Shown here: piece by piece, positions 1 to 64,000 of the stretch
How positions within the stretch are numbered: position 1 is the first letter of the stretch
How the letters are laid out: each line of letters starts with the position of its first letter
DNA from: Nannocystaceae bacterium ST9
Lineage (GTDB): Bacteria; Myxococcota_A; Polyangia; Nannocystales; Nannocystaceae
Length of the DNA stretch: 64,000 bases
NCBI GenBank assembly: GCA_048320885.1
Contig: JBLWFJ010000001.1
Span: 1,285,642 to 1,349,641, forward strand
Reading direction: 5' to 3'
Notes under the pieces: model-generated
Databases searched by the model: none
What the model was told of the DNA's origin: nothing
Seen by the model: only the letters and a program-made list of their open reading frames with translations
Made by a program: the position numbers and the translations under genes

Positions 1-431
1 CGCCGCTGCTCGCCGCGGTGATCGACGAGACCATGCGGATCCGCCCGGTCGCGGGCCAGCTGTTTCGCAAGCTGGCCGAGCCGATGACGCTCGGGCCCTG
101 GCACCTGCCCGCCGGCGTGACCGTCACGCCCGCGCCCTGCCTGGTCCACCTGCGCCCCGATCTGTGGCCCGAGCCCGAGCGCTTCGATCCCGAGCGCTTC
201 TTGGCCAAGCCGCACCCACCGGCCGGTCACTTCATCCCCTTCGGCGGCGGGACCCATCGCTGCATCGGGGCGATCCTCGCTCGCTTCGAGGCGATGGTGA
301 TCCTCGGCACCATGCTGCGCGAGCTGAGCTTCGAACTCGAGGACGCGAGCCCGCCCGCGTGGGTCCGCGACGGCTTTCCCTTGGGTCCGGCCGGCGGCGT
401 CCCCATGCGCCTGGTCGCGCGTCGGACCTGA
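1..431 (+). CDS. cytochrome P450, C-terminal fragment (gene starts upstream of the window)
   Basis: Heme-binding Cys loop FIPFGGGTHRCIG in the ORF 18..431 frame; the ORF is open to the window edge. Confidence 0.8.
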   Translation, partial: PLLAAVIDETMRIRPVAGQLFRKLAEPMTLGPWHLPAGVTVTPAPCLVHLRPDLWPEPERFDPERFLAKPHPPAGHFIPFGGGTHRCIGAILARFEAMVILGTMLRELSFELEDASPPAWVRDGFPLGPAGGVPMRLVARRT

Positions 432-459
432 GCGCCTTCACGGCTCGTCCGGGCCTGTT

Positions 460-1665
460 ATGGTTCGGGCAACCGTGTCCAACGCGCCCGCCGGCAACTC
501 CAACTACCCGACCCCCTATCGCATCGGCCGCGGCCGGATCCGCGAGCTGCCCGACGCCTGTCGAGCGTTCGGGATGCAGCGCCCGCTGATCGTCACCGAT
601 CCCGGGATCGTCGTGCTGCCTTGGTTCGCCGCGATCGAGCGTACGCTGACCGCCCCGGCCGATCTCGATGGCAAGGTGTTCGCGCAGGTCCAGGCCAACC
701 CGACCGGCGACGACGTGGTCGCCGGCGTCGCGGCCTACCGCGAGCATCGAGCCGACGGCCTGGTCCTGGTCGGCGGCGGCTCGGCGCTCGACGTCGGCAA
801 GTGCATCGCGCTGATGGTCGAGCACCCCGGCACGGTGTTCGACTACGAGGACGTCGGCGACAACTGGACCCGCGTCGACCCCTCGAAGATGCCCAAGAAG
901 ATCGCGGTCCCGACCACCGCCGGGACCGGCTCCGAGGTCGGGCGCGCGTCGGTGATCGTCGACCCGCAGCACGCCAAGAAGATCATCTTTCACCCGCGCA
1001 TGCAGCCCGAGCTGGTCATCGCCGATCCCGAGCTGACCTTCGGCCTGCCGCCGCGCATGACCGCCGCGACCGGCATGGACGCGCTCGCCCACTGCTTCGA
1101 AGCCTTCTGCGCGCCCGGCTATCACCCGATGGCCGACGGCATCGCGCTCGAGGGCATGCGGCTGATCCACGCCAACCTCGTGCGCGCCTACGAGAACGGG
1201 CTCGACGTCGAGGCCCGCACGCACATGCTGATGGCCTCGGCGATGGGCGCGACCGCGTTTCAGAAGGGCCTCGGCCTGGTCCACGCGCTCAGCCACCCGC
1301 TCGGCGGCGCGACCGGCCTCCACCACGGCACCGCCAACGCGATCTTCCTGCCCTACGTGATGGTGTTCAACCGCGAGGCGATCGCCGACAAGATGGAGCT
1401 GCTCGCTCGCGTCCTCGACCTGCCCACGGCCAGCCACCAGGCCCAGAAGGGCTTCAACGCGGTGCTCGGCTGGATGCTCGAGCTGCGAGCCACGCTCGGC
1501 CTGCCGCACACGCTCGAGGGCGTCGACGGCTTCTCGGAGCGGATGGCCCACGAGCTCGCCCCGCTCGCCGTCGCGGACCCCTCGATGGGCGGCAACCCGA
1601 TCCAGGCCGACGCCGCCCAGTGCGAGGCGGTGTTCCTCAAGGCGCTGCGCGGCGATCTGAGCTGA
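460..1665 (+). CDS. iron-containing (group III) alcohol dehydrogenase
   Basis: 401 aa; Fe-ADH signatures (GGGSALDVGK, metal-binding His cluster HALSHPLGG...HHG); high GC3. Confidence 0.8.
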   Translation: MVRATVSNAPAGNSNYPTPYRIGRGRIRELPDACRAFGMQRPLIVTDPGIVVLPWFAAIERTLTAPADLDGKVFAQVQANPTGDDVVAGVAAYREHRADGLVLVGGGSALDVGKCIALMVEHPGTVFDYEDVGDNWTRVDPSKMPKKIAVPTTAGTGSEVGRASVIVDPQHAKKIIFHPRMQPELVIADPELTFGLPPRMTAATGMDALAHCFEAFCAPGYHPMADGIALEGMRLIHANLVRAYENGLDVEARTHMLMASAMGATAFQKGLGLVHALSHPLGGATGLHHGTANAIFLPYVMVFNREAIADKMELLARVLDLPTASHQAQKGFNAVLGWMLELRATLGLPHTLEGVDGFSERMAHELAPLAVADPSMGGNPIQADAAQCEAVFLKALRGDLS

Positions 1666-2014
1666 GCGTCCACGAGCCGACGTCGTCGGCGTTTCCCGGC
1701 ACGCCGTCGGGGCCCGACGAGGCCACGTCGATCGCGTCGTGGGTGCCCGGACAGGTGATCCGGTAGGCGTTGCCCCAAGGATCGGGGGTGGCCTTCTGCA
1801 GCGTCCGACCGGCGACGAGCTCCTCGATCGTCGCCGGGCACTCGGTGGTCTGGAGCTGGTAGATCATCGCGGCGTTGGCGATGTTCGCCGCCTCGGTCCG
1901 CGCGAACTCGAGCTTGGCCTGCTCGAACTCCGATTCGACCTCGGCCCGCGGCGATTCGCACGCGAGCACGACAGCCACGAGCATGAACACGAGTGCGCGA
2001 GCGCGAGCGGCCAT
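1637..2014 (-). CDS. GspG-like (type II secretion pseudopilin fold) protein with signal peptide/lipobox instead of a prepilin leader
   Basis: 125 aa, MAARARALVFMLVAVVLAC...; C-terminal region DPWGNAYRITCPGTHDAIDVASSGPDGVPGNADDVGSW resembles the GspG pseudopilin core; ATG is 2 nt after the argS stop; 29 nt convergent overlap with the Fe-ADH 3' end. Confidence 0.5.
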   Translation of the reverse strand: MAARARALVFMLVAVVLACESPRAEVESEFEQAKLEFARTEAANIANAAMIYQLQTTECPATIEELVAGRTLQKATPDPWGNAYRITCPGTHDAIDVASSGPDGVPGNADDVGSWTLSSDRRAAP

Positions 2015-2016
2015 CG

Positions 2017-3828
2017 TCACATCCGTTCGGGCGCCGGGATCCCGAGCAGCTCGAGTCCCCAGCTCAGCGCGCTGCGGGTCGCCGCGACCAGCAAGAGTCG
2101 GGCCTGCACGATCGCCGGGTCGGCCTGGTGGATCACGTCGCAGGTCTGCTGAAAGTGGTTGTAGGCCTTGGCCAGCGCGTAGAGCTGGGCGCAGACCATC
2201 GAGGGCCGCAAGGTCTGGGCCGCGTGGGCGACCGTGTTGGGCAACGCCGCGATCGCCTGCAGCAGCGCCTGCTCGGCCGGCTCGGCGAACGCGTGGGCGG
2301 CCAGCCTCGCGTCGTCGCCGAGCAATGCGGGGTCGAGCGTCAGCTCGCGCTCGCCGGCCTTGCGCAGTAGCGAGGCCGAGCGGGCGGCGACGTACTGGAT
2401 CGTCGGGCCACTGTCGCCGCCGCCGATCTCGGTCCACTTGTCCATGTCGAACACGATCTTCTGGTTGTTGTCGCGGACCAACATCCCGTACTTGATCGCG
2501 CCGAGCGAGACTTGGTGGATCGCCAGGCGAATCTCCTGCTCGCTCATCGTGTCGCGCAGGCTGGCGAAGTGCCGGCGCTCGAGCGCCGCGGCCAGCTGCT
2601 CGCGCAGGGCCCGAAACAAGATCACCGTGCCGGCCCGACTCGACATCGCGCCGCTCGGCAGCTCGACCATCTCGTAGGCGACGTGCTCGCAGCGCTCGGC
2701 CTGCGGGAAGCCCATCTTCTTCAGGGTCAAGAACACCTGCTTGAAGTGGTCGCTCTGGCGAGCATCGACCACGTAGATCGAGCGATCGATCCCGTACTCC
2801 TCGAACTTCTTGCGGGCCAGCGCGAGGTCCTTGGTCGCGTAGAGCCCGGTCCCGTCGGACTTGCGCAGCATGAAGAAGGGCATGTGCTTGATCTCGGGGT
2901 TGTGGATCCCGATCGCGCCCTGGCTCTCCGCGAACACGCCCTTGGCCAAGAACTCGTCGACCAGCGCGAGCCCGGGCTCGTCGACCTCGCTCTCGTAGAA
3001 CACCCGATCGAAGTGCACGCCGCACCAGGCGTAGATCTCTTCGAACTCGTCGAGCGACCACTGCCGGGTCCGCTCCCACAGCTCGCGCCAGACCGGATCG
3101 CGGGTCTCGATCCCGTGCAGGATCGTGGTCATGCGCTCGCGCGCGGCGGCGTACTTGGCCGCGGCCTCGCCATCGCCGGCCTTGCCCGACTTCTCCCAGT
3201 CCTCGAGCTGGATCGCCGCGCGCGAGTAGACCTCGCCGAGCCACTCGCCGCGGGCCTGCGCGGGCGGGTCACCGACCGCGAGCGCCTCGAGCCCCCACAG
3301 ACACTTGGCCACGTGCGTGCCGACGTCGCCGAGGTAGTTGGCGGCCACGACTCGGTATCCGGTCGTGCGCAGCAGTCGAACCAGGCTGTCGCCCAGACAC
3401 AGGTTGCGCATGTGCCCGACGTGAAACGCCTTGTGCGTGTTGGGCTGCGAGTACTCGACCATCACCGTCGCCGGCGTCGCGGCGTACTCGGGCCGCTCGC
3501 CACGAGCCCAGGCCGGCAGCAGGATCCGCCCGACCTCGGCCGGGACCAGGCGCAGGTTGAGGTAGGGACCGGCCGGCTCGAGCCCGGCGATCAGCCCCTG
3601 CCCGACCTGCTCGCGCAGCGCCTCGGCCAGGGTCTGGGCGATCTTCGGCGGCGCCTGCTTGAGCGGCTTGCTCAGCCGAAAGCAGGGGAAGGCCAGGTCG
3701 CCCATCTCGGGCTTGGGCGGCGGCTCGAGCAGGCTGGCGATCGCGGCGACGTCGAGCTCGGGGACCAACCCCGCGACCACCGGCGCCAACACTCGAGCGA
3801 CTTCCTGGGCGAGAGCGTCGGGACGCAT
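2017..3828 (-). CDS. argS: arginine--tRNA ligase
   Basis: 603 aa starting MRPDALAQEV; class I HIGH motif (HVGHMRN); lower part of the long ORF 2017..5403, whose upstream extension is an open-frame artefact. Confidence 0.9.
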   Translation of the reverse strand: MRPDALAQEVARVLAPVVAGLVPELDVAAIASLLEPPPKPEMGDLAFPCFRLSKPLKQAPPKIAQTLAEALREQVGQGLIAGLEPAGPYLNLRLVPAEVGRILLPAWARGERPEYAATPATVMVEYSQPNTHKAFHVGHMRNLCLGDSLVRLLRTTGYRVVAANYLGDVGTHVAKCLWGLEALAVGDPPAQARGEWLGEVYSRAAIQLEDWEKSGKAGDGEAAAKYAAARERMTTILHGIETRDPVWRELWERTRQWSLDEFEEIYAWCGVHFDRVFYESEVDEPGLALVDEFLAKGVFAESQGAIGIHNPEIKHMPFFMLRKSDGTGLYATKDLALARKKFEEYGIDRSIYVVDARQSDHFKQVFLTLKKMGFPQAERCEHVAYEMVELPSGAMSSRAGTVILFRALREQLAAALERRHFASLRDTMSEQEIRLAIHQVSLGAIKYGMLVRDNNQKIVFDMDKWTEIGGGDSGPTIQYVAARSASLLRKAGERELTLDPALLGDDARLAAHAFAEPAEQALLQAIAALPNTVAHAAQTLRPSMVCAQLYALAKAYNHFQQTCDVIHQADPAIVQARLLLVAATRSALSWGLELLGIPAPERM

Positions 3829-3926
3829 GGGGCCGGAACGGTACTTCGGAGCGGCGCACGACGGCAATCGGGCCTCGCAAATCTCGCCGGCTCCATTGCG
3901 CGACCGGGCATGGTAGGAAGGGCGCC

Positions 3927-4073
3927 ATGTCCCCGACGGTCGGCGCAGCCATCCTGTTCGGCTTCCTGTGGATCGGGATCCTGACGTGCACCTTCCTGCT
4001 CTACCGCTGGCTGTTCCGCATCGATCGTGATCAGCGCGACGATCGCCACGTGCCCTTCGATCGCGGGCTCTGA
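3927..4073 (+). CDS. candidate small hydrophobic protein (48 aa)
   Basis: MSPTVGAAILFGFLWIGILTCTFLLYRWLFRIDRDQRDDRHVPFDRGL; very high GC3; GGAAGGG 6 nt upstream of the ATG; lies in the 257 bp gap between argS and the upstream minus-strand gene, on the opposite strand. Confidence 0.3.
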   Translation: MSPTVGAAILFGFLWIGILTCTFLLYRWLFRIDRDQRDDRHVPFDRGL

Positions 4074-4085
4074 TCGCTCGAGCGC

Positions 4086-5279
4086 TCAGTCCTTCGCTCG
4101 CCGAGCGGCGCGCTGCAGCTCGTCGCGTAGCGCCGACGCGATCGCGTCGCTGATCCGCTCGCCGATCCCCGACTCCGACAAGTTGCGCGAGCCGGCCAGC
4201 TCGTCCTCGCCGATCCGCAGTTCGAACGCGACCGGAAACTCGCGGCCGAGCACGCCGAGCGCGTCGCCGGCCAGCTCGAGCATCATCTTGGTGGCCAGCG
4301 TCGCCCGCTCGCCCGCGTGCAACTCGAACTCGCGCAGGGTCAGCGTCACGTCGATCTCGAGCTCGGGCGGGCTGGCCTCGGCGTGATAGCGATCGACCAT
4401 CACCAGGTCGGCGCTCCCGCCCGCGCGCACGCCCGCCGCTCGCTCGATCGGAGCGCCCAGCTCGGCCAGCGGCATGTCGTGGATCTCGAGGGTCATCTGC
4501 GGCGCGCCGTCGACCTCGTGGCTGGCCATCTCGAACTCGATGCCGGCGATCGAGCCGCGGCCGCGGCTGCGGTAGAGCGCGTCGAAGGCCGCGTGATCGC
4601 TGCGCAGCGGGCCGATGTCGAGCTCGTCGAGCTCGAGCTCGAGCTCGCGGACCTGCGCGCCGCCGTGATCGCGGACGGCCAGCGCGAGCTCGCCGACGTG
4701 CAGGCGATCGAGGCGAAATTCGCGAGCCGGCCCGGGCTGCTCGCGCTCGCGCTCGGGCGCCGCTCGACGCAGGCGATCGTAGCTGCCGCGCACGCCGTCG
4801 AGCGAGAGCTCCTCGACCGCGAACGTGGCGGTCAGCAGCGCCCCGGTGTCGATGTCGATGATCAGCTTCTCGATGTCGAGCTCGAAGCGGGCGCTGGGAT
4901 CGGCGAGGTCGCCCCGCGCCCCGGAGATCTCGAGGTGGTCGATCTCGATCCGACCGAGGATGAACGAGCCCTCGGCGTGGGCGTGGCGGACGTCGAGATC
5001 CTCGCGGTCGTCGATCGATCCGAGCACGACGTTGACCAGCGCCTCGAAGAACACCAGGTCGACCAGGACCAGCGCCACGCTCGCCAGCAACAGGCTCCAG
5101 ACCAAGCGTCGACGCAGCCGCAGCCACTGATGGCGGACCAGGTCGCTCGGGCGGCGTCGACCCATCACGATCCCGACCGCCGTTCCGAGCGTGCCCAACA
5201 CCAGCTCGACGAGGATCAGGATCCACAAGAGCAAGGGCAGCAGCAGCAGCTCGGCGACGATGACGAAGAGGGCGTCCAT
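4086..5279 (-). CDS. hypothetical membrane protein
   Basis: 397 aa, strongly hydrophobic N-terminus (LLLLPLLLWILILVELVLGTLGTAVGIV...) followed by an acidic soluble domain; coding-like GC3. Confidence 0.55.
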   Translation of the reverse strand: MDALFVIVAELLLLPLLLWILILVELVLGTLGTAVGIVMGRRRPSDLVRHQWLRLRRRLVWSLLLASVALVLVDLVFFEALVNVVLGSIDDREDLDVRHAHAEGSFILGRIEIDHLEISGARGDLADPSARFELDIEKLIIDIDTGALLTATFAVEELSLDGVRGSYDRLRRAAPEREREQPGPAREFRLDRLHVGELALAVRDHGGAQVRELELELDELDIGPLRSDHAAFDALYRSRGRGSIAGIEFEMASHEVDGAPQMTLEIHDMPLAELGAPIERAAGVRAGGSADLVMVDRYHAEASPPELEIDVTLTLREFELHAGERATLATKMMLELAGDALGVLGREFPVAFELRIGEDELAGSRNLSESGIGERISDAIASALRDELQRAARRAKD

Positions 5280-5636
5280 GCCGGAGTGACGAGCGTCCCA
5301 CGATTCGCCCCCCAGCGACCAGCGCTCGATGTGCTCGCCAAGTCGCGGGCCAATGCACGGCTCTCGGCGGCGCCCGGCGGGTCGAGGGTGGAGTTCGGAT
5401 CACGTCGGATCACGACACCCCGATCAGGCTGGCCGCGACCCGGCCCGCGCCGGCGCCCCGCGAGTCGTGAGCCCACCGACGCGACCTCGCCAAAACGGCC
5501 GTCCACGCCCGTTTCAAGCCTGTTGCGCGACGGAGCGCCGAGCCGCCAGCGTTGCAGTCTGCCACGGTGAATTACTACATTTGCGGGCCCTTCGTGCGTG
5601 CTAAACCCGAGGAGTCCGCTCGGGACGACATCCGCC

Positions 5637-6290
5637 ATGACACCGTCGAACTCTCGCTTGGTCACTGCTTCCACCCTCGCACTCGCGCTCTCGGTGAGCT
5701 GGGCGATCCCCTCCGTGGCGTTCGCCGGTCCGCCCGCGCTGCCGCCCGAGCAGCCCGTCGCCGCGCCCGAGCCCGCGCCCGCTCCCGCCCCGGCGCCCGC
5801 TCCCGCTCCGGCCCCTGCGCCCGAGGGCATCGCGGTTCAGCCTCAGCCCGCGCCCGCGCCCGCCCCCGCCCCTGCTCCCGTCGCCCAGCCGACGGTCGTC
5901 GTGCCCGCGCCGGTCTATGTGCAGCCCGGCCCGCCGCCGCCCGCTCCGATGCCGATCCAGCCGCGGGTCAACCCCAACCGCGGACTCGGCCTGACCATCT
6001 CGGGCTTCGCGATCTTCGGCATCTCGTACCTGATCACCGCCGGCTCGGCGACGGTCGCGATCGATGCCGGCGATCCCGAGATCGGCCGTCCCTTGCTGAT
6101 CCCGATCGCCGGTCCCTTCATCGCCGCCTCGCGGCTCGACTCGGCCACGCTCGGGTTCGGGCTCGGCTTCGTCGGCGTGATCCAGATCGCCGGCCTCGCG
6201 ATGGGCATCGGCGGCGCGACCATGCTGGCCAAGTCCCGCCGCGAGTCGCGGATCTCCGCCTCGCCCGGCGGCCTCCAGCTCAAGTTCTGA
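5637..6290 (+). CDS. secreted Pro/Ala-repeat protein with Gly-rich C-terminal membrane segment
   Basis: Signal-like N-terminus MTPSNSRLVTASTLALALSVSWAIPSVAFA; (PA)n repeats (EPAPAPAPAPAPAPAPE, PQPAPAPAPAPAP); C-terminal GxxxG-rich hydrophobic stretch. Confidence 0.55.
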   Translation: MTPSNSRLVTASTLALALSVSWAIPSVAFAGPPALPPEQPVAAPEPAPAPAPAPAPAPAPAPEGIAVQPQPAPAPAPAPAPVAQPTVVVPAPVYVQPGPPPPAPMPIQPRVNPNRGLGLTISGFAIFGISYLITAGSATVAIDAGDPEIGRPLLIPIAGPFIAASRLDSATLGFGLGFVGVIQIAGLAMGIGGATMLAKSRRESRISASPGGLQLKF

Positions 6291-6326
6291 GCTCGAGTTC
6301 CGCGCTCGACCCGACGATCGTCGAAC

Positions 6327-6362
6327 CATCACCCACGCGCGCCTCGGCTCGCGTGGGTGATG
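6327..6362. terminator. perfect 13 bp stem-loop between convergent genes (putative bidirectional terminator)
   Basis: catcacccacgcg-cgcctcggct-cgcgtgggtgatg, between the stop of 5637..6290 (+) and the stop of 6376..7275 (-). Confidence 0.45.
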
Positions 6363-6375
6363 TGTTCGTGCGAGC

Positions 6376-7275
6376 TCAGCCCGGCACGACGGCGGTCGGG
6401 CAGCGGGTCGAGCCGGCCAGCTCGCTGCTGACGCTGGCCAGGAACACCCGCTCGATCGGGCCGAGCTTGCGCGAGCCGGTCACCAGCACGGCGGCCTTCC
6501 GCTCTTCGACTAGGTGCGCGAGGTTGCGGGCCGGATCGCCGAGGAACACGTGCTCTTGCGCGCCCTCGAGCCCCTGCGCCTTCACCCACGCGTGCAGCTT
6601 GGCGCCCGCCCGCGCGCGAGCCTGATCGAGCATGACCTCGAAGGTCTCGGCCGGGATGTACGAGACCCCCCAGTTGAACGCCTCGGTCCCGTGCGCGACC
6701 AAGATCGGACGATCGAGGCGTGCAGCCAGCCGCTTGGCGAACTCCGCCGCCGCGACGCAGTGCTCGTCGAGGTTGGTGGCCAGCACGACCGGGCCGGAGT
6801 CGAGCGCCGGCTCGTCGGGCTCGGACCCGAAGTCGGGCGGCACCACGATCACCGGGACCGGCAGCTTGCGCAGCACTCGGCGACTGATCTCGCCCAGCCG
6901 GATCAGCGGATCCTCGTCGCGCCGCGCTCGACGACCGACGATCAACGCGGTGAAGTGCTCGCGCACGGCGGTCTCGACCAACCCGAGCTCGGGGTGATCG
7001 TCCTCGATCACCCGCACCTCGACGCGGCCGCTCGCGCCGGCACGCTCGAGCAGCAGCGCGACGTCGGACGCGACCTGCTCGGACATCGCCGCGGTCTGCT
7101 CTTGGCTGAGCAGCGGATGCAGTCGCGTCGACTCGGGCATCACGTGCACGCCGACGAGCGCGTCGTCGGGGCCGGCCAAGTGGCCCGCGAAGCGCAGCGC
7201 CCCGAGGTGATCCTCCGACAGCTCGACGCCCACGCCCCAGATCTGGTTGCCGGTCTCGCTCATGGGCCCGAGCAT
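6376..7275 (-). CDS. tandem universal stress protein (two USP domains)
   Basis: 299 aa; two USP-like halves, each with a G-rich ATP-loop-like segment (VLVAHGTE..., VLVTGSRKLGPIERVFLASVSSELAGSTRCPTAVVP). Confidence 0.7.
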   Translation of the reverse strand: MLGPMSETGNQIWGVGVELSEDHLGALRFAGHLAGPDDALVGVHVMPESTRLHPLLSQEQTAAMSEQVASDVALLLERAGASGRVEVRVIEDDHPELGLVETAVREHFTALIVGRRARRDEDPLIRLGEISRRVLRKLPVPVIVVPPDFGSEPDEPALDSGPVVLATNLDEHCVAAAEFAKRLAARLDRPILVAHGTEAFNWGVSYIPAETFEVMLDQARARAGAKLHAWVKAQGLEGAQEHVFLGDPARNLAHLVEERKAAVLVTGSRKLGPIERVFLASVSSELAGSTRCPTAVVPG

Positions 7276-7338
7276 CGAACGCGAGCGAGAGCACGTCCAG
7301 GGCCTCGCGCGCGCAACGAGTTCGCGGGCGGCAGAGCC

Positions 7339-7661
7339 ATGACGAATGGGTTACGGCGCCGCACGCCGCCTCGTCGCGCGCGGCTCCTGCCCCTCGCCCT
7401 GCCCTTCGCCGCGTGTCCGGCCTTCCCCGACCCGGTCGACTTCTCGGCTCACGGGACTCGCGGCGTGCTCGAGGTCGAGACGCTCGACGGGCTCTCGCCA
7501 CCGGCTCACGCGGGTCGACGCCGACGACATCGCGCCTCATCGAGCCGTCGGATTCGAACTGCCCCGTGATGCTCGATGGCAATCACGCGATCGTCGATTG
7601 CACCGATCCCCTCGGGTCGATTCGCATGTCGATTGTCGACTCCGGCGAAATCCGCGGTTGA
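7339..7661 (+). pseudogene. degenerate, frameshifted remnant of a paralogue of lipoprotein 17809..18666
   Basis: GVLEVETLDGLS (frame 1) matches SVLEVETLDGFS, and VMLDGNHAIVDCTDPLG (frame 2) matches VMLDGNHALVGGTPGTD of the 17809..18666 product; the roughly 110 aa between the motifs is missing. Confidence 0.5.
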
Positions 7662-8338
7662 TTCGACGTTCGTCTGGCGATTGGAATCGAGCGTAACGAG
7701 CATTTCCAATCGTCACGGCGCGCGCGAGCGAAGGCGCGAAATCGATGGCGCGCAAGTTTGTCGCCGACATCGAGACCATTGACAAACGTAATTGAACCCA
7801 CTGATTCTCGACGTCGAATGCGCGGCGACGGCCGCTATCGCTCGCTAAATCCCCCGCACGGGGCGCATCTTCGGAACCGACTCGTCCTCGCCCGCGACCT
7901 GCGGGTTCGAGTCGAAGAAATTGTCTCGTTTCGAAGAACAACCTCGCGCGATGTCGAGCTGATCCGTCGATCTTTGCTCGATAGCAAGCAGCTTTCGAGT
8001 CGAGAGCGCTCAACCATGTTCCAAACGATAATTCGTACCAAAAGCCAGGTCGTTCTCTCGGGCTCACATCCTTCCAAATCGAACTACACACCTGAAATTT
8101 CTGCTGTTTTATCCTTTCTCTCGCAAAAACTGCGGGTACTGATGACCCCGCTCGTGCGGCTCGGCCTGCCCGCTGTCCGGTCGGGGTGGTACTCAAGCCC
8201 CCGTCGCCAGGTGCTTTTGCACGTATCCACGAACGTCCTCGATGACCACGAATCAATCCACCCGCCCATTCGCCGGGATTTTCCCGGCCACGATTTCACC
8301 TTCGAATATTTTCACCGAATGCCACGAGGTGGCGTCGC
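7580..8338. other. AT-rich segment (roughly 45-50% GC) without convincing CDS
   Basis: Visibly AT-richer than the flanks; only short, low-GC3 ORFs. Confidence 0.5.
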
Positions 8339-8896
8339 ATGAGTAGCCGCATCGACACGCGAATCGTGCGACTCTTCGACCCGAACTGGAAGCCGTCCAT
8401 GATCGGCGCTCGTCGGTCCGTCCATCTCGGCGACACCGCGCTTGCCGACACCGCCGAAGTGATCGCCAGCCAGCCTCGGATCGACCCGCTGCTCTCGCTC
8501 GCGCGCCACCGCCAGCTCGAGGCCCTGCGCTCCTCGGGCTGTCGAACCCTCGATTGTGGCTGGGCCCGCGAGGTCGCGCGCGAGGTCGCTCGAATGAGCG
8601 AATGCGATTGGCATCGAGGCCCGGCCCTCGCCGTTCGCCTGCACGAGCCCGGCGGCTCCGTGGTGTGGACCCGGTTGCTCCGAATCACGAGCGATCGGGT
8701 CTGGCTGAGCCCGCAAGCCGGGCTCGAGCTCGGAGTCCGCGTCGTGATCGAGCGCGACGACCCCGTCAGCGACACCCACATCGAGATCGCCGGCCATTGC
8801 AGCGAATCCACGCGCGAATCCATCATCGTATGTACCGACGGTCATTCGACGATCGTCCGGCCAGCGATCGCAATCTGCGACCATCGATTCGAATGA
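8339..8896 (+). CDS. hypothetical protein
   Basis: 185 aa ORF with moderate GC3, next to the AT-rich segment; no recognised motifs. Confidence 0.35.
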   Translation: MSSRIDTRIVRLFDPNWKPSMIGARRSVHLGDTALADTAEVIASQPRIDPLLSLARHRQLEALRSSGCRTLDCGWAREVAREVARMSECDWHRGPALAVRLHEPGGSVVWTRLLRITSDRVWLSPQAGLELGVRVVIERDDPVSDTHIEIAGHCSESTRESIIVCTDGHSTIVRPAIAICDHRFE

Positions 8897-8929
8897 TTTA
8901 ATTTCATCCTCCGTGCTCGACATTTTCGA

Positions 8930-11041
8930 ATGACGGCGCATAGAGATTTCGTCGAACCAATGCATCCCTGCCGACGGGTGGCCCGTCTCGGGATCCTTCT
9001 CGTCACCACGAAAGCGAACAGAAATACCGTGTCCAACCGCAACCGCAACGTCGTCGTTCTCCACACCTCCCGCGCCTTGGTGCCCTTGTGCGTACTCGGC
9101 CTGTTTGGCTGCACCTTCACCACGCCGAGCTCGAGCGGCACCGACATTGGGACCGAAGACGGAGATTCGACCTCCGACGACACCTCCGACGAACACGACC
9201 CCGACGAGCACCACACCCCGGACCACGGCGAGGACGAGACCGAGACGACCGAGACCGGCGAGGGCGAGACCGGGACCAGCGAGACCGGCGAGCCCGAGGG
9301 CGAATGCGGCGACGGCCAGGTCGACGCGGGCGAAGATTGTGACGATGGCAATTCGATCAATGCCGATTCCTGCACCAACGTCTGCGAATCCTCGGCCTGC
9401 GGCGACGGCCACGTGCAGCCGGGCGAGCAGTGCGACTCGGGTGCCGACAACGGCCCCGGCCAAGCTTGCACCGACGCCTGTCTGGTCAACGTGTGTGGCG
9501 ACGCCGATGCCGGGCCCGGTGAGGCCTGCGACGACGGCAACCCGGTCGACGACGACGGCTGCACCAACCTGTGCGCGCTGCCGACCTGCGGCGACGGTCT
9601 CCTGCAGGCGGGCGAAGATTGTGACGACGGCAACCCGGTCGACGACGACGATTGCCTGAGTACCTGCGTGACCCCGAGCTGCGGCGACGGCATCTTGTAC
9701 TACGCCCAAGAGGCGTGTGACCAAGGCGCCCTGAACTCCGACCAGGCCGAGTGCACGGCCGCCTGCCTCTACAACGTGTGCGGCGATGGCCTGCCCTGGA
9801 GCGACGTCGAGGCCTGTGACCTCGGGGTCGAGAACGGCCCCGACGCGGCCTGCCTCGAGGGCTGCACGCTGGCCGCTTGCGGCGACGGCTTCGTCGGGCC
9901 CGAGGAGGCCTGCGACGACGGCAACCTCGACGAGAGCGACGGATGCAGCGCGCTGTGCCAGCTCGAGAGCTGTGGCGACGGCATCGTGCAGTCGGGCGAG
10001 CAGTGCGACGACGCCGACCTCGACGAGACCGACGAGTGCACGACGCACTGCGCGATCCCGATCTGTGGCGACGGCCTGCTCCTGCCCGAGGTCGAGGAGT
10101 GCGACGAAGGCCTGTTCAACGCCAACGAGGGCGGGTGCACGCTCGGCTGCACGCTCGCGAAGTGCGGCGACGGCCTGGTCGAGCTCGACGTCGAGCAATG
10201 CGACCTCGGGCCGGCCAACGCCGACGATGGCGTGTGCAAGACGGATTGCAGCGATCAGGCCTGTGGCGACGGCCTGGTCGGCCCCGGCGAGAGCTGCGAC
10301 GACGGCAACAAGATCAACGACGACGACTGCACCAACGCCTGCGCGCCGGCGAGCTGCGGCGACGACATCCTGCAAGCCGGCGAGGCCTGCGACGACGGCA
10401 ACGCGATCGACGACGACGCCTGCACCAACGCCTGCACCGCGGCGGCCTGCGGCGACGGCATCCTGCAGGCCGGCGAGGCTTGCGACGAGGGGCTCGCCAA
10501 CGCCGACGACGCCCAGTGCACGGCCAGCTGCGTGCTCGCGACTTGCGGCGACGGCCTGGTCTGGGCGGTCGGCGACGAGCAGTGCGACGACGGCAACGCG
10601 ATCGAGGACGACGCCTGCACCAACGCCTGCAGCGAGCCGGCGTGTGGCGACGGCGTCCTGCAAGTCGGCGAAGAATGCGACGACGGCGGGTCGATCGACG
10701 AGGCCTGCTCCGACACCTGCAGCCTGCCGGCCAGCGAGTGCGCCGGGATCACGCTCGACCCCGGCAACGGCGTGCTGGGCTGCTGGTACTCGGCGGGCGA
10801 GCTCGACCTGAGCTGCGACCAGGTCTGTGCCCCGCACGGCGGGTTCGATGCCCTGGCCTCGCAGCACCTCGGCAACCCGCTCGGCACGCTGGTCTGGCCG
10901 GACAAGACCGACGGCGGCGTCTGGGAGTCGATCGAGTGCTCGTCGACCGACAACGACACCAACTGGGGCGCGAACGGTCAGGCCCCGGACTCGACCTGGC
11001 ACCATTCGGCCTGCTACGTCCATTGCGCGTGCGTGCAATGA
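8930..11041 (+). CDS. secreted lipoprotein with myxobacterial Cys-rich repeats (TIGR02232/DUF4215 type)
   Basis: Signal plus lipobox-like LCVLGLFGC; acidic S/T/D/E linker; roughly 18 repeats of about 30 aa built on CGDG...QxGExCDDGN...DDxCTxxC; distinct Cys-rich C-terminal domain. The true start may be downstream of the first ATG. Confidence 0.8.
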   Translation: MTAHRDFVEPMHPCRRVARLGILLVTTKANRNTVSNRNRNVVVLHTSRALVPLCVLGLFGCTFTTPSSSGTDIGTEDGDSTSDDTSDEHDPDEHHTPDHGEDETETTETGEGETGTSETGEPEGECGDGQVDAGEDCDDGNSINADSCTNVCESSACGDGHVQPGEQCDSGADNGPGQACTDACLVNVCGDADAGPGEACDDGNPVDDDGCTNLCALPTCGDGLLQAGEDCDDGNPVDDDDCLSTCVTPSCGDGILYYAQEACDQGALNSDQAECTAACLYNVCGDGLPWSDVEACDLGVENGPDAACLEGCTLAACGDGFVGPEEACDDGNLDESDGCSALCQLESCGDGIVQSGEQCDDADLDETDECTTHCAIPICGDGLLLPEVEECDEGLFNANEGGCTLGCTLAKCGDGLVELDVEQCDLGPANADDGVCKTDCSDQACGDGLVGPGESCDDGNKINDDDCTNACAPASCGDDILQAGEACDDGNAIDDDACTNACTAAACGDGILQAGEACDEGLANADDAQCTASCVLATCGDGLVWAVGDEQCDDGNAIEDDACTNACSEPACGDGVLQVGEECDDGGSIDEACSDTCSLPASECAGITLDPGNGVLGCWYSAGELDLSCDQVCAPHGGFDALASQHLGNPLGTLVWPDKTDGGVWESIECSSTDNDTNWGANGQAPDSTWHHSACYVHCACVQ

Positions 11042-11143
11042 GTCGATGAATCCGAGCCGGGCCGCTCCCCCTCGGCCCGGCTCGGATTCACGCTCCGATT
11101 CCGATTCCAGCCACCGATTCTAGACCCCCCGAAAGAAACGACG

Positions 11144-12832
11144 ATGCGAATTCGACCACTCCACGATTGGCGATGTCCACGATTGAGCCTCGAGACCCTC
11201 GCGCTGATCTTCGAATGCAGCCTGACGTTGGGCTGCGTCGTGCTCGGGCCCAAGGGCTCGGGCGACGAACAGGGCGAGAGCAGCGGCGATACCAGCGACG
11301 ACGACGAGGATCCGAGCGAGGACTCGAGCGACCCGACCAGCGGGGGCGATTCCACCGACCCCGACGGCACCGACGGCACCGACGGCAGCGACGGCACCGA
11401 CGGCACCGGCACCGACGGCGAGCCCGATGCCCCGGTCTGTGGTGATGGCCGGGTCGACCCCGGCGAGGGCTGCGACGACGGCAACCTCGTCGACGACGAC
11501 GCGTGTTCGAACGCGTGCGCCCCGGCGACCTGTGGCGACGCCATCTTGCAAGTCGGCGAGCAATGCGACGACGGCAACCTCGTCGACGAAGACGGCTGCC
11601 TGAACGACTGCGCCGCGGCGACCTGTGGCGACGCCGTCGTGTGGGCGAACGTCGAGGTCTGCGACTTCGGGCCGGCCAACTCCGACGAGGGCGGCTGCAC
11701 GCTGGCGTGCGCGCTGCCGATCTGTGGCGACGGCTTCGTGCAGGACGGCGAGCAGTGCGACGCCGGGCCCGACAACGGCAGCGAGGGCTACTGTCTGCCC
11801 GGCTGCGTCGAGAACGAATGTGGCGACGGCCACGAGGCCCCCGACGAGCCCTGCGACGACGGCAATGGCATCCCCGGCGACGGCTGCTTCGGCTGTCGGC
11901 TCGAGCGCTGCGGCGACGGGATCATCGAGGCCGGCGAGGCCTGCGACGACGGCAACCTCGACGAGGACGACGGCTGCACCAGCGTGTGCTTGCTGCCGAC
12001 CTGCGGCGACGGGTTCGTCCAGCAGGGCGAGCAATGCGACGCCGGCGAGAACAACGGCGACGACGAAGCCTGCACCCGCCACTGTCAGATCGCGACCTGC
12101 GGCGACGGCCTGATCTGGGCGGAGTTCGAGACCTGCGATCAGGGCCCCTTCAACGCCGACGACGGCGCCTGCACCTCGGCCTGCAAGGCCGGCATCTGCG
12201 GTGACGCGCTGGTCGGGCCCGGCGAGCTGTGTGACGACGGCAACGCGATCGACGACGACGGCTGCACCAGCACCTGCACGGTCGCGAGCTGTGGCGACGG
12301 GGTCGAACAGGCGCCCGAGGCCTGCGACGACGGCAACGGCGTCGGCGAGGACGCGTGCAGCAACGCGTGCACGCTGGCGACCTGCGGCGACGGGCTGCAG
12401 CAAGCCGAAGAGAGCTGCGATCTCGGCTCGCTCAACGGCATGTCGGCCTGGTGCACCCCGCTCTGCCACGCGCAGGTCTGCGGCGACGGCATCTACTTCC
12501 CGCTCGGCGGCGAGGAGTGCGACGACGGCAACGCGATCGAGAGCGACGGCTGCAACGGCGAGTGCGACGAGGCCGAGTGCGGCAACGGGCACCTCGAGCT
12601 GCCCGAGCAGTGCGACGACGGCAACGCGATCGAGGGTGACGGCTGCACCAACGCCTGCCTCGAGCAGATCTGCGGCGACGGAGTCGTGCAGGCCGGCGAG
12701 GCCTGCGAAGACGGCAACCTGCTCGGACAGACCTGCGACTCGATCAGTCAGGGCGAGCTGCCCTTCGGCGAGCTCGGCTGCGACGCCAGCTGCAAGCCGA
12801 CGACCGATGCCTGCAGCGCGGAGGGAGGCTGA
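11144..12832 (+). CDS. secreted lipoprotein with myxobacterial Cys-rich repeats (second paralogue)
   Basis: Lipobox LTLGC; acidic low-complexity linker (GSGDEQGESSGDTSDDDEDPSEDSSD...); 14 or more CGDG repeats; first gene of a tightly coupled operon. Confidence 0.8.
   Translation: MRIRPLHDWRCPRLSLETLALIFECSLTLGCVVLGPKGSGDEQGESSGDTSDDDEDPSEDSSDPTSGGDSTDPDGTDGTDGSDGTDGTGTDGEPDAPVCGDGRVDPGEGCDDGNLVDDDACSNACAPATCGDAILQVGEQCDDGNLVDEDGCLNDCAAATCGDAVVWANVEVCDFGPANSDEGGCTLACALPICGDGFVQDGEQCDAGPDNGSEGYCLPGCVENECGDGHEAPDEPCDDGNGIPGDGCFGCRLERCGDGIIEAGEACDDGNLDEDDGCTSVCLLPTCGDGFVQQGEQCDAGENNGDDEACTRHCQIATCGDGLIWAEFETCDQGPFNADDGACTSACKAGICGDALVGPGELCDDGNAIDDDGCTSTCTVASCGDGVEQAPEACDDGNGVGEDACSNACTLATCGDGLQQAEESCDLGSLNGMSAWCTPLCHAQVCGDGIYFPLGGEECDDGNAIESDGCNGECDEAECGNGHLELPEQCDDGNAIEGDGCTNACLEQICGDGVVQAGEACEDGNLLGQTCDSISQGELPFGELGCDASCKPTTDACSAEGG
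12823..12827 (+). promoter_or_regulatory. GGAGG ribosome-binding site for 12835..13254
   Basis: gagGGAGGctgatcATG; the upstream TGA stop is 2 nt before the ATG. Confidence 0.5.
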
Positions 12833-12834
12833 TC

Positions 12835-13254
12835 ATGAAACGCCGCGCTCGCGTCCTGGTCCACGAGGAGCTGGTCGGCCTGCTCCGACGAGCCAGCGTT
12901 CGCGCCGAGGTCGTCAACCTCGCGCGCGAGACCTGGCCGAGCGAGCCCGAGGCGCTCGAGCAGCTCGACCTGCTGGCCGACTACGCGTGGGTCGCCGCGG
13001 CCGACGAGACCGCGACCCCGTCGGTCGGCGGGCGCGTGCGGATCGAGCTCTTGATGCGGGCGGCCTCGTTGGCCCGCCTGCTCTGCCTGCACCTCGAGTT
13101 GCTCGCCCGCGAGCCGGTCGGCGCGCGGCGGGTGCTCGAGCTGGCCGAGCGGTTGGTCTGGGGCGAGCTCGACGAGTCCGAGAGTCGCCTGCCGGTCAAG
13201 TCGCAGCGCTGGCGCACTCATGTCCGCGCGTGGACCCGCGCGTTCGGATCATGA
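12835..13254 (+). CDS. hypothetical protein, paralogue A of a tandem pair
   Basis: 139 aa; paralogous to 13347..13841 (RVRIELLMRAASLARLL...LELAERLVWGELDESE vs RLRVALLMRAASLSNLL...LALAEAIAWSDLPKSE). Confidence 0.6.
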   Translation: MKRRARVLVHEELVGLLRRASVRAEVVNLARETWPSEPEALEQLDLLADYAWVAAADETATPSVGGRVRIELLMRAASLARLLCLHLELLAREPVGARRVLELAERLVWGELDESESRLPVKSQRWRTHVRAWTRAFGS

Positions 13255-13300
13255 TCGAATCATGATCATGCCAATCGAATCATGATCATGCCAATCGAAT
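13249..13300. repeat. 20 bp tandem repeat (catgatcatgccaatcgaat, about 2.5 copies)
   Basis: Direct tandem repeat in the 92 bp gap between paralogues A and B. Confidence 0.7.
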
Positions 13301-13346
13301 CCACGGATCAAAGTCTTCGACCCGCTCACCGAATGATGGTGCTGAC

Positions 13347-13841
13347 GTGACCCTCAACCACAAGATCGATTTTCCGGCCCTCAAAGTCAACCAGATCGGC
13401 GAGCGAGCGCTCGCGTTGATCTCCAACGAGCTCGTATTTCTGCTCTCGACCGCGAAAGCTCCGGCCGAGCTGCTCGCCCGCGCGAGCGCGAGTTGGAAGC
13501 ACGATTGCGACGTCGCCGGTCGGCTCGCCGAATTGACCGACGAGATCTGGGCCGCGGCCTCGCAGGAGGCCGCACTACCCGCCAACGGGGCGCGCCTGCG
13601 CGTCGCCCTGCTGATGCGCGCGGCTTCGCTGAGCAACCTGCTGCGCATATTCGTCGAACTGCGGGAGGCCGAGGTCGCCAGCGCCGAGCAGGTCCTGGCC
13701 TTGGCCGAGGCGATCGCGTGGAGCGATCTTCCGAAGTCGGAGTTTGCCGAGGCACCCCCGCCGAGCCGCGCCCGTGCGGCCCTGGGCTGGCAGTCTCACG
13801 TGCGCGACCTGGCCGTGCGAATGCGGGTGCTGGCGCGATGA
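13347..13841 (+). CDS. hypothetical protein, paralogue B of a tandem pair
   Basis: 164 aa, GTG start; paralogous to 12835..13254. Confidence 0.6.
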   Translation: MTLNHKIDFPALKVNQIGERALALISNELVFLLSTAKAPAELLARASASWKHDCDVAGRLAELTDEIWAAASQEAALPANGARLRVALLMRAASLSNLLRIFVELREAEVASAEQVLALAEAIAWSDLPKSEFAEAPPPSRARAALGWQSHVRDLAVRMRVLAR

Positions 13842-13966
13842 TGGTCGCGATCCTGATCGCCGCGGCGATCCTCTTGGTCCTGTTGGTGTCGACGTTGGTG
13901 TCGATCGCCATCCTCCACCTGAAGAACGACGAGCGGCGGTCACGCTCGTCACGAAGGAATCGATGA
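13838..13966 (+). CDS. small single-TM protein (42 aa)
   Basis: MMVAILIAAAILLVLLVSTLVSIAILHLKNDERRSRSSRRNR; ATGA overlap with the upstream stop, and its stop overlaps the PilZ ATG (ATGA). Confidence 0.4.
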   Translation: MMVAILIAAAILLVLLVSTLVSIAILHLKNDERRSRSSRRNR

Positions 13967-14463
13967 TGGGTCGAGAACTCCAGACAGCCGCCGAATCGCG
14001 AATCCGCGTCTCTCACCAGATCGAGATCGCATGGAACGAGGTCATGCAGGACGAGAGCATCGTGCTCTCGCTGCACCTGTATCGACGGCTCCGCGCTCGC
14101 GGCTTGCGCGGCGGATCTTCGCCCGGCGACCAGGCCATCCTCGACCGGATCGAGCCGTGGATCCGCTCGCCCAACCCCGTCAACCCGCTCGGATATCGAC
14201 GATTCAAGTGCTCGTTGCCCGGCACCCTCGAGTTCACCGTCCACGGCCTGACGATCAGCCAAGCGATCACGCTGGTCGACATGTCGGCGACCGGCGCCCG
14301 GGTCCACGCGATCGAGGGGCTCGCGCTCGGCGAGCGAATCCACCTGCGAATCCCGCAACGGATCTTCGGTGATTCGCTGCTGAGCTGGCACGCCAACGTC
14401 GTCTGGGCCAAGGACGGGCACGTCGGCATGCACTTCCTCGAGATCGAAGCCGCCACCCGATAG
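13963..14463 (+). CDS. PilZ domain protein (c-di-GMP receptor)
   Basis: RRFK (RxxxR) and LVDMSATGARV (DxSxxG) PilZ motifs; 166 aa. Confidence 0.7.
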   Translation: MMGRELQTAAESRIRVSHQIEIAWNEVMQDESIVLSLHLYRRLRARGLRGGSSPGDQAILDRIEPWIRSPNPVNPLGYRRFKCSLPGTLEFTVHGLTISQAITLVDMSATGARVHAIEGLALGERIHLRIPQRIFGDSLLSWHANVVWAKDGHVGMHFLEIEAATR

Positions 14464-14474
14464 CCGAGCGAATC

Positions 14475-15923
14475 ATGCCACGCCTCAAGAAACCCGCCGG
14501 CGGCGCCCGAATCGCGATCATCGACGACGATCCCGAGCTGCTGCTCAGCACTCGACGCCTGCTCGCCGACGAGGGCCACACCGTGCAGGCCGTCGCGACG
14601 GCGAGCGCCGGGATCGAGCTCGTCCGCGAATTCAAGCCTCAGCTCGTGTTGCTCGACTACTACCTCGGCTCGGGGATCGGCGCCGACGTCGTTCGCAGCA
14701 TTCGACGCTTCGACGACATGGTGCAGGTCCTGCTGGTCACCGGCTACGCCGCCGAGCAGCCCGCCCGCAAGCTGCTCGAAGAGCTCGACATTCAAGGGTA
14801 TCACGACAAGGCCGACGGCCCCGAGCGCCTGCTGGTCTGGGTCGCGGCGTCGCTGAAGCACGCCCGGCTGCTCGAACGCATGAATCGACAGCAGGGGTAC
14901 TTGCGGCGAATCCTCGACGCGACCCCGCGAATCAGCACGCTGCAGGCGGCCACCAGCCTGCTCGACGTGGCCCTGCGCAGCCTGTCCGAGATCCTGCAAG
15001 GCGGCGACGGGCTGATCGCCACCGAGAACAACGGCCTCTTCGTGCTCGACGACGCGACCCGCGGGGTCAGCCTGCACGCGGGGACCGGCCAATTCGCCGG
15101 GGTCGACGAGTTCTCGCGGCTGGCCCCCGAGCTGGTCGCGATCGTGCGCGAGGGCTTCGACCTCGAGCGGCCGACCCTGCACGCGCGCGGCTACGTGCTC
15201 GTGCCCCTGCGGACCCGGACCGGCGCGCGCGGGTGCATGGCCGTCGAGACCCCGAGCTTCCCCGACGAGGCGATCGATCCGGCCGAGATCTTCGGACGAC
15301 AAGTCGTCCAGGCGCTCGAGAACATCGTGCTCTACGAGCGCGCCACCGTCGATCCGCTGACTCGGCTCTTTCATCGATCGTTCGGGATGCAGCGGCTGAC
15401 CGAGACCCTGCGGCTGGCCACCCGACTGGCGACGCCGACCTCGGTGTTGATGATCGACGTCGACCACTTCAAGCGGCTCAACGACACGCACGGGCACGCC
15501 GCCGGCGATCTGGCCTTGCGGATGATCGCTCGGGTGATCGCGGGCGCGTGTCGATCGACCGACATCGTCGCCCGCTTCGGCGGCGAAGAGATGTTCGTGG
15601 TCTTGCCGGCCACGCCGCGGGACGGCGCGATCACCCTCGCCACTCACGTCGCCGAGTGCGTGGCGAACACCCGCATCGAATTCGAAGGCAGCCAGCTCGC
15701 GTGCACCGTGTCGATCGGCGTGAGCACCCAGCCGCCGACCGGGCCCGAGCTGGCCATCGACGCCGACGCGCTCGTCCGGCGTGCCGACCTCGCCATGTAT
15801 CGAGCGAAGACCACCGGGCGAAACCGAGTGTGCGAGGCCGCTCGCGACCCGATCACGACCGACCACGAATTGAACGAGGGAGCGCCGTGCCCTACGCATT
15901 CGACAGTTCGATCCATCCATTGA
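14475..15923 (+). CDS. response regulator REC-GAF-GGDEF diguanylate cyclase
   Basis: REC (IAIIDDDPELL...LLDYYLG); central GAF-like region; GGDEF domain with RFGGEEMFVV and RYGGEEF-type context (HGHAAGD). Confidence 0.85.
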   Translation: MPRLKKPAGGARIAIIDDDPELLLSTRRLLADEGHTVQAVATASAGIELVREFKPQLVLLDYYLGSGIGADVVRSIRRFDDMVQVLLVTGYAAEQPARKLLEELDIQGYHDKADGPERLLVWVAASLKHARLLERMNRQQGYLRRILDATPRISTLQAATSLLDVALRSLSEILQGGDGLIATENNGLFVLDDATRGVSLHAGTGQFAGVDEFSRLAPELVAIVREGFDLERPTLHARGYVLVPLRTRTGARGCMAVETPSFPDEAIDPAEIFGRQVVQALENIVLYERATVDPLTRLFHRSFGMQRLTETLRLATRLATPTSVLMIDVDHFKRLNDTHGHAAGDLALRMIARVIAGACRSTDIVARFGGEEMFVVLPATPRDGAITLATHVAECVANTRIEFEGSQLACTVSIGVSTQPPTGPELAIDADALVRRADLAMYRAKTTGRNRVCEAARDPITTDHELNEGAPCPTHSTVRSIH

Positions 15924-16315
15924 TCCTGCTGGCCCTCAGCGGCCGAGTCACCGGCGAGGAGTGGGCCCAGATGTTTTCGGACATCGACGATGTGCTCGCG
16001 GCCGGGCGGCCCTTCGCCGTCGTCTGCGACGCGACTCAGATCAAGCTCCCCGACGTGCCCGAGCTGCGCCGATGCGCCGAGTTCATGCGCCTGCGACGAG
16101 TGCGATTGGAGCCGCTGCAGCTCGGGATCGCGTGCGTCACCCGCTCGGCGATGATCCGGGGCGCGCTCAAGGGCGTCGCGCGAATGAGCTCGTGCGCGGT
16201 CCCGGTGATGGCGCTCGATTGTCCGCGCGAGGCGCTGGCGTGGGCGGGCGCTCGAATCGAGGGCAAGCGGGCCCGCGACACGCGATTGGGGTCGAGCGCG
16301 ACGAGGATGCCATGA
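15887..16315 (+). CDS. hypothetical STAS-like (anti-sigma-antagonist fold) protein
   Basis: 142 aa, GTG start with GAGGGAG 6 nt upstream; hydrophobic/charge pattern L.L.G....ID.VL..G.PFAVV.D...I resembles STAS; overlaps the GGDEF gene by 37 nt, and its stop overlaps the HK ATG. Confidence 0.45.
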   Translation: MPYAFDSSIHPLILLALSGRVTGEEWAQMFSDIDDVLAAGRPFAVVCDATQIKLPDVPELRRCAEFMRLRRVRLEPLQLGIACVTRSAMIRGALKGVARMSSCAVPVMALDCPREALAWAGARIEGKRARDTRLGSSATRMP

Positions 16316-17676
16316 TCGACGTTCTTCGCGATCGGCTCCCCGCCCTGCTTCGTCCGGTCCCCGACGACGAGCTGCCGCACCTCGCGACTCGAATGACCCG
16401 AGGCGTACGCGCGATGACGGCGACCTCTGCCCTGGTCAGCCCGATGTTCGCCCTGGTCGCCTGGGCGAGCGGCATGACGACGCCGCTCGACGCCCTGGCC
16501 TCGGCGCTCGCGTTCACCTCCGGGTTCGGGTTTCTCTACGTGCTGGCCGGCACCGCGCACGGACGCGCGAGGCCCCAGCCGATGGCCTTCCTCGCCATGC
16601 TGCTCACCGTCGCCGGCACCACGTTCGCCGGCGAATTCGCCAATGGCATGAATTCCATCACCACCTATGTGGTCGCCGTCCCGCTGGTGGCGAGCGCGTT
16701 CTTTCCCTGGCATCCACGCTGGTCGTTCGGACTGGGCGGGATCGCTATCGTCGGCCCCTTGCTGCTGGTCCCCGACGACATCATGGTCCCCGCTCAGGTC
16801 TATCTCAGCCTCGGGTTCACCTATACGCTGCTCGCCGGCACGGCCAACCAGGTGCACCGCCGACTCTGGCTCGAGCTCGAGCACGCGCGCCAGAGCCTGA
16901 TCGCCTTCGATCGAATGTCGGCGCTCGGTCGCATGCTCGCCGGGATCGCGCACGAGCTGAAGACGCCCGCCGCAGCGACCGCGAACAGCCTGGCCCACAT
17001 CAAGGCGCTCGCATGCGAGCTGCGCGACAGCATCGGCCACCCGGAGGTCGACGACGACGATCTGCACGAGATCACCCGCGAGATCGCGGAATCGGCCGAT
17101 CTCGCGGTCCGAGCGACCGAGCGATGCGGTCGATTCCTGCAAGCCATTCGGGCCCAGACGGTCGGGATGAACCACAGCGAAGTCGTCGAATTCGACGTCG
17201 GCGTGCACGTGACGAATTGCGTGGCGCTGCTCGAATACAAGGCGAGGCGGGCCGGGCTGCAGATCGAGCTGGCGATGGATGTCGCGACCATGAAGGGAGA
17301 CCCCGGAAAATTCGAGCAGGTGGTCACCAACCTGCTCGCCAATGGGCTCGAGGCCTGCGCGACCGCCAATCGTGGGACCACGGTGCGGGTGGAGATCCAC
17401 CAGTCCACCGGCGGGATCCTGCTCGCGGTCGAAGACGACGGACCGGGCGTCCCGACCGACTTCTCGGAGCAGATCTTCGAGCCGCTCTTCACCACGCGCA
17501 CGGCGACGGGCGGAACGGGGCTCGGCCTGAGCATCGCCCGCGACATCGTCGAAGGTGTGTTCGGCGGCACGCTGCGACTCGCCGACGCGATTCGCGGGGC
17601 GAGGTTCGAGGTCTGGGTGCCGAGGGAAGGCGCTCGCGTGGCGACCTCGCACGCGTTCACGCCCGGCTCGAGCTGA
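16312..17676 (+). CDS. membrane sensor histidine kinase
   Basis: Multiple TM helices; HisKA H-box (IAHELKTPAAA); HATPase_c (GGTGLGLSIARDIVEG). Confidence 0.8.
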   Translation: MIDVLRDRLPALLRPVPDDELPHLATRMTRGVRAMTATSALVSPMFALVAWASGMTTPLDALASALAFTSGFGFLYVLAGTAHGRARPQPMAFLAMLLTVAGTTFAGEFANGMNSITTYVVAVPLVASAFFPWHPRWSFGLGGIAIVGPLLLVPDDIMVPAQVYLSLGFTYTLLAGTANQVHRRLWLELEHARQSLIAFDRMSALGRMLAGIAHELKTPAAATANSLAHIKALACELRDSIGHPEVDDDDLHEITREIAESADLAVRATERCGRFLQAIRAQTVGMNHSEVVEFDVGVHVTNCVALLEYKARRAGLQIELAMDVATMKGDPGKFEQVVTNLLANGLEACATANRGTTVRVEIHQSTGGILLAVEDDGPGVPTDFSEQIFEPLFTTRTATGGTGLGLSIARDIVEGVFGGTLRLADAIRGARFEVWVPREGARVATSHAFTPGSS

Positions 17677-17808
17677 ACGCGATCGGGCCCGCACGCCGGC
17701 AGGCCGCCGCGGCCCTCGTCGCGGGCGCCTTCGAAGCGGACCTGGCCGAGTTCGCGGGCGGCGAAGCCATCACGGGCGAAGCCATCACGAATGGGCTAAA
17801 CCTTTGTC

Positions 17809-18666
17809 GTGCGCAGCCCTTCGATCCTGCCCCTCGCCTTGCTACTGCCCTGCGCCGCGTGTGGACGCGTCGGTGGAGAGACCGACGACGAAGTCGGCGA
17901 GACCGCGGGGACCGACGCGACCAGCGAGGACTCGGGCTCGTCCGACGCGAACAGCGAGGACTCGTCCGACATGAGCAGCGCGTCCGATTCGACCAGCGAT
18001 GGCGTCGACTCGACCGACACCGGCGACTCGACCGACACCGGCGATCCCGACTGTCCGGCCTTCCCCGCCGACCCGGCCGAGTTCAGCTACTCGATCGACG
18101 TCCCGGGCGTGGATCCCTGGGAGGTCGACGTGCGCTGGACCTGCAGCGTGCTCGAGGTCGAGACCCTCGATGGATTCTCGCTCACGCTCGACTGCCCCGA
18201 CGCGCCCGAGCCGGTCACGCTCTCGATCCTGACCGACCCGCTGCTGAATCCGCCGCTCGCCATCGGCGACGTCGTCGACCTGAGCTACGTGATCCAGGCA
18301 TCTTGGTGGCAGAGCACCTACGTCCGGCTGGACCTGCAAGGCGTCGGCCATCTGCTCACGTTGATCGACGCCGACTCGATCATGCCCTTCCAGTCCGTCG
18401 CGTTCGAGCTGCCCTTCGAGATCACCACGATCACGGATCTGTGCGAGGTTCAGAACTGGGACTGTGGCCAGCGCGAGCGGCTCGGGCTGGCGTTCGAGAT
18501 CGGCGGAGAGGCGGTCGTGATGCTCGATGGCAATCACGCGCTCGTCGGCGGCACCCCGGGCACCGACGTCTGGGTCGAAGAGGCCGGGCGCCTGCACGAC
18601 ATCGTGTGCACCGACATCCCCGGGGATTGGTACCGGGTGCTGATCGCCGACACCGGCTCGGAGTAG
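17809..18666 (+). CDS. hypothetical lipoprotein with acidic S/D/T-rich linker
   Basis: GTG start; LLLPCAAC signal/lipobox-like; low-complexity SEDSGSSDANSEDSSD linker; a paralogue remnant lies at 7339..7661. Confidence 0.65.
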   Translation: MRSPSILPLALLLPCAACGRVGGETDDEVGETAGTDATSEDSGSSDANSEDSSDMSSASDSTSDGVDSTDTGDSTDTGDPDCPAFPADPAEFSYSIDVPGVDPWEVDVRWTCSVLEVETLDGFSLTLDCPDAPEPVTLSILTDPLLNPPLAIGDVVDLSYVIQASWWQSTYVRLDLQGVGHLLTLIDADSIMPFQSVAFELPFEITTITDLCEVQNWDCGQRERLGLAFEIGGEAVVMLDGNHALVGGTPGTDVWVEEAGRLHDIVCTDIPGDWYRVLIADTGSE

Positions 18667-21033
18667 TCAGCCGATCGGGACGCAGACCACGATGGTCTCC
18701 GACTGGTTGTCCTCGTCGCACTCGTTGAGCGCGCCTTGCCCGAGCTCGTCTTCGTCGACGACCGCCCACACGCTCGCCGACGACTGCATCTGCATGCTCT
18801 CGAGCGTGACGGTCTGCTTGCCGCCGGCCGGGATCGCGGCTTGAGTCTGCACGCTGCCGAGGAAGCCGAGCTCTTCGGAGAAGAACGAGACCTCGACGCC
18901 CGGGCCGACGCCGAGGCAGCCGATGTTGACCACGTCGACGCTCAGGTTCAGCGTCGGGCAGGCCATGTCGTCGGCGCGCAGATCGAAGAGCTCGAGGTTG
19001 GGCGCGCAGAAGTCCGAGCCGCCCTGGATGTTGCAGCGATAGTTGTTGTAGGGGTCGCCGATCGGAGTCAGCCACGAGCTCTCCTCGACCAGCGGGATGC
19101 CACCGTCAATCCCGACGTTGGTGATGTGATAGCTGTGCTGATTCCAGATCGGTCGGGTGCTGACCCAGTTGTCGAGCGAGTCGCCCCAGACCTCGATGCC
19201 CGCGTCGAGCCCCCAGGCGATGTCGGAGTTGCTCGAGAACACCAGTTCGGCCTTGAAGTCGCCGTCGACGTCGGCGACGACCGGATACTCGGTGCGGGTC
19301 CGCGAAGTGTTGGGGTCCTTGAACAAGACCTCGCTCTCGTCCATCACCCCGTCGCAGAGCGGCCCGGGTGGGTTCAGGGCGCAGTCGGGCTCGATGCCCG
19401 GATAGATGCGCAGGAAGTACTCGTCGTTGTAGATGACCTCGTTGCGACCGTCGCCGTCGAAGTCGAACACCGACGAGCCGGTCACGCGCGACGAGTCGTC
19501 TTCGGTCACCGCTCGCCACATCTCGGTGAAGCTGGCCCCGTCGAAGGCGACCACGACATAACGGCTCGCGCCCGCGCTGGCGACGTCGGGCTGACCGTCG
19601 CCGTCGAAGTCGGCGATGTTGGGCGCACCGCCACCGTCGGGGGTGCCGGGGATCGGGATGCTGTCGATCGTCGTGCCGTCCTGGCCGTCGAGCGCGTAGA
19701 TCGTGCCGCCGCGGACCAAGATGACCTCGGGCAGGCCGTCGCCGTCGAAGTCGGCCACGCCACACTTGCCGTCGCCGGGCGCCGCCGTCCAGTAGATCAT
19801 CCCGGTGAAGTCGCCGCCCATCGCGGTGCCGGTGGTCTTGTAGGCCGTGCGCCCGCCGATCAGCTCGGGCCGCAGATCGCCGTCGAGGTCGGCCACGCAC
19901 GAGATCGGGCCCTGCAGGTCGAAGCCGATCCCCTGCGTGCCCTCCCAGAGCTTGGTGCCGGTGCTCGAGAACACCGCGGCCCCGAACACGATCTCGGGCT
20001 CGCCCTGGCCGTCGAGGTTGGCGATCGCCGTCGAGCCGCTGGTCTCGCCGCCGGTGAAGTTCTGCGAGGTCCACAGCGGCGTGCCGTCGTGATCGATCGC
20101 GATCAGGTACTTGCCCTCGCCCTGCACGACGACCTCTAGCTCGGGGTCGCCATCGATGTTGCCGATCGCCGGATTGGCGGTGCCGTCGGACTGATAGGCC
20201 GGATCGCTGACCCACCAGATCTGCTCGCCGGTGTCGCCTCGCAGCGCGCGAAGGATCCCGTTGGCCCCGGCGTCCCCGGACGGGTAGCTGTTGAACACGA
20301 TCTCGGGCACGCAGTCGCCGTCGAGATCGCCGACGACCGGGATCGACGACACGTGGGTCTGGGCCGGCGAGTCGATGACCGGCACGTGCGGCCACGAGGG
20401 CGTGCACACGCTGTTCACACAGACCTCGGCGGTCTGGCAGACGCTGTCGTCCACGCACGCGACCTGCTTGCGAGTGCCCCAGGTGAACTCGGGTCGCGGC
20501 GCGAACTGGGCCGGCGGCGGAACGTACTGACAGTTGGGATCGGCCATGCTCGGCACGCACTGGCCGAGCTCGGCGTCGCAGGTGTAGCCGGGGTCGCAGG
20601 TCGAGGTGTCGGGCTTGGTCGCGCAGCTGAACTCCGAGCAGGCCCCGGCCGGCACCACGCACGCGCCGAGGTAGCAGACCTCCGAGTCCGCGCAGCATTG
20701 GCCCTCCGACCCGCACGCCGGCACGCCGCCGCAGTCGTCGTCGCAGGCGCCCTCGAAGCAGACCTGGCCCTCGTCGCAACACGCCCCCGCACACTCGATC
20801 TGCTCGTCGGTGCAGGCCGGCCCGGTCTCGCTGCCGCTGGTGTCGAAGCTCGAGCTCGCGTCCTCGCTGCCCGAGTCGCTGCCATCGCTCGTGGTCGTGC
20901 TCAGGCTCTCGTTGGTCAGCGCCTCGTCGTCGCCGACTCGCCCGTCGTCGCCACCACAGCCGCTCGCGCCCACGACGAAGCCGAGCGCGAGGAACAAGCG
21001 AAGGGACGCGGGGGGAAGCGAGTCAGGACGCAT
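18667..21033 (-). CDS. FG-GAP/VCBS repeat lipoprotein with Cys-rich N-terminal region
   Basis: Lipobox GASGC; repeated DxDGDGxxE/FG-GAP motifs (GDLDGDCVPEIV, ADLDGDLRPELI, ADFDGDGLPEVI, ADFDGDGQPDV, FDFDGDGRNEVI, ADVDGDFKAELV). Confidence 0.8.
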   Translation of the reverse strand: MRPDSLPPASLRLFLALGFVVGASGCGGDDGRVGDDEALTNESLSTTTSDGSDSGSEDASSSFDTSGSETGPACTDEQIECAGACCDEGQVCFEGACDDDCGGVPACGSEGQCCADSEVCYLGACVVPAGACSEFSCATKPDTSTCDPGYTCDAELGQCVPSMADPNCQYVPPPAQFAPRPEFTWGTRKQVACVDDSVCQTAEVCVNSVCTPSWPHVPVIDSPAQTHVSSIPVVGDLDGDCVPEIVFNSYPSGDAGANGILRALRGDTGEQIWWVSDPAYQSDGTANPAIGNIDGDPELEVVVQGEGKYLIAIDHDGTPLWTSQNFTGGETSGSTAIANLDGQGEPEIVFGAAVFSSTGTKLWEGTQGIGFDLQGPISCVADLDGDLRPELIGGRTAYKTTGTAMGGDFTGMIYWTAAPGDGKCGVADFDGDGLPEVILVRGGTIYALDGQDGTTIDSIPIPGTPDGGGAPNIADFDGDGQPDVASAGASRYVVVAFDGASFTEMWRAVTEDDSSRVTGSSVFDFDGDGRNEVIYNDEYFLRIYPGIEPDCALNPPGPLCDGVMDESEVLFKDPNTSRTRTEYPVVADVDGDFKAELVFSSNSDIAWGLDAGIEVWGDSLDNWVSTRPIWNQHSYHITNVGIDGGIPLVEESSWLTPIGDPYNNYRCNIQGGSDFCAPNLELFDLRADDMACPTLNLSVDVVNIGCLGVGPGVEVSFFSEELGFLGSVQTQAAIPAGGKQTVTLESMQMQSSASVWAVVDEDELGQGALNECDEDNQSETIVVCVPIG

Positions 21034-21120
21034 GGCGTGAAACTATGCGCTCGCGCGGCGCAGATCAGCACGAGATCGACGAGGGCTCGCGAAGCCGGCT
21101 CGAACTCGATTTTCGACCTT

Positions 21121-21161
21121 CGCGAGCTCGTGCGCGCACGGGCATGCGCGAGCTCGTGCGC
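21121..21161. promoter_or_regulatory. direct repeat cgcgagctcgtgcgc x2 in the divergent intergenic region
   Basis: Two copies 10 bp apart between 18667..21033 (-) and 21220..23415 (+); candidate operator. Confidence 0.3.
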
Positions 21162-21219
21162 CCTGATCCTACGACCGCGACACGAAAATTCACGAACGTG
21201 CTGCTGTAGTCTCCTCGTG

Positions 21220-23415
21220 ATGACGCGTCGCCGGCAGATTGCCCTCGCGCTCGGCTTCGCTGGGCTCGCGCTGCTCGTGTCGACCTGCCGCGGCCGCCAC
21301 GAGGGCCCCGGCAGCGTTCACCCCGATCCCGTGCCCGCGCCGATCGTCGAGGCCCGCGAGCGCGAGCAGGTCGAGCGGGCGGCCGCGCTGGGGGTCGAGC
21401 CCGACGCCAAGCAGATCCTGTTCGGCGATCTGCACGTGCACACGACCTTCTCGCCCGACGCGTTCTTGCGCAGCCTGCCCTTGGTCGGTGGCGAAGGCAC
21501 GCATCCGCCGGCCGACGCCTGCGACTACGCTCGCTTTTGCAGTGGGCTCGACTTCTTCGCGGTCACCGATCACGCCGAGGGCCTGACCCACGAGCACTGG
21601 CGCGAGACCATCGAGTCGATCCGCGACTGCAACGCGGCCGCCGGCGACCCCGACGATCCCGACCTCGCGGCGTTCGTCGGGTTCGAGTGGACGCAGGTCG
21701 GGGCCACCGTCGACGATCACTACGGACACAAGAACGTGCTGTTTCGCGGGACCGCCGACGACGAGCTGCCGGCCCGGCCGATCGCCGCCGGCGGCCCGCT
21801 GGTCCAGGCCCTGCGCGCGACCCAGATCAACGCCAAGACCATGTGGCTGCCGCTGATCGACGGCCAGCAGCCGCGCCGCTACTTCGACTATCGCCGCTAT
21901 CGCCAGGAGATCGCCGCGATGCCCGATTGCCCGGTCGACGTCGACGTCCACCAGCTTCCGCTCGACTGCCGCGAGCAAGCCAGCACGCCCGCCGAGCTCT
22001 ACGCCAAGCTCGATCAGTGGGGCCTCGACTCGCTGGTGATCCCGCACGGCACGACCTGGGGCTTCTACACGCCGCCCGGCTACGTCTGGCACGAGCTCGC
22101 CGAGTCCGACGAACGACAGAGGTTGATCGAGGTCTACTCGGGCCACGGCAATTCCGAGGAGTGGCGCAGCTTCTCGGCCGCCGAGCGGGTCGCCGGCGAG
22201 TGGGTGTGCCCGCAGCCGACGCCCGAGTTCGAACCTTGTTGCTGGCGCGCGGGCGAGCTGATCCGCGAGCGCTGCGGCGACGCTCCGGCGGCCACCTGCG
22301 AGGCGCGAGTCGAGCGAGCGCGCCGGCTCTACCTCGACGCCGGCGTGTCCGGCCACCAGGTCGTGCCCGGGGCCACGGTCGAGGACTGGGGCGACTGCGA
22401 TCAATGCCGCGACTGCTTCAACCCCAGCTACAGCCACCGCGCCGGTGGTTCGGTCCAGGCGATCCTGGCCCGCGGCGCGACCTTCGGGATGATCGCGTCG
22501 AGCGACAACCACCTCGCGCGTCCGGGCACCGGCTACAAGGAGTTCGGTCGACACGGCAACACCGAGACGGTCGGGGCCCGATCGCCGCGCTTCGACGGCT
22601 ACTTCCGCGGTCGCGATCGCCGACCCACGCCCGAGCCCGAGCGCTTCGATCCCGAGGATCGCTCGATCCCTCCCTTCGCGCAGGCCTACCTCGAGCGACA
22701 AGCCTCGTTCTTCATGACCGGTGGCCTGGTCGCGGTCCATGCCGGCGGCCGCGACCGCGACTCGATCTGGTCGGCGCTCGAGCGGCGCGAGGTCTACGGG
22801 ACCTCGGGCGAGCGGATCTTGCTCTGGTTCGATCTCGTCGGCGGTCCGCCGGGGCTCTCGGAGCCGCTGCCGATGGGCAGCGTGGTCGAGCTGCCCGACG
22901 ACTCGCTGCCCCGCTTTCGCGTGCGCGCGGCCGGCAGCTTCGAGCAGCTGCCCGGCTGCCCGACCTGGGTCGAGGACCAGCTCTCCGACGAGCGGATCCA
23001 CGGCCTGTGCCTCGACGAATGCCACAACCCCGCCGATCGCCGGCGAGCGATCACGCGGATCGAGGTCGTGCGGATCCGGCCCCAGCAGCGCCCCGACGAG
23101 CCGATCGACGCGTTGATCGAAGATCCCTGGCAGACCTTCCCCTGCCCCGCCGACGCCCAGGGTTGCTCCATCGAATTCGAAGACCCCGAGTTCGCCGGCG
23201 GCCGCACCACGCTCTACTACGTCCGCGCGATCCAGGAGCCCACCCCGGCCGTCAACGCGGGCGGCCTGCGCTGCCAAGGCGAGGCCTGCGAGCGGCTCGA
23301 CGTCTGCTACGGCGACTACCGGACCGAGTTCGACGACGAGTGCGTCAGCCCCAACGAGGAGCGGGCCTGGTCGTCGCCGATCTGGCTGCACCCGACGCGA
23401 GTCGTCACGCCATGA
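21220..23415 (+). CDS. DUF3604-family lipoprotein (PHP-like metal-dependent hydrolase fold)
   Basis: Lipobox LLVSTC; GDLHVHTTFSPDAF...FFAVTDHAE, characteristic of DUF3604/PHP. Confidence 0.7.
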   Translation: MTRRRQIALALGFAGLALLVSTCRGRHEGPGSVHPDPVPAPIVEAREREQVERAAALGVEPDAKQILFGDLHVHTTFSPDAFLRSLPLVGGEGTHPPADACDYARFCSGLDFFAVTDHAEGLTHEHWRETIESIRDCNAAAGDPDDPDLAAFVGFEWTQVGATVDDHYGHKNVLFRGTADDELPARPIAAGGPLVQALRATQINAKTMWLPLIDGQQPRRYFDYRRYRQEIAAMPDCPVDVDVHQLPLDCREQASTPAELYAKLDQWGLDSLVIPHGTTWGFYTPPGYVWHELAESDERQRLIEVYSGHGNSEEWRSFSAAERVAGEWVCPQPTPEFEPCCWRAGELIRERCGDAPAATCEARVERARRLYLDAGVSGHQVVPGATVEDWGDCDQCRDCFNPSYSHRAGGSVQAILARGATFGMIASSDNHLARPGTGYKEFGRHGNTETVGARSPRFDGYFRGRDRRPTPEPERFDPEDRSIPPFAQAYLERQASFFMTGGLVAVHAGGRDRDSIWSALERREVYGTSGERILLWFDLVGGPPGLSEPLPMGSVVELPDDSLPRFRVRAAGSFEQLPGCPTWVEDQLSDERIHGLCLDECHNPADRRRAITRIEVVRIRPQQRPDEPIDALIEDPWQTFPCPADAQGCSIEFEDPEFAGGRTTLYYVRAIQEPTPAVNAGGLRCQGEACERLDVCYGDYRTEFDDECVSPNEERAWSSPIWLHPTRVVTP

Positions 23416-24329
23416 CCCGCATGATCAGCGAGACCCGCATGATCAGCGAGACCCGCATGATCAGCATGATCAGCGAGCCCGACCCGAAGCAGGATCGCTC
23501 GTTCATGCTGGCCATGCTGGTCGGCGCGAGCCTGGCGTTGCTCGGGCTCTTCGTCGAGCTCGATGCTCCGGCGCCGCGCGTGCCCGCGGGCGCGGTCGCG
23601 ATCGTCGACGGCACGCCGATCCCCGAGGCCGACTACGAGCGAGCCCTGGCCGCGCTCGCGGCCGACCTGCGTAGGCCGCTCACCGACGCCGATCGCCGCC
23701 ACGTGATCGATCGGCTGATCGACGAGCTCCTGCTGGTCGAGCACGGCCTCGCGCTCGGGCTGGTCCGCAGCGATCCCTACTTGCGCACGGCGGTCAGTCG
23801 CGCCGTGCTCGATCGCGTGCAAGCCGAGGTCGCGACCGGCGAAGCGGCGAGCGAGCTCGAGCTGCGCAGCCATCATCGCGCTCACCCCGAGCGCTTCGCC
23901 GCGACCGATCGGATCGCGCTCGACGGGCTCTTCTTTCGCACGCTCGACGACGCGGCCCGAGCCCGCGAGCAGTGGGTCCGCGGCGAACCTCGCCGAACGT
24001 TCGCCGCCCGAGCGCTTCGCCCCGCGCTCGCGCTGCCCTCGACGCCGCTGCCACCCGGCAAGCTGCGCGACTACCTGGGCCCGCGCGCCAGCGAGCTCGC
24101 GCTCGCGCTCGAGGTCGGGCAGATCAGCGAGCCGATCGCCGTCGAGGGCGGCGCGTGGTTGCTCGAGTGCCGCGCCCGCACGCTCGGGCGAGCCCGGCCC
24201 TTCGCCGAGGTCCGCGAGCTGGTCGAGGCCGACCTCCGCCGCGAGCGTGAAGACCAGGCCCTGCGCGAGCGGATCGCCGCGCTGCGCGACGCCGCCGTGA
24301 TCGTGATCCGCGAGGAGTCCGACGAATGA
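23412..24329 (+). CDS. SurA/PpiC-like periplasmic chaperone/PPIase with N-terminal MISETR tandem repeat
   Basis: ATGA overlap with the DUF3604 stop; SurA_N-like region followed by a degenerate parvulin-like segment (LRDYLGPRASELALALEVGQISEPIAVEGGAWLLEC). Confidence 0.6.
   Translation: MTRMISETRMISETRMISMISEPDPKQDRSFMLAMLVGASLALLGLFVELDAPAPRVPAGAVAIVDGTPIPEADYERALAALAADLRRPLTDADRRHVIDRLIDELLLVEHGLALGLVRSDPYLRTAVSRAVLDRVQAEVATGEAASELELRSHHRAHPERFAATDRIALDGLFFRTLDDAARAREQWVRGEPRRTFAARALRPALALPSTPLPPGKLRDYLGPRASELALALEVGQISEPIAVEGGAWLLECRARTLGRARPFAEVRELVEADLRREREDQALRERIAALRDAAVIVIREESDE
23421..23480 (+). repeat. 18 bp coding tandem repeat (atgatcagcgagacccgc, about 3 copies)
   Basis: Encodes MISETR-MISETR-MIS-MISEP at the N-terminus of 23412..24329. 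Confidence 0.7.
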
Positions 24330-25447
24330 GGGCGCTGTGGACCGCGCTCGCGCTGCTGCTGGCCCTGCTCGCGCCCACGCTCGCGCTCGCGCACGGCCGC
24401 GACACCTCGCACTCGCGCTGGCGAGTCGAGGGCGATCGGGTCGAGGTCGCGATCCAGATCGCCGCCCGCGATCACGCCCGCTTTCCGAGCTCGCAGAGCT
24501 TGATCGAGCGCTTCGTGATCGAGGGTGACGCGGGCGAATGCCGACCGCTGCTCGAGACCCTCGACGAGCGCGCGACCGCGACCGGCGAGTTGGTCATGCG
24601 CTGGCGCTTCGACTGCGCCGGCGTGTCCGCCCCGCGTACGATCCACGTCGAGCTGTTCGAGGCGCTCGGCCCCGCCCACGTGCACGTGCTCGCCCGCGAG
24701 GGCAGCGAGCGCGAGCTGGTCCTGAGCGCGAGCGCGACCAAGGCCCCGCTCGACCCCGACGCCGAGCCGACGCTCGCATGGTCCGCGTTCCTGCGCCTGG
24801 GCCTGGTCCACATGCTGAGCGGCTGGGATCACCTCGCGTTCGTGCTCGCCCTGCTGATCGCCGCCGGCAGCCTGCGCCGCGCCCTGCTGCTGATCACCGG
24901 ATTCACGCTCGGGCACAGCCTGACCCTCGCCCTGTGTGCGCTCGACCTGCTGCGTCCGCACGCGAGCGCCGTCGAGCTGCTGATCGCCGCGAGCATCGTG
25001 ATCGTCGCCGCGCAGGACTTCGATCCCGAGCGCCGCGCCGGCGTGCCCGAGCAAGTCGCCGGCATGCTCGCGCTCGCGGCCCTGCTCGCCGCCGTTCGCC
25101 AGCAAGCCAGCGCGCTCGCGGCCTGCGGCGCCGCGCTCTTCGCCTGGGGCTACCTGCACCACGCCCGCGCGGACACCCGCGTGCTGCTGGTCGCCGCGTT
25201 CGGGCTGATCCACGGGGCCGGGTTCGCGGCGATCCTGCACGACACCGGACTGCCGACCGACGCCCGCGTCGGCGCGCTGCTGGCCTTCAACCTCGGCGTC
25301 GAGCTCGGTGGTCTCGCCTTCGTGGCCCTGCTCTGGCCCGCGCTCGCTTGGGCCTCGCGCAAGCGCCTCGCGCTCGCACGCCCGCTCGGCTTGCTGCTCG
25401 CCTGCCTCGGCACCGCGTGGGTCGTGCAGCGAGCCGGCGGGATCTGA
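24326..25447 (+). CDS. HupE/UreJ-family membrane protein with N-terminal periplasmic extension
   Basis: ATGA overlap with the upstream stop; GWDHLAFVLALL and GLIHGAGFA motifs; signal peptide plus roughly 160 aa soluble N-domain. Confidence 0.6.
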   Translation: MRALWTALALLLALLAPTLALAHGRDTSHSRWRVEGDRVEVAIQIAARDHARFPSSQSLIERFVIEGDAGECRPLLETLDERATATGELVMRWRFDCAGVSAPRTIHVELFEALGPAHVHVLAREGSERELVLSASATKAPLDPDAEPTLAWSAFLRLGLVHMLSGWDHLAFVLALLIAAGSLRRALLLITGFTLGHSLTLALCALDLLRPHASAVELLIAASIVIVAAQDFDPERRAGVPEQVAGMLALAALLAAVRQQASALAACGAALFAWGYLHHARADTRVLLVAAFGLIHGAGFAAILHDTGLPTDARVGALLAFNLGVELGGLAFVALLWPALAWASRKRLALARPLGLLLACLGTAWVVQRAGGI

Positions 25448-25487
25448 GTCGATCGCGATCTCGCCACCCGCTATTCTCGCCCGCGCC

Positions 25488-25968
25488 GTGCCGATCCCCG
25501 CCGAGTTCCAGGCCGAGAGCCTCTACGCGCCCGACCAGTGGTACATCCACGACCTGCTCGAGGTCGAGCGCGACCCCAGCGAGGGCCTCGATCGCGTCGT
25601 CGCGCTCTGCGACACCGCCACGCTCGCCGACCACCCGATCGTCGCCGCCCAGCGCGAGTGGCCCGGCCAACCCAAGCACGTGCCCGGGATCGTCATGGTC
25701 CAGATCACCGGCACGCTCGGCAACCTGCACGCCGTCTGCGTGATGGGCCTGAAGATGAGAGGGCTGGGTCGGGTTCGGGACCAACATCCACGAGGCCAGG
25801 TTCTCGGGGATCGGCCGGATCGGGCCGGGGTTGGTCTGCGAGCTGAAGATCGAGCGAATGCGGCGGATCAAGGGCCAGGTGTTCGGGACCTACGCGTTTC
25901 GCTTCGAGCAGGAGGGGAAGGTGATCTATCGGTCGCGGCAGACCGCGAGCTGGTCGCGGGTCGGGTAG
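25488..25968 (+). pseudogene. FabZ/FabA-like hotdog dehydratase with apparent +1 frameshift (around 25751-25770)
   Basis: N-part in frame 0 (...DHPIVAAQREWPGQPKHVPGIVMVQITGTLGNLHAVCVMGLKM); C-part in frame 1 (GFGTNIHEARFSGIGRIGPGLVCELKIERMRRIKGQVFGTYAFRFEQEGKVIY...), matching the FabZ C-terminus; join point in the run gagggctgg. Confidence 0.55.
25803..25917 (+). repeat. direct repeat copy A (3' end of the FabZ-like gene)
   Basis: About 95% identical to 28505..28616; the two copies bracket the HK/REC-Mrr cassette. Confidence 0.8.
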
Positions 25969-25976
25969 GGGCCGGG

Positions 25977-26897
25977 CTACTTGGCGCCTGCGCTGGTCTC
26001 GATCGCGCGTTGATGCAGCGTCTTGAGCACTTCGTTGCGCGCGGGGTCGTCCACCAAGCGCTGGAGCTCGTCGGGCCCGATCGGAACGACGACGATGTTC
26101 TCCCGGCGACGCGTCGCCAGCGTGGCCGCGAACCCCTTGGTGAATCCATTGGCCGCGATGAAGAAACCGAGCGTGGCCCGTCCGAAGCGGCGCTCGAGTT
26201 TGTTGGTGAAGCGATCGAGCTCATTGGGGCCGACGCTGCCGCTCCAGTTCTTGCACTCCACCAAGAAGTATTGACTCTCCTTGGTCCAGAAGGGATCGAT
26301 GGACTCGTTGCGAACGACGAGATCGAACTCCTCGTCGAGGCCGCGTCGGCGGGTGGCGACGACGAAGCCCGGCGCCGCCCGAAAGATCGACTCGACGAGA
26401 TCCTCCAAGATCCGCCCTTTCTCGGCGCTCGTGGTCGCCCCACGAACTTGGGCCTGCAACTCGCTCAGGCGCGTGGAGACCTCGTCTTCCGCGGAGGTCA
26501 GCCATCGCTCGCGGGCCAACTCGATCGCGTTTCGGACCTTGGCCCGCAGCAGCGTCTTGAAGTTTTCGGTCTTCTCGACGTAATCGTAGACTCCGACCTT
26601 GAACGCACGCTCGATCGTCTCGGGGCTCGCGTAGCCGGTGACGATGATGATCTTGGCGCCCGGGCTCCTTCGTTCGACCTCCTCGATCAATTCGAGGCCC
26701 TCGTCGCCGCCCGCGGATCCATGCAAGCGTTGATCGAGCAGCACGACCGACCAATCGCCTTGGTCGAGCGCGTCCACGGCTTGCTGATAGCTCGACACTC
26801 CCGTCACGCTCAGACCGTCGAGACCCAGCATTTCGCCATAGATGGCGAGGATGTTCTTTTCGTCGTCGACGGCGAGGATCTTGTCGTAGCGATTCAC
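25977..26897 (-). CDS. response regulator: REC domain fused to Mrr-like restriction endonuclease (PD-(D/E)xK) domain
   Basis: REC (ILAVDDEKNIL...VVLLDQRL...KIIIVTGY); C-terminal EDLVESIFRA...EEFDLVV...FLVECKNWSGSVGPNELDRF, typical Mrr_cat D...E.K core; lower GC than the surroundings. Confidence 0.7.
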   Translation of the reverse strand: MNRYDKILAVDDEKNILAIYGEMLGLDGLSVTGVSSYQQAVDALDQGDWSVVLLDQRLHGSAGGDEGLELIEEVERRSPGAKIIIVTGYASPETIERAFKVGVYDYVEKTENFKTLLRAKVRNAIELARERWLTSAEDEVSTRLSELQAQVRGATTSAEKGRILEDLVESIFRAAPGFVVATRRRGLDEEFDLVVRNESIDPFWTKESQYFLVECKNWSGSVGPNELDRFTNKLERRFGRATLGFFIAANGFTKGFAATLATRRRENIVVVPIGPDELQRLVDDPARNEVLKTLHQRAIETSAGAK

Positions 26898-28453
26898 TGT
26901 CCCTCCTGGATCGCGGGCAACTCTATGTGAAACCGAGCACCACCGTCAACCGACCCCTCGCACGTCACCTTGCCACCGAAGTCGCGTTCGACGACCTCTC
27001 GGACCAAGGCCAAGCCATGGCCGGCTCCATCGGGCCGACCCGAGACTCCGTGGTCGAAGATTCGCTCGCGGAGCGGCTCTGGGACGCCCGGACCGTCGTC
27101 CTCGACCGTCAGATGAATCGCGTCGGGATCCCGAGCATCGACCACGATCGAGATCTGGACATCGGGCCCTCCACTCTGCATCGCGTTGCGCAGAATGTTG
27201 ACGATCGCCAGCACCGCGCGGCCGCGATGCCCGCGGGTCTTGGGGCCCGCTGCGCCCGGCACCGTCTCGACGCGAATGCTGCCCCGAAACTCCGGAGACA
27301 GCGCGCGACGGGCCTCTTCGATCACGTCCAGCACCGCGAATGACGTGATGGCATCGTCGATCGGCGAGCTCATTCGTACGGATGTCTCGACAAAGCGATA
27401 GAGGCGGGTGATGCCGCCCTCGATCTGCTCGCGCGGCATGGCGAGTGATTCTTCCAGATCGGCCTGCGCGACGGCCATCCAGACCTTGTCGAGCGCATGC
27501 CGGATGGGAAGCAGCGCGTTTCGGACTTCGTGCGCGACCAGTCGCATCTGTCGCATCGCCGCGGCCGTCGATTGATTCTCTCGATCGACGTCGCCGACCG
27601 AGAGAATCACTTCGCTGCGGTCATCTTCCATTTGAGCCAACGCCGCGGATCGAAAGGAGGCGAGGACGTCGGAGTTGACGGCGGCGAACAGATCATTGCC
27701 GAGCGCCGTCAACTCGTACCCGATCCGGTGCTCCCCGTATTCTCCCTCATGCAGCACTCCCAATGCGGACCAACGGGCGATCCCGGACCAACCCAACAAC
27801 GTACGCTCTTCGTCATTGTCGATGGTGAACGTGTATCCTGCGCGCTGGAGGATCAGAGATACATACGCCGTACCGACACACCAGGCATCGCCGAGCCCCC
27901 CTCCGCGAACACCCTCCAACGCGATCAACCATCGCACTCGATCGATCCCGCGCAAGCTCAGAAAGGTCTTGCCGGAGAGGCTCACGAGCGGGCCGCCGAG
28001 TCGCACGCCGACCAGCCCGAGGTGCTCGCAATACCGAGAGACGATCTGCCACGGGTATTTGCCCGACGTGGCTTGCACATCTCGTGTTACCCTTCGTGCC
28101 AGCTCTTCCAGTCGTACGCGCCTCGGCCATTCGATCGAGGAGAACGAGGGATCGTCGATATCCACCGCGATGGCGATGGCCGCGTCGATGTGGTCGCGGC
28201 GCGACTGCCACGACAGCCGAGCCGCAAAGCCTGCCAACAACTCCCAGTGCATTTCGTCGACGAAGTGCGAAAGGACGTGTGTTCCCCATTCGCTAAACCT
28301 TGCGGCCGGGGCCGCCTCGCGCTCGAACAGCGACACCAGGGTCGCCTCATGATGCGAAAGGTCTGGCGGCCTGTCCGCCTCCACCGCCTCCGTCGCCTCG
28401 ATGCTCTGCACTCGGCGCAGGTGGTGCTCGATCTGCGCGACGAAGTCGGACAC
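26894..28453 (-). CDS. cytoplasmic sensor histidine kinase with uncharacterised roughly 300 aa N-terminal domain
   Basis: GTG start; H-box VAHEVRNALLPI; HATPase_c GHGLALVREVVERDFGG; no TM segments; stop overlaps the RR ATG (ATGA). Confidence 0.75.
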   Translation of the reverse strand: MSDFVAQIEHHLRRVQSIEATEAVEADRPPDLSHHEATLVSLFEREAAPAARFSEWGTHVLSHFVDEMHWELLAGFAARLSWQSRRDHIDAAIAIAVDIDDPSFSSIEWPRRVRLEELARRVTRDVQATSGKYPWQIVSRYCEHLGLVGVRLGGPLVSLSGKTFLSLRGIDRVRWLIALEGVRGGGLGDAWCVGTAYVSLILQRAGYTFTIDNDEERTLLGWSGIARWSALGVLHEGEYGEHRIGYELTALGNDLFAAVNSDVLASFRSAALAQMEDDRSEVILSVGDVDRENQSTAAAMRQMRLVAHEVRNALLPIRHALDKVWMAVAQADLEESLAMPREQIEGGITRLYRFVETSVRMSSPIDDAITSFAVLDVIEEARRALSPEFRGSIRVETVPGAAGPKTRGHRGRAVLAIVNILRNAMQSGGPDVQISIVVDARDPDAIHLTVEDDGPGVPEPLRERIFDHGVSGRPDGAGHGLALVREVVERDFGGKVTCEGSVDGGARFHIELPAIQEGQ

Positions 28454-28504
28454 TTCGACATCCTACCACGAGCCGCGCTCGCGCCACTACCACCAGCCCG
28501 GCTC

Positions 28505-28616
28505 TCGGTATCGGCCGGATCGGGCCGGGTTGGTCTGCGAGCTGAAGATCGGGCGGATGCGGACGATCAAGGGGCAGGTGTTCGGGACCTACGCGTTTCG
28601 CTTCGAGCAGGAGGGG
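28505..28616 (+). repeat. direct repeat copy B (orphan FabZ-like 3'-end fragment)
   Basis: Encodes ...VCELKIGRMRTIKGQVFGTYAFRFEQEG then diverges; about 95% identical to copy A. Confidence 0.8.
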
Positions 28617-28784
28617 TCGAGGGTCAGGGCGAGGGGTCGGGGAAGTAGAGGCGGCGCGAGGGGTCGTGCTCCGGCCAGCGCAGCACGAGGGTCTGCGGGT
28701 CGGCCCATTTCCGGAGCTTCTCGTATTGATCGGGGAAGGCGTGAATCGGCGTTCGGATCTGCGGATCGCCGGTGACGAAGGCTA

Positions 28785-28850
28785 CGAGTTCGTGAAGGTC
28801 GGCGTCGAGGTCACCCCACCTTCGGCCCAAGCCTCGATGTGATGCGTGCT
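28785..28850 (-). pseudogene. short remnant of an HNH-endonuclease gene
   Basis: Encodes STHHIEAWAEGGVTS (compare HAHHVEAWAEGGETS in 28997..30283) and is followed at once by a stop; about 75% DNA identity over roughly 45 bp. Confidence 0.3.
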
Positions 28851-28996
28851 CGAGGCCTGCGCGACGCTGACCAACGCGTCGGCACGCTCGGCCGGCAGGG
28901 CGCTCGGGTCGAGTGGCTCGGACGGCGAGGCGGATCCGCGCCTGAGCCGACCAGGCGAGCATCCACCCAAGAGGGCCCGAGATGCGCCCTGCGCAA

Positions 28997-30283
28997 TCAT
29001 CCCCACCCGCCCACGTCCGCTCGAAATCCCTCGGCCAGCATCATCCAACCGATCACCTCGTGAAGATCGAGCCGACTCCCGTCCCACGCCACCGGCGGCT
29101 CGCCCGATGGTTCGGACGCGTCGAGCCAAGCCGCGACGGCTTCGGGATCGATGCAATGGTTTGGGGCAGGCGCGAGGGGCAGACCGTGAGCGTTGATGAA
29201 TTCGAGCCTACCCGCCCGAACCTCGACGTGCAGCTTGCCGTCGTGGACCAAACCATGATGGCCGGAACAGAGCAGCACGAGGTTCGAGATCGAAGTCTCG
29301 CCGCCTTCTGCCCACGCTTCGACATGATGGGCGTGTAGGTGCCGCGAGCGCCCGCAGCCCGGCACACGACAGCCGCCGTCACGCAGCGTCAGCGCCCGTC
29401 CGATCGCCGCCGGGATGGTTCGCCGCGAGCGGCCGACGTCGAGGATCTCGCCCGACTCGCCGACGCTCACGTCGACCCGCGAGGCGTCGCAGGCCAGCAT
29501 TCGGGCGACATGCAGCGGGAGCGGCGTGCCATCGCGCAAGAATCCACCGATCCCCTCGGGGCCGTGGGCGAGCTGCTCGGGCGTGGTCATCATGATCAGC
29601 TCGCAACCGGTCCCGCGCGTGGTCGGCTTGCGCTCGAGATAGCCGCGCGCGACGGCGACCAGCGCGTCGGCCTGGTCGGAGCCGAAATCTCCCGCGGGAG
29701 ATTGCGCCAGGTCGATCGCCGCTTGCAGGACGAGCGCCTCCTCGGGTCCGACCTGAGCGACGATTCGCACCATGCCGTCCGGCGTCTCGGTGAAGCGGGC
29801 GAATCGGCGCGGCGGCTCGCCGCCGCCCTGCTCGGGATTCGCGTGCGCTCGGACTCGCCGCAATCCAGCGACGATCTTGTCGAGTTGGCTGGCGGTCGCG
29901 GCCTTGGCCACGTCGATCAGGGTTTGTTGCGTGGCCGGCGTGGCGACGCGGGTGAGCGCGCGAACCTTGGAATAGGTCAGCTCACCGGCCGCGAATGCCT
30001 GATCGATCAAAGCCAGCTCGCCGAGCGCCCGGGCGATACGGACATGCTCGCTGGCCGTCTTGTTGCTGGTGCCCGTCCACCAGGCCAGCCACGCGACCAT
30101 CGAGACGCAGCCCGTGTCCGCCCAGCCATTGTGGGCGTCGAATTCACGGATTCGCCCGAGCCATGCGTGCTTGACCGTGTCGACGCTGCGGGCGAGTTCG
30201 GCGATCTGCTGGGCGAGGTGCTCGATGGATTTCAAACAATCGGCCATCCCATGAATCATATCATTAGAGCGTGCGAATGACAA
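28997..30283 (-). CDS. DUF222 (13E12-type) + HNH endonuclease
   Basis: 428 aa; C-terminal HNH CRVPGCGRSRHLHAHHVEAWAEGGETSISNLVLLCSGHHGLVH; N-terminal DUF222-like region. Confidence 0.8.
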   Translation of the reverse strand: MSFARSNDMIHGMADCLKSIEHLAQQIAELARSVDTVKHAWLGRIREFDAHNGWADTGCVSMVAWLAWWTGTSNKTASEHVRIARALGELALIDQAFAAGELTYSKVRALTRVATPATQQTLIDVAKAATASQLDKIVAGLRRVRAHANPEQGGGEPPRRFARFTETPDGMVRIVAQVGPEEALVLQAAIDLAQSPAGDFGSDQADALVAVARGYLERKPTTRGTGCELIMMTTPEQLAHGPEGIGGFLRDGTPLPLHVARMLACDASRVDVSVGESGEILDVGRSRRTIPAAIGRALTLRDGGCRVPGCGRSRHLHAHHVEAWAEGGETSISNLVLLCSGHHGLVHDGKLHVEVRAGRLEFINAHGLPLAPAPNHCIDPEAVAAWLDASEPSGEPPVAWDGSRLDLHEVIGWMMLAEGFRADVGGWG

Positions 30284-30366
30284 GTCGAGTCCACGATGGG
30301 CGGGTGTGCCCCATCGCGATCACGCGACCGCACGACACGGTAGCGGAATGGATCAATGTAGTGAGA

Positions 30367-30667
30367 TCACCACCAGCCATGGAACGAGCTGACCAGATAC
30401 CACCCGGTCGACGCGACCAGGCTCCCGGCTCGCTCCCACGAGAACTCGCGCGCGAGCGTCAAGAGCCGCGGCGCCCCGCACATCAGCTGAAACGCGACGA
30501 TCCCGATCGGCAGCCCGATCAACGCGACGGCCGGCATCGGGCCCTGCTCGGTGAAGCCGGCGAACCAGCCGAATCGCGACGCAGAACGCGACGAACCCGA
30601 GCGCCGGCCAGATCGCCGCGGTGAGGACGTCGAGTCGCCGGTCGCTGGCCACGGCAGGCTCGCTCAT
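30367..30667 (-). CDS. small membrane protein, apparently frameshifted (-1) around 30575-30590
   Basis: Frame [33 protein letters not shown]...; frame B ...[39 protein letters not shown]...[12 protein letters not shown]; joined they give a coherent 3-TM protein; ATGA overlap with the thrC stop. Confidence 0.3.
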
Positions 30668-32034
30668 GCCTCCGCGGCGTCGAGCAGGCGGTGCAGCTCG
30701 CCGAACGCCTGGTCGGGGTCGCCGCTCATCGCGATCGGCTGATTCGCGAAGGGCGTGTCGAATCCGAGCCGGCGCTCGTGATACGCGGTCTTGAATTCGG
30801 TGAACTTGAGCCCGTGCGCGGTCGAGATCAGCACGACCCGATCGTCGGGCCGGATCTCGCCCGAGCCGGCCAATTGCTCGAGGCAGGCCAGCGCGACGCC
30901 GGTGTGCGGGCACGAGAAGAGCCCGGTTCGGTCGGCGCGGGCCGAGGCGTTGGCGAGCTGCGATTCGCTGGCTTGCAAGACCAGGCCGCGGGTCTCGACC
31001 AGCGCCTTGACGGCCTTGGGCAGGCTGACCGGGTTGCCGATCTGGATCGCCGAGGCGAGCGTGGCCTCGGCGGTGACGGCTTCGAAGTCGCCGATCTCGA
31101 GCTCGCGGCCGGCGGCCTTGGCCCGCATGAACGCGCGATAGAGCGGGTTGGCCCGCTCGGCCTGGCAACATACCAGGCGCGGCATTCGATCGATCATGCC
31201 CATGCGCCGGGCCTCCGCGAACCCCTTGGCGATCGCCGAGACGTTGCCGAGGTTGCCGCCCGGGACGAGGATCCAGTCGGGCACCTCCCAATCGAATTGC
31301 TGGAGGATCTCGAGCGCGATCGTCTTTTGGCCCTCGACCCGCAGCGAATTCATCGAGTTGGCCAGATAGATCCCGCTCGCGCCCGCGCTGGTGTCGGTCA
31401 GCCGCTGCACGACCTTCATGCAGCCGTCGAAGTCGGTGGCCAGGCTGCACACCAGCGCCCCGTTGGCGATCGGCTGGACGAGCTGGGCGGCGGTGACCTT
31501 GGCCGCGGGCAGCAGCACGATCACGGGGATGCCCGCGGCCGCGCCGTAGGCCGCGAGTGCGGCCGAGGTGTCGCCGGTCGAGGCACAGGCGACGGCGCGG
31601 ATCGGCTTGCCCTCGGCGCGCATCTGCTTGACCGTCGAGACCAGCACGGTCATGCCGAGGTCCTTGAACGAGCCGGTGTGGCTGGTCCCGCACTGCTTGA
31701 TCCACAGGTCGCGCAGGCCGAGCTGCTCGCCGTAGCGCTCGGCCCAAAACAAGTTGGTGCCGCCTTCGAAGAGCGACACGACGTTGTCGTCGGCGACCTG
31801 CGGCGAAACCCACTCTTTCTTGCCCCACACGCCGCTGCCGTAGGGCCACTTGTTTCGCAAGAAGCGCTCGTCGAAGAGCCGCATCCACGCGGCGGCCGAG
31901 CGGGCGCGCAGGGCCTGCTCGTCGTGGACGACCTCGAGCAGGCCATTGCAGGTCGGACAGCGGTAGAGCACCTCGGTCAGCGAGTGCCGACCGGGGCAAC
32001 CAGCGACGCACGAGAACCAGGCGCGATACTGCAT
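30664..32034 (-). CDS. thrC: threonine synthase (long form with N-terminal zinc ribbon)
   Basis: 456 aa from [31 protein letters not shown]; PLP-lysine region (SFKDLGMT); the ORF 30664..32241 extended upstream is an artefact. Confidence 0.85.
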
Positions 32035-32057
32035 GATTCGAACTCTCGAAAGGCGAC

Positions 32058-32948
32058 TCAGGTCTGCGACTGCGAGCGCGGAGCGGGGGCGCCGAAGCGA
32101 CGGGGGACCTCGGTCTCGAACAGGTCGAGCTTGGCCTGCTGGTAGGGGAAGGTCTGGCCGTCCAGCTCCCAGCGCAGCGCGAAGCGGGTCGGGATGCTCA
32201 GGCCACCGAACGCCCGATGCTCGCCGAACTCGGCGATCCACAGGGCGGTCTGCGGACGCGACTCGCCGAGCCAGGGCCGCTCGTCGGACTCGAAGCGGAC
32301 GACGTCGCCCTTGTCGTCGAACACGAAGATGCCGTGGACCTCGTGCTCGCCCTCGCGGACCGTCAGCTCGGCCCGATCGTCGTCGAGCGCGGTCCAGCTC
32401 AGGCCGTCGCGCGGCAGCATGGCGCTGGGCACGAACACGAGGTCGACCATCCAGCGCAGCAGCAGGGTCCGTCGGGTCGCGTCGTCGTCACGATCGACGG
32501 CGCCGAGGGTCGAGAAGATCTTCGAGAGCGAGTGGGCGCGACCCGAGACCAGCAGCTCGCGGTTGTCGACCCAGACCAGCGGGAAGGGCCGCAGCCGGGC
32601 GTACCAGAGCAGCGCGGGGGTCGAGGCGACCACGTACTCCTCGGCTTCGAACTCGGTCCAGGGCTGGCCCGGTCGCTCGCGCAGGTTGCCGGACTGGCGC
32701 AGGCGTGCGCAGGAGAGGTGCGGGGTGCCGTCCTCGAGGTTGCGCCGCATGAAGCGTTGGACGGGGACCGGCAGGCCGTCGAGCTCGCGCTCGGCGTGGT
32801 AGGTCGGCAGCGTGTCGAGCTCGGTGAAGAGCGTCGCGACCTCGGCGTCGACTCGCCGCTCGAACGCCGAGCGGTTGAGCAGCACGCCGAAGCCGAGACC
32901 GATCATCAGCGCGGTCAGGGACAGAGAGAAGAGCACGAGCACGGGCAT
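32058..32948 (-). CDS. hypothetical membrane-anchored protein
   Basis: 296 aa with N-terminal TM helix ([24 protein letters not shown]); coding GC3. Confidence 0.5.
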
Positions 32949-32972
32949 GGCGCTCGCTGCATAACACTTCGC

Positions 32973-33755
32973 TCAAGGGATGCGAAACGCCGGGATCCGC
33001 CGACCGTCGATGTCGGTGAAGTCGTAGAGTTCGGCCAGCTCGCCGGCCAGCAGCACCTCGCCCGTGCGCTCGAACACCCGGGGATCGGCGGCGAGTCGGG
33101 CGATGCCGCGGCCGACGTACTCGGGCGACTCGGTGATCGAGAGATCACGGACGCCGCCCGGCCACGACTCGTCGGGCGCCGCGAGCACGGCCTCGGTCCG
33201 CGTGAACCCGGGCGCGACGGCGAGGGCCGCGACGCCGTGCGGACGCAGCTCGAGCGCGAGGTCGTCGATGAAGCGGCGGGTCGCGTGCTTGGCCACGTCG
33301 TAGGTCAGCGCGCCGAGGTGCTTGCCGCGATCCCAGGCGAGCGTCGAGACGATCAGCCCGCGCCCGCGCGGGACCATCACGCGACAGGCGTGCCAGCTGG
33401 TCAGCATGTGGGCCCAGAGCCCGCCGACGAACATCGCCTGCCAGCGCAGCTCGATCGGCTGCTGCCAGAAGGGATCCATGAAGCCGGCATGGTGCTCGTA
33501 GCCGGCCCAGGCGTTGTTGACCAACAAGTCGAGCGGGCCGAGCTCGGCCAGTCGCTCGAAGAGCGCGGCGACCTGCTCGGGCGAGCCGTGATCGCAGCGG
33601 ATCGCGAGCGTGCCGGGCTCGTCGTCCTCGACGTTGCGGCCGGTTCGAACCACGGTCGCGCCGGCGTGGGCGAGCACGCGGGCGATGCCACGGCCGACGC
33701 CGCGGCTGGCCCCGCTGACCAGCGCGAGGCGCTGGCGAAGATCTGGTTGGGTCAT
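32973..33755 (-). CDS. SDR-family oxidoreductase
   Basis: LVSGASRGVGRGIARVLAHAGATV Rossmann motif; YxxxK context. Confidence 0.8.
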   Translation of the reverse strand: MTQPDLRQRLALVSGASRGVGRGIARVLAHAGATVVRTGRNVEDDEPGTLAIRCDHGSPEQVAALFERLAELGPLDLLVNNAWAGYEHHAGFMDPFWQQPIELRWQAMFVGGLWAHMLTSWHACRVMVPRGRGLIVSTLAWDRGKHLGALTYDVAKHATRRFIDDLALELRPHGVAALAVAPGFTRTEAVLAAPDESWPGGVRDLSITESPEYVGRGIARLAADPRVFERTGEVLLAGELAELYDFTDIDGRRIPAFRIP

Positions 33756-33801
33756 GCCGAGAGCATGATCGGGCCGGCGCGCTCGGGATTGGATCGAGCG
33801 G

Positions 33802-34596
33802 TCACTCGGGTCGCTCGTGAACGACCCCGGCGTACCAGTCGGGCGCGAAGAGCCGGGCCGGGGTCCCGCCGGCCAACGCTCGAAACTCGCGGATCAGGTG
33901 GGGCTGATCGCAGTAGCCGAGCTCGAGCGCGGCCTGGGCCCAACGAGTCGGCGCCGCCCGGCCGAGCGCTCGCCAGGCTCGCGCGAACCGGGCGAGCTGC
34001 ACGAAGCGGCGCGAGCTGATCCCGAGCTCGCCGGCGAACTCGCGGCTGAGCTGACGGCGACTGCACCCGAGCGCGGCCGCCAGCGTGGGCAGCTCGATCG
34101 GCGCGTCGATCAAGCGGGCCGCGGCGGCCCTCACTCGGTGAGCGCAGCGATGCTCGCGACCCTCGACGTGCTCGGCCAGCACCGACCACAGCTCGCTCGC
34201 CGGCCGCTCGCGCGCCTGCCATTCGGCGAGTCGACGATCGAGCCCGCGATCGAGCTCGGCCAGCGCGACGATCCGCCCGCGCAGCGCGGCCGGGCGGATC
34301 CCGAGCAGGCACGCGCAGCCGCCCGGCAGACGCAGGCCGATCAGATCGGCCGGGTCCGGCATCGCGTAGGCCAGCGCGCGGTCGAGGCCGCCGACGACCA
34401 TGCGCGCGCCCTGATCGATCGTCGGCTCGGCGAGGAAGCGCCCGGCCGGCCCGCGACAGAACACCAGCTCGGCCGCGTGCACGTCGGGGAAGATCGGCTC
34501 GATCGCTCGCGGGTTGCGACCCCGCAGGGCCCACAGCTCGTGCACCCACGCGCGCAGCGAGGCCGGGGCCGCGATCGTCCGGGCATGGATCGTCAC
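33802..34596 (-). CDS. AraC/XylS-family transcriptional regulator
   Basis: C-terminal dual HTH (LAAALGCSRRQLSREFAGELGISSRRFVQLARFARAWRALG...LGYCDQPHLIREFRALAGGTP); GTG start inferred. Confidence 0.75.
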   Translation of the reverse strand: MTIHARTIAAPASLRAWVHELWALRGRNPRAIEPIFPDVHAAELVFCRGPAGRFLAEPTIDQGARMVVGGLDRALAYAMPDPADLIGLRLPGGCACLLGIRPAALRGRIVALAELDRGLDRRLAEWQARERPASELWSVLAEHVEGREHRCAHRVRAAAARLIDAPIELPTLAAALGCSRRQLSREFAGELGISSRRFVQLARFARAWRALGRAAPTRWAQAALELGYCDQPHLIREFRALAGGTPARLFAPDWYAGVVHERPE

Positions 34597-34641
34597 GCCG
34601 AGCGACGATACCCGCTCGGCCGAGCTGCTACCATCGCGGCC

Positions 34642-35391
34642 ATGCACCGATCCCTGCGTGTCGGCTTCGCCGTGGCGTGGTGGACGACCTTCCTGCTCGT
34701 CTGCATGGTCATGTTCGTCGGCGCGGCGATCTGCTTCGTGCTGACGGTGGCCTTCGATCGCCGGCGGGTGATCCAGCACCTCTACTCGTGCTTCTGGGCC
34801 CAGATCATGTTCTACGTGACGCCGGGCTGGCGCCTGCGCGTCGAGGGCCGCGACAAGCTGCGCTGGCGCGGCCCGGCGGTCTACGTCGCCAACCACGAGT
34901 CGCTCGGCGACATCCTGGTCTTGTTCGGGCTCTATCGGCCCTTCAAGTGGGTGTCGAAGCGCGAGGTGTTTCGCTGGCCCTTCCTGGGCTGGAACATGCG
35001 GCTCAACGGCTACGTCCCGCTGGTCCGCGGCGACAAGCAGAGCATCGCTACGATGATGGAGCACTGCCGATGGTGGCTCGATCGCGGCGCGCCGATCATG
35101 ATGTTTCCCGAGGGCACGCGCTCGCCCGACAGCGAGGTCAAGCCCTTCAAGGACGGGGCGTTTCGCTTGGCCTGCGAGACGGGCTGCCCAGTCGTGCCGA
35201 TCGTGCTGACCGGGACCGCCGACACGCTGCCCAAGCACGGTTATCTGGTCAGCCCGAGCGCGAACTGTCGGGTTCGCGTGCTCGATGCCGTCGATCCGGC
35301 CGCGTTCGGAGCCGACGTCGCGGCGCTGCGCGACCACGTGCGCGCGCTGATCATCGCCGAGAAGCAGGCGATGCTGGCCGAGCGGCCATGA
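34642..35391 (+). CDS. plsC: 1-acyl-sn-glycerol-3-phosphate acyltransferase
   Basis: HxxxxD acyltransferase motif (NHESLGD) and FPEGTRS. Confidence 0.8.
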   Translation: MHRSLRVGFAVAWWTTFLLVCMVMFVGAAICFVLTVAFDRRRVIQHLYSCFWAQIMFYVTPGWRLRVEGRDKLRWRGPAVYVANHESLGDILVLFGLYRPFKWVSKREVFRWPFLGWNMRLNGYVPLVRGDKQSIATMMEHCRWWLDRGAPIMMFPEGTRSPDSEVKPFKDGAFRLACETGCPVVPIVLTGTADTLPKHGYLVSPSANCRVRVLDAVDPAAFGADVAALRDHVRALIIAEKQAMLAERP

Positions 35392-35449
35392 TGGGATGGG
35401 ATGGCCTGGGATGGCCTGGGATGGTCCGTGATAGCCTGGCCGCGAATCG

Positions 35450-36436
35450 ATGCACGCCGGACGCCACTACTCCCTCCGTGAAGTCGCGCTGTGGACCCGA
35501 CGCGAGACGCTGATCTTCCTGGTCATCGCGACCGTCCCGACCCTGCTCTACGTGCTGGCCGGTTGGACCTGGCTGACCGTACCCTGGCTGCCGATCGCCC
35601 TGGTCGGCACCGCGGTCGCGTTCATCACCGGGTTCAAGAACAACGCCTCGTACTCGCGGATGTGGGAGGCCCGGCAGATCTGGGGGGCGACCGTCAACAG
35701 CAGCCGGACCTGGGGCATCGAGGTGCTCGACTACGTGAAGGCCGGGCCGGCGGTCCACGCCCGATTGATCCATCGCCACCTCGCGTGGTTGACCGCGCTG
35801 CGCTACCAGCTGCGCGAGCCCAGGAAGTGGGAGAACCTCGGCCAGGCCCACAACGTCGAGTATCGCCGCCACTATCACGTCGCCGAGCAGGAGAGCGCGC
35901 TGACCGACGAGCTCGCCGCGCTGATCTCGGCCGAGGATCTCGCCCACGTGCTGGCCAAGAAGAATCGCGCGACTCACTTGATCGCGCTGCAATCCGCCGA
36001 GCTCCGCCGGCTGCACGCGGACGGGGCGATCGATGATTTCCGCCACATCGAGATGGTCAAGCTGCTCGCGGAATTCTACGATCAGCAGGGCAAGTCCGAG
36101 CGAATCAAGAATTTCCCCTACCCGCGGCAATTCGCGACCTTGAACCTGTTCTTCGTCTGGCTGTTCGTGACGCTGGTGCCCTTCGGGCTCTTGCAGGAAT
36201 TCGCCGAGCTCGGCGATCACTTCGCCTGGCTGACGATCCCGGCCAGCGTGATCGTGGCCTGGGTGTTTCACACGATGGACAAGATCGGCGAGAGCTCGGA
36301 GAACCCGTTCGAGGGCGGGCCCAACGACGTGCCGATCACCGCGCTGTGCCGGACGATCGAGATCGATCTGCGCGAGCTGCTCGGCGAGCGCGACGTCCCG
36401 CCGGCCCTGCAGGCGGTCAACGACATCTTGATGTGA
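35450..36436 (+). CDS. bestrophin-like (UPF0187/YneE family) membrane channel protein
   Basis: FITGFKNNASYSRMWEARQIWG family signature; four hydrophobic segments. Confidence 0.75.
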   Translation: MHAGRHYSLREVALWTRRETLIFLVIATVPTLLYVLAGWTWLTVPWLPIALVGTAVAFITGFKNNASYSRMWEARQIWGATVNSSRTWGIEVLDYVKAGPAVHARLIHRHLAWLTALRYQLREPRKWENLGQAHNVEYRRHYHVAEQESALTDELAALISAEDLAHVLAKKNRATHLIALQSAELRRLHADGAIDDFRHIEMVKLLAEFYDQQGKSERIKNFPYPRQFATLNLFFVWLFVTLVPFGLLQEFAELGDHFAWLTIPASVIVAWVFHTMDKIGESSENPFEGGPNDVPITALCRTIEIDLRELLGERDVPPALQAVNDILM

Positions 36437-36452
36437 TTCGCGATCGCGGCAA

Positions 36453-37259
36453 TCAGCATTCGCGCAAGAACGCCTCGCTGGAATCGTCGAGCGGAAAATA
36501 CAATTCGATCCGCAATTCCTGGGCGGTCACGTCGAGCGGGGTGCCGAGCGAGGTCAGCATGGTGAAGAGCCGGGCCTCGCCGCCGTCGGGCGCCCGCAGG
36601 TGGACCGGGATCGCGACCGGCGGCACGCCCTCGAGCCCGGGCACGCGCAGGCGATCGGGCACGCCCTCGTAGCCGAGCACGGCGTCGCGCAGGGCTCGGA
36701 GCTCGGGATCGACGGCGGCCTCGCGATGCAGGCGCTCGGCCATCACGCCGGCGAGCGCGGGCCAATCGACGATCACCGATCGCAGCCCCTGCGGATGAAA
36801 GAGCGCGTGGCCGAGGTTGGCGAAGATCGCGGGCGCCGGCGCGCGGCCGGCCAGCAGGCGCCCGAACAGCCGCGTGCAGCCCTGGTTCATGCGCAGCAGG
36901 TTCCAGGTCCGATCGAGCACCATCGCCGGATAGGGCTCTTGCTGATCGAGCAGGCGATCGAGCGCCTTGCGGACGTGCTGCATCGGCGCAGCCTCGAGCG
37001 CGGTCTCGCGGTAGACCGGCGCGAACCCGGCCGCGCTCAGCAGCATGTTGCGCTCGCGCAGCGGCAGGTCGAGCGCGTTGCCCAGCACCAGCGCCATCTC
37101 GCGGCTGGCCTGCGCGCGGCCGGTCTCGAGGAAGCTCAGGTGGCGGGTCGAGACCTCGGCCAGCTCGGCGAGCGCCTGCTGGGTCAGCCGTCGAGCCGTC
37201 CGCCATTCGCGGAGCAGGGGGCCGAAGCCGCTGGAATGCGAGTGCGCGAGCTCTGCCAC
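36453..37259 (-). CDS. XRE-family HTH regulator with MmyB-like C-terminal domain
   Basis: N-terminal HTH (LREWRTARRLTQQALAELAEVSTRHLSFLETGRAQAS) plus MmyB-like region. Confidence 0.7.
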   Translation of the reverse strand: MAELAHSHSSGFGPLLREWRTARRLTQQALAELAEVSTRHLSFLETGRAQASREMALVLGNALDLPLRERNMLLSAAGFAPVYRETALEAAPMQHVRKALDRLLDQQEPYPAMVLDRTWNLLRMNQGCTRLFGRLLAGRAPAPAIFANLGHALFHPQGLRSVIVDWPALAGVMAERLHREAAVDPELRALRDAVLGYEGVPDRLRVPGLEGVPPVAIPVHLRAPDGGEARLFTMLTSLGTPLDVTAQELRIELYFPLDDSSEAFLREC

Positions 37260-37348
37260 GCGACCAGGGTAGCCCGAGCCTGGTCCGGCCCGACATTACC
37301 CGCGAGGTAATGGCGAGCATGCCCTGCGCTCGGCATCTTGTCGGCACG

Positions 37349-37669
37349 ATGCAAGTTCAAAAGCTCGCCCTCGCCCTGGTCGTCTTGGTCGCGTTCACGG
37401 TCTACACGGTGGTCGTCGCCGTCGGACACGGCCCGCTCGGGTTCCTGGCCGTCCACGAGCAGGGCGGCTGGAACCTCCAGGTGTTCCTCGACCTCGTGCT
37501 CGCGCTGCTCGGGTTCTACGTGCTCGCGGCCCCCGACGCCAAGCGGCACGGCATCTCGCACTGGCCCTACTTCGTGGCCTCGCTGCTGCTCGGGTCGATC
37601 GGGATGCTCGCGTACTTCGTGCACCGCGAGCTGCGATCGCTGCGGCAGCCCGCGCTCGCGACTCGCTGA
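37349..37669 (+). CDS. small membrane protein (3 TM)
   Basis: MQVQKLALALVVLVAFTVYTVVVAV...; divergent from the MmyB-type regulator. Confidence 0.45.
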   Translation: MQVQKLALALVVLVAFTVYTVVVAVGHGPLGFLAVHEQGGWNLQVFLDLVLALLGFYVLAAPDAKRHGISHWPYFVASLLLGSIGMLAYFVHRELRSLRQPALATR

Positions 37670-37690
37670 GCGAGTGCGAGCGAGCCCGGC

Positions 37691-39133
37691 TCAGGCCGGC
37701 ACGCGGGTCAGGATGTCCGCGATCGCCACGGTCAGCTTCTTGACGTAGGGCACGTGCAGGAATTCGTTGGGCCCGTGCGCGTTCGACTTGGGCCCGAGCA
37801 CGCCGGTGATCAAGAACTGCGCGTTGGGGAACTTGGACCCGAGCATGTTCATGAAGGGGATGGTCCCGCCTTCGCCGAGCCAGCCGGCGTCACGACCGAA
37901 GGCCGCGTTCGAAGCCGCGTCGGCGGCCTTGGCCAGCCAGGGTGCGGTCGCGGGCGCGTTCCATCCGCTCGACGACCAGTCGGGCTCGAAGCGAACCTTG
38001 GCGCCGTAGGGCGGGTCGTGCTCGAGCAGCTGCTGGAGCGCGCGGGCGGCCTGATCGCCGTCGACGGTCGGAGGGATCCGCAGCGAGAGCTTGAGCGAGG
38101 TCTTGGGTCGCAGCACGTTGCCGCCCGAGGCGATCGCCGGCAGGCCGTCGGCGCCGGTCACCGAGAGCGCCGGTCGCCAGGTCCGGTTGAGGATCGCCTC
38201 GACCGGATCGGTGGTCGTCGGCTGCATGTGCAGGTGCGCGTCGGGGCCATGGTTGCAGCCGACCCAGGGGAACTGGTTCCAGACTGCGTCGCCGAGGATC
38301 CGCCCGGCGGCCTCGGCCTGGCGCTGGCGCTCGTCGGGGATCCGGGCGTGGAAGGCCTCGTTCAGCACGCGGCCGCTCGCCGAGTCGTCGACGCGATCGA
38401 GCAGCCGGCGGGCGATCCGAAACGAGCTGGGCACCAGGCCGCTCGCGGCCCCCGAGTGCACGCCTTCGCTGAGGACCTCGACGGTCAGCACGCCGCCGAC
38501 CAGGCCGCGCAGCGAGGTGGTGACCCAGAGCTGATCGTAGTTGCCACAGCCCGAGTCGAGCCCGGCGACCAGCTGCACGTCGCCGAAGCGAGGCGCGAGT
38601 AGATCGAGGTAGTCGGGCAGATCGGGGCTGCCCGACTCTTCGCACGACTCGATGATCCCGACGCAGCGCGGCCGCGCGATGCCCTGGCGATCGAGCGCGG
38701 CGATGCTGGTCAGCGCCGCATACACGGCGTAGCCGTCGTCGGCGGCACCGCGACCGTAGAGCTTGCCGTCCTCGAGCTTGGGGATCCACGGGCCGAGGTC
38801 GGCTCGCCAACCCTCCATCTCGGGCTGCTTGTCGAGGTGACCGTAGAAGAGCACGGTCTTGTCGTTGCCGAGCGTGCCGGTCGCGGGCGCGTCGAAGAAC
38901 AAACAGGGCGTTCGGCCCTCCATCGCGATCAGCTCGATCGTGATGCCGGCGATGGCCTGCGCGCGACACCAGGCGTGGGCGTCGCGGACGACGGTTTGCA
39001 GGTGCCCATGCGCGGCCCAGCTCGCGTCGAACGAGGGCGACTTGGCGGGCACCTTGACGTAGTCGATCAGGCGAGGGACGAGCTCTTCGTCCCAGCGACG
39101 ATCGACGAATGGTTGCAGGTCGGCGACGTTCAT
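37691..39133 (-). CDS. M20-family metallopeptidase/dipeptidase
   Basis: M20 metal-binding context (FYGHLDKQP, GRGAADDG, HSG). Confidence 0.8.
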   Translation of the reverse strand: MNVADLQPFVDRRWDEELVPRLIDYVKVPAKSPSFDASWAAHGHLQTVVRDAHAWCRAQAIAGITIELIAMEGRTPCLFFDAPATGTLGNDKTVLFYGHLDKQPEMEGWRADLGPWIPKLEDGKLYGRGAADDGYAVYAALTSIAALDRQGIARPRCVGIIESCEESGSPDLPDYLDLLAPRFGDVQLVAGLDSGCGNYDQLWVTTSLRGLVGGVLTVEVLSEGVHSGAASGLVPSSFRIARRLLDRVDDSASGRVLNEAFHARIPDERQRQAEAAGRILGDAVWNQFPWVGCNHGPDAHLHMQPTTTDPVEAILNRTWRPALSVTGADGLPAIASGGNVLRPKTSLKLSLRIPPTVDGDQAARALQQLLEHDPPYGAKVRFEPDWSSSGWNAPATAPWLAKAADAASNAAFGRDAGWLGEGGTIPFMNMLGSKFPNAQFLITGVLGPKSNAHGPNEFLHVPYVKKLTVAIADILTRVPA

Positions 39134-39264
39134 CGAGCGCGGTCAGGATAGCGAGCGTTTCCCTCGGGGTGTGCGCGTCGACGAGCTCTCGATCGCTGCG
39201 CACCGACCTGCACGGACCCGCGTGGACCTGCACGCCGCGAGCATGACGCCTCGCCCACGAACGT

Positions 39265-40599
39265 GTGCGAGGCTGCACGATGCTTCGAAGCTCGACGTGG
39301 CCCTCCTCGCGCTGGCTCGCCGCGCTCGCAGCAACTTCGGTCCTCGCGTGCTCCGGCCCGCTCGCGGCAGCCCCGCCCGAACTCGACGAGCCCGCGGCGA
39401 CTCCGATCGCGCTCGACCACGATCCCGCGATCGATCGGGCGATCGAGCAGCGGCTCGCGGCGATCTACGCGGAGCTCGACGCGCTCGCCGGCGTCGAGGT
39501 CGAGGTCGCCGCGGGCGTGGTCCACCTGCGCGGGCGCGTGCTCTCGCTCGGAGCCGCCGACGAAGCCGAGGCGATCGCGGGCCGGATCGAGGGCGTCGCG
39601 GCGATCACCAACGCGATCGAACAAGAGGTCGGGGTCGGCCGCCGCCTGCAGCCGATCATCGACGGCTTCCTCACCCGCGCGGGCGCCTGGCTGACCTACG
39701 TGCCGCTGGTCTTGATCGCCGCGAGCGTGGTCGTGTCGGCCTGGCTGTTCGCGCGGCTGCTCGCGCGCCGGAGTCGGCAGAGCACGGCCGAGCGAACCTT
39801 CGTCCGCGAGCTGCTCGGCCAGCTGTTCCGATTCGGCATCGTCGCGCTGGCGCTGGCCCTCGCGCTCGAGGCCCTCGGCGCCACGGCGCTGCTCGGCGCG
39901 CTGCTCGGGACCGCCGGCGTGATCGGCATCGCGCTCGGGCTCGCGCTCAAGGACACCGGCGAGAACTACATCGCCTCGATCCTGCTCAGCATTCGCCAGC
40001 CCTTCGCGCCGCACGACTACGTGAAGATCGGCGACTCCGAAGGCGCGGTCGTCCGGCTGACCTCGCGCGCGACCGTGCTGCTCAGCTTGGCCGGCAACCA
40101 CATCCGGATCCCCAACTCGACGGTGTTTCGCGCGACGATCACCAACTACACCCGCAACCCCGAGCGACGCTTCGAGTTCATGCTCGGCGTCGGGTTCGAG
40201 AGCGAGCTGCGCAAGGTCCAGGAGCTGGCGATCGCGACGATCGCGGCGATCCCCGGCGTGCTGGTCAAGCCGGCCCCGAGCTGCTTCGTCGAGGAGTTCG
40301 GCGCCTCGGCGATGACGATCAGCGTCGGCGGCTGGATCGATCAGCGCAACGCCGATTGGTTCAAGGTCAACTCCGAGGCCCGCCGGCTGATCAAGGCCGC
40401 GTTCGATCGCGCGGGCATCGACGTGCCCGAGCCGATCGTCCGGGTCCGCACGATCCACGACGATCCGGTCGAGCTGGCGAGCGAGCCGGCACAGCCGCTC
40501 GATGTCTCGCCCGACGACCACATCGTCCGGCAGATCGATCGTCAGCGAGCCGGGCTCGGCGAGCAGGACCTGCTGCGCGAGGATGGTCGGCCCGAGTAG
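39265..40599 (+). CDS. mechanosensitive channel, MscS family, with periplasmic N-domain
   Basis: TM helices plus conserved MscS beta-domain (IRIPNSTVFRATITNYTRNP). Confidence 0.8.
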   Translation: MRGCTMLRSSTWPSSRWLAALAATSVLACSGPLAAAPPELDEPAATPIALDHDPAIDRAIEQRLAAIYAELDALAGVEVEVAAGVVHLRGRVLSLGAADEAEAIAGRIEGVAAITNAIEQEVGVGRRLQPIIDGFLTRAGAWLTYVPLVLIAASVVVSAWLFARLLARRSRQSTAERTFVRELLGQLFRFGIVALALALALEALGATALLGALLGTAGVIGIALGLALKDTGENYIASILLSIRQPFAPHDYVKIGDSEGAVVRLTSRATVLLSLAGNHIRIPNSTVFRATITNYTRNPERRFEFMLGVGFESELRKVQELAIATIAAIPGVLVKPAPSCFVEEFGASAMTISVGGWIDQRNADWFKVNSEARRLIKAAFDRAGIDVPEPIVRVRTIHDDPVELASEPAQPLDVSPDDHIVRQIDRQRAGLGEQDLLREDGRPE

Positions 40600-40693
40600 T
40601 CCCCTCCGCTCGGACGGCGCGCGCGAACGGGGCGTCGCGCATGGGCGCTGCATGTATGTTGCGCTCGAGAATCGCAGTTGCTATCAGCATACG

Positions 40694-41182
40694 ATGACAA
40701 AGACCCGTCTCCGAATTCTGATCACCGGCCTGTTGGCCTTTTTGTGCTCCACGGCGCATGCGGATGATCCGACCCATGTTGCCATGACCAGCTTGCCGAC
40801 TTGTGACAACAGCTACGATGTCGTCGGAACCGTCCACGACCGCGTGGAGAGCGAGTCCATCGACGGCGATGTGTTCACCGACCTCGATCCGTTCGAATGT
40901 GAACTCGCCAGCGCCAATCAGACCGTGGACTTCAACTTCAATGGCGCTTCGACCGATTCCGTGACCGGCTGCACGTACACCCTCGTGCGGCGCGACAAGG
41001 CCACGGGTGCCCCTCTCGGTGCGACCGAGACCCTCGATTGCGTCGACAACGAGATCACCTTCGAGGTCATCGCCACACCCTTGTCGAGTGACCCCGATTG
41101 TAGTGGGCTCTCTGTCATCGAAGTCGACCCAAAGGTCCACGTGACCTGGGGCAAGGGCGGCTCGACCGTCTGCCCAAACTGA
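40694..41182 (+). CDS. small secreted Cys-containing hypothetical protein (lower GC)
   Basis: 162 aa, signal peptide MTKTRLRILITGLLAFLCSTAHA; about 55% GC against about 70% around it. Confidence 0.5.
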   Translation: MTKTRLRILITGLLAFLCSTAHADDPTHVAMTSLPTCDNSYDVVGTVHDRVESESIDGDVFTDLDPFECELASANQTVDFNFNGASTDSVTGCTYTLVRRDKATGAPLGATETLDCVDNEITFEVIATPLSSDPDCSGLSVIEVDPKVHVTWGKGGSTVCPN

Positions 41183-41242
41183 TCCGGCAGTGTACTTCGC
41201 TCGACTCGGCATGCTTCGGGCCGAAAACGCGGCGATGAGCAA

Positions 41243-41280
41243 GAAGGGTTGCATGCATGCGCGTGCATGCAGCCCTCTTC
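41243..41280. terminator. GC-rich palindromic stem-loop, copy A of a duplicated terminator-like element
   Basis: gaagggttgcatgcatgcgcgtgcatgcagccctcttc, followed by acgagctcgc; just 3' of 40694..41182. Confidence 0.5.
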
Positions 41281-41769
41281 ACGAGCTCGCCGGCGAGCTG
41301 TTCGAGCGGTCGCCAGCGAGCAGGCCACGACCCAGTGGAGGGCCGACGCTCAGCGCTCGTAGGCGCTCGAGCTTGCTCGCGCCCCATCATCCCAAGCTAG
41401 CCAGCGATCGTTCATCGCCGACCCAGCCCGCCGCGCGAGCTGACCCTGAAAACGCGGTCGACGAAGTAAATTGTGCGGGCGACGTGGATCGAATCGCCGG
41501 CTCCGTCGTCGACCACGCGATGACGATCAAACGATCCGGGCGTCTGCGGGCCGCGTCCAGATGATGGCGACATCGACGGTCACGCGCGAACTTTTTTGGT
41601 TCGGACCACCACGAGACCTCGAGCGCGCGGACAGCTACGCCGACGATCCAGAATCATGCATCGATCGATCGCAACGTCTCATCCTCGAGCCAGATCGGCA
41701 CGACTCAGTGATCCAACCAAGGGTGTACGTCGTGTCGAAATGCACCCTCGAACCGAAAGAAAGAAAATC

Positions 41770-42009
41770 ATGCGAATCAAGAAGCTCACGATCGCCGCGG
41801 CGTTGTTCATCGCCGCCGCAGCCGGCACCCCGAGCCCAGCGCAGGCGCTGCCGCCCCCGGGCGACTATCTGATCGTCTTCGCGTACTACTCCGACGCAGA
41901 GCACAACAACGTGATCGGTCAGACGTGGTCGGGTTGTGGTCAACCCGCGGGTCGTTGGGGCACCACGAGCGGCCCCTACCACGAACTCTTCTTCACGCCT
42001 TGCTCGTGA
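41770..42009 (+). CDS. small secreted protein (79 aa) with two Cys
   Basis: Signal peptide MRIKKLTIAAALFIAAAAGTPSPAQA; AT-rich RBS region; followed by palindrome copy B. Confidence 0.5.
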   Translation: MRIKKLTIAAALFIAAAAGTPSPAQALPPPGDYLIVFAYYSDAEHNNVIGQTWSGCGQPAGRWGTTSGPYHELFFTPCS

Positions 42010-42120
42010 GGCTCCCGCGCGAGCCGTCGCTCTGCCGCCGTGATGTGGTTCGACGGTTCGCGCATCGAGCGGGAGCAGGAGCGGGCGAGCGGCAAAACTC
42101 ACCGAACCAAGACTGCGCGA

Positions 42121-42152
42121 GAAGGGCTGCATGCGCGTGCATGCAGCCCTTC
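42121..42152. terminator. perfect 14 bp stem-loop, copy B (bidirectional terminator between the small ORF and metK)
   Basis: gaagggctgcatgc-gcgt-gcatgcagcccttc, followed by the same ttcacgagctcgc tail as copy A. Confidence 0.55.
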
Positions 42153-42173
42153 TTCACGAGCTCGCGCTCGAGC

Positions 42174-43313
42174 TCAGCGAGCGCTGCGGAGCGCGTCGAC
42201 CTTGGGCGTGGTCTCCCACGAGAACCCGTCGCGGCCGAAGTGCCCGTAGGCCGCGGTGGCCTTGTAGATCGGCTTGAGCAGATCGAGCTCCTGGATCAGC
42301 CGAGCCGGGCGGGCGTCGAAGTGCTCGCGGACCAGCCGGGCGAGCTTCTCGTCGTCGAACTTGCCGGTGCCGAAGCTCTCGACCCGGATGCTGACCGGCT
42401 CGGCCACGCCGATCGCGTAGGCGAGCTGGACCTCGCAGCGCTCGCAGAGCGAGGCGGCGACCAGGTGCTTGGCGATGTAGCGGGCGTAGTAGGCCGCGCT
42501 GCGATCGACCTTCGAGGGATCCTTGCCCGAGAACGCGCCGCCGCCGTGGCGACCCATGCCGCCGTAGGTGTCGACGATGATCTTGCGGCCGGTCAGGCCC
42601 GAGTCGCCCATCGGTCCGCCGATCACGAAGCGACCGGTCGGGTTGATGTGGTAGGTCGGGTTCTTGAGCAGCTCGGCGGGGATCATCGGCTTGATGACCT
42701 CCTCGATCACGTACTCGCGCAGGCGACCCTGCTCGACCGACTCGGAGTGCTGCGTCGAGACGACCACGGTGTCGACCGCGACCGGCTTGCCGTCCTCGTA
42801 CACGATCGAGACCTGGCTCTTGCCGTCGGGCCGCAGGAAGCTGCTGGGATCCTGGCGGCGGACCGCGGTCAGCCGCTCGGTCAGCTTGTGCGACAGGTAG
42901 ATCGGCATCGGCATCAGCGCGTCGGTCTCGCGGCACGCGTAGCCGAACATCATGCCCTGGTCGCCGGCGCCCTGCTCACCGTCGGTCCGGTCGACGCCCT
43001 GGTTGATGTCGGGGCTCTGGGCCTCGATCGCTACCAGCACGCCACACGAGTTGCCGTCGAAGCCCATGTCGGAGCTGACGTAGCCGATCTCGGTGACCGT
43101 ATCGCGGACGATCTTCGGCATGTTGACGTAGGTCGAGGTCGTGACCTCGCCCGCCAGCACGACGAAGCCCGTCTTCACCAGCGTCTCGCAGGCGACGCGG
43201 CAGCGCGGGTCCTCGGCGATGATCGCATCGAGGATCGCGTCGCTGATCTTGTCGCACATCTTGTCGGGGTGACCTTCGGTCACGGATTCGCTGGTAAACA
43301 GACTGCGTGGCAT
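42174..43313 (-). CDS. metK: S-adenosylmethionine synthetase
   Basis: [29 protein letters not shown]...; GGGAFSGKD; AGGAGA RBS 9 nt upstream. Confidence 0.9.
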
Positions 43314-43435
43314 CGAATCTTGGTCTCCTGAGCGGCCGCGAGGATAGGAGCCACCGTGGGGGGGCGTCAACGCGAGCAAGCCCTGCCGCGACGAGGTGGC
43401 TCACGCGCTGGCGACCCGTGAATCGGACCCGTGAA

Positions 43436-44647
43436 TCAGGGCTCGGTGATCCGCAGCGAGACGGAGAAGATCGCCGCCGCTTCGTCGCGGGGCAGCTCGA
43501 CGAAGAGCAGCGCCTCGACGCCCTGTGCGGCCCACGACGGCAATTGCCCCTCGCCGACGATCAGCGTGTGAGGGCCGGCTTCGAGGTCCGGCGGCGCGCA
43601 GCCCTGCGCGTGATCCGGCAAGCAGTCGGGCGCACGCAAGGCCAAGCCCACGCGAGGGTCGTCCGCGACGATCTCCAGCCGCGCCTGGGGAGAGATCTCC
43701 GCGCCCGCGGGCCAACGCAAGCGATGGACCCGCTCGGGCCGACGCCAACCCGTGCACGAATGAGCGTGAGCATCGCCGTGCGCTTCGCTGGTGTCGATCG
43801 CGAGCACGAGGGTCTCGCCCGGAGGCAGCAGCGCGAGCTCGCCCGGGTCGGCGCAGCTCTCGGCCTCGGGCCGACGACAGCGATCGACCGCGAGCTCGGC
43901 TTCGATCGCGGACAGGCAGAGCGTCCCGGTCTCGCAGCGACCGAGCCCCGCGTCGCAGCGCTCGCCTTCTTCGATCACCGCGCGCAAGGTCAGCTCGAGC
44001 TCGACCTCGAGCGGATCGAACACGCCGGGTGCGGGTGTCGGGGTCGCGAGCGCGGGGTCGTCGACCGCGGCTCCGATCGCGAGCAGCAGCTCGGTGCCGG
44101 GTCGGAGATCCTCGACCACGACCGGCAGCGCGTCGACGCAGGCGAGCAGACGATCGCGATCGAGCGCCTCGCTGGCGCAGCCGGCTTGCAGGGTCGCGAC
44201 GCGCGGGATCACCTGACCGCCGCGCGCGTGGATCCGAAGGTCGGCGCGGATCGGGACCTCGACGCGCACGAACCCGATCGGGCCGCCCTCGCCGAGCGCA
44301 CAGTCGAGGCCGATCGGCGGGACGTCGAAAGCGATCGTCTCGACCAGTGGACGCAGCGAGCCGCGCAGGGTCGCGGGCAGCCGGTGGATCGCCGCGTCGG
44401 TGCAGGTCGGCGTGAAGTCGGTCGGCAGCTCGTCGCCGGTGTCCGTCTCGCTGGTCTCGCTCTCGCCCGCGCCCGCGCGCAGGCTCGCCGGCGCGTCGCT
44501 CGTGCAGGCCGTCGCGAGCAAGAGCGCGAGCGAGACCAGCGAGGCGAGCGAACGACGACGCGGGAGCACCGAGCCGAGAGTAGCCTCGTTCGTGGTCGAA
44601 CCATGAAGATGTTCTGGGTCGCCGCGGTGATCGACGAATCGGCGCAC
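43436..44647 (-). CDS. hypothetical secreted/lipoprotein
   Basis: Signal plus Cys (LVSLALLLATAC); acidic linker SETSETDTGDE; Cys-containing C-domain. Confidence 0.6.
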   Translation of the reverse strand: MRRFVDHRGDPEHLHGSTTNEATLGSVLPRRRSLASLVSLALLLATACTSDAPASLRAGAGESETSETDTGDELPTDFTPTCTDAAIHRLPATLRGSLRPLVETIAFDVPPIGLDCALGEGGPIGFVRVEVPIRADLRIHARGGQVIPRVATLQAGCASEALDRDRLLACVDALPVVVEDLRPGTELLLAIGAAVDDPALATPTPAPGVFDPLEVELELTLRAVIEEGERCDAGLGRCETGTLCLSAIEAELAVDRCRRPEAESCADPGELALLPPGETLVLAIDTSEAHGDAHAHSCTGWRRPERVHRLRWPAGAEISPQARLEIVADDPRVGLALRAPDCLPDHAQGCAPPDLEAGPHTLIVGEGQLPSWAAQGVEALLFVELPRDEAAAIFSVSLRITEP

Positions 44648-44759
44648 TCGATTGGGCTCGCTGGAGATCCATGCGAATCATTGAACCGGCACGAATGCGT
44701 GATTGCGACCGGCATCCCTGCTGGTTACGCGTTCGGATCCCCCGCGATAGCGTCCGCGC

Positions 44760-45818
44760 GTGACCTCGAAGCCCCACGACGCGCTGTTCAAGACCGCGTT
44801 CGAGCTGCCCGAGAGCGCCGCCGACCTGGCGCGCCACAATCTTCCCGCGTCGGTCGCCGCCGCGATCCGCTGGTCGACGATGGAGCTCGCGCCCGGCTCC
44901 TTCATCGCGCCCTCGCTCGCCGACCACCACAGCGACCTGCTCTTTCGCGTCGAGACCGAGATTGGCGACGCCCTGATCTACCTGCTCTTCGAGCACCAGA
45001 GCACCAACGACCCCCGCATGCCCCTGCGAATGCTCGTGTACATGCTGCGGATCTGGGAGCGCCACGCCAAGGAGCACGAAGGCTCGCCGCTTCCGCCGAT
45101 CATTCCCTTGCTGATCTGCCACGCGACGAATGGCTGGACCTCGCCGCGAAGCTTCCACGAGCTCTTCCCGACCACGCTCGCCGCGGTCCCCGAGCTCGCG
45201 CAATTCGTGCCGAGCTTCACCCTGCTCGTCGACGATCTCACTCATGTGACCAACGACGAACTCGAGGCCCGCGCGCTCGCGGGCGTCGCCAAGCTCGCGC
45301 TGTGGCTGCTCCGTGACGGTCGCTTTGCCAACCAGATCCTGGCCAACTTGCCCGCATGGGCTCACGCCATCCGTGAGGCGATGCGCACGCCGAGCGGGAG
45401 GTCGGCCCTGCGTTCTCTGTTCAGCTACTTGGTGGAGGTCAACGAGGGGCTGACCTACGACCTGTTTCATGCCAAGCTCGAAGAACACGCCCCCGAAGCT
45501 GCACGGGAATTCATGACGATCGCAGACAAATTGCTCAACGAAGGTCACGCCAAGGGCCGCATCGAAGGCCGCAACGAGGGTCGCGTCGAAGGCCGCAACG
45601 AAGGTCGCGTCGAGGGTCGCGTCGAGGGTCGCGTCGAAGGTCGCGTCGAAGGTCGTGTCGAAGGTGCGGCGAGCGTGCTGAGCAAGCTGCTCGGGCTGAA
45701 GTTCGGCGAGCTGCCCGAGCCCTACCGAGCACGCCTCGCCCATGCGAGCCCCGACGAGCTCGACGCCTGGACCGACCGAGTGCTCACCGCGGCGACGCTC
45801 GAGCAAGTCTTCGCCTGA
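44760..45818 (+). CDS. Rpn-family recombination-promoting nuclease / putative transposase (YhgA-like, PD-(D/E)xK)
   Basis: N-terminal DALFKTAFELPESAADLARHNLPASV family signature; C-terminal EFMTIADKLLNEGHAKG followed by GR(I/V/N)EGR repeats as in Rpn C-termini. Confidence 0.7.
   Translation: MTSKPHDALFKTAFELPESAADLARHNLPASVAAAIRWSTMELAPGSFIAPSLADHHSDLLFRVETEIGDALIYLLFEHQSTNDPRMPLRMLVYMLRIWERHAKEHEGSPLPPIIPLLICHATNGWTSPRSFHELFPTTLAAVPELAQFVPSFTLLVDDLTHVTNDELEARALAGVAKLALWLLRDGRFANQILANLPAWAHAIREAMRTPSGRSALRSLFSYLVEVNEGLTYDLFHAKLEEHAPEAAREFMTIADKLLNEGHAKGRIEGRNEGRVEGRNEGRVEGRVEGRVEGRVEGRVEGAASVLSKLLGLKFGELPEPYRARLAHASPDELDAWTDRVLTAATLEQVFA
45555..45665 (+). repeat. 12 bp coding tandem repeat (ggtcgcgtcgaa-type, about 9 copies)
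   Basis: Encodes GRIEGRNEGRVEGRNEGRVEGRVEGRVEGRVEGRVEG inside the Rpn-like gene. Confidence 0.75.
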
Positions 45819-45850
45819 CGACGCCGGCCATCGAGATCGCGCAGAAATTC

Positions 45851-46099
45851 ATGACGATCGCCGACAAGTTGCTCGACGAAGGTCGCGCCAAGGGTCGCAT
45901 CGAGGGCCGCGTCGAAGGTCGCATCGAAGGTCGCGTCGAAGGTGCCGCGAGCGTGCTGAGCAAGCTACTCGGGCTGAAGTTCGGCGAGCTGCCCGAGCTC
46001 TATCGAGCTCGCCTCGCCCAGGCGCGGCCCGACGAGCTCGATGCCTGGACCGATCGAGTGCTCACCGCAGCGACGCTCGAGCAGGTCTTCGCCGACTAA
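45851..46099 (+). pseudogene. duplicated 3' fragment of the Rpn-like gene
   Basis: MTIADKLLDEGRAKGRIEGRVEGRIEGRVEGAASVLSKLLGLKFGELPELYRARLAQARPDELDAWTDRVLTAATLEQVFAD is near-identical to the C-terminus of 44760..45818. Confidence 0.55.
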
Positions 46100-49000
46100 C
46101 CAAAACTCCGCACCCACATCGCCTTGCCCGCGGTCGCCAACCACAGCCCGAAGCGCCCGAGAAACAACATCTCCCCGCGCGGCCGCCAGCGCTCGAGCGC
46201 CTTGCGATAGAGCAGCAGCTGCGGCCCGTACTCCCACTGGAGGTCCTGCATCTGCGCGACCGAGCGGACCTTGTGGCTGGCCTTGTAGTCGAGCACGTTC
46301 CACAGCCCGGCGTCGTCGCGCCAGAGCAGGTCGAGTCGGCCGCTGATCCGATCGAGGCGCGGCGACTCGCGGACCAGCGCGTCGAGGTCGACCTCGTGAA
46401 AGAGCTGGTTGCGGGCCCTCGCGGCGCGCAGCTCGGGCAAGAGCTCGCTCTCGGCGAAGCGCTCGACGCAGCGGCTCAGCCACTGGGTCAGTCGGCGCTG
46501 GTCGGCGGCGTCGCGCTGGCCGAAGTGGATCGTCACGCGCTCGGCCAGGCGCGAGCCGGTCGGCGGATCGCCGACGAAGTCCCAGGCCTGCATCGCGGCG
46601 TGGAAGAGCTCGCCGAGTCGGCGTGGATCTTCGTCGTCGAGCAGGATCGGCTGGCGCGCGGGCAGAGGCATGTCCCACTCGAGCTCGCTGACCGGCCAGG
46701 GTGATCGACCCGCGCTCGGCTGCCAGGTGGTCAGGGCCGAGCCCGCGCGCCAACGCATCACCGGGTCGCTCGGGGGCTCCGGGATCGGCTTGGTCGGCGA
46801 GCTCGTGGGCGTGGGCTCGACGATCTCGATCGCCGTCGGTCGACGCAGAAACGACTCGAAGTCGAGCTGGACCGGACCGCTCAACAACAAGGGTGGCAGC
46901 GCGCGCTTGAGCGGCTCGGGTTCGGGTTCGGGCTCCGGCGCGAGCTCGGGTTCGGGCGCCGGCGCGTCGACGATCGGCACCTCGCTCGCCCGCGCGAGCC
47001 CGGACAGCAGCATCGCGTCCTCGATCACCTGCACGTGCGCGAGGCTCCACGCGCCCGCGCGCGGTCGCATGACGCCGGCGGCCGGCAGATCGAGCGCGGT
47101 GATCAGCAGCTCGAGCGGTCGCTTGCACAGATAGAAGGGCTTGGGCTCGCCCAACAAGGGATCGACCGACGCCCGATAGTCGAGCCCCAACCACGGCTTG
47201 TCGTCCCAGTGCACGAAGCTGCGCGCGTCGGTCTCGCCCGAGAGCACCAGGCGATCGCGGGCGCGGGTCAGCGCGACGTAGAGCAGCCGCTTGGCCTCGG
47301 CGGCCTCGAGCGGGGCGAGCATGTTGGCGCAGGGCTCGTGCAGCGGATCGGGCTCGGCCCAGAACCCGTGATGCGGGCCGCGGATCCGCGGGACCGGCAG
47401 GACCTCGCCGTGCACGGGATCCAGCGCGGGCAAGGTCGGCACGCCGGCGCGACTCCAGCTCGTGCGCGCGCCGGCCTCGCGATACTCGCCGAGCCCCGCG
47501 ACGATCACCACCGGCCACTCCTTGCCCTTCGATCCGTGCCAGGTGGTGATCGTGACCGCGTCGGCGTCGGGCGAGATCAGGCCCTCGGGGGCCGGCTCGG
47601 CGCCGGCGTCGAGCCAGGTCGCGAGTCGCTGGAGATCGGGGCCCTCGCTCTCGAGCAGGCGGACGTGCTCGACGAAGCGCCAGGCGTTGGCGACGGCTCG
47701 CCGCTCGCGGGTGCTGGCCAGCCAGTGGGCTTCGAGGCGGAACTCGGCGATCACCTCGGCGAGCAGATCGCCGCTCGCTCGCCCGCCCGCATGCCGCTCG
47801 ATCGCTCGCAGGCGATCGCGGCCGTGCTCGAGCGCCCGGGCGTCGGCGATCAAGAGCTCGCGCGCGCTCTCGCGGGCCTCGGGCGCGAGCACGCCGGCCG
47901 AGTCGAGCGCCGCGAGGGCCCGCTCGGGATCGAGTCGAGCGTGGCGCAGCAGCACGTGCATCGGCCGGGCGCGCGTGCCTTCGTCGAGCGCCCAGGGCTC
48001 CCAGACCTCGTCGATCGCGGCGAACTCGGGCAGGTCGGGGTCGGCCTCGGCGATCCGACGATCGACCCCGGGCCAGCGCGCCAGCACGTAGAGCCCGAGA
48101 TCCGAGATCGCCATGGCGGGCCCACGCAGCACGCCGAGCGCGGCCAGGTCGTCGTGCTCGTCGGCCCACGAGCGCAGCAGGTTGATCAGGTCGCGGACCT
48201 CGGCGAGCAAGAGCAGCCCGCGACCGCCGGCGAGATCGGCCGCGATGCCCTGGGCCTCGAGCGCGATCCGATGATCCTCGGCGAGGTTCCAGCGCGGGAT
48301 CAGGATCGCCACGTCGCGCGCACGCAGGCGAGGATCGGCCAGCAACCCACGCACGCGCGCGGCCACGCGGGCGGCCTCGCCGGCCAACTCGGGCGTCGGC
48401 TCGCCCATCCGCCGAGCGTCGCGGATCAACAGATCGACGGCCAGGCCCTCGAGCTCGTCGCGCTCGCGCAGGGCGACGATCGGCCCGTCCCAGCGGACCT
48501 CGGCGTGATCGGGGATCTCGAGCAGGCGCGCGAGCTCGGGCGGGCGCGTGGCCGCGCTCGGCATCCGCCCGGAGAAGAGCACGGGGAAGAGCGCGTCGAA
48601 GAAGCGAGCGAGCGTCGGCGAGCTGCGTCGGTTCTCGCCGAGCGCGAGGATCGAGTCGCGGTGCAGCGCCTCGGCCCGCGCGAACACCTGCGGGTCGGCG
48701 CCGCGAAACCGATAGATCGACTGCTTGGGATCGCCGACGTAGAACAGCTTGGTGTCCTGCTCGCCGCAGGCTTCGGCGAGCCGATCGAGGATCTCGGCCT
48801 GGATCGGGCTGATGTCCTGGTACTCGTCGACGAGCAGGTGGCGATGCCGGCCTCGCAGGTGCGCGCGCGCTCGCGGGTGCGCGAGCAGATCGAGCGCGAG
48901 CTGCTCGAGGTCGTCGTAGCGCAGCAGCGCCCGCCCGCGCAGGCTCTCGGCCCAGTCGCGGCGGACCCAAGTCGCGAGCTCGATCCAGCGGGCGAGGTGC

Positions 49001-50064
49001 TCGGCGTGCTCGCGCGAGCGCGAGCGAACCGGATCGGGCAGCACCAACCGCTCGCGGCGAGTCCCGGCCACGCGGATCATGTCGCGCAGGTGATGATGGA
49101 GGTTGGCGATCTGTCCGAGCTCGCGGTGCGGTCGGATCCGACGCAGCTCGTCGATGTCGTTGGCGACGCTGGCGAGATCGGGCTCGGGCAGGTGACGCTG
49201 GAAGATCCGCGTGAGCGCCTCGCCGAGCTCGCGCAGGCGGGCCGAGTTGGGCTTGCGCTGGAGCTCGAGCACGCAGAACTGCCACACGCCGGCCATCGCG
49301 GGCTGGAGCACGGCCAAAAACTCGCGCCACTGCGTGCGCACGAACAGCTCGCGCGCGCGCAGGAGATCGTCGGCGTGGACCGGACCGGGCGCGTGGCGAT
49401 CGGTCAACGCGGCGCCCGGCGGATCCGCCCAGCCGGCCGCGGGCGGATCGCGATCGTCGACCATCGCCCGCAGCTCGCCGCGCACGAACCTCAGCGGATG
49501 CAGGCGCAGCAGCTCGAGCACGCGGCGATGCCCGACGTGCCCGCCCTCGTCGATCGCACGATCGATCCACCCGGCCACGAACGCGTCGAGCTCGAGCGAC
49601 TGCTCGGCGGGCTCGAGCGCGCGCGCGTCCGGGGGCACGCCGCCGAGCTCGGGGAACTCGGCGAGCAGGCGCGCGCAGTAGGAGTGCAGCGTGCCGATCG
49701 GCGCGGCAGCCAGGCGCTCGGCCAGGTTCAGGCGCTCGGCGTGGCTGCGCAGCGCGGCGATCCGAGCCAGCACCGGATCGTCGTCGGCGTCGAGGCCCGC
49801 GTGCTCGCCGGTGAGCGCGGCGAACAAGCGCGCGCGCATCTGGGCCGCGGCCGCGCGCGTGAAGGTGACCGCGACGACCTGATCCGGTGTCGCCCAGGGC
49901 TCGCGGGTGCCCGGTCGCGCGCCGGCGACGATCCACAGGTAGCGCCGAACCAGGCGCCAGGTCTTGCCCGTGCCGGCGCTCGCGACCAGCACGACCGAGC
50001 GACGCGGATCGAAGATCGGCCCGAATTCGTGTTGATCGTCATGCAGCTCGACCCTGCTCGTCAT
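46096..50064 (-). CDS. AddA-like UvrD-family helicase with C-terminal PD-(D/E)xK nuclease domain
   Basis: 1322 aa from MTSRVELHDDQHEF; Walker A ASAGTGKT; UvrD motifs (LFYVGDPKQSIYRFRGAD, LLYVALTRARDRLVLS); C-terminal nuclease LDYKASH; the ORF 46096..53166 upstream extension is an open-frame read-through. Confidence 0.8.
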   Translation of the reverse strand: MTSRVELHDDQHEFGPIFDPRRSVVLVASAGTGKTWRLVRRYLWIVAGARPGTREPWATPDQVVAVTFTRAAAAQMRARLFAALTGEHAGLDADDDPVLARIAALRSHAERLNLAERLAAAPIGTLHSYCARLLAEFPELGGVPPDARALEPAEQSLELDAFVAGWIDRAIDEGGHVGHRRVLELLRLHPLRFVRGELRAMVDDRDPPAAGWADPPGAALTDRHAPGPVHADDLLRARELFVRTQWREFLAVLQPAMAGVWQFCVLELQRKPNSARLRELGEALTRIFQRHLPEPDLASVANDIDELRRIRPHRELGQIANLHHHLRDMIRVAGTRRERLVLPDPVRSRSREHAEHLARWIELATWVRRDWAESLRGRALLRYDDLEQLALDLLAHPRARAHLRGRHRHLLVDEYQDISPIQAEILDRLAEACGEQDTKLFYVGDPKQSIYRFRGADPQVFARAEALHRDSILALGENRRSSPTLARFFDALFPVLFSGRMPSAATRPPELARLLEIPDHAEVRWDGPIVALRERDELEGLAVDLLIRDARRMGEPTPELAGEAARVAARVRGLLADPRLRARDVAILIPRWNLAEDHRIALEAQGIAADLAGGRGLLLLAEVRDLINLLRSWADEHDDLAALGVLRGPAMAISDLGLYVLARWPGVDRRIAEADPDLPEFAAIDEVWEPWALDEGTRARPMHVLLRHARLDPERALAALDSAGVLAPEARESARELLIADARALEHGRDRLRAIERHAGGRASGDLLAEVIAEFRLEAHWLASTRERRAVANAWRFVEHVRLLESEGPDLQRLATWLDAGAEPAPEGLISPDADAVTITTWHGSKGKEWPVVIVAGLGEYREAGARTSWSRAGVPTLPALDPVHGEVLPVPRIRGPHHGFWAEPDPLHEPCANMLAPLEAAEAKRLLYVALTRARDRLVLSGETDARSFVHWDDKPWLGLDYRASVDPLLGEPKPFYLCKRPLELLITALDLPAAGVMRPRAGAWSLAHVQVIEDAMLLSGLARASEVPIVDAPAPEPELAPEPEPEPEPLKRALPPLLLSGPVQLDFESFLRRPTAIEIVEPTPTSSPTKPIPEPPSDPVMRWRAGSALTTWQPSAGRSPWPVSELEWDMPLPARQPILLDDEDPRRLGELFHAAMQAWDFVGDPPTGSRLAERVTIHFGQRDAADQRRLTQWLSRCVERFAESELLPELRAARARNQLFHEVDLDALVRESPRLDRISGRLDLLWRDDAGLWNVLDYKASHKVRSVAQMQDLQWEYGPQLLLYRKALERWRPRGEMLFLGRFGLWLATAGKAMWVRSFG

Positions 50065-52961
50065 GACGAAGGCCCCATGGCCGCGAGCACGCCCGGCAGG
50101 CCGGTCGCGCGGCGATCGAGGCTGGGCACGACCCGCGCGACTTCGAAGATCCGCTTGGCGCTCGGCGGGATCCGGCGGCCCGTGGGCGTGCGGACGACGA
50201 CCGGGAAGTAGCCGCTCTCGATCGCGCTGACGAAGGCGAGCGCGAACCCGGCCGCGGCCTGCACGACCGTCCAGACGTTGCCGCGCGCGTCGAGCCCGAG
50301 CGGGGCGGTCGGCACGAAGCCTCGCACGACCGGCGGCGAGGGTCGGTTGCCCGAGCGCGGCGGCGGGCGCTTGAGATACTCGAGCCGCAGCGCGCCGACC
50401 GAGACCGGCGCGGGCAGACGCAGCGCCGCGGGATCGCTGCGCATGACCTGCTCGACCGCCAGCGCGTAGAGCCCGAGCTGCAAGTGCGTGCCCGCGCGCA
50501 GCTCGGCCTGCAGCGCGGCCGGCCAGGCCGGCATGCCGGTCTTGTAGTCGCAGACGTTGACCCGCTGGCGATAGGGATCGATCTCGATCCGATCGATCGC
50601 GGCGGCGAAGGGGATCGATCGCGGGCCGAGCTCGAGCTCGAAGCCCTCGCCCGGCGACCACTCGCTGGCCAGCACGAAGGGCGCCGGGACCAGCTCGTCG
50701 GGCTCGCGCCGGCCTTCGTCGCCGCCGCCCCAGGCCTTGCGCAGCCGGCCGACCCACGACTCCCACCACGCGCTCATCTCGACCGCCCAGCGATCGCGCT
50801 CGCTCGCCCAGATCGCCTCGGCCTGGCCATGCTCGGCGCGCTTGCGATAGCCGGCGTCGAGCGCCGCGAGCACCTCGGCGAGCAGCGGCTCGGCGATCGA
50901 CGCGACCTCGAGCGGCTCGGTCCGACCCGCGAGCCGCTCGGCCAGCGCCCGATCGATCGCCCGGTGCACGACCTGGCCTTGCTCGCTGGCTTGCAGCCCG
51001 CCCGCGTCGGGCTCGCGACCCTCGCGCTGACCGAGCCCGAGCACGCGCTCGACGAAGTAGCGGAAGGGCAAGCCGGCGTAGCTCTGCAGCGTGCTCGCCG
51101 AGTAGATCGCCGGCGGGATCGCGAGTCCGAGCGCGCCGGTGTGCGGACCGACGATCGCGGCCTCGTGGCTGCGGATCGCCTGCACGCGGCGGGTGAGCTC
51201 TTCGCTCGCCCCGACGCCCGCGAGCTCGCGCTCGATCGGCGCGATCGGCTTGCTCGGCTCGCCGACCGCGAGCGCGATCGCATCGACCCCGACCGCCACG
51301 CAGCGGCCCTGCTCTCGCTCGTCTTGCCGACCGGCGATCCAGGGCCCGGGCGCGAGCTCGTTGCCGGCCCCGTCGCTGCGGCGATGGCTGGCGATCACCC
51401 GGCCCGGAAAGCTCGCGACGATCGCGTCGAGCCGACGCAGCTCGCCGGCGAAGCGGCGCGCCTCGCCGACCAGGCCGATCCGCTCGCGCAGCGAGTCGGA
51501 CAGCGGCGCATGCAGGCGCGGGATCGGATGGCGATCGAGCCCGGTCATGAACACGCGCGCCGGCAGGCGATCGAGCACCGCGTCGTAGGGCAGCAACCAC
51601 ACCGGCGCCGGCCCACGCTCGGACTCGTGCTCGATCCACTCGCCGGCCGCCGCGAGGTGGAGGGCGTGATCGATCGCGATCGCCAGCTCGGCGCGGGTCG
51701 GCGGCGTCACGCCGCTCGCGTCGTCGGCCAGGCGCGCGAGCGTGTCCTCGATCGCCCGCGCGGCCGTCCGCTCCGCGCCCGCGCCATGCAGGCTCGCGCG
51801 CGCGAGCAGCTGCCAGTCGTCGAGCAGATCCTGCAATGCGCTCGCGCTCGGCTCGGCCCGCCAGCGCGCCAGTCGTTCGATCGCCGTCGCGATCGCCAGC
51901 TCGGCCGCGCCCTCCGATCCGCGCAGACGATCGACCAGCGCGTCGAGCCCGATCGCCGCGCCGCGCTGGCGCTCCCATGCCCGGCGCAGCCCGGCGACGT
52001 CGACCCCCTCGGGCAGCTCGGTCCAGGGGCGCAGCGCCGGACCGAAGAGCAGCGCGTCGAGATCGTCGCGGCGGGCGAGCGGCTGATCGGCGATCCGCAG
52101 CAGCGCACGCGTGGCCCGAGCCGCGGCGCTCGAACGGGCCGGGCGAGTCACCCACGCGCGAACCGGGATGTCGCGATGGCGCAGGCGGGCCGCCCAACGA
52201 TCGATCATGTCGGCCGGCGCGAGCAGGGCCGCCGCCTCGCCGCCGGTCCGCAGCAGGCGAGCGATCGCGGCGATCTCGGCCTCGGGCCCCGCACACTCGA
52301 GCCGCATCGCCAGCGATCCGCGACCTCGGCCGGGCAGCTCGAGCGCCCACGACTCGAACCCGAGCCGGGCGATCAGCTGCTTCTCCCACGCGGCCACGGC
52401 CTCGCCCTCGAACCCGATCGCGATCGCGGCCGCCCGCCGGTTCAGAAACGCGACCCGCTCGTGTCCGGCCAGCACCCGCGCGAGCGCCTGACCCCGCCAC
52501 CAGCTCCCGCCGCCGCGCTCGGCCAGCCGCTCGTCGATGCCGACGCGAAAGCGGGCGAACGCGTCGAGCAGCGCGCGGTCGCGGCTCTCGGGCTCGCTCG
52601 CGGCGATCAACCTGGCGAGGTCGAGCTCGCCGATCGCCAACACCCGCTCGAGCTCGACGAACGCGCCCAACAGCTCGCGCTGGTAGCCGCCGTGGTCGGC
52701 CAGCGCGGCGAACTCGGCCGCCAGCGAGCGCCGGACCTCGGCGAGCACGTGCAACATCGGCAGCCCGGGGCCCGCGAGCTCGACGGCCGCCTCGCTCAGC
52801 AGCGCGTCGGGATCGAGCACGCGCACGCCGACCAGGGTCGCCCGCTCGACGAGCAGGCTCTGCAACCATCGCGCCGCCGCTGCGCCGCGGACCAACACCA
52901 GCACCCGCCCCGGGCTGTGCCTGTCGATCCGCGCGAGCAGCCGGGCGAGCAGATCCTCCAT
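50061..52961 (-). CDS. AddB-like PD-(D/E)xK nuclease subunit (degenerate helicase-like N-region)
   Basis: 966 aa from MEDLLARLLARIDRH; RecB-type nuclease motif VCDYKTG...LQLGLYALA near the C-terminus; stop overlaps the AddA-like ATG (ATGA). Confidence 0.7.
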   Translation of the reverse strand: MEDLLARLLARIDRHSPGRVLVLVRGAAAARWLQSLLVERATLVGVRVLDPDALLSEAAVELAGPGLPMLHVLAEVRRSLAAEFAALADHGGYQRELLGAFVELERVLAIGELDLARLIAASEPESRDRALLDAFARFRVGIDERLAERGGGSWWRGQALARVLAGHERVAFLNRRAAAIAIGFEGEAVAAWEKQLIARLGFESWALELPGRGRGSLAMRLECAGPEAEIAAIARLLRTGGEAAALLAPADMIDRWAARLRHRDIPVRAWVTRPARSSAAARATRALLRIADQPLARRDDLDALLFGPALRPWTELPEGVDVAGLRRAWERQRGAAIGLDALVDRLRGSEGAAELAIATAIERLARWRAEPSASALQDLLDDWQLLARASLHGAGAERTAARAIEDTLARLADDASGVTPPTRAELAIAIDHALHLAAAGEWIEHESERGPAPVWLLPYDAVLDRLPARVFMTGLDRHPIPRLHAPLSDSLRERIGLVGEARRFAGELRRLDAIVASFPGRVIASHRRSDGAGNELAPGPWIAGRQDEREQGRCVAVGVDAIALAVGEPSKPIAPIERELAGVGASEELTRRVQAIRSHEAAIVGPHTGALGLAIPPAIYSASTLQSYAGLPFRYFVERVLGLGQREGREPDAGGLQASEQGQVVHRAIDRALAERLAGRTEPLEVASIAEPLLAEVLAALDAGYRKRAEHGQAEAIWASERDRWAVEMSAWWESWVGRLRKAWGGGDEGRREPDELVPAPFVLASEWSPGEGFELELGPRSIPFAAAIDRIEIDPYRQRVNVCDYKTGMPAWPAALQAELRAGTHLQLGLYALAVEQVMRSDPAALRLPAPVSVGALRLEYLKRPPPRSGNRPSPPVVRGFVPTAPLGLDARGNVWTVVQAAAGFALAFVSAIESGYFPVVVRTPTGRRIPPSAKRIFEVARVVPSLDRRATGLPGVLAAMGPSS

Positions 52962-53195
52962 CGTCGGCGTACAGATAACCCAATCGGGCCCCGACCGGAC
53001 GGCTCCAAATGGCTCGCCGGCCCTGCGCTCGGGCGAGATCTCTCGCTCTCGTGCCGAAACGGAGATCTGCACCTCGGTCTCGCGACCGACGCGAGCTCGG
53101 ATCGGCGTACGGCGATCGTCTTCCACGCTCGCCCACCCGCGACGCGGCGAGAGCACTGCTTGACATGCCCAGTGGCCACCCCGAGCCTGTTTGCG

Positions 53196-54698
53196 ATGTC
53201 TCGTTCGCCTCGCCATTCGCTCTCTCTCGTCCTCTTCGTTGGTTCGTTCGGTCTGGCTTGCAAGGGTGGTGGTGAGACCGACTCTCGCGGTGACACGGTC
53301 GGCTCGACCGCCGAGGACACCAGCGCCGACACCTCGACCGACACCTCGACCACCAACGTCGCGACCACGGAAGACGACGCGACGACCCAGAGCCCCGCCA
53401 CCTGCGGCGACGGTCAGGTCGACGAGGGCGAGGAGTGCGACGACGCCAACGACGTCGACACCGACGCCTGCACCAACAGCTGCACCAACGCGATCTGTGG
53501 CGACGGGATCGCGCAAGCCGGGGTCGAGGCCTGCGACGACGCCAACACCGTCGACACCGACGCCTGCACCAACGCGTGCGCCAACGCGACTTGTGGCGAC
53601 GGCATCGTCGAGGACGGGGTCGAGACCTGCGACGACGGCAACGCCGACGACACCGACGACTGTCCGACCAGCTGCGCGCCGGCCAGCTGCGGCGACGGCT
53701 TCGTGCAAGCCGGCGTCGAGGCCTGCGACGACGGCAACACCGACGACAGCGACGGCTGCGTCGCCGGCTGCGTCGCCGCAGGCTGTGGCGACGGCTTCGT
53801 CCAGAACCGGGTCGAGGCCTGCGACGACGGCAACGACGTCGACGACGACGCCTGCACCAACGCCTGCGCGCTGGCCAGCTGCGGCGACGGGATCGTCCAG
53901 ATGGGCGAGGAGTGCGACGACGACAACGCCGTCGACACCGACGCCTGCCCGAGCAATTGCCTCACGGCGACCTGCGGCGACGGCTTCGTGCAAGCCGGCG
54001 TCGAGACCTGCGACGACGCGGGCGAGTCGGACGTGTGTGACGCCGACTGCAGCGCGGCGAGCTGTGGCGACGGCGTGCTCAACACCAGCGCCGGCGAGGC
54101 GTGCGACGACGGCAACATGATCGACACCGACGCGTGCGTCAGTGACTGCGCCGACGCCAGCTGCGGCGACGGATACGTGCGAGCCGGGGTCGAGGAGTGC
54201 GACGACGGCAATGGCGTCGACGACGACCAGTGCGCCAACGACTGCACCGAGAACACCTGCACGCCCACGGGCCAGCGCGCGCCCTTCGTCACGATCGGCA
54301 ACGACACCGCGAGCGGCTGCTGGAACGGCAACCCCTGCGCGTTCGACAGCTTCGCGTGGGATGCCTCCCACGGCCAGGACTTCCAGGCCTTCGACCAGGG
54401 CGTGACCTGTTCGGGCGCCACGACCTGCGTCGCCAACGTCGGCATCACCACCTACAACAGCGGCAGCGTCTGCCAGGGCAAGTGGGACGTGCTCTGCGAC
54501 GGCCAAGTCGTCGGCTCGATCAACACGATCGGGGTGGCTTGCAGCGGCTCGGCCATGAACAACGCCTGCCGGGCGACCTTCCCGGCCATCGAGTGCGCCA
54601 GCATCCGGCTGGTCGCCGTGCAGGACAACGACGTGACCACGGGCTGCTGCGGCGGATCCAACCCCGACTCGATGATCACGGGCGTCAGCGCCTGGTAG
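53196..54698 (+). CDS. secreted lipoprotein with myxobacterial Cys-rich repeats (third paralogue) and a distinct Cys-rich C-terminal domain
   Basis: Signal/lipobox-like FVGSFGLAC; acidic T/S/D linker; about 10 CGDG repeats; roughly 150 aa non-repeat C-terminal domain. Confidence 0.8.
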   Translation: MSRSPRHSLSLVLFVGSFGLACKGGGETDSRGDTVGSTAEDTSADTSTDTSTTNVATTEDDATTQSPATCGDGQVDEGEECDDANDVDTDACTNSCTNAICGDGIAQAGVEACDDANTVDTDACTNACANATCGDGIVEDGVETCDDGNADDTDDCPTSCAPASCGDGFVQAGVEACDDGNTDDSDGCVAGCVAAGCGDGFVQNRVEACDDGNDVDDDACTNACALASCGDGIVQMGEECDDDNAVDTDACPSNCLTATCGDGFVQAGVETCDDAGESDVCDADCSAASCGDGVLNTSAGEACDDGNMIDTDACVSDCADASCGDGYVRAGVEECDDGNGVDDDQCANDCTENTCTPTGQRAPFVTIGNDTASGCWNGNPCAFDSFAWDASHGQDFQAFDQGVTCSGATTCVANVGITTYNSGSVCQGKWDVLCDGQVVGSINTIGVACSGSAMNNACRATFPAIECASIRLVAVQDNDVTTGCCGGSNPDSMITGVSAW

Positions 54699-54864
54699 CG
54701 AAACGAGCGCGAGCGTCGGCGCGAAGGTCGTCCACCGCTCGTCCACAGCGAGCGCGCAGTTCGTCCACAACTCGTCCACAGCCGCGCAAGCGCTCTTCTT
54801 CGACCTCGCACGCGATCCTTCGCGCGTCTGCGCGCTCGTTCGCGACGACGATGTCCACACCGCG

Positions 54865-56196
54865 ATGTCGCGCGCGCGTGCAAGGGCTATCCTGCCGACG
54901 ATGTCGCGGATCGGCGAGGAACTCGATGCCCTCCTGACCTGGATCGCCGCGACCCCCTTCGCGTCCTACTGCGACGCGCTCGCGCGGGCCGAGGTCGATC
55001 TCGCCGACTACGAGGCCGTGTTCGCGCTGGCCGGCTTCCCGATCCCGTCCGCGCTGCGCGAGCTGGTCGGCGAGCGCGGGTTGATCGGCCTGCCGCGGAT
55101 CGCCGGGCCCTTCGATCTCCCCGGCGGTCAGTTCGGACTCTCGCTCGATCCCCCCGAGTCGCTGTTCGCCAACTACGTCCACCACTGCGCCGAGCAGGAC
55201 GCCGGGGTCGGGCTCGGGCGCCACTGGCTGGTGTTCGCGACGATCGGCGGCGACCTCGAGGGCGCGTGGGCGCTCGACGATCGCTTCGGCGGGGGTGCGA
55301 GCGCGCGCGAGTACGGCGTGGGTTGGTATCATCAAGACGAGGTCTGCGAGGTCGAGCGCGGCCTGGCCGATCCGCTGCCGGGCGGCTGGCTCGGCGTCGA
55401 GGCGTTCTTCTGCGATCTGTTCGCGCGTGGCCGGGCCGGGTTCGAGCGAGCGCTCGCCGATCGCTCGGCTCGCGCCGCGCTCGAGCAGTCGCTCGACGAG
55501 CTGAGCGTGCCCGGCTTCGATCGACCCTGGCACGAGGATCCTCGATCTTGGCGAGCGCTGCTCGACGACGACCTCGACTGGAACCGCGGCCGCCGACGCG
55601 ACTTTCGAACCGCGCTCGCCCACGCCGACGATCTCGATCTGGTCGCGTGGATCCTGTCGGAGATCGATCGCGATCTCGCCGAGGGCTCGCGCCGGCCGGT
55701 CGTGCCCGGCATCCGGCAGATGCTCGAGGGCGGGCTCGGCTGGCCCTGGGACTACCCGGGTCCGCGCGAGCTGGTCCATCGCCTGCCGATCGGTGCGTGG
55801 ACCGGCCCCGCGCTGGTGCGTTGGGCGATCGAGCTCGCCGGTCCGCGATCCGAGCAGCCCGAGCTCGCCCGCGCGCTCGCCATGCTCGACGCGCTCGCCG
55901 AGCCGACGCCGAAGGCCACCCACGCCGACGCGCTGGCCGTGGCGATCGAGCTGGCCGAGCTGGCCCGCCGCGACGCCCGACTCTCGCCGGCCGAGCGCTC
56001 GCTCGCGTGGGCCTTGGTCTGGTCGCTCGGTCGACCCACACCCGCCGCGACCTGGGAGGCCCTGGAGCGAGTGCTGCAATTCGCGAAGCTCGTTCGTGCT
56101 CCGGCTCGCGCGCCACTCGACGCCGTGGTCCTGCATCGCAAGTTGGCCGCGATCGTGCGCGGCAAGCCGGACTGGCAGCCCAAGAGCTTCGGCTGA
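54865..56196 (+). CDS. hypothetical protein (possible SMI1/KNR4-like)
   Basis: 443 aa; a segment HWLVFATIGGDLEGAWALDDRFGGG is weakly reminiscent of SUKH-1; no strong motif. Confidence 0.4.
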   Translation: MSRARARAILPTMSRIGEELDALLTWIAATPFASYCDALARAEVDLADYEAVFALAGFPIPSALRELVGERGLIGLPRIAGPFDLPGGQFGLSLDPPESLFANYVHHCAEQDAGVGLGRHWLVFATIGGDLEGAWALDDRFGGGASAREYGVGWYHQDEVCEVERGLADPLPGGWLGVEAFFCDLFARGRAGFERALADRSARAALEQSLDELSVPGFDRPWHEDPRSWRALLDDDLDWNRGRRRDFRTALAHADDLDLVAWILSEIDRDLAEGSRRPVVPGIRQMLEGGLGWPWDYPGPRELVHRLPIGAWTGPALVRWAIELAGPRSEQPELARALAMLDALAEPTPKATHADALAVAIELAELARRDARLSPAERSLAWALVWSLGRPTPAATWEALERVLQFAKLVRAPARAPLDAVVLHRKLAAIVRGKPDWQPKSFG

Positions 56197-56320
56197 TCCC
56201 TCCCTCTCGCCAGCTCCGTCATCTTTGCGTGGACGCGGCGAAGCGAAGCCCGCTACTCTGGTCTGGTTCGAGCGCTGGAAGTCTTCGATCTCCTCGCTCG
56301 TCGTCCCCCCGAGGTTCGCA

Positions 56321-56935
56321 GTGCTCACCCGACGTCAATGGCTCACCTTCGTGCCGCTCGCGGGTCTGACCGGGCTGGCCTGCCCGAGTCGAGCGCTCGC
56401 CAGCAGCACGCTCGTCACGACCCCGAACAACGCGATCGGTGCCATCGTCGCGGCGATCGGCCTCGACCTGCTCGACATCCAGATCGATCCCAACCTCGCC
56501 GACGATCAGATCACGATCGCCGGTGGCGTTCCCGTGGTGATCAGCCAGCGGATCCTTCGCAAGGGCGAGGGCACGGCGAGCAGCCGCTTCCTCGACGACG
56601 CCCGCAACGCGACCAAGATCGGCGGCAACATCAAGACCGCGCTGAGCGACGCGCTGCCGGATCTCGCCGCCGACTTCGACCTCAACCACCACGCCTGGGC
56701 CAAGCCCTTCGCCAGCCATGCGGTCGCGTGGACCAAGCAGCTGGCCAAGCTCGGGCTCGGCAAGGTTCGCGACGATCATGGTCGCGTGTACCTGCTCGAG
56801 TGGGCCGGCGCGACGATCGATCCCGAAGCCAAGCCCAGCCCGGCCGGCCTCGCCCGCGCGCCCGAACAGCCCAGCAGCCCCACGCTCGCCGCCTACCAGG
56901 ACTACATCGGCGATCTGATCGCCGCGCTGTCCTAG
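56321..56935 (+). CDS. Tat-signal secreted hypothetical protein
   Basis: GTG start with GAGG 6 nt upstream; twin-arginine motif LTRRQWLTFVPLAGLTGLA. Confidence 0.55.
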   Translation: MLTRRQWLTFVPLAGLTGLACPSRALASSTLVTTPNNAIGAIVAAIGLDLLDIQIDPNLADDQITIAGGVPVVISQRILRKGEGTASSRFLDDARNATKIGGNIKTALSDALPDLAADFDLNHHAWAKPFASHAVAWTKQLAKLGLGKVRDDHGRVYLLEWAGATIDPEAKPSPAGLARAPEQPSSPTLAAYQDYIGDLIAALS

Positions 56936-57016
56936 CTGGGCGGAACGTGAAAGAGTCGCGGCGTGCGAGAGCACGACGATTCGAGTCGGCCCGCTGCCGA
57001 GCCCCCACGCCGGGGC

Positions 57017-58339
57017 ATGCAGCTCTACACCAAGATCCTGATCGGCCTCGTGCTCGGCAGCCTCGGCGCCGTGCTGGCCAAGTCGACGCTGATCGGACCG
57101 GTGTTCGCGGATCACGACGCGCTGGTCGAGTTCGGCACGCGCTGGGTCCAGCCGATCGGCGACCTGTTCATCCGCGCGATCGTGCTGACCGTCGTGCCGC
57201 TGGTGTTCGCGTCGATCGCCGCGGGCGTGTACTCGCTCGGAGACATCCGCACGCTCGGTCGGCTCGGCGGGCGAACGATCGTCGTGTTCCTCTCGACCTC
57301 GCTGGCCGCCGCGCTGATCGGCACCGGCTTTTACCTGCTCTTTCAGCCCGGCGGCGGGATCTCGGCCGAGACCCGCGACCTGCTCGCCAAGCAATTCGAA
57401 GCGTCCGCGAACAAGTCGGCCGGGCAGGCGACCGAGGCCGCCGAGCGCTTCTCGGGCTCGGCCCTGCAGATCCTCGTCGACCTGGTCCCGACCAACATCG
57501 TGCTGGCCGCGGGCAGCAACCGCGACCTGCTGCAGATCATCTTGTTCGCGGTGATGCTCGGCGTCGCGCTCACGCTGATCCCCGCCGAGCGGGCCCGGCC
57601 GGTCGCCGCGCTGCTCGAGGGCATCAACGACGCGATGACCAAGATCATCGAGATCCTGATGCTGATGGCGCCCTATGGCGTGTTCGCGCTGGTGTTCATG
57701 GTCGTGACCAAGTTTGGGACCGACGTGCTGCTGGCGCTGGCGATCTACACGGTCGTCGTGCTCGCGGCGCTGCTGGCTCAGGTCGTGTTCGTCTACATGC
57801 CGCTGCTGCGCGTGGTCGCGCGGCGCAACCCGATCGAGTTCATTCGCCGCAGCCGCGAGATCTGGATCACCGCGTTCTCGACCTCGTCCTCGTCCGCGAC
57901 CCTGCCGACCACCTTGCGCCTGACCGAAGAGCAGCTCGGCGTGCCGCGCTCGATCTGTGCGTTCGTGCTGCCGCTCGGCGCGACCATCAACATGGCCGGC
58001 ACGACCATCTACCAGGTGATCGGCGTGCACTTCGTCGCGCAGGTCTGGGGCGTCGAGCTCGGCACCACGGCCATGATCACGCTGATCGTGATCTCGATCA
58101 TGATGGCGATCGGAGCCGCGGGTGTGCCCGGCGGCGTCATCCCGCTGCTCTACGTGACGATGGCGGCGGTCGGCCTGCCCGAAGCCATGATTCCGCTCGG
58201 CATCGCCTTGCTCTTGGGCATGGATCGTCCGCTCGACATGTGTCGCAGCGCGATCAACGTCATCGGCGACTCGGTGACCGCCGTCGTGGTCGCGAGCCTG
58301 GAGCCCGCCCAGCCTGCCGAGGCCGACCCGAGCACGTGA
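57017..58339 (+). CDS. dicarboxylate/amino acid:cation symporter (DAACS, GltP/DctA family)
   Basis: MQLYTKILIGLVLG...; multiple TM helices; conserved DAACS C-terminal motifs (NMAGTTIYQ, DRPLDMCRSAINVIGD). Confidence 0.8.
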   Translation: MQLYTKILIGLVLGSLGAVLAKSTLIGPVFADHDALVEFGTRWVQPIGDLFIRAIVLTVVPLVFASIAAGVYSLGDIRTLGRLGGRTIVVFLSTSLAAALIGTGFYLLFQPGGGISAETRDLLAKQFEASANKSAGQATEAAERFSGSALQILVDLVPTNIVLAAGSNRDLLQIILFAVMLGVALTLIPAERARPVAALLEGINDAMTKIIEILMLMAPYGVFALVFMVVTKFGTDVLLALAIYTVVVLAALLAQVVFVYMPLLRVVARRNPIEFIRRSREIWITAFSTSSSSATLPTTLRLTEEQLGVPRSICAFVLPLGATINMAGTTIYQVIGVHFVAQVWGVELGTTAMITLIVISIMMAIGAAGVPGGVIPLLYVTMAAVGLPEAMIPLGIALLLGMDRPLDMCRSAINVIGDSVTAVVVASLEPAQPAEADPST

Positions 58340-58486
58340 GCAGCGCTCGCGCAGCCTGTCGAATTCGGGCTCGCAGACCCATGCGGACGGCATTCCTCGT
58401 GAGTCAACATACCTCTCGCTGGATGACAAGCATGGATCGCGTCGCCATACTTGCGACGCTTCTCGGCCCTCGAAGGCACCCAAGAC

Positions 58487-60340
58487 ATGGACAGTTTCCC
58501 CAAGGTCCACCGCGAGTCGCTCGAGTCCGTCGTCATCCGCTTCGCGGGCGACTCGGGTGACGGCATGCAGCTCACCGGCAGCCAGTTCACCAGCACCACC
58601 GCCATGATGGGCAACGACCTGGCGACCTTCCCGGACTTCCCGGCGGAGATCCGAGCGCCGGCCGGCACCACCTACGGGGTCTCGGGCTTCCAGATCCACT
58701 TCGCCTCGCACGACATCATGACCCCCGGCGACGCGCCGGACGTGCTGGTCGCGATGAACCCGGCGGCGCTCAAGACCAACCTCGCCGATCTCAAGCAGGG
58801 CGGCCTGCTGATCGTCAACGAGGGCGCGTTCGTGAAGGCCAACCTGAGCAAGGCCGGCTACACGGTCAACCCGCTCGAGGACGCCTCGCTGGTCGGCTTC
58901 CGGCTGGTTCAGATCGACATCTCCAAGCTGACCTTGCAGTCGGTCGACAGCTTCGGGCTCGGCTCGAAGGACGCGCTGCGCTGCAAGAACATGTGGACGC
59001 TCGGCCTGGTCTTGTGGCTGTTCGGCCGCGACCTCGAGCCGACGGTGACCTGGCTGCGCCAGAAGTTCGCCAAGGAGCCCACGCTCGCCGAGGCCAACAT
59101 CGCCGCGCTCAAGGCCGGCCACGCCTACGGCGAGACCGCCGAGCTGCCCAGCGGCATCGGCCCCTACGAGGTGCCCAAGGCCAAGCTGCCGCCGGGTCTC
59201 TATCGCAACGTGACCGGCAACGAGGCGCTCGCGTGGGGCCTGGCCGCGGCCGGCAAGCTCGCGGGCATCGAGGTCATGCTCGGCTCCTACCCGATCACTC
59301 CGGCCTCGACGATCCTGCACACGCTCTCGAAGCTCAAGAACTACGGCGTGGTCACCTTCCAGGCCGAGGACGAGATCGCGGCCGTGTGCGCGGCGATCGG
59401 CGCGAGCTGGGGCGGGGCGATCGGCGTGACGACCACCTCGGGCCCCGGGCTCGCGCTCAAGGGCGAGGGCATCGGCCTGGCGATCATGCTCGAGCTACCG
59501 CTGGTCATCGTCGACATCCAGCGCGGCGGTCCCTCGACCGGCCTGCCGACCAAGACCGAGCAGTCCGATCTCCTGCAGGCGGTCGTCGGTCGCAACGGCG
59601 ACTCGCCGCTGGCGGTCATCGCCGCCGCGACCCCGGGCGAGTGCTTCACCGCCGCGATCGAGGCCGTGCGGCTCGCGATCAAGTTCATGACCCCGGTCAT
59701 GCTGCTGACCGACGGCTACCTGGCCAACGGCTCCGAGCCCTGGCTGATCCCCAAGGTCGCCGACATGCCGAAGATCGAGGTCAAGTTCCAGACCGATCGC
59801 CCGGCCGGCTACCACCCCTACCTGCGCAACCCCGACACGCTCGCGCGGCCCTGGGCGCTGCCCGGCACGCCCGGCCTCGAGCATCGGATCGGCGGACTCG
59901 AGAAGAACTTCGAGTCGGGCAACATCTCGTACGACCCCGACAACCACCACAAGATGACCAAGACCCGCGCGGCCAAGATCGCCGGGATCGCCGACCACCT
60001 GCCCGAGCAGCAGGTCGAGGTCGGCGACGACACCGGCGACCTGCTGGTCGTCGGCTGGGGCTCGACCTACGGGGCGATCACCGCGGCCGTCCGCAAGGCT
60101 CGCGAGGCCGGCAAGAGCGTCTCGCAGGTCCACGTCCGCCAGCTCAGCCCCTTCCCGCGTCGGCTCGGCGAGCTGCTGCGCTCGTTCAAGCGGGTGATCG
60201 TGCCCGAGATGAACAACGGCATGTTGGTCAAGCTGTTGCGCGCCGAGTACCTGGTCGACGCGATCGGCATCAACAAGATCTCCGGCCAGCCCTTCAAGGT
60301 CGTCGAGATCGAGCAAGCGATCGCCGAACACCTTTCCTGA
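58487..60340 (+). CDS. korA: 2-oxoacid:ferredoxin oxidoreductase subunit alpha (KorA type)
   Basis: RFAGDSGDGMQLTGSQF N-terminus; typical alpha-subunit domains. Confidence 0.85.
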   Translation: MDSFPKVHRESLESVVIRFAGDSGDGMQLTGSQFTSTTAMMGNDLATFPDFPAEIRAPAGTTYGVSGFQIHFASHDIMTPGDAPDVLVAMNPAALKTNLADLKQGGLLIVNEGAFVKANLSKAGYTVNPLEDASLVGFRLVQIDISKLTLQSVDSFGLGSKDALRCKNMWTLGLVLWLFGRDLEPTVTWLRQKFAKEPTLAEANIAALKAGHAYGETAELPSGIGPYEVPKAKLPPGLYRNVTGNEALAWGLAAAGKLAGIEVMLGSYPITPASTILHTLSKLKNYGVVTFQAEDEIAAVCAAIGASWGGAIGVTTTSGPGLALKGEGIGLAIMLELPLVIVDIQRGGPSTGLPTKTEQSDLLQAVVGRNGDSPLAVIAAATPGECFTAAIEAVRLAIKFMTPVMLLTDGYLANGSEPWLIPKVADMPKIEVKFQTDRPAGYHPYLRNPDTLARPWALPGTPGLEHRIGGLEKNFESGNISYDPDNHHKMTKTRAAKIAGIADHLPEQQVEVGDDTGDLLVVGWGSTYGAITAAVRKAREAGKSVSQVHVRQLSPFPRRLGELLRSFKRVIVPEMNNGMLVKLLRAEYLVDAIGINKISGQPFKVVEIEQAIAEHLS

Positions 60341-60361
60341 GCCCTCGAGAAAGCCGATCTC

Positions 60362-61381
60362 ATGAGCCCCTCCGAACCAATCAAGAAGCTGACTCGCAAG
60401 GACTTCACCTCGGACCAAGACGTCCGCTGGTGTCCCGGCTGTGGCGACTACGCGATCCTCGCGACCATGCAGCGCACGCTGCCGGAGCTCGGCGCGGATC
60501 CGGCCAAGACCGTGTTCGTCTCGGGCATCGGCTGCTCCAGCCGCTTCCCCTACTACATGAACACCTACGGGTTCCACAGCATCCACGGTCGCGCGCCCGC
60601 GTTCGCGACCGGGCTCAAGCTGACCAACCCGGAGCTCGACGTCTGGGTGGTGACCGGCGACGGCGACGGCCTGAGCATCGGCGGCAACCACCTGATGCAC
60701 CTGCTGCGCCGCAACGTCGACCTGCAGATCCTGCTGTTCAACAACCGGATCTACGGGCTGACCAAGGGCCAGTACTCGCCGACCTCGCTGGTCGGCCTGC
60801 GCTCGCCCTCGACGCCGTTCGGCTCGGTCGATCTGCCGATCGTGCCGGCCTCGCTGGCGCTCGGCGCCGGCGCCCGCTTCGTCGCGCGCTCGGTCGACAC
60901 GCTGGCCAGTCACCTCGGCGAGACCTTCGTGGCCGCCCGCGCCCACCGAGGGACCAGCTTCGTCGAGATCCTGCAGAACTGCCCTGTGTTCAACGACGGC
61001 GCCTGGGACCACGTCAAGACCAAGTCGAAGGCCAGCGACTCGATGCTGATGCTCGAGCACGGCAAGCCGATGCTCTTCGGCGAGAACAAGGGCCTGCGCC
61101 TGGTCCCCGGCAAGCTCGAGCTCGAGGTCGTCACCCTCGGCGAGAACGGGATCGGCGAAGCCGACATCGTCCTGCACGACGAAGGCAACCGCTCGATGGC
61201 GTTCCTGCTCGCGGGCCTCGAGCCGCCGAGCTTCCCGATCTGTCTGGGCGTGCTCTATCGCGAGGCGGGGCCGACCTACGAGGCGTCGGTTCGCGCGCAG
61301 GTCGAGTACGCGATCAAGAAGCAAGGCGTCGGGGACATCGACGCGCTGCTCTGCGACGGCCACACCTGGACCGTCGAGTAA
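60362..61381 (+). CDS. korB: 2-oxoacid:ferredoxin oxidoreductase subunit beta (TPP-binding)
   Basis: WCPGCGDYAI Cys motif and TPP-binding GDGDGLSIGGNH. Confidence 0.85.
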   Translation: MSPSEPIKKLTRKDFTSDQDVRWCPGCGDYAILATMQRTLPELGADPAKTVFVSGIGCSSRFPYYMNTYGFHSIHGRAPAFATGLKLTNPELDVWVVTGDGDGLSIGGNHLMHLLRRNVDLQILLFNNRIYGLTKGQYSPTSLVGLRSPSTPFGSVDLPIVPASLALGAGARFVARSVDTLASHLGETFVAARAHRGTSFVEILQNCPVFNDGAWDHVKTKSKASDSMLMLEHGKPMLFGENKGLRLVPGKLELEVVTLGENGIGEADIVLHDEGNRSMAFLLAGLEPPSFPICLGVLYREAGPTYEASVRAQVEYAIKKQGVGDIDALLCDGHTWTVE

Positions 61382-61409
61382 GCGCGATCACGAGCACGAA
61401 GCGCTTGCG

Positions 61410-61810
61410 AGGAGGGCGGCGGAACGCCCTCCAACGACCAGCGAGCGTCAGCAAAGAGGCGCCCGCAACCGACCGCGAACCGGAGTGAGCGGCCCGAGAG
61501 GGCAGTGAGGTGGGGGTCCCGTGACGGCTCCGCCGGCACGGGGGAGGGCGGCGGAACGCCCTCCCACGACCCTCCGCAACCGACCGCGAACCGGAGTGAG
61601 CGGCCCGAGAGGGCAGTGAGGTGGGGGTCCCGTGACGGCGAAGCCGGCACGGGGGAGGGCGGCGGAACGCCCTCCAAAGACCAGCGAGCGTCAGCAAAGA
61701 GGCGCCCGCAACCGACCGCGAACCGGAGTGAGCGGCCCGAGAGGGCAGTGAGGAGGGGGTCCCGTGACGGCTCCGCCGGCACGGGGGAGGGCGGCGGAAC
61801 GCCCTCCCTC
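61410..61810. repeat. tandem repeat of a roughly 115-130 bp unit (3 full copies plus a partial), each with two conserved hairpins
   Basis: Unit: ggagggcg-gcggaa-cgccctcc hairpin, spacer, caaccgaccgcgaaccggagtgagcggcccgagagggcagtgagg, then cccgtgacgg...ccggcacggg hairpin; copy 2 lacks a 33 bp insert; sits between korB and 61872..62681. Confidence 0.8.
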
Positions 61811-61871
61811 CAGACAGAATGATCCCCGCAGCGCCCCGTCGAACCCGACGGACACCAGGAGCCATCTAACA

Positions 61872-62681
61872 ATGAGCCTGTTTCAGACCCTCCATCTCCG
61901 GACCTCTCTCTTGCTCGGCTCGCTGCTCGGGCTCAGCTACGGATGTCTGATCTCCGTGGGTCCGCCCGCCGAGCCCTGTGACTCGGGCGTGCACAACCAG
62001 CTCGACGATCAAGGCGAGTGCATCTGCGACATCGGCTACGACTGGTGCAACCCCAACGATCCCAACGACCTCGACTGCTGCGACAACAACGTCGGCGAGG
62101 ACGAGGTCGGCACGAGCAACGGCAACACGACGAACACGTCGAACGACACGTCGAACGACACGACCGCGACCGACACCGGTGATGGCGACGGCGACACGAC
62201 CGCGACCGACACCGGTGATGGCGACGGCGACACCGGCACCTTCCCGCCCGACACCTGCCTGCCCGAAGAAGAGGGCTTCTACTGGTGCACGCACTCGGAG
62301 GCGATGGGCCCCGAAGGCAGCCAGCTCTTCGTCTGCACCGGCGGCGCGTGGGTCGAGAACGCCGGCGTGATGGACGAGAGCTGCGGCTTCGACGGCTACG
62401 ACTTCGCCTACGGCTGCGTCGACAACGGCACCGAGGTGATCTTCGAGTGTGGCGTCGGCTCCGGTGACGCCTGCGACGAGACCTCGCCTGCGTTCTGCGT
62501 CGACGACGACCAGATCGGCTACTGCTACCAGGGCAAGGAGACCTGGGACTCGTGCATGACCTTCTGTCAGGAGGTCGGCATCGACGGGGTCACCTACGAG
62601 TACGGCGAGTGCGACGACTCGGTGCCCGACGACGTGGCCTGCTTCTGCTGCGACTCGGGCGACCAGGGCTGCCCGATCTGA
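61872..62681 (+). CDS. Cys-rich secreted lipoprotein with internal TATDTGDGDGDT repeat
   Basis: Signal peptide with Cys (LLGLSYGC); 20 or more Cys; tandem paralogue of 62743..63408. Confidence 0.6.
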   Translation: MSLFQTLHLRTSLLLGSLLGLSYGCLISVGPPAEPCDSGVHNQLDDQGECICDIGYDWCNPNDPNDLDCCDNNVGEDEVGTSNGNTTNTSNDTSNDTTATDTGDGDGDTTATDTGDGDGDTGTFPPDTCLPEEEGFYWCTHSEAMGPEGSQLFVCTGGAWVENAGVMDESCGFDGYDFAYGCVDNGTEVIFECGVGSGDACDETSPAFCVDDDQIGYCYQGKETWDSCMTFCQEVGIDGVTYEYGECDDSVPDDVACFCCDSGDQGCPI

Positions 62682-62742
62682 GCACCATCCCAGCCTGATC
62701 CGAAGGCGGACACGACGAGAGTCGTGCCCGCCTTCTCGCGTT

Positions 62743-63408
62743 GTGGCACGCTATCGGCGAGTGAAGAGGCTCCCCTCGCTCGCGCTCGCGCTCTGCCTGC
62801 TCGCCTGTCCGAACGAGGGCGAGCAGAGCGACGCCGAGGTCGGGGGCGATCGCAGCGGCTGCGGCGATCCGGGCAGCCACAGCGCGCTGCTCGACGATCA
62901 CTCGTGCGTGTGCGAGCCCGGCTACGCGTGGTGCTCGGAGGCGATCGACGACTTCGACTGCTGCCCGAGCGCCGACGAGACCGAGACCGGCGAACCACCC
63001 GACGCGCCCTGCGGCCAAGATCAGCTCGAGCAGATCGCCTGCATCGACGACCCCGAGCAGCCCGGGCCCGGCCGCGAGACTTGGGCGTGCAACGGCGAGG
63101 CCTGGGTCTCGGTGCCCAACCTGGTCGAGTTCGAATGCATTTCGATCGGCTACCACTTCGGCTACGGCTGCCTGGCGGCGATCGGTTCGCCGACCTACGT
63201 GTGTGGCTACGGGCCCGGCAGCCCCTGCGCGGCCGACCAGGCCTCGGTCTGCGTCGACGAGTCGATCATCGACACCTGCGTGTGGGGCCGACGGACGATC
63301 GACTACTGCCGGCGACTCTGCGTCGATCTCCAGCTCTGGGGCCCGGGCTTCACCACCGGCGAGTGCGTCGAGCCCAGCGAGGGCGCGGCGATGTGCGTGT
63401 GCGGGTGA
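62743..63408 (+). CDS. Cys-rich lipoprotein, paralogue of 61872..62681
   Basis: Lipobox LALCLLAC; shared Cys framework (C.CEPGYAWC vs CICDIGYDWC; ACNGEAWV vs CTGGAWV; GYGC). Confidence 0.6.
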   Translation: MARYRRVKRLPSLALALCLLACPNEGEQSDAEVGGDRSGCGDPGSHSALLDDHSCVCEPGYAWCSEAIDDFDCCPSADETETGEPPDAPCGQDQLEQIACIDDPEQPGPGRETWACNGEAWVSVPNLVEFECISIGYHFGYGCLAAIGSPTYVCGYGPGSPCAADQASVCVDESIIDTCVWGRRTIDYCRRLCVDLQLWGPGFTTGECVEPSEGAAMCVCG

Positions 63409-63423
63409 CGGGGATTGGATCGA

Positions 63424-63702
63424 TCAGCCGCGCCAGCGAACCAGGCGTGGCTTGGGATCGCGATGCAGCACCCGCGCGAGCTTGATCAGCTCGTCGAGCG
63501 CCCATGCGAGCGCTTCGTCGCCCGCGGCCTCGGGCCCCTGCACCCGCGCCTGGCCCTCGACCCAGTCGAGCTCGCCCGCCCAGCCGCGCCCGCCCGGCAG
63601 GTAGATCTGCACGCTGTAGCGCGGCGGCTCGCCGACGCGCTCGAACACGAAGCGCGCGCCGGTCTCGGGATGAAGGTCGCGACTCGACGAGAGTTGGTTC
63701 AT
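63424..63702 (-). CDS. hypothetical small protein (92 aa)
   Basis: MNQLSSSRDLHPETGARFVFERVGEPPRYSVQIYLPGGRGW...; its ATG overlaps the upstream stop (TGATG). Confidence 0.4.
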   Translation of the reverse strand: MNQLSSSRDLHPETGARFVFERVGEPPRYSVQIYLPGGRGWAGELDWVEGQARVQGPEAAGDEALAWALDELIKLARVLHRDPKPRLVRWRG

Positions 63703-64000
63703 CAGAAGCGCACCGTGAAGCCGCCGCCGCTCGGCGTCCGACCGATCGTGCCGAGCTCGGGCGTGAAGTCGTCGCGGCGGGTGCCGAGCACGACGCCGGT
63801 GGTCACGCCCGCGGCCACGACCGCGAGCCCACCGACGATCGCGACCCAGAACCACGCCTTCTTGTGGACCGGCTTTTTCTCGCGCTCGTCGTCCTCGTTC
63901 GAGTCGACCGGCGCGGCCTCGCGGTGATCCGAGATTCGGCGATCGACCTCGGCGATCCGCCGCTGGGCGTCGGCGCGCGAGTGGGCCTTGTCTTCGTCGC
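63702..64000 (-). CDS. C-terminal part of a membrane-anchored protein (gene starts beyond the window end)
   Basis: ...EDDEREKKPVHKKAWFWVAIVGGLAVVAAGVTTGVVLGTRRDDFTPELGTIGRTPSGGGFTVRF*; one TM segment. Confidence 0.4.
   Translation of the reverse strand, partial: DEDKAHSRADAQRRIAEVDRRISDHREAAPVDSNEDDEREKKPVHKKAWFWVAIVGGLAVVAAGVTTGVVLGTRRDDFTPELGTIGRTPSGGGFTVRF

Follow-up and report, generated by a model that had tools for sequence, protein, structure and literature searches.

The eight consecutive plus-strand genes described here (g1 to g8), which lie in a stretch of 64,000 nucleotides (the window) from Nannocystaceae bacterium ST9, are best explained, with a probability of about 60%, as a lineage-specific operon-like unit in which a c-di-GMP circuit of ordinary two-component type forms the core and orphan genes surround it. 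As judged from sequence, the histidine kinase, the REC-GGDEF cyclase and the PilZ protein encoded in one coupled block plausibly form a local c-di-GMP circuit, and the four lineage-restricted small proteins g2, g3, g4 and g7, which are under purifying selection, are probably its accessory partners. A first-pass annotation of this DNA had listed the same eight genes, and their order and tight coupling were borne out by our reading of the ORFs and junctions. Each ORF has the GC3 (0.84-0.92) expected of real genes at the genome background of ~69% GC, in contrast to 0.50 in the gap between g2 and g3; a competing out-of-frame ORF (17013-18728) also has a GC3 of only 0.50. Among the earlier domain calls, HMM searches supported TIGR02232/DUF4215, PilZ, the cyclase and the histidine kinase, while the STAS call on g7 fell below threshold.

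The g1 TGA (12830-12832) is followed by TC and then by the g2 ATG at 12835, which is preceded by GGAGGGAGG; a strong Shine-Dalgarno sequence for g2 lies within g1. ATGA overlaps join g3 to g4 (13838-13841), g4 to g5 (13963-13966) and g7 to g8 (16312-16315). The g5 TAG (14461-14463) is separated from the g6 ATG at 14475 by 11 nt and not 12 nt as annotated before, and g6 overlaps g7 by 37 nt provided that g7 begins at GTG 15887, a start that is ambiguous; the other junctions were as first described. The sole junction without coupling is a 92 nt gap (13255-13346) between g2 and g3; on either side of it, as read from the sequence, lies one translationally coupled sub-unit of the block, g1-g2 before the gap and a mini-ORF followed by g3 to g8 after it. 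NCBI gene starts differ for g7 (TTG 15920, 131 aa) and for the PilZ gene (ATG 14044, 139 aa), and the g4 peptide is apparently unannotated by NCBI, judging from locus-tag numbering. The longer g5 and g7 starts and the g4 peptide are backed by the sequence of an uncultured relative, in which an ATG with a Shine-Dalgarno sequence occupies the position equivalent to the g7 GTG.

The cyclase gene g6 (14475..15923, plus strand, GC3 0.89) encodes a 482 aa response-regulator diguanylate cyclase with a REC-DUF3369-GGDEF architecture by Pfam and NCBIfam. Its REC domain carries D17/D18, D61, T89 and K112, the active site is GGEEM with an RSTD I-site five residues upstream, and the GGDEF domain aligned to WspR (3bre) with E 1.5e-30; g6 homologues have GGEEF, GGEEL or GGEEM at the active site and DDDTK in REC. 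Of the REC-GAF-GGDEF architecture first proposed, REC and GGDEF stand, and the GAF segment is Pfam DUF3369, described as GAF-like and typical of REC-containing c-di-GMP enzymes (bioRxiv 10.1101/2021.11.05.467447). The kinase gene g8 (16312..17676, plus strand) encodes a 454 aa protein recognised by Pfam, NCBIfam and hydropathy, with HATPase_c at E 9e-23, a weak HisKA match, the H-box HELKTP, and N, G1 and G2 boxes; residues 191-439 gave AtoS/ZraS-like NCBIfam alignments. Over its first ~190 residues the protein is polytopic in the membrane; the loops are short and a large periplasmic domain is absent, in agreement with the annotated membrane histidine kinase. In Deinococcus hohokamensis (L004) and a Chloroflexota MAG (L006), homologues of kinase and cyclase are encoded immediately side by side, and in L003 and L005 they are neighbors or lie close to each other; this arrangement in Deinococcus and Chloroflexota supports g6 and g8 as a cognate pair. 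In ST9 the pair is split by g7, which speaks against it. The closest g6 match, in a pattern-limited search of 185,579 species-representative genomes, was 37% identical and came from Deinococcus.

The closest known systems, in which a cyclase of the response-regulator type has its cognate histidine kinase, are PleC/DivJ-PleD, WspE-WspR and M. xanthus DmxB. As in these, the cyclase of the ST9 pair begins with a REC domain complete in its phospho-acceptor residues and ends with a GGDEF domain whose RxxD feedback site precedes GG(D/E)E by five residues, and a kinase gene belongs to the same operon. The ST9 pair differs from them in the GGEEM active site, in the polytopic membrane kinase and in the presence of g7 between kinase and cyclase; g6 moreover has a single REC followed by DUF3369, where PleD has REC-REC and WspR a coiled-coil stalk. 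All NCBIfam equivalog cutoffs were missed widely (PleD: 150 bits against 474), and g6 is therefore not an orthologue of a named cyclase. Its REC-DUF3369 input module is that of the RpfY family (REC-DUF3369-HD-GYP, e.g. V. cholerae VCA0210), but its output is a GGDEF cyclase, a writer, whereas RpfY proteins end in an eraser, the HD-GYP phosphodiesterase. DUF3369 presumably passes the signal from REC on to the c-di-GMP-metabolising output; it is also present in cyclases, of which no characterised example is given there (bioRxiv 10.1101/2021.11.05.467447).

We propose that g8 would autophosphorylate on the HELKTP histidine upon a membrane-associated cue and that the phosphoryl group would pass to Asp61 of the g6 REC, as the proximity of the two genes, in ST9 as in other phyla, suggests. 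The DUF3369 linker would then relay the signal so that the GGDEF domain becomes active and makes c-di-GMP, to which the GGEEM motif and the intact RxxD feedback site point, and the most likely local receiver would be the co-encoded PilZ protein g5. This 166 aa protein (13963..14463, plus strand) has a C-terminal PilZ domain at residues 78-165 (E 1.3e-9, 38.7 bits against a cutoff of 22.5, profile positions 5-92), as first annotated, while its N-terminal extension of 77 aa matches no family; no PDB sequence match was found. By eye, without structural alignment, DxSxxG is present (DMSATG) and RxxxR looks incomplete or degenerate (PLGYRRFKC), in the relative as well, and for this reason c-di-GMP binding by g5 is uncertain. 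The relative's protein (P0004) is 80% identical over the full 166 aa (dN/dS 0.25). Like PlpA, PixA, PixB and the MapZ/PA4608-type proteins, g5 is a small cytoplasmic protein with PilZ as its sole recognised domain, but it differs from these stand-alone proteins in the extension, in the seemingly incomplete RxxxR beside an intact DxSxxG, and in having no detectable sequence relative beyond ST9 and one uncultured relative. Of the 24 PilZ proteins in M. xanthus, 14 are stand-alone and show little conservation beyond close relatives (PMC8316039); since most of the 24 are lineage-specific, as g5 is, lineage-specific PilZ genes are normal in the phylum.

Two of the putative accessory partners, g2 (12835..13254, plus strand, 139 aa, an orphan helical protein) and g3 (13347..13841, plus strand, 164 aa, GTG start), are paralogues as the first-pass annotation had held (40% identity, E 6e-24). 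g2 had no match in Pfam, NCBIfam or PADLOC, and its C-terminal 55 aa are 80% identical to the relative's copy on contig L001 (dN/dS 0.33); g3, also an orphan, is predicted to have a four-helix-bundle core, the fold ascribed to both paralogues, and is without TM segment or signal peptide. The gap between them holds, as described before, a perfect 20 bp tandem repeat (13254..13301, plus strand; ATCGAATCATGATCATGCCA x 2.4, TRF, 100% match), whose unit contains the 10 bp palindrome CATGATCATG. It is unique in the window, with 0 chance matches expected, and RNA folding of the region gave nothing special. The corresponding gap of the relative is 50 nt long and lacks the repeat, which argues for a recent expansion in ST9; the repeat may serve as an operator or as the site of an internal promoter. 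Downstream of it, a five-codon mini-ORF (13333..13350, plus strand; ATG ATG GTG CTG ACG TGA) overlaps the g3 GTG with its stop, and in this two-sequence comparison the relative has one of equal length, start and stop position with different inner codons (ATG GAC GCA AAG ACG TGA). It may serve as a translational coupling device for the second sub-unit.

The third small protein, g4 (13838..13966, plus strand, GC3 0.86), was rightly called a 42 aa single-TM micropeptide: hydropathy reaches 3.09 across residues 1-30, a basic tail follows, both ends overlap the neighbouring genes, and the relative's counterpart, 37 aa long through a 15 nt in-frame deletion, keeps the ATGATG junctions (dN/dS 0.44 over 36 codons). 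MgrB and SafA are small membrane-protein regulators of the sensor kinase PhoQ, and g4 resembles them in having ~40 aa and one transmembrane helix and in sharing a gene unit with a membrane histidine kinase, an analogy qualified by the lack of sequence similarity and by the coupling of g4 to g3 and the PilZ gene and not to the kinase gene. That g4 and/or g7 modulate g8, and that g2 and g3 are targets of the PilZ protein, is speculation.

The fourth, g7 (15887..16315, plus strand), is a 142 aa orphan alpha/beta protein that is weakly SpoIIAA/STAS-like and is 77-79% identical to the relative's copy (dN/dS 0.50). We considered whether g7, possibly together with g4, might bind g8 and gate its activity in a manner analogous to partner switching, as STAS antagonists act on GHKL kinases (SpoIIAA on SpoIIAB) and MgrB on PhoQ. 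Both g7 and the relative's copy match the SpoIIAA-like profile PF11964 along almost its full length (positions 4-104 of 106 for g7), and g7 is of similar size; in a low-confidence model its strands and helices alternate plausibly, its stop codon overlaps the start of g8, and g8 is polytopic without a periplasmic sensor domain and shares its block with a single-pass peptide. However, the g7 match (E 0.0036) scores 18.4 bits, below the gathering cutoff of 25, and the STAS assignment is not supported; the AF2 model has a pLDDT of 44 and is unusable, and there is no solved-structure sequence match and, by word-index search, no homologue beyond the relative. Further, g8 is a canonical HisKA-type kinase and not a SpoIIAB-type Ser kinase, and neither a Ser kinase that could be the partner of g7 nor a PP2C phosphatase is encoded in the block. 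Such a layer, to which we give about one chance in four, is compatible with the local c-di-GMP circuit and does not exclude it.

The distribution of these genes is narrow. In an exhaustive search across 1.84 billion representatives, the g2/g3 family turned up in just three lineages, and a search of 185,579 species-representative genomes found no relative of it; g5 and g7 were found by word-index search, which may have missed distant relatives, only in ST9 and the uncultured relative. The relative's contigs (L001 and L002; L001 begins inside its g2, the contigs end before the kinase position, and scans of metagenomes yielded no further sequence) keep the order g2-g3-peptide-PilZ-g7 with the same ATGATG junctions and intact frames, and the shared genes are under purifying selection (dN/dS 0.25-0.50), but nearly the whole cyclase has been removed by an in-frame deletion that left a 37-codon remnant. 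The orphan genes may thus be independent of this cyclase, and it is conceivable, though somewhat less probable than gating of the kinase by g7, that g2-g3-g4-g5-g7 form a conserved c-di-GMP-independent unit with the PilZ protein acting as an adaptor blind to the nucleotide, like PlpA of M. xanthus and PilZ of Xanthomonas/Pseudomonas, and that kinase and cyclase are a separable cassette sharing the ST9 locus. The degenerate-looking RxxxR in both genomes and the kinase-cyclase pairs of other phyla, which occur without g7, g5 or g2/g3, are consistent with this. Against it, DxSxxG is intact, the Pfam score is well above cutoff and the RxxxR was read by eye; other genomic cyclases could feed c-di-GMP to the relative's PilZ protein, the purifying selection may largely predate the deletion, and in ST9 the cyclase gene fits closely between g5 and g7 and has the codon bias of a native gene. 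We favor the local c-di-GMP circuit.

At the 5' end, g1 (11144..12832, plus strand, GC3 0.91) encodes the 562 aa Cys-rich acidic repeat protein (61 Cys, 130 Asp+Glu) that had been annotated as DUF4215/TIGR02232, and the assignment is firm (Pfam E 1e-55; TIGR02232 E 6e-71, 11 repeats). A hydropathy segment (14-36), an imperfect LTLGC lipobox-like motif spotted by eye and an acidic linker suggest that it is probably a secreted lipoprotein. Directly upstream lies a 703 aa paralogue (8930..11041, plus strand, GC3 0.90; DUF4215 E 2e-52, 13 TIGR02232 repeats, lipoprotein-like N-terminus; 54% identity to g1 over 411 aa), which is probably flanking context outside the operon. Its stop is followed directly by an 18 bp GC-rich perfect hairpin (11047..11090, plus strand; MFE -46.5 kcal/mol, z -5.1, 0/200 shuffles folding equally well), which was missed by the terminator scan because it has no T-run and likely forms a transcript boundary or stabiliser at the 5' limit of the cluster; its position groups g1, and not the upstream copy, with g2. 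The plus-strand block itself exceeds eight genes, with an ORF at 8339-8896, the upstream paralogue and, 133 nt past g8, a gene (17809..18666, plus strand, GC3 0.91) for an acidic protein of 285 aa whose N-terminus resembles that of a lipoprotein (LLLPCAACG) and which has no Pfam, NCBIfam or PADLOC match. No terminator-like fold was seen in the g8-17809 gap, and this gene may or may not be co-transcribed with the block.

The first-pass annotation had suggested that all eight genes make up a dedicated surface-signalling module. On such a reading, the g1 lipoprotein would either feed into the c-di-GMP circuit or be acted on by it; PilZ could, for instance, control its display or adhesion, or g1 could sense a surface and signal to the kinase. 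The 2 nt spacing and Shine-Dalgarno sequence at g2, the paralogy of g2 to g3 at the head of the signaling sub-unit, the lipoprotein-like acidic proteins on both flanks and the hairpin are in its favor, but we regard it as the least likely reading, because the lipoprotein link rests on the g1-g2 coupling in ST9, the 92 nt gap is uncoupled, DUF4215 is multicopy (three genes within the window, and one within 10 kb at 2 of ~14 randomly fetched myxobacterial GGDEF loci whose GGDEF genes are unrelated), the third g2/g3 lineage has oxidoreductase genes and neither a DUF4215 nor a signaling gene as neighbors, and the relative dispenses with the cyclase. Conserved synteny was likewise largely absent; with the cluster confined to one narrow lineage and the cyclase deleted in its closest relative, there is no conserved eight-gene system. 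Within the lineage-specific unit, g1, joined to the circuit via its coupling to g2, is more likely a member of a multicopy family that lies beside the circuit than a component of it.

The eight plus-strand genes that the first-pass annotation had joined into one translationally coupled operon, read as a dedicated surface-signalling module, are g1 (11144-12832, DUF4215 protein), the paralogues g2 (12835-13254) and g3 (13347-13841), the peptide gene g4 (13838-13966), g5 (13963-14463, PilZ), g6 (14475-15923, cyclase), g7 (15887-16315, STAS-like) and g8 (16312-17676, kinase). The window has a G+C content of about 69% and its genuine genes are strongly GC-biased at the third codon position; all eight ORFs are indeed real, with a GC3 of 0.84-0.92, each in its own frame, and the value is 0.50 for both the 92-nt gap between g2 and g3 and the competing ORF 17013-18728. 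Direct reading of the junctions bore out five of them, namely the TGA-TC-ATG between g1 and g2 (12830-12837, with GGAGGGAGG just 5' of it), the ATGA overlaps at 13838 (g3/g4), 13963 (g4/g5) and 16312 (g7/g8), and the 37-nt overlap of g6 and g7 (15887-15923). The g5-g6 spacer, given as 12 nt, had to be corrected, as 11 nt lie between the TAG at 14461-14463 and the ATG at 14475. The paralogy of g2 and g3 was confirmed (40% identity, E 6e-24), as was the 20-bp tandem repeat between them, which is present in 2.4 perfect copies at 13254-13301, occurs nowhere else in the window and contains a 10-bp palindrome, CATGATCATG, inside each unit. A minus-strand sigma-70-like match within the repeat probably has no meaning.

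Two short contigs with an identical overlap, L001 (Logan SRR11487824) and L002 (JGI 3300081837), represent one uncultured relative, in which the genes run in the order g2' (C-terminus)-g3'-peptide'-PilZ'-g7', the primes marking the relative's genes. Its proteins are 74-80% identical to those of Nannocystaceae bacterium ST9, the source of the window, and dN/dS is 0.25-0.50 in every gene, the peptide included. The relative's peptide ORF stays in frame across a 15-nt deletion and retains both flanking ATGATG overlaps. In both ST9 and the relative, the g3/g4 junction (13834-13846 in ST9) and the g4/g5 junction (13959-13971) are made by one and the same 9-mer, CGATGATGG, in which a doubled ATG overlaps the TGA of the preceding gene. 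The 20-bp tandem repeat is absent from the relative, where the g2'-g3' gap is 50 nt long. In ST9 the gap ends in a mini-ORF of five codons (13333-13350; ATG ATG GTG CTG ACG TGA), the TGA of which overlaps the GTG start of g3, and the relative has a mini-ORF matching it in length, start and stop position with different inner codons (L001 207-224; ATG GAC GCA AAG ACG TGA). The mini-ORF suggests that the g2-g3 gap holds a separate translation-initiation site, and possibly also a separate promoter; it may serve as a termination-reinitiation device for the GTG-start g3.

The relative also bears on the public annotation of ST9, in which g3 is ACNOYE_05475 (100% identity), the PilZ protein is modelled as 139 aa (start 14044) and g7 as 131 aa (start 15920). 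The locus tags from 05475 (g3) to 05490 (g7) leave room for the PilZ and cyclase genes alone, so that the annotation apparently lacks the g4 micropeptide. The relative's PilZ' runs to the full 166 aa, its g7' begins with an ATG behind GGAG at the position of the ST9 GTG at 15887, and a CTG stands where NCBI places the TTG start of g7 in ST9. Conservation in the relative thus supports the longer starts of PilZ and g7, and the g4 peptide, over the NCBI models. Of modest practical use are these corrected start sites, a conserved 42-aa membrane peptide apparently missed by public annotation, the narrowly distributed g2/g3 family and the relative's loss of the cyclase.

Between PilZ' and g7' the relative has a spacer of 88 nt and no cyclase. 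This spacer carries a 37-codon ORF (L002 659-772; MARLETP...DHESKKGAPCPTHSTVRSIH followed by a stop), the start of which corresponds to codons 1-7 of g6 (MPRLKKP; 14475-14495) and the end of which matches, in the same frame, its last ~20 codons (DHELNEGAPCPTHSTVRSIH and stop; 15860-15923). A remnant retaining both ends of g6 in frame argues that the relative has lost about 455 codons by deletion within the frame. The converse event, an insertion of the cyclase in ST9, is less likely, as the remnant keeps both g6 ends in frame and the GC3 of g6 is native (0.89). Given a deletion, the loss of the cyclase with retention of PilZ and the orphan genes indicates that the c-di-GMP writer is dispensable at this locus in the sister lineage, and this natural deletion could be used to test, by comparison, whether the PilZ and orphan proteins depend on the cyclase.

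The domain assignments of the cyclase and the kinase were largely upheld. The GGDEF domain of g6 is recognized by PF00990 (136 bits) and TIGR00254 (156 bits); its active site GGEEM aligns with GGEEF of WspR, in an alignment that also shows the DxxxxxND region conserved and brings the RxxD feedback site (RSTD) into register. In homologues of g6 the fifth active-site residue is F, L or M. The closest full-length cyclase homologues (L003 and L004, Deinococcus) carry GGEEL and not GGEEF, position five being variable in this subfamily. The receiver domain of g6 scores 56 bits against PF00072 (cutoff 30) with the acidic pair D17/D18, the phospho-acceptor D61, T89 and K112 present, and full-length homologues show the same DDDTK pattern. 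The GAF domain proposed for the middle of g6 stood in part: GAF_3 stays below its cutoff (23.7 vs 27 bits), and the region matches DUF3369 (42.2 bits vs cutoff 27.2), a family reported to be GAF-like by HHpred and typical of REC-containing c-di-GMP enzymes (10.1101/2021.11.05.467447). The product of g8 is a histidine kinase, as had been proposed, and of the HisKA type, with HATPase_c at 81 bits, the H-box HELKTP and the motifs NLLANG, DDGPGV and GGTGLGLS of the N, G1 and G2 boxes; HisKA is sub-threshold (17.8 vs cutoff 26.9), NCBIfam kinase models cover residues 191-439, and the N-terminal ~190 residues are polytopic with no large external domain.

The best g6 matches in the genome collection were at 37% identity, from Deinococcus, in a scan keyed on exact 8-residue patterns, which intermediate-identity orthologues could escape. 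Among these distant cyclase loci, a kinase gene homologous to g8 lies directly beside the g6 homologue in Deinococcus hohokamensis (L004) and in a Chloroflexota MAG (L006), and a g8-type kinase is also adjacent to or near the g6 homologue in L003 and L005. Counterparts of g7, g5 and g2/g3 are absent from all four kinase-cyclase loci, L003-L006. The adjacency of kinase and cyclase in such distant genomes supports the view that g8 and g6 are putative cognate partners in a widespread kind of two-component system. By its sequence, the core of the locus is of a known class, a histidine kinase with a REC-GGDEF regulator and a PilZ protein nearby, resembling PleD, WspR and DmxB; the input module of g6 is shared with RpfY-family phosphodiesterases. 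Since g6 missed all NCBIfam equivalog cutoffs, no named cyclase is its orthologue. In such a pair g8 would sense a membrane-associated cue and phosphorylate Asp61 of g6, the GAF-like DUF3369 region would pass the signal to the GGDEF domain, and g6 would make c-di-GMP subject to feedback at its RxxD site. More speculatively, g4 and g7 might modulate the kinase g8, and g2/g3 might act as PilZ partners.

The PilZ domain of g5 was also confirmed (38.7 bits vs the Pfam cutoff of 22.5), and the relative's PilZ protein (P0004) likewise matches PF07238. The domain follows an N-terminal extension of 77 aa with no family match, and its Pfam alignment begins at profile position 5. Inspected by eye, the (D/N)xSxxG motif is intact (DMSATG), and the RxxxR motif looks incomplete in both ST9 and the relative (PLGYRRFKC, which lacks two R residues spaced as i and i+4). 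We therefore regard g5 as a candidate local c-di-GMP receiver of which the binding is uncertain; a stand-alone PilZ protein without binding has a precedent in M. xanthus PlpA (PMC8316039). A PDB sequence search with g5 gave no match. An ORF at 8339-8896 considered as a second PilZ gene was rejected, having neither similarity to g5 nor a Pfam match. That ORF (+, 185 aa, GC3 0.80) lies 3' of a stretch of about 1 kb (7350-8340) with a G+C of 0.47-0.61, vs 69% for the genome, and no coding-biased ORF.

As a conserved eight-gene system the locus did not stand up, for the searches returned one close relative with partial gene order and no cyclase, and no recurrence in independent genomes. A profile of g2, g3 and the retrieved protein P0002, run exhaustively over 1.84 billion cluster representatives (~15 billion proteins), placed this orphan family of predicted four-helix bundles in three lineages only, namely ST9, the relative and a third represented by P0006 together with two apparently chimeric variants. 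An alignment scan of 185,579 species-representative genomes (GTDB) found no relative of g2/g3, and a metagenome collection gave no match to a four-sequence alignment or to an exact 22-mer from the relative. P0006 (GCA_029565745.1; L083 1253-1753) is encoded on a 2.6-kb contig, flanked by the gene of an HpaB-type monooxygenase and by a convergent gene, the product of which has no Pfam match and looks by eye like a flavin-dependent oxidoreductase; no PilZ, GGDEF or DUF4215 gene is adjacent to it on this contig. The variants P0007 and P0008 consist of the C-terminal half of P0006 behind unrelated N-termini on short contigs (L084 and L085) and are probably assembly chimeras. Word-index-limited searches with g5 and g7 turned up no genome beyond ST9 and the relative.

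The peptide encoded by g4 (42 aa) is a single, strongly hydrophobic helix with a basic tail. The STAS-like label of g7 stays below threshold, PF11964 (SpoIIAA-like) scoring 18.4 bits where the cutoff is 25. The match spans nearly the whole profile and is equally weak in g7' of the relative. The single-sequence AlphaFold (AF2) model of g7 has a pLDDT of 44, too poor to search, and a PDB sequence search with g7 gave no match. The STAS resemblance is thus a possible lead, not a finding.

Membership of g1 in the cysteine-rich acidic repeat families is firm (TIGR02232, 234 bits vs cutoff 20.8, 11 units; Pfam DUF4215, PF13948, 186 bits vs cutoff 27, 9 units). Judged by the lipobox ([LVI][ASTVI][GAS]C) that should close the signal peptide of a lipoprotein, its N-terminus is lipoprotein-like and imperfect: the hydrophobic segment 14-36 and an LTLGC motif are present, with a Glu in the h-region and atypical -3/-2 residues. 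The window holds three DUF4215 genes, g1 included. One of them, a paralogue 54% identical to g1, lies directly upstream, parted from it by a perfect 18-bp GC-rich hairpin (11047-11090; -46.5 kcal/mol, z -5.1) which starts right after the upstream gene's stop, lacks a T-run and probably ends or stabilises a transcript. The third, at 50067-54695 (+), encodes a DUF4215-repeat protein of 1542 aa; the family is common in the ST9 genome. In two myxobacterial loci fetched for another purpose, a DUF4215 gene lies within 10 kb of an unrelated GGDEF gene. The coupling of g1 to g2 is real in ST9, that is, in one genome. As DUF4215 genes are multicopy and lie near unrelated GGDEF genes, and the coupling is known from a single genome, the adjacency of the putative lipoprotein gene to signalling genes is weak evidence that they are functionally linked.

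With its orphan accessory genes, the locus is a lineage-specific variant of the known class. A stronger reading would have g2/g3, g4, g5 and g7 form an undescribed, Nannocystaceae-restricted c-di-GMP effector or membrane-signalling complex which links the kinase-cyclase pair to the display or function of g1, with g4 regulating the kinase; we consider this improbable, at about one chance in ten. Myxococcota have dozens of local c-di-GMP circuits per genome, and the kinase-cyclase-PilZ core, if correctly read, would add one more, which helps annotation and is unsurprising. Lineage-specific PilZ and c-di-GMP genes are many in Myxococcota (PMC8316039), so the locus as a whole would not surprise a specialist, and no long-standing question is opened or settled by it.

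Downstream, g8 is followed by a gene for an acidic protein of 285 aa without family assignment (17809-18666), the N-terminus of which resembles that of a lipoprotein (LLLPCAACG) and which has a linker rich in Ser, Asp and Thr; perfect 15-bp and 18-bp tandem repeats occur at 17760-17789 and 18006-18044. PADLOC gave no defence match, Rfam found no family over 8000-19500, c-di-GMP riboswitches included, and a tRNA search across the window found none. Elsewhere in the window, the gene at 25977-26945 (-) encodes a response-regulator receiver joined to an Mrr_cat domain of the restriction-endonuclease type, an unusual output for a two-component system.

What the first reader, a model, noticed from the sequence alone, without database searches (positions are those of the whole stretch)
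21220..25447. Translationally coupled trio: DUF3604 lipoprotein, repeat-headed SurA-like PPIase and HupE/UreJ-like membrane protein
All three junctions are ATGA overlaps (23412-23415 and 24326-24329). DUF3604 proteins have a PHP-like metal-hydrolase fold and HupE/UreJ proteins are Ni/Co transporters, so a secreted metalloenzyme may be co-expressed with its chaperone and a metal supplier. The PPIase begins with an 18 bp tandem DNA repeat encoding MISETR-MISETR-MISMISEP directly at the start codon. That is an unusual place for a repeat and could act as a slippage-prone translational tuning element or alternative start set.
Basis: partly seen in the sequence, partly recalled or inferred. Interest (0 to 1): 0.55.

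Follow-up and report, generated by a model that had tools for sequence, protein, structure and literature searches.

The report
Conserved envelope metal operon; incidental start repeat
Three overlapping genes for a membrane-tethered metal-dependent hydrolase, a SurA-like folding helper and a metal-catching permease form an operon that recurs across several bacterial phyla, while the eye-catching 18-base repeat at the start of the middle gene is an insertion seen only in this genome, with no evidence of a regulatory role.

Summary
Gene 1 (21220-23415) is DUF3604 with a PHP fold. Gene 2 (23412-24329) is a SurA/PEB4/PrsA-like protein with a Rotamase_2 domain. Gene 3 (24326-25447) is HupE_UreJ_2 (PF13795, not PF04955). 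Both junctions are ATGA overlaps. A perfect 18-bp x 2.9 repeat sits at 23414-23465.

The window matches Nannocystaceae bacterium ST9, where all three genes are already annotated. PGAP starts gene 2 at 23505, after the repeat.

The trio recurs in Myxococcota, Binatia and Proteobacteria. The tight core is the gene 2-gene 3 pair: adjacent in 59 of 74 loci, with a 4-nt overlap in about 70%. DUF3604 joins in about a third.

Gene 3 has the published "anglerase" architecture: signal peptide, invariant N-terminal His, a beta-sandwich resembling ZrgA, PA4063 and Ang-1, then the permease. Gene 2 lacks both parvulin histidines, so it is more likely a chaperone than an isomerase.

The repeat is a 72-75 bp in-frame insertion absent from the four closest orthologous loci. 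Its units are multiples of three, so slippage cannot switch the gene off. Similar perfect duplications occur elsewhere in the window. It does create five in-phase AUGA motifs and a strong hairpin (z -4.95) over the internal start. That hairpin is unexplained.

Verdict: a real, conserved, uncharacterised operon of a known kind; the repeat is probably neutral.

The parts
21220..23415 (+). Gene 1: a 731-aa protein of a DUF3604 subfamily with a PHP-type metal-dependent hydrolase fold. It is predicted to be tethered to the membrane on the periplasmic side.
21220..21288 (+). Gene 1 signal peptide ending in a lipobox-like LLVST|C. Cys23 is encoded at 21286-21288 and is followed by the conserved motif RGRHEGPG.
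   Evidence: A hydrophobic segment spans residues 7-25. In homologues this Cys aligns either with canonical LAGC/LAAC lipoboxes or with an uncleaved signal anchor of the form ...IYGGG-RHEGPG. Lipidation is inferred, not shown.
23412..23415 (+). ATGA overlap: the gene 1 stop (TGA, 23413-23415) overlaps the orthologous gene 2 start (ATG, 23412-23414).
   Evidence: Read directly from the sequence. The same ATGA follows the conserved gene 1 C-terminus in L001, L003, L092, L093 and L089.
23412..24329 (+). Gene 2: a membrane-anchored periplasmic chaperone of the SurA/PEB4/PrsA type with a degenerate parvulin domain. It is 305 aa if it starts at 23412. PGAP aa from 23505.
   Evidence: Rotamase_2, E 1.1e-9. 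A family profile matches PEB4/Cbf2 (3rfw) at 2.7e-12, HP0175 at 6.8e-12, SurA at 1.8e-11 and PrsA at 5.8e-9. There is a single TM segment at residues 29-54. The positions of the two parvulin histidines are Gly and Trp. GC3 is 0.97 in this frame over 23412-23504, against 0.40 and 0.47 in the other frames.
23414..23480 (+). Tandem repeat: an 18-bp unit in 2.9 perfect copies, plus a 9-bp half-unit. It supplies ATGs at 23421, 23439, 23457 and 23466, each as ATGA, in phase with the ATG at 23412.
   Evidence: TRF, the repeat finder family D1 and the list of in-frame starts and gene 1-frame stops.
23418..23492 (+). Lineage-specific in-frame insertion of 72-75 bp (24-25 codons) in the cytoplasmic N-terminal tail of gene 2. 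It consists of the repeat plus CCCGACCCGAAGCAG.
   Evidence: The junction alignment with four orthologous loci runs ATGACC straight into (G/T)AGCG..TTC with no repeat. Protein alignment A1 shows the same.
23445..23527 (+). Predicted RNA hairpin. The last repeat units (ATGs at 23457 and 23466) pair with the FMLAMLV codons (ATGs at 23505 and 23514). The AGGA at 23491-23494 sits at the apex.
   Evidence: MFE -43.8 kcal/mol, z -4.95, with 0 of 200 shuffles as stable. Inverted repeat I1 is 20 nt long and 85% complementary. The orthologous junction in L001 has z +0.62. Any function is untested.
24326..24329 (+). ATGA overlap of the gene 2 stop and the gene 3 start.
   Evidence: Read directly from the sequence. 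The same 4-nt overlap occurs at this junction in about 48 of 67 related loci.
24326..25447 (+). Gene 3: a 373-aa 'anglerase'-type protein. Its parts are a signal peptide (residues 1-22), the mature N-terminal His23 (codon 24392-24394), a periplasmic beta-sandwich (residues 27-141) and a HupE/UreJ-2 permease of eight helices (residues 152-370).

Best explanation
This is a conserved three-gene envelope operon of Nannocystaceae bacterium ST9. All three products are predicted to work at the periplasmic face of the inner membrane.

- Gene 1 is a large, cysteine-rich, membrane-tethered PHP-type metallohydrolase from a highly conserved DUF3604 subfamily.
- Gene 2 is an N-terminally anchored SurA/PEB4/PrsA-like chaperone. 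Its parvulin domain has lost the active-site histidines, so it probably holds or folds clients rather than isomerising prolines.
- Gene 3 is an 'anglerase'-HupE/UreJ-2 permease. After signal-peptide cleavage, its N-terminal His on a beta-sandwich domain captures a transition metal (Cu, Ni or Zn are candidates) and passes it to the eight-helix permease.

The stop/start overlaps (ATGA) couple translation, so the three proteins are made together.

The most likely functional logic is as follows. The chaperone and the permease form the core unit. DUF3604 is a metal-dependent client or beneficiary. Its metal loading, or its substrate or product, is linked to that unit.

The 18-bp repeat is a recent in-frame tandem duplication. 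It lies inside a 72-75 bp lineage-specific insertion that lengthens the short cytoplasmic N-terminal tail of the chaperone. It is most likely selectively neutral.

Shown here: domain and fold identities, the conserved gene order and overlaps, the insertion status of the repeat, and the N-terminal His. Inferred: lipidation, which metal, the direction of transport, the chaperone-client relationship, and the neutrality of the repeat.
For: Identity of the proteins:
- Pfam hits and the PDB profile hits for gene 2.
- Invariant metal-ligand-type residues.
- N-terminal His directly after the signal peptide in the homologue N-termini where the signal-peptide end is visible; His23 is an invariant alignment column.
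- The published anglerase-HupE/UreJ-2 architecture, with a measured Cu Kd of 74 nM and Ni Kd of 220 nM for RbAng-1a (PMC12537917).

Synteny:
- The trio is present in L001, L003, L004, L005, L089, L092 and L093.
- Among 80 genome loci, gene 3 lies directly downstream of gene 2 in 59 of 74 loci with enough sequence to tell.
- DUF3604 is adjacent in 24 of them.
- Chance adjacency in multi-Mb genomes would be well under 1%.

Overlaps:
- The gene 2-gene 3 junction has a -4 overlap in about 48 of 67 loci.
- The gene 1-gene 2 junction has -4 in 10 of 24 loci and -8 or -11 in another 6.

Gene 2 start upstream of 23505:
- A conserved (E/D)R(A/S)F motif precedes the TM helix.
- The ATGA is conserved in orthologues.
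- GC3 is 0.97 in the gene 2 frame over this stretch.

Repeat as a lineage-specific insertion:
- It is absent from the orthologous junctions.
- Four other perfect short tandem duplications occur in the same 64 kb.
Against: - The functional link rests on gene neighbourhood only.
- Two of three sampled DUF3604 orthologues stand alone, next to a thioredoxin gene instead.
- 34 of the gene 2-gene 3 pairs have no DUF3604 nearby. So the enzyme does not strictly need the pair, or the reverse.
- HupE/UreJ proteins are known as importers into the cytoplasm (established knowledge of the family; Brito et al. 2010 is cited within PMC12537917). Import would not by itself metallate a periplasmic enzyme.
- The lipobox has Thr at position -1.
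- The hairpin created by the repeat is much more stable than shuffled controls (z -4.95). A purely neutral insertion does not predict that.
- NCBI PGAP places the gene 2 start after the repeat.
Confidence: 0.68

Rival explanations
1. One reading: the repeat is a functional translational device. Five in-phase AUGA motifs within 57 nt would act as a landing pad for ribosomes that terminate gene 1. They would raise re-initiation or produce N-terminal isoforms. The hairpin would block the internal start at 23505, making gene 2 expression depend on gene 1 translation. Copy number would tune the output.
For: - Five ATGs in the gene 2 frame each coincide with a TGA in the gene 1 frame.
- None of the upstream starts has a Shine-Dalgarno-like sequence before it, so coupling is the plausible way in.
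- The hairpin at 23445-23527 has z -4.95 and buries the ATGs at 23505 and 23514 together with the only AGGA.
- The orthologous junction has no such structure.
Against: - It is present in one genome only and absent from all four closest orthologous loci. Those loci manage with a single ATGA.
- Units of 18 and 9 bp preserve the frame.
- Perfect short duplications are frequent in this window.
- The complementarity can be explained by the palindromic CATG and the CAG/CTG content of the unit.
- No population data could be obtained.
Confidence: 0.08
2. The repeat is non-coding. Gene 2 starts at ATG 23505, as NCBI PGAP annotates it. The repeat then lies in an 89-nt spacer between gene 1 and gene 2, and there is no stop/start overlap at this junction.
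For: - The PGAP product P0001 is 274 aa.
- AGGA at 23491-23494 lies 10 nt upstream of 23505. It is the only Shine-Dalgarno-like element near any candidate start.
Against: - The motif (E/D)R(A/S)F just before the TM helix is conserved in the closest homologues. A start at 23505 would cut it off.
- All close orthologues start at the ATGA.
- GC3 is 0.97 in the gene 2 frame across 23412-23504, typical of coding sequence here, against 0.40-0.47 in the other frames.
- 23505 and the AGGA lie inside the predicted hairpin.
Confidence: 0.2
3. The gene 2-gene 3 pair is a self-contained metal-uptake unit that serves cytoplasmic needs. DUF3604 is merely a frequent neighbour with an unrelated periplasmic function such as phosphoester scavenging.
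For: - The pair occurs without DUF3604 in 34 loci.
- DUF3604 occurs without the pair in 2 of 3 sampled loci.
- Neighbours in loci that lack DUF3604 are heterogeneous.
- HupE-type proteins are importers.
Against: - DUF3604 is adjacent in 24 of about 75 loci across several phyla, far above chance. It is often joined by overlapping stop/start codons.
- One locus carries two DUF3604 genes flanking the pair.
Confidence: 0.3
4. The repeat is an assembly or sequencing artefact.
For: Tandem repeats can be mis-counted by assemblers. No reads were available to check.
Against: - The source record is a 6.98-Mb single contig.
- The array is only 67 bp long, well within single reads of any platform.
- It keeps the reading frame and the genome's codon bias.
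- The insertion also contains 15 non-repeated bases.
Confidence: 0.03

Closest known systems
Anglerase-HupE/UreJ-2 permeases (Ang-1 and Ang-2; Franco Cairo et al., Nat Commun 2025, PMC12537917; PDB 9GCE)
   Different: - There is no detectable sequence similarity to RbAng-1a.
- The fold matches ZrgA and PA4063 slightly better than Ang-1.
- The hosts are Myxococcota and Binatia, rather than Pseudomonadota (Ang-1) or Actinomycetota (Ang-2).
- The tightly overlapping SurA-like partner and the DUF3604 partner are not among the neighbours that paper names.
- Metal binding was not tested here.
ZrgA (V. cholerae) and PA4063 (P. aeruginosa), periplasmic zinc-binding/trafficking proteins
   Different: They are free-standing proteins that work with ABC transporters, not domains fused to a HupE/UreJ-2 permease. 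Sequence identity is only 11-16%.
HupE/UreJ Ni/Co permeases (PF04955) encoded with hydrogenase or urease genes
   Same: A small helical metal permease is co-encoded with a metalloenzyme. The HxxxGxDH-type motif in the first helix is conserved here as H162-x3-G166-x-D168-H169.
   Different: Gene 3 matches PF13795, not PF04955. It carries an extra periplasmic domain. The partner enzyme is predicted to be periplasmic, not cytoplasmic.
SurA / PEB4 (Cbf2) / HP0175 / PrsA / PpiD periplasmic chaperone-parvulins
   Same: The profile matches over the full length, with E values from 2.7e-12 to 5.8e-9. The layout is the same: a chaperone module with an inserted parvulin domain. The N-terminal membrane anchor resembles that of PpiD; this comparison rests on my own knowledge of PpiD.
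   Different: Both conserved parvulin histidines are replaced, by Gly and Trp. The gene is fixed next to a metal permease by a 4-nt overlap, an association not described for any of these families in the literature I could search.
PHP-family metal-dependent phosphoesterases (3e38, TM0559, PsfC, EndoQ, YcdX)
   Different: Gene 1 is 731 aa, with large insertions and C-terminal beta domains. It has 21 invariant cysteines and a membrane tether. It is predicted to be extracytoplasmic. Its substrate is unknown. The searchable literature holds one paper that mentions DUF3604, and only in a table.

Membership tests
DUF3604 (PF12228) / PHP superfamily | Pfam model match above the gathering score | tested here: met
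   110.6 bits against a cut-off of 20.4, E 9.5e-32, in 4 stretches. The fragmented match indicates a divergent subfamily.
DUF3604 (PF12228) / PHP superfamily | PHP barrel fold with a conserved His/Asp/Glu metal-ligand set | tested here: met
DUF3604 (PF12228) / PHP superfamily | Metal-dependent hydrolase activity | not testable with these tools
   This needs purified protein, metal analysis and substrate screening.
Bacterial lipoprotein | Lipobox [LVI][ASTVI][GAS]C at the end of a signal peptide | tested here: inconclusive
   The window has V-S-T-C, and Thr at -1 is outside the canonical set. The four closest homologues (P0140-P0143) have VTC or LTC. The Cys aligns with canonical LAGC/LAAC in more distant homologues. 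Other homologues lack the Cys and keep a signal anchor.
SurA/PEB4/PrsA-type chaperone-parvulin | Sequence-profile similarity across the chaperone module and the parvulin domain | tested here: met
   Rotamase_2 scores 39.6 bits against a cut-off of 27. The family profile matches 3rfw at 2.7e-12, 5ez1 at 6.8e-12 and SurA at 1.8e-11 over about 240 residues. The SurA_N_3 model alone is below its cut-off (22.7 against 27.2).
Active parvulin PPIase | The two conserved active-site histidines, in the (H)ILV and G(Y/F)H(V/I) motifs | tested here: not met
   The window has DGLFF and GAWLLE at these positions. Distant family members keep only the second His, as in GYHVV. For this reason the protein is not filed as an active isomerase.
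HupE/UreJ (PF04955) | Match to PF04955 | tested here: not met
   No hit at E <= 0.1. Only the sister model PF13795 matches. A few homologues carry weak PF04955 hits.
HupE_UreJ_2 (PF13795) | Match above the gathering score | tested here: met
   124.1 bits against a cut-off of 24.5, E 5.4e-36.
Anglerase-HupE/UreJ-2 (PMC12537917) | His as the first residue after signal-peptide cleavage, strictly conserved | tested here: met
   The sequence reads ...TLALA|HGRD. His23 is an invariant alignment column. In the homologue N-termini where the signal-peptide end is visible, the His follows an AxA-type site. The cleavage site is inferred from the AxA rule; no signal-peptide predictor was available.
Anglerase-HupE/UreJ-2 (PMC12537917) | Non-cytoplasmic beta-sandwich domain fused N-terminally to the PF13795 permease | tested here: met
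Anglerase-HupE/UreJ-2 (PMC12537917) | Transition-metal binding by the His1 site | not testable with these tools
   This needs thermal-shift, EPR or crystallography, as done in the paper.
Translationally coupled operon | Stop/start overlap conserved among relatives | tested here: met
   The -4 overlap occurs at gene 2-gene 3 in about 48 of 67 loci. At gene 1-gene 2, -4, -8 or -11 occurs in 16 of 24 loci. Coupling itself was not measured.
Contingency / phase-variable simple-sequence repeat | Repeat unit whose gain or loss shifts the reading frame or changes promoter spacing | tested here: not met
   The units are 18 and 9 bp, so every copy-number change stays in frame.
Contingency / phase-variable simple-sequence repeat | Copy number varies between closely related strains | not testable with these tools
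   No close strain was found. The two exact-match metagenome scans returned nothing, and the gene 2 protein cluster has a single member.

The most novel reading that the evidence does not exclude
The membrane-anchored SurA-like chaperone and the His1 'anglerase'-HupE/UreJ-2 permease could together form a dedicated maturation and metal-delivery module for an extracytoplasmic PHP metalloenzyme, the DUF3604 subfamily. In this reading the anglerase domain hands its captured metal to the enzyme at the membrane surface rather than only feeding import, or in addition to it. That would give a first function and a first client to a very widespread, 55-60% conserved, uncharacterised enzyme family. It would also give the anglerases a physiological role. 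As a minor add-on, in ST9 the AUGA array plus hairpin would enforce coupling of chaperone synthesis to enzyme synthesis.
Probability: 0.2. Interest if true: 0.6.

Novelty: new member of a known kind. Interest (0 to 1): 0.3.

Why it matters
DUF3604 proteins of this subfamily are very common. More than 6000 database clusters were found, at 55-60% identity across phyla. They have no known substrate and essentially no literature.

Their recurrent, overlap-coupled association with a chaperone and an anglerase-type metal permease gives a concrete, testable lead. It points to where the enzyme works (the outer face of the inner membrane) and to what it needs (a captured transition metal and a folding helper).

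It also extends the recently described anglerase permeases to Myxococcota and Binatia. And it identifies a constant partner gene that the original study did not name.

The repeat matters mainly as an annotation point. The NCBI start of the chaperone gene is probably 31 codons too short.

Tried and rejected
- A genome scan with the single gene 2 protein found no relatives. It succeeded only with the family alignment.
- Exact look-ups of the window's own gene 3 and of P0001 were not on record.
- Two exact-match metagenome scans returned nothing. One used the junction plus the first repeat unit; the other used the 3' flank of the insertion. Copy-number variation therefore could not be assessed.
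- PDB sequence searches for gene 1 and gene 3 gave no hits. Fold searches were needed instead.
- Rfam at E <= 1 found nothing in 20900-25700.
- Consensus promoter and terminator scans found nothing.
- Literature searches for DUF3604 and HupE_UreJ_2 gave one irrelevant paper and none. The search for HupE with peptidyl-prolyl gave nothing relevant.
- I looked for an alternative conserved third partner in loci lacking DUF3604. The neighbours are heterogeneous, the most frequent being GFO_IDH_MocA in 5 of 65 ORFs.
- I looked for a conserved operator upstream of gene 1 by comparing the window with L001 and L003. Nothing is shared.
- I considered a phase-variation switch and rejected it because the units are multiples of three.
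- I considered a Tat signal (RRRQIAL) for gene 1. The arginines are not conserved in homologues.

Full report
**Source and gene boundaries.** The window has 69.5% G+C. Its three genes are 100% identical to proteins of Nannocystaceae bacterium ST9 (Myxococcota, Nannocystales). There they are annotated as 'DUF3604 domain-containing protein' (731 aa), 'peptidylprolyl isomerase' (274 aa) and 'HupE/UreJ family protein' (373 aa). Three same-strand ORFs lie at 21220-23415, 23412-24329 and 24326-25447. ATGA occurs at 23412-23415 and at 24326-24329. The NCBI gene 2 product corresponds to a start at 23505, 31 codons downstream of the ATGA. In that annotation the repeat is intergenic.

**Check of the observation.** Pfam confirms DUF3604 (PF12228, E 9.5e-32), Rotamase_2 (PF13145, E 1.1e-9) and HupE_UreJ_2 (PF13795, E 5.4e-36). 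The SurA_N_3 match is just below its cut-off. TRF finds a perfect 18-bp repeat of 2.9 copies at 23414-23465, with a 9-bp sub-period running to about 23480. The unit is confined to this spot, with 4 local matches against 0.21 expected by chance. The encoded peptide is M-TRMISE-TRMISE-TRMIS-MISE-PDPKQ-DRSF. The factual part of the finding is therefore confirmed, with two corrections: the Pfam family of gene 3, and two junctions rather than three.

**Where gene 2 starts, and what the repeat is.**
- Homologues at 52-72% identity begin with M, then 1-10 residues, then the motif (E/D)R(A/S)F, then the transmembrane helix. The window has DRSF immediately before the Met at 23505. A start at 23505 would cut off this conserved motif.
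- In four orthologous loci (L001, L003, L092, L093) the conserved C-terminus of gene 1 runs into ATGA. The next codons are already T-(x)-E-R-A-F, with no repeat.
- Relative to these loci, the window carries an in-frame insertion of 72-75 bp (23418-23492). It is made of the repeat plus 15 unique bases.
- Third-position G+C over 23412-23504 is 0.97 in the gene 2 frame and 0.40-0.47 in the other frames. The stretch therefore looks like coding sequence.
- I conclude that the orthologous start is the ATG at 23412. The repeat lengthens a short cytoplasmic tail that already varies in length among homologues.
- The units are 18 and 9 bp, so slippage cannot shift the frame.
- The window holds four other perfect short tandem duplications (13254, 17760, 18006, 62156). 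Events of this kind are ordinary in this genome.
- No close strain could be found to test copy-number variation.

**An unexplained side effect of the repeat.**
- The repeat creates five ATGs in the gene 2 frame, at 23412, 23421, 23439, 23457 and 23466. Each is part of an ATGA, so each also gives a TGA in the gene 1 frame.
- The last repeat units are 85% complementary over 20 nt to the FMLAMLV codons downstream (I1).
- The 83-nt segment 23445-23527 folds to -43.8 kcal/mol, z -4.95, and none of 200 shuffles is as stable.
- The hairpin buries the ATGs at 23505 and 23514 together with the only Shine-Dalgarno-like AGGA.
- The orthologous junction in L001 has no such structure (z +0.62).
- One possible origin is a template-switch copy of the downstream CATGCTGGCCATGCTGG followed by tandem amplification. 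This is inference only.
- The hairpin is the one observation that a purely neutral reading does not predict.

**Gene 3.**
- The AF2 model (pLDDT 90.7) shows a signal peptide, a beta-sandwich at residues 27-141 and eight helices at residues 152-370.
- His23 follows the ALA cleavage motif. It is an invariant column in the 51-sequence alignment, together with H162, G166, D168, H169, H197 and H296.
- The homologue N-termini where the signal-peptide end is visible read AxA|H(G/T/S)R...
[quoted passage not shown] 2025 (PMC12537917).
- That paper describes N-terminal-His beta-sandwich domains fused to PF13795 permeases. It measured binding of Cu (Kd 74 nM) and Ni (Kd 220 nM) and proposed that the domains 'fish' metal ions for the permease.
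- Gene 3 therefore has this known architecture.

**Gene 2.**
- A profile of the family matches PEB4/Cbf2 (2.7e-12), HP0175, SurA and PrsA across about 240 residues.
- There is one N-terminal transmembrane segment.
- The two parvulin histidine positions are Gly and Trp in the window's clade. More distant members keep only the second His.
- I therefore call it a membrane-anchored periplasmic chaperone and do not file it as an active isomerase.

**Gene 1.**
- The subfamily is remarkably conserved. Identity is 55-60% over the full length in Binatia, Myxococcota and other phyla, with more than 6000 clusters.
- It has invariant His, Asp and Glu residues of PHP type and 21 invariant cysteines, including a CxxCxxC motif.
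- After the signal peptide there is either a lipobox Cys or an uncleaved anchor. Both are followed by an invariant (R/G)G-x-H-(E/Q)-G-P-G motif.
- The window's lipobox is VST|C, which is non-canonical. Lipidation is therefore likely but not shown.
- The literature library holds one paper mentioning DUF3604, and only in a table.

**Conservation of the arrangement.**
- Contigs carrying gene 2 homologues show the trio in L001, L003, L004, L092 and L093. L005 has two DUF3604 genes, a GST, a DsbA and a metallo-beta-lactamase.
- A genome scan with the family alignment gave 294 relatives. The 80 kept came mainly from Myxococcota, Binatia, Gamma- and Alphaproteobacteria and MAGs labelled Spirochaetales.
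- By tblastn, gene 3 lies directly downstream of gene 2 in 59 of 74 loci with enough sequence. DUF3604 is adjacent in 24: 19 upstream and 5 nearby.
- Where DUF3604 is missing, the neighbours are heterogeneous.
- From the DUF3604 side, one of three sampled long contigs has the trio (L089). Two have the enzyme alone, next to a thioredoxin gene.
- The gene 2-gene 3 junction is a 4-nt overlap in about 48 of 67 loci. The gene 1-gene 2 junction is -4 in 10 of 24 loci and -8 or -11 in 6 more.
- One caveat applies to these counts. I picked the start nearest to the stop, which favours overlaps. A rough chance expectation for a -4 overlap is below 20%.
- The core unit is therefore chaperone plus permease, and DUF3604 is a recurrent but facultative third member.

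**Mechanism and comparison.** The best-supported picture is a co-translated set of three proteins at the periplasmic face of the inner membrane. The set comprises a metal-capturing permease, a chaperone and a metal-dependent hydrolase.

What remains inferred:
- which metal is involved;
- whether the metal goes into the cytoplasm or to the enzyme;
- whether the chaperone's client is the enzyme, the permease or both.

In kind, this is a metal permease co-encoded with a metalloenzyme and a helper. The precedents are HupE with hydrogenase, UreJ with urease, and anglerases near metallophosphatases.

The differences are:
- the extracytoplasmic PHP enzyme;
- the fixed SurA-like partner;
- the phyla in which it occurs.

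I rate it a new member of a known kind, with modest interest (0.3). The repeat, which was the headline of the finding, is real. It is most likely a neutral, lineage-specific duplication. Its practical consequence is that the NCBI start of gene 2 is probably too far downstream.

Noticed in passing
window 23505 (PGAP start of gene 2) versus 23412: The NCBI product P0001 (274 aa) starts after the repeat. That start cuts off the conserved (E/D)R(A/S)F motif and the ATGA junction that orthologues keep. It is probably 31 codons too short.
   Followed up: yes
window 13254-13301, 17760-17789, 18006-18044, 62156-62233: Four more perfect short tandem duplications occur in the window: 20 bp x2.4, 15 bp x2, 18 bp x2.2 and 36 bp x2.2. 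The first also contains ATGATCATG. Recent slippage duplications seem common in this genome.
   Followed up: partly
window 45539-45665 and 45877-45949: Two arrays of a 12-bp unit, CGAAGGTCGC(G/A)T, with 10.6 and 5.6 copies at about 80% identity. They lie around the end of the ORF at 44751-45818. They could be a binding-site array or a coding low-complexity stretch.
   Followed up: no
window 61463-61682: A 111-bp unit is repeated twice at 95% identity, between the ORFs ending at 61381 and starting at 61752.
   Followed up: no
window 10295-12718 and 53429-54250: Long 93/96-bp coding repeats encode Cys-rich CDDGN...C units, inside the large ORFs at 8897-12832 and about 50067-54698. They look like myxobacterial cysteine-rich repeat proteins; this is my reading and was not tested.
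   Followed up: no
window 21121-21161: A direct repeat, GCGAGCTCGTGCGC x2, lies about 60-100 nt upstream of the gene 1 start. It is a possible operator, but it is not shared with the upstream regions of L001 or L003.
   Followed up: partly
gene 1 residues 23-31 (window 21286-21312) and alignment A3: An invariant His27 sits in the motif (R/G)G-x-H-(E/Q)-G-P-G, directly after the lipobox Cys or signal anchor, in all 40 aligned DUF3604 homologues. Such strict conservation in what looks like a membrane-proximal linker suggests a docking or metal-binding role.
   Followed up: no
L005 (JGI 3300036851), 1627-11174: This is an expanded version of the cluster: DsbA, DUF3604, a GST-like protein, the chaperone, HupE_UreJ_2, a second DUF3604 and a metallo-beta-lactamase-fold protein, all on one strand and mostly overlapping.
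   Followed up: no
L010, L013 and other loci lacking DUF3604: GFO_IDH_MocA oxidoreductases lie upstream of the chaperone-permease pair in 5 of 65 neighbouring ORFs scanned. This is the only recurrent alternative neighbour.
   Followed up: partly
window 25977-28453, minus strand: A response regulator (306 aa, with a restriction-endonuclease-like C-terminal part by eye) and a histidine kinase (519 aa) overlap by 4 nt, immediately downstream of the trio and convergent with it. No link to the operon was examined.
   Followed up: no

Follow-up and report, generated by a model that had tools for sequence, protein, structure and literature searches.

A hairpin at the 3' end of metK and its probable ~70-bp local duplicate enclose a DUF6289-family gene in Nannocystaceae bacterium ST9

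Palindromic elements that lie behind bacterial genes invite comparison with several described systems. REP/BIME- and MITE-like palindromic repeat families are common in bacteria; integron gene cassettes, the att-like direct repeats of integration and bidirectional intrinsic terminators are further points of reference. Hairpins that lack a U-tract terminate transcription poorly in vitro with several RNA polymerases, and U-tract-less 'I-shaped' hairpins have been described for high-GC Actinobacteria. Here, we describe a myxobacterial locus in which two related hairpins, one of which (copy 2 below) resembles the I-shaped type, stand behind two small genes next to metK. Sequence comparison suggests that the pair consists of the metK terminator hairpin and a local copy of ~70 bases, and readings of the locus as a mobile cassette system or as a source of a bacteriocin are unsupported.

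The window, by which we mean the whole 64-kb stretch of DNA that was analysed, comes from Nannocystaceae bacterium ST9, a myxobacterium with a genome of ~70% GC. The gene order is mscS, p162, copy 1, a spacer, p79, copy 2 and the convergent metK, where p162 and p79 denote the two small genes and their products:

39265..40599, + strand: mscS, a BON-domain MscS-family mechanosensitive channel (Pfam MS_channel_2nd, BON and MS_channel_3rd; GC3 0.92)
40694..41182, + strand: p162, a predicted exported 162-aa protein (NCBI ACNOYE_05595; 3 homologue clusters; GC 60%, GC3 0.77)
41236..41308, + strand: direct-repeat copy 1, ~73 nt, probably a paralogue of the metK 3' end (82% identity with copy 2)
41309..41769, no strand assigned: 461-bp spacer, the upstream region of the DUF6289 gene (no codon periodicity)
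41770..42009, + strand: p79, a predicted exported DUF6289-family protein (Pfam PF19806; NCBI name 'DUF6289 family protein')
42114..42183, no strand assigned: direct-repeat copy 2, 70 nt, the native metK 3' end (orthologous to the post-metK hairpin of the closest relative, L098)
42174..43313, - strand: metK, encoding a 379-aa S-adenosylmethionine synthetase if translation starts at the ATG at 43313 (N, M and C domains of Pfam S-AdoMet_synt)

MetK homologues are 377-380 aa long. The genes within ~8 kb on each side encode a peptidase, a regulator, a bestrophin, MscS, MetK, a YhgA-like nuclease and a UvrD/PD-(D/E)XK helicase. No hairpin was found 3' of mscS, so p162 may be co-transcribed with it.

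The segment 40650-42170 has a GC content of 62.3%, whereas the window averages 69.5%; among 1.5-kb windows the segment ranks in the lowest 0.9%. A first-pass annotation of this DNA had described a drop to roughly 55% GC between mscS and metK; the drop is real, and the GC profile, checked for uniformity, is clearly non-uniform, but its size had been overstated, as 56% is reached in the first 300 nt of the segment only. Both small ORFs show codon-position GC periodicity, with GC3 values of 0.77 (p162) and 0.81 (p79) against 0.91-0.93 in the neighbouring housekeeping genes, and each product is identical (100%, same length) to an NCBI protein of Nannocystaceae bacterium ST9. Given this periodicity, the NCBI entries and the conserved homologues described below, p162 and p79 are genuine genes.

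Both proteins had been annotated as carrying signal peptides, and inspection by eye agrees: each has a Sec-type N-terminus with a basic n-region, a hydrophobic core and an AxA site (AHA/DD in p162 and AQA/LPPP in p79, the slash marking the predicted cut). The mature part of p162 contains six conserved Cys residues that occupy invariant alignment columns. Its homologues fall into three clusters, 59-82% identical, from soil and other metagenomes, and on these matches p162 is assigned to a small unnamed six-cysteine family from Nannocystaceae-like metagenome contigs. The protein has no Pfam match, and its AF2 model is unusable (pLDDT 46). Small Cys proteins encoded upstream of DUF6289 genes at two other loci (L010 and L011) were considered as relatives of p162 and proved to have no relation to it. 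No similarity was detected between p162 and p79, and by sequence comparison the two are mutually unrelated predicted exported proteins.

The first-pass annotation had proposed a profile search of the 79-aa protein, and this search places p79 in Pfam DUF6289 (PF19806) above the gathering threshold (36.0 bits, cut-off 27.3, E = 8.6e-9, profile positions 4-42 of 43); there is no NCBIfam match. The family is small: 1.8 billion proteins yielded 48 representative clusters at E <= 1e-3. Its members are 73-105 aa long with a signal peptide and two invariant Cys residues. In p79 these are C56 and C78, invariant in 16 family members, and cleavage around the predicted site AQA/LPPPGDY would leave a mature part of ~53 aa that retains both. 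The signal peptide, a YYSD-like strand, the GQxWxGCG motif and the C-terminal Cys are all shared with the family and no difference was noted, so that p79 is, judged by its profile match, a regular DUF6289 member. Four beta-strands are seen in the best AF2 model, whose pLDDT is ~85 over the mature part, and the four remaining models are poor. This best model has no significant structural neighbour and p79 has no sequence relative in the PDB, so neither structure nor sequence yields a relative with known function, and no paper in the searched literature mentions DUF6289.

These features do not sustain the earlier suggestion that the 79-aa protein is bacteriocin-like. The protein is a DUF6289 member whose signal peptide is of the Sec type with an AxA site, no modification, immunity or export genes adjoin it, and its neighbours are mscS, p162 and metK. 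The predicted mature product is a folded beta-sheet domain in the best model, which was also counted against a bacteriocin or RiPP precursor.

The palindromes reported behind each of the small genes are both present. The copy 1 hairpin (41245-41276) has 14 bp, including two G.U pairs, around a GCGC loop, and folds with -24.4 kcal/mol on the + strand and more weakly, with -20.0 kcal/mol, on the - strand; the C>T change in copy 1 is thus tolerated as a G.U pair in the p162 sense only. The copy 2 hairpin (42120-42153) has 15 perfect bp and a GCGT loop, with -29.2 kcal/mol on either strand. An exact core of 23 nt, TGCATGCGCGTGCATGCAGCCCT, and an exact tail of 15 nt, TCTTCACGAGCTCGC, are common to both. 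The two had been called near-identical, and alignment of the palindromes as originally delimited gives 44/52 identical positions (85%): they are closely similar, but the wording was slightly generous in view of a 4-nt ATGC insertion in copy 1, a 1-nt indel and the C>T change. The insertion re-registers the stem of copy 1 and does not break it. Both copies fold strongly (z-scores of -3.3 to -4.7), none of the window shuffles reproduces the match to the 31-nt half plus tail, and only six hairpins of at least 12 bp, the two copies among them, occur in the 64 kb. As stable GC-rich stem-loops of 15 and 14 bp downstream of stop codons, the palindromes merit the description terminator-like.

The repeat is longer than first reported. 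Local alignment pairs 41236-41308 with 42114-42183 at 61/74 positions (82%), and similarity beyond 41308/42183 (into metK) or before 41236/42114 is not significant against shuffles. In copy 2, a 20-nt spacer with a mini-hairpin (GAGCTCG-CGCT-CGAGCTC, 42158-42175) links the hairpin to the metK stop codon (42174-42176), and the final ~7 bases of the coding sequence complete the unit. In copy 1, the hairpin and the tail lead on to another short palindrome, AGCTCGCCGGCGAGCT, and to what is left of the metK stop and final codons (GTTCGAGCG); the stop and ~7 coding bases read GCTCAGCGAGCG in copy 2 and, in decayed form, CTGTTCGAGCG in copy 1. The repeat and its reach into metK are thus seen directly in the alignment, and since the unit takes in the metK stop codon together with ~7 bases of coding sequence, copy 1 would derive from the metK 3' end and not from a cassette or a unit belonging to p162. 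The distance from stop codon to hairpin is 20 nt for metK, 62 nt for p162 and 110 nt for p79.

Inspection of the metK 3' end in relatives bears on which copy is the older. The closest relative is L098, a 244-kb JGI metagenome contig whose MetK is 95% identical at the amino acid level, with DNA ~83% identical. Eighteen nucleotides past its metK stop lies GAGGGCTGCATGC-TC-GCATGCGGCCCTC, the same hairpin as copy 2, and it is single-copy within the 21-kb locus. The changes relative to copy 2 keep the pairing: an A>G change gives a U.G pair in the metK sense, and the stem base is altered on both arms (AGAAGGG/CCCUUCU versus CGAGGG/CCCUCG). When L098 is aligned with the window by blastn, the match covers a conserved upstream gene as well as metK and stops at window position 42123, where the hairpin has its far edge. 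Past this edge the contig carries a convergent 119-aa gene and genes for a Ser/Thr kinase and a YD-shell protein; DUF6289, p162 and mscS are absent from its metK locus. In L101, L102 and L104 (MetK 90% identical), a different hairpin of 20 bp lies between metK and a convergent gene, and in Plesiocystis pacifica (MetK 87%) metK is followed by a canonical terminator with A-tract, hairpin and U-tract. A MetK search of GTDB genomes returned mostly distant taxa, with a single, truncated Nannocystaceae match.

A strong hairpin is therefore found 10-25 nt past the metK stop in four Nannocystaceae lineages which, together with the L098 orthologue, bears out the earlier proposal that copy 2 serves the convergent metK. 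Because L098 has the orthologous hairpin with neither small gene at the locus, and unrelated hairpins occupy the same position in more distant relatives, copy 2 is read as the inherited metK terminator. From these comparisons, the metK terminator also emerges as a recurrent synteny breakpoint in Nannocystaceae.

Two copies of an intergenic palindrome with a conserved tail could also be members of a dispersed REP/BIME- or MITE-like family that came to lie 875 bp apart by chance. On the 64 kb analysed and the public collections searched, we consider this decidedly unlikely. No third copy was found in the 64-kb window, including by a relaxed Smith-Waterman scan. A possible degenerate copy upstream of p162 (40600-40700) scored 14, which is background (mean 11.6, sd 3.2), and other window matches, scoring 21-25, fall inside coding regions and are attributed to chance. 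The exact core has 0 matches in 185,579 species-representative genomes, JGI metagenomes and viral contigs, the segment matches no plasmid or phage, and related GC-rich contigs in the genome, metagenome and viral collections gave neither an exact nor a relaxed match. A relaxed hairpin pattern did retrieve 10 metagenome contigs from unrelated organisms (GC 44-66%); there the core is flanked by A- and T-tracts, and these hits were ruled out as homologues, being canonical terminators of independent, convergent origin. A dispersed family also sits poorly with a unit that includes the metK stop and last codons, and with the orthology of copy 2 to a hairpin that occurs once in the L098 locus.

The first-pass annotation had favoured acquisition or duplication of the small genes as cassettes of gene plus terminator, in integron-like or tandem fashion. 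An element copy does lie behind each small gene, the GC3 of both genes is below that of their neighbours, and homologues of both occur in varied genomic contexts: those of p162 (59-82% aa identity) in L092-L097 and those of the DUF6289 protein (74-79%) in L001-L011, next to genes for an ECF sigma factor, a Ser/Thr kinase, HSP90 and CAP-domain proteins. At these other loci, however, DNA similarity is confined to the coding regions, the element is missing, no flanking direct repeats were found around the homologues, and downstream of them lie different hairpins, no hairpin or convergent genes. Because p162 and p79 are unrelated, no gene-plus-terminator unit was duplicated; the unit that was duplicated spans the metK stop, and its second copy is ancestral, being present in L098 with neither gene. 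The stop-to-element distances of the small genes are likewise unequal (62 versus 110 nt). As for an integron, attC core sites (RYYYAAC / GTTRRRY) are not conserved between the copies (GGGTTGCAT versus GGGCTGCAT), a GTTRRRY-type core not being kept (GGGTTGC versus GGGCTGC), and there is no integrase within ~8 kb on either side. The cassette proposal thus does not hold, and movement or duplication of each gene with its own terminator is extremely improbable.

We therefore consider it probable that copy 2 is the inherited metK 3'-end hairpin, shared with the convergent DUF6289 gene, and that copy 1 is a local duplicate of ~70 bp, for which copy 2 would be the source. The geometry is that of one ~70-bp direct repeat around one 805-bp insert (41309-42113, 63.9% GC) made up of the spacer and the DUF6289 gene. 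An arrangement of p162 and metK converging on a single hairpin would have come first, and the DUF6289 module would then have been inserted at the metK terminator next to the resident p162; sequence comparison makes this order of events the most likely. Single-crossover (Campbell-type) or site-specific integration would duplicate the target and so leave a direct repeat around the insert. The 805-bp insert contains no recombinase gene, relic or other mobile-element hallmark by tblastn and Pfam, and no relative with the 'empty-site' arrangement p162-hairpin-metK was found; for these two reasons the insertion step is one that we infer. Because p162 is also of low GC, the history of the locus may involve more than one event.

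A variant of this scheme regards the repeat as the scar of a terminator-targeted insertion, in which a recombinase-less module of DUF6289 gene and upstream region entered at the metK hairpin. The hairpin or 3' end itself would have been the target, for example of single-strand hairpin recombination or of a trans-acting nuclease, for which the nearby YhgA/Rpn-like protein would be a candidate. We regard this variant as very unlikely; if it were true, terminator hairpins would be hot spots for the gain of small secreted-protein genes in Nannocystaceae.

The spacer within the insert (41309-41769) presumably holds the promoter of the DUF6289 gene. It resembles no fetched locus. A pseudogene was sought and rejected: tblastn with 175 proteins gave no relic of MetK, DUF6289 or p162, and the ORFs have no Pfam match. 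A structured RNA was rejected as well, as Rfam gave no match and the spacer folds no better than its shuffles (z = -0.58).

With the locus read as an inherited hairpin and its local duplicate, copy 2 would end metK transcripts and, in the opposite direction, those of the DUF6289 gene, the latter role being suggested by its perfect palindrome with an AGAA...UUCU base. Copy 1 is a putative p162 terminator, which would stop p162 transcription and any read-through from mscS and thereby insulate the DUF6289 gene. Terminator activity is predicted here from the fold and position of the hairpins, with indirect support from the hairpins kept past metK in four lineages. Neither hairpin is followed by a U-rich tract, the only such run being UUCU(U), partly inside the stem, and a consensus terminator scan of 39000-44000 returned no site. 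Since the U-tract is missing and the scan is empty, classical intrinsic termination is not demonstrated, and the hairpins may serve 3'-end processing or stability instead.

One form of this alternative is that the hairpins act as barriers to 3' exonucleases, or as processing sites, after Rho-dependent termination, and so protect the mRNA 3' end. It would fit the absence of a U-tract from all six strong hairpins of the window, the lack of a canonical terminator in the consensus scan and the poor in vitro termination by U-tract-less hairpins in general. The stem base, however, does give a short UUCU(U) run, and canonical U-tract terminators at the identical metK position in relatives suggest an equivalent function. 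We judge protection after Rho-dependent termination unlikely, and the hairpins are putative terminators. Three of the four other strong window hairpins sit 5-20 nt past stop codons, and all four are U-tract-less. As none of the six has a U-tract, hairpins of this kind seem to be standard in this genome of 70% GC and to form its usual 3'-end signal, which would be useful for terminator prediction in the ST9 genome.

Taken as a whole, the locus appears to be an ordinary feature that exemplifies known kinds; its target-duplication geometry at a terminator is a slight oddity. It carries little weight beyond annotation, where the repeat is extended to ~70 nt reaching into metK and the 79-aa gene is assigned to DUF6289, and it offers a modest, clean case of a synteny breakpoint and small-gene gain located exactly at a terminator hairpin.

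The comparison with described systems can now be drawn. Like integron gene cassettes, the small ORFs here are each followed by an imperfect palindrome; unlike in integrons, conserved attC cores, intI and a dense promoterless array are all missing, the second ORF begins only after a 461-bp spacer, and the element belongs to a core gene as its native terminator. The element is like REP/BIME and MITE repeats in being an imperfect palindrome, 35-40 nt long, that lies between genes at their 3' ends and has a conserved flank, but only two adjacent copies exist in the 64-kb window and the unit overlaps the metK coding sequence. The resemblance to the att-like repeats of integration lies in a ~70-bp direct repeat that takes in a housekeeping gene's 3' end, stop codon included, and in a lower-GC insert that is missing from the locus of the closest relative; the insert here, however, is only 805 bp long, carries no integrase, excisionase, other mobility gene or relic, and is bounded by repeats that are only 82% identical. 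Bidirectional intrinsic terminators differ from copy 2 in that it has no run of at least five U past the stem, and they match it in other respects: copy 2 is a perfect GC-rich palindrome between convergent genes, its stem base is A-rich on the 5' side and U-containing on the 3' side on both strands alike, and at this position the relatives carry hairpins too, of which one is canonical, with A- and U-tracts.

The metK gene has a YhgA-like gene about 1.4 kb upstream, the product of which is, according to Pfam, a recombination-promoting nuclease of the Rpn-type PD-(D/E)XK class:

44751-45815, plus strand, YhgA-like 'Transposase_31' gene (Pfam E = 2.9e-44)

The counterpart of this stretch in the closest relative, metagenome contig L098 (4795-8828), carries CHAT, a 222-aa gene and Uma2 in its place; the surroundings of metK therefore vary on both sides. 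Only two other regions in the window are comparable in low GC content to the segment that holds the two small genes:

6844-9560, low-GC stretch (minimum 60.2% GC)
25681-28861, low-GC stretch (minimum 62.8% GC)

The latter overlaps a gene with response-regulator and Mrr_cat restriction-endonuclease domains (25977-26942).

Inspection by eye of the start region of p162, which encodes the exported six-Cys protein, identified a candidate promoter that fell under the threshold of the scan:

40657-40693, sigma-70-like, TTGCGC-17 nt-TATCAG (8/12 matches)

Its 3' end lies 6 nt upstream of the p162 ATG, and by eye no Shine-Dalgarno sequence intervenes. With this spacing, a transcript from the putative promoter would be leaderless or near-leaderless. 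A further gene adjoins the p162 homologue at one metagenome locus:

L094 917-2362, p162 homologue preceded by a 212-aa gene

The 212-aa gene and the homologue share a C-terminal motif (DPKINITHSPGSVTC versus DPKINVTYSPGSVTC), and the p162 family thus comprises tandem paralogues in some genomes.

Genes for an ECF sigma factor and a Ser/Thr kinase (STK) adjoin close homologues of the 79-aa DUF6289 protein at two loci, in differing order:

L001 6398-12196, ECF-STK-DUF6289-HSP90
L011 452-2535, small Cys lipoprotein-DUF6289-<ECF-STK

This proximity may be meaningful, or may simply follow from the large number of kinases that myxobacteria encode.

Four further strong hairpins (12-18 bp) occur in the window:

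6327-6362
11047-11090
27573-27609
62702-62735

Three of them are positioned 5-20 nt past a stop codon, and none of the four has a U-tract; such hairpins would escape standard terminator finders. The core of the duplicated metK hairpin, AGGGCTGCATGC...GCATGCAGCCCT, recurs in 10 unrelated metagenome contigs (L105-L114; GC 44-66%), where it forms a canonical terminator with an A-tract and a T-tract, a case of convergent terminator sequences.

Follow-up and report, generated by a model that had tools for sequence, protein, structure and literature searches.

An rpn locus of Nannocystaceae bacterium ST9 resembling the RpnL/RpnS/RpnSs architecture, with nine repeat units in the nuclease gene and four in a free-standing downstream copy

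Rpn proteins form a toxin-antitoxin system of the gene-within-gene type, in which the C-terminal domain of the toxic protein RpnL is separately translated as RpnS, which blocks RpnL (Zhong et al. 2023, PMC10400941). Four-amino-acid repeats encoded by DNA dodecamers begin 8-20 residues past the RpnS methionine, in the long first helix; the number of these repeats varies between strains in both RpnL and RpnS, they set the specificity between toxin and antitoxin, and neutralisation is lost when one unit is added to a single partner (PMC10400941). At some loci a second downstream copy of the small cistron, RpnSs, has been described, namely ypaA after rpnE and rpnCSs after rpnC, and in some species RpnSs is annotated as DUF4351 (PMC10400941). 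The published biology of the family is found in this article together with PMC10400984. Residues D11, D63, E82, Q84 and R94 are needed for the activity of RpnA (Kingston et al. 2017, PMC5350276).

The window analysed here is a 64-kb stretch of a 6.98-Mb contig of Nannocystaceae bacterium ST9, a high-GC myxobacterium and as such a host unlike E. coli K-12. It carries on the forward strand a 352-codon gene (44760..45818, GTG start, TGA stop), designated rpnL, whose product is the predicted toxin, a Rpn/YhgA-like PD-(D/E)XK nuclease. The reading frame has a GC3 of 0.85 and its GTG start lines up with the MTxRPHD sequence of the homologs. The original prediction had assigned the gene to the Rpn/YhgA family and proposed an HMM comparison as the check. 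Profile searches agreed with it, since both family models scored above their cut-offs: PF04754 matched residues 4-179 with 151.6 bits (cut-off 21, E=2.8e-44) and TIGR01784 gave 75.3 bits (curated cut-off 52.1). The scores against the equivalog models of RpnA (89.8 vs 583 bits) and ISNCY (NF007418, 106 vs 583 bits) lay below the cut-offs, indicating that the rpnL product belongs to the family but is no ortholog of a named Rpn protein from E. coli.

The catalytic core of the predicted nuclease (44778..45029, forward strand) comprises D7, D59, E78, Q80 and R90, which correspond to D11, D63, E82, Q84 and R94 of RpnA. The numbering was mapped via the motifs of E. coli RpnE, with an offset of exactly 4 from RpnE and RpnA. 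In an alignment with 29 homologs (A2), D59 and E78 are invariant and R90 is conserved in at least 90% of the sequences. Because all five residues required in RpnA are kept, the product of rpnL is probably active as a nuclease, in contrast to RpnE, which is annotated as inactive. E. coli RpnA and RpnC (RpnA-S, PDB 7TH0) and the window protein share an N-terminal PD-(D/E)XK domain with D, E-x-Q and R motifs; their C-terminal domains are variable, contain an internal start and carry dodecamer-encoded repeats, which in the window protein are predicted to lie in the first long helix. The C-terminal domain of the window protein, by contrast, has no detectable sequence similarity to those of RpnA and RpnC, and PDB 7TH0 was not recovered by fold searches.

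Searches of protein, genome and metagenome collections turned up no close relatives of the locus: identity to the best protein homolog is 62%, look-ups of the exact sequences of both window proteins and of P0121 gave no contig, and metagenome contigs had 0 matches in an exact 31-mer scan. The protein database has no entry for the full-length Rpn protein encoded here but does contain its 82-aa neighbour, described below; the full-length gene may have been called as a pseudogene in the ST9 record. In the two closest metagenomic homologs, the rpn gene lies in unrelated contexts, with neither AddAB genes nor a downstream small copy. Such a scatter of contexts points to mobility or horizontal transfer, and it could be read as a sign that the rpn gene is an insertion-sequence transposase and the duplication described below a by-product of transposition, the more so as the family was once named Transposase_31 and the protein matches NF007418. 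That match, with its 106 bits, is nevertheless far from the cut-off of 583. The original prediction had also proposed a search for flanking inverted repeats that would indicate mobility. The search revealed neither credible terminal inverted repeats nor target-site duplications around the rpn gene; the best inverted repeats were 70-82% complementary, which is chance level in DNA of 70% GC. Autonomous transposition of rpn genes was moreover rejected in the published analysis, and we find the transposase explanation hardly credible.

Within rpnL, an in-frame internal cistron starting at Met252 (ATG 45513) and ending with the gene (45513..45818, forward strand) encodes 101 aa beginning MTIADKLL. 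This is the predicted intragenic antitoxin, rpnS. Its methionine is conserved in at least 90% of the sequences of alignment A2 and the start may be likened to the MTIAE with which both RpnE-S and YpaA of E. coli begin. Among 80 related Myxococcota rpn genes, 61 have a methionine at the equivalent position, and 80% of these 61 genes have a Shine-Dalgarno core upstream (-17..-4), against 11.6% for the other codons of the same genes (p=6e-35). Upstream of ATG 45513 in the window there is GGGA only, with no AGGA, GGAG or GAGG. A sigma-70 scan found no promoter-like sites for the small cistrons of the locus, and a promoter/terminator scan gave nothing usable.

The repeats follow shortly after this start. 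In-frame reading gives an array of nine 12-bp units (array A, 45555..45662, forward strand) that encode GRIE, GRNE, GRVE, GRNE and five times GRVE, preceded by a degenerate unit encoding GHAK (45543-45554); Tandem Repeats Finder reported this array as 10.6 copies at 45539..45665 with a score of 142. The GR(I/N/V)E units begin at residue 15 of RpnS, or at residue 11 if the degenerate unit is counted, and their position after the internal methionine thus fits the published 8-20 residue rule (PMC10400941). In composition, with Gly, charged residues and a single hydrophobic or variable residue per unit, they likewise agree with the published repeats. Matches of FliH, Yae1_N and Bactofilin profiles to this E/G/R-rich repeat were far under the cut-offs and were discarded as compositional. 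The original prediction held that Rpn repeats are normally shorter, and the sampled genes support this view: by the same counting, the window gene reaches 9.5 units, more than any of its 120 nearest homologs, whose median is 2.9 and whose longest array counts 8.5. In being longer than nearly all homologs sampled, the array contrasts with those of RpnA and RpnC. Unit number spans 0 to 11 among homologs, and four other Myxococcota loci (L022, L023, L042 and L081) have arrays of 8-11 units, so that the window array is long and not unique.

The second small cistron, rpnSs, is a free-standing paralog of rpnS. It occupies 45851..46099 on the forward strand, has an ATG start and a TAA stop and encodes 82 aa. 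Its array of four 12-bp units (array B, 45893..45940, forward strand) encodes GRIE, GRVE, GRIE and GRVE and is again preceded by a degenerate unit, GRAK (45881-45892); Tandem Repeats Finder reported 5.6 copies at 45877..45943 with a score of 78. The original prediction that the C-terminal module is duplicated with its own start, and that the copies hold nine and four units, was confirmed by the alignment of this ORF with the 3' end of rpnL, in which the copies are separated by one clean 60-column gap, that is, five units. The ORF is 100% identical to MFV8750006.1 (ACNOYE_05620) of Nannocystaceae bacterium ST9, which the NCBI record calls as a CDS for a "hypothetical protein". RpnSs shares 90% of its residues with the window RpnS and no more than 53% with any other protein; no further copies of the module were found within the 64-kb window. 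In an AlphaFold2 model (pLDDT 87.5), a helix of residues 3-44 is followed by three short helices, and the repeats all lie inside the long helix.

Identity between the two copies amounts to 91.7% in the 218 bp following the arrays (45598-45815 vs 45876-46093) and to about 90% in the first 42 coding nucleotides. Because they differ by about 8% and in unit number, an assembly artefact is ruled out. The duplicated block (repeat family D1, 45501/45839) extends from 12 nt before the ATG to the last sense codon. Between the stop of rpnL and the start of rpnSs lies a spacer of 32 nt (45819..45850, forward strand), in which homology to the sequence before the internal ATG (45501-45512, 75% identity) is limited to the last 12 nt (45839-45850). 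Farther upstream, in the region -45..-13 before the two ATGs, identity falls to 30%, against 29% expected for random 33-mers of this DNA. The homology thus ends sharply 12 nt before the ATG and conservation is confined to the cistron. A plain head-to-tail duplication of a larger block was considered and rejected, given that 45816-45838 and the region -45..-13 match the sequence upstream of the intragenic copy no better than random DNA would. The comparison indicates that rpnSs is not the product of a plain tandem duplication, or that the spacer has since been replaced.

Over 65 alignable non-repeat codons, the copies differ by 11 synonymous and 5 non-synonymous changes (dS 0.26, dN 0.035, dN/dS 0.135); third codon positions account for 12 of these 16 differences (p=3.5e-4 against neutrality). 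Since dN/dS is as low as 0.135, rpnSs is apparently maintained; judged from the sequence, the duplication appears to be old and rpnSs to have been kept as a coding sequence under purifying selection. The array of rpnL looks younger. Its units 5-9 differ from their neighbours by 0-1 nt and the flanking duplicated sequence has diverged by 8%, from which it follows that array A probably expanded after the duplication, best explained by slippage or unequal exchange. The active repeat change proposed in the original prediction is therefore plausible as ongoing expansion.

The same divergence data bear on whether the downstream ORF is a non-functional remnant of a partial duplication that stays open by chance. 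ATG 45851 has no Shine-Dalgarno core upstream and, as stated, no promoter-like signal; under the published rule a four-unit protein would be a useless antitoxin for a nine-unit toxin; the K-12 RefSeq record marks ypaA as a pseudogene. All this would suit a remnant. However, at a dS of about 0.26 a neutral copy should give a much higher dN/dS than the one observed and its frame would probably be broken, whereas the start and stop codons of rpnSs are intact and the homology is limited to the cistron. YpaA is furthermore translated in E. coli (PMC10400941). We therefore consider a chance remnant quite unlikely.

The comparison with rpnE-ypaA of E. coli K-12 is instructive in other respects. There too a small ORF lies on the same strand directly downstream of the rpn gene, at 12 bp as against 32 bp in the window. 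Like rpnSs, ypaA repeats the C-terminal domain from the conserved internal methionine; YpaA is 39% identical to the window module over 38 residues. The nearest relative of each of the two small ORFs is the gene upstream of it, which argues for a local duplication in both cases. The loci differ in that ypaA has one unit more than the intragenic copy and rpnSs five fewer, and in that ypaA is preceded by a strong Shine-Dalgarno sequence (AGGAG). The window proteins also resemble stand-alone DUF4351 proteins (78-137 aa), which have the same size and the same succession of (E/K)GRxE repeats and an L-x-x-RFG-x-LP...W...R-x-L motif. Stand-alone DUF4351-like homologs, some of them named DUF4351, occur in Planctomycetota, Castellaniella, Streptomyces and metagenomes. 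Unlike the named DUF4351 proteins, the two window proteins score 17.0 and 19.1 bits against PF14261, below its gathering threshold of 25; among the homologs of the long protein as well as of the short one, several do carry this domain.

Downstream copies were also found in about 10% of the related loci (67 complete genes), with one copy each in L008, L015 and L076 and two in L078. In L015 (a Kofleriaceae MAG) and L078 (Enhygromyxa salina SWB005), as in the window, the free-standing copy lies directly downstream on the same strand, and in L078 the arrangement is a tandem rpn-rpnSs-rpn-rpnSs. These copies are intact and have low non-synonymous divergence (in L015, pS 0.122 vs pN 0.013), that is, the same signature as in the window, which again speaks against a remnant. 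The copy of L008, by contrast, is internally deleted, so that decay also occurs. The L015 and L078 loci differ from the window in their repeat units, RQEG and LQQG instead of GR(I/N/V)E, and in the duplicated block, which reaches further upstream and takes in the Shine-Dalgarno core that the window block lacks. In these three pairs, the cleanest among the Myxococcota, the free copy has fewer units than the intragenic one, by 4 in L015 and by 3 in each pair of L078, as it has in the window, by 5. In E. coli K-12 the difference has the opposite sign. Among the cases examined, unequal unit numbers of RpnS and RpnSs are therefore the rule, a point that we did not find in the main text of PMC10400941 or in the commentary.

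This recurrent difference in unit number could also be taken to mean that RpnSs is a stored C-terminal cassette. Recombination between the copies would join the nuclease directly to the four-unit module, with a loss of about 278 bp, and thereby reset the helix length of toxin and antitoxin in one step. The 218-bp direct repeats, with 92% identity and a 31-bp perfectly identical block, would be suitable substrates. Such an event would nonetheless be one-way, with the spare copy destroyed, and no close relatives, in which recombinant alleles might appear, turned up in the protein, genome and metagenome collections; purifying selection is equally expected if RpnSs acts as a protein. Taken together, these points make a stored cassette very unlikely. 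As a further candidate, RpnSs was considered as the matched antitoxin of P0001, the closest ST9 paralog, and this was rejected: by a hand count from alignment A2, which covers this paralog, the RpnS helix of P0001 is one unit shorter than that of RpnSs, and the identity is about 65%.

Immediately downstream, on the reverse strand, lies a gene for an AddA-like helicase-nuclease (46096..50064) with UvrD-helicase, UvrD_C and PDDEXK_1 domains, whose stop codon overlaps that of rpnSs by 4 bp. Its best NCBIfam models are AddA models, with scores well under the equivalog cut-offs, and an AddB-like ORF with a PDDEXK_1 domain lies upstream of it. On the opposite side of the rpn locus are a gene for a 403-aa protein without a family match and then metK. 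The neighbourhood of AddAB-like genes given in the original prediction is correct; as a hint to function it did not hold. None of the 80 related loci has the adjacency, four Sorangium loci showing short helicase-motif similarity only, nor do the loci of the two metagenomic homologs mentioned above (P0002 and P0003), and a functional link to AddAB was rejected in favour of coincidence. No recognisable defence island is present at the locus, which is surrounded by housekeeping genes (metK, AddAB-like), and PADLOC 2.0 has no matching model for it.

We propose, with a probability of about 0.78, that the locus represents the kind of Rpn toxin-antitoxin module that Zhong et al. (2023) described, with a retained older duplicate of RpnS. 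The 352-aa RpnL would act as a PD-(D/E)XK DNA endonuclease. The same frame would be translated again from Met252 to give the 101-aa RpnS, which has the same sequence as the C-terminal helical domain of RpnL and would bind to RpnL via this shared domain, so that the nuclease is neutralised. The number of units in the one long alpha-helix, nine here, would set the helix length and thereby which RpnS pairs with which RpnL, and it would shift by replication slippage or unequal recombination of the 12-bp units, the last five of which look recently expanded. The 82-aa RpnSs, 32 nt downstream and with four units, would be an older duplicate of the rpnS cistron alone, held by purifying selection. The translation of RpnS and RpnSs is predicted, and the toxicity, neutralisation and anti-phage function of the system are presumed, by analogy with the E. 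coli work. Since a mismatch of a single unit abolishes neutralisation in the published system, it is improbable that the four-unit RpnSs could fully stand in for RpnS as antitoxin to the resident nine-unit RpnL, and the matching rule conflicts with a simple role as a second antitoxin. As this layout was described in E. coli in 2023, the locus is a further example of the RpnL/RpnS/RpnSs architecture and not a new kind of system.

The locus extends the antitoxin-within-toxin architecture, including the free-standing RpnSs, to Myxococcota, and ACNOYE_05620, now a "hypothetical protein", merits annotation as an RpnS-like or DUF4351-like small protein. Nine units against four make it an extreme natural test case for the single-unit-mismatch rule. 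Should RpnSs still neutralise its neighbour or modulate it, the specificity rule would have to be revised; if it does not, purifying selection on RpnSs demands another function. A five-unit mismatch in a copy apparently under purifying selection is in any case unexplained by the current two-component model. One idea, which we regard as doubtful, is that the free copy is deliberately held at a helix length unlike that of the resident pair and is thus not a redundant antitoxin. RpnSs could then serve as a non-cognate partner by which activation is tuned or sensed; it might, for instance, pair with RpnS in mismatched heterodimers and so release RpnL. Alternatively it could be the cassette through which one recombination resets the specificity of toxin and antitoxin together. 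If true, the two-component Rpn model would in either case gain a third functional component.

The full-length Rpn protein encoded in the window (44760..45818, plus strand) had no entry in a collection of 5.8 billion proteins, in which its best match showed 62% identity. The adjoining ORF of 82 aa, which belongs to the same NCBI genome and is the free-standing downstream copy RpnSs (45851..46099, plus strand), was found there with a 100% match. In the ST9 record, the rpn gene may carry a pseudogene flag, or it may not have been called at all.

On the other side of rpn, the interval that separates it from metK contains a 403-aa ORF on the minus strand (43436..44647) whose GC3 of 0.86 is coding-like. 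No match to this ORF was obtained in Pfam or NCBIfam; its N-terminal end (…LALLLATACTSD…) resembles a lipoprotein signal peptide.

Downstream of rpnSs, the minus strand encodes an AddA-like protein (46096..50064) with a UvrD helicase and a C-terminal PDDEXK_1 domain, and an AddB-like ORF (50061..54965) for which PDDEXK_1 was the only match. The AddA-like protein scored 171 versus 861 bits, far under the NCBIfam equivalog cut-offs for AddA. Its gene overlaps by 4 bp at its start with the ORF upstream of it, and its stop overlaps that of RpnSs, also by 4 bp (46096-46099), so that no space is left for a terminator between the two genes. Within the AddA-like gene, a GGCTCG hexamer array of 7.5 copies (46913..46957) encodes, on the minus strand, an (EP)n-type linker (…PEPELAPEPEPEPEPL…).

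In the rpn genes of 11 Sorangium loci (L011, L018, L024, L029, L035, L039, L040, L047, L057, L061 and L063), the position aligned with the conserved internal Met M252, the predicted RpnS start, is occupied by Val (motif EEIVTIAD). This residue may correspond to a GTG internal start codon, or the internal start may have been lost.

Enhygromyxa salina SWB005 (L078, NZ_PVNK01000015.1) carries a tandem rpn-rpnSs-rpn-rpnSs array (2079..5485). The first rpn gene has 4 LQQG units and the rpnSs paired with it has 1; in the second pair the counts are 6 and 3. The rpnSs copies have kept the Shine-Dalgarno-bearing upstream leader, which is identical to the intragenic one. In E. salina SWB007 (L008), the RpnSs-like ORF downstream of rpn (5034..5201) still starts with MTIAEELHQKG and ends with TADTIDAVFAD, and an internal deletion has removed the central helices. 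This ORF is one example of a decaying free-standing copy.
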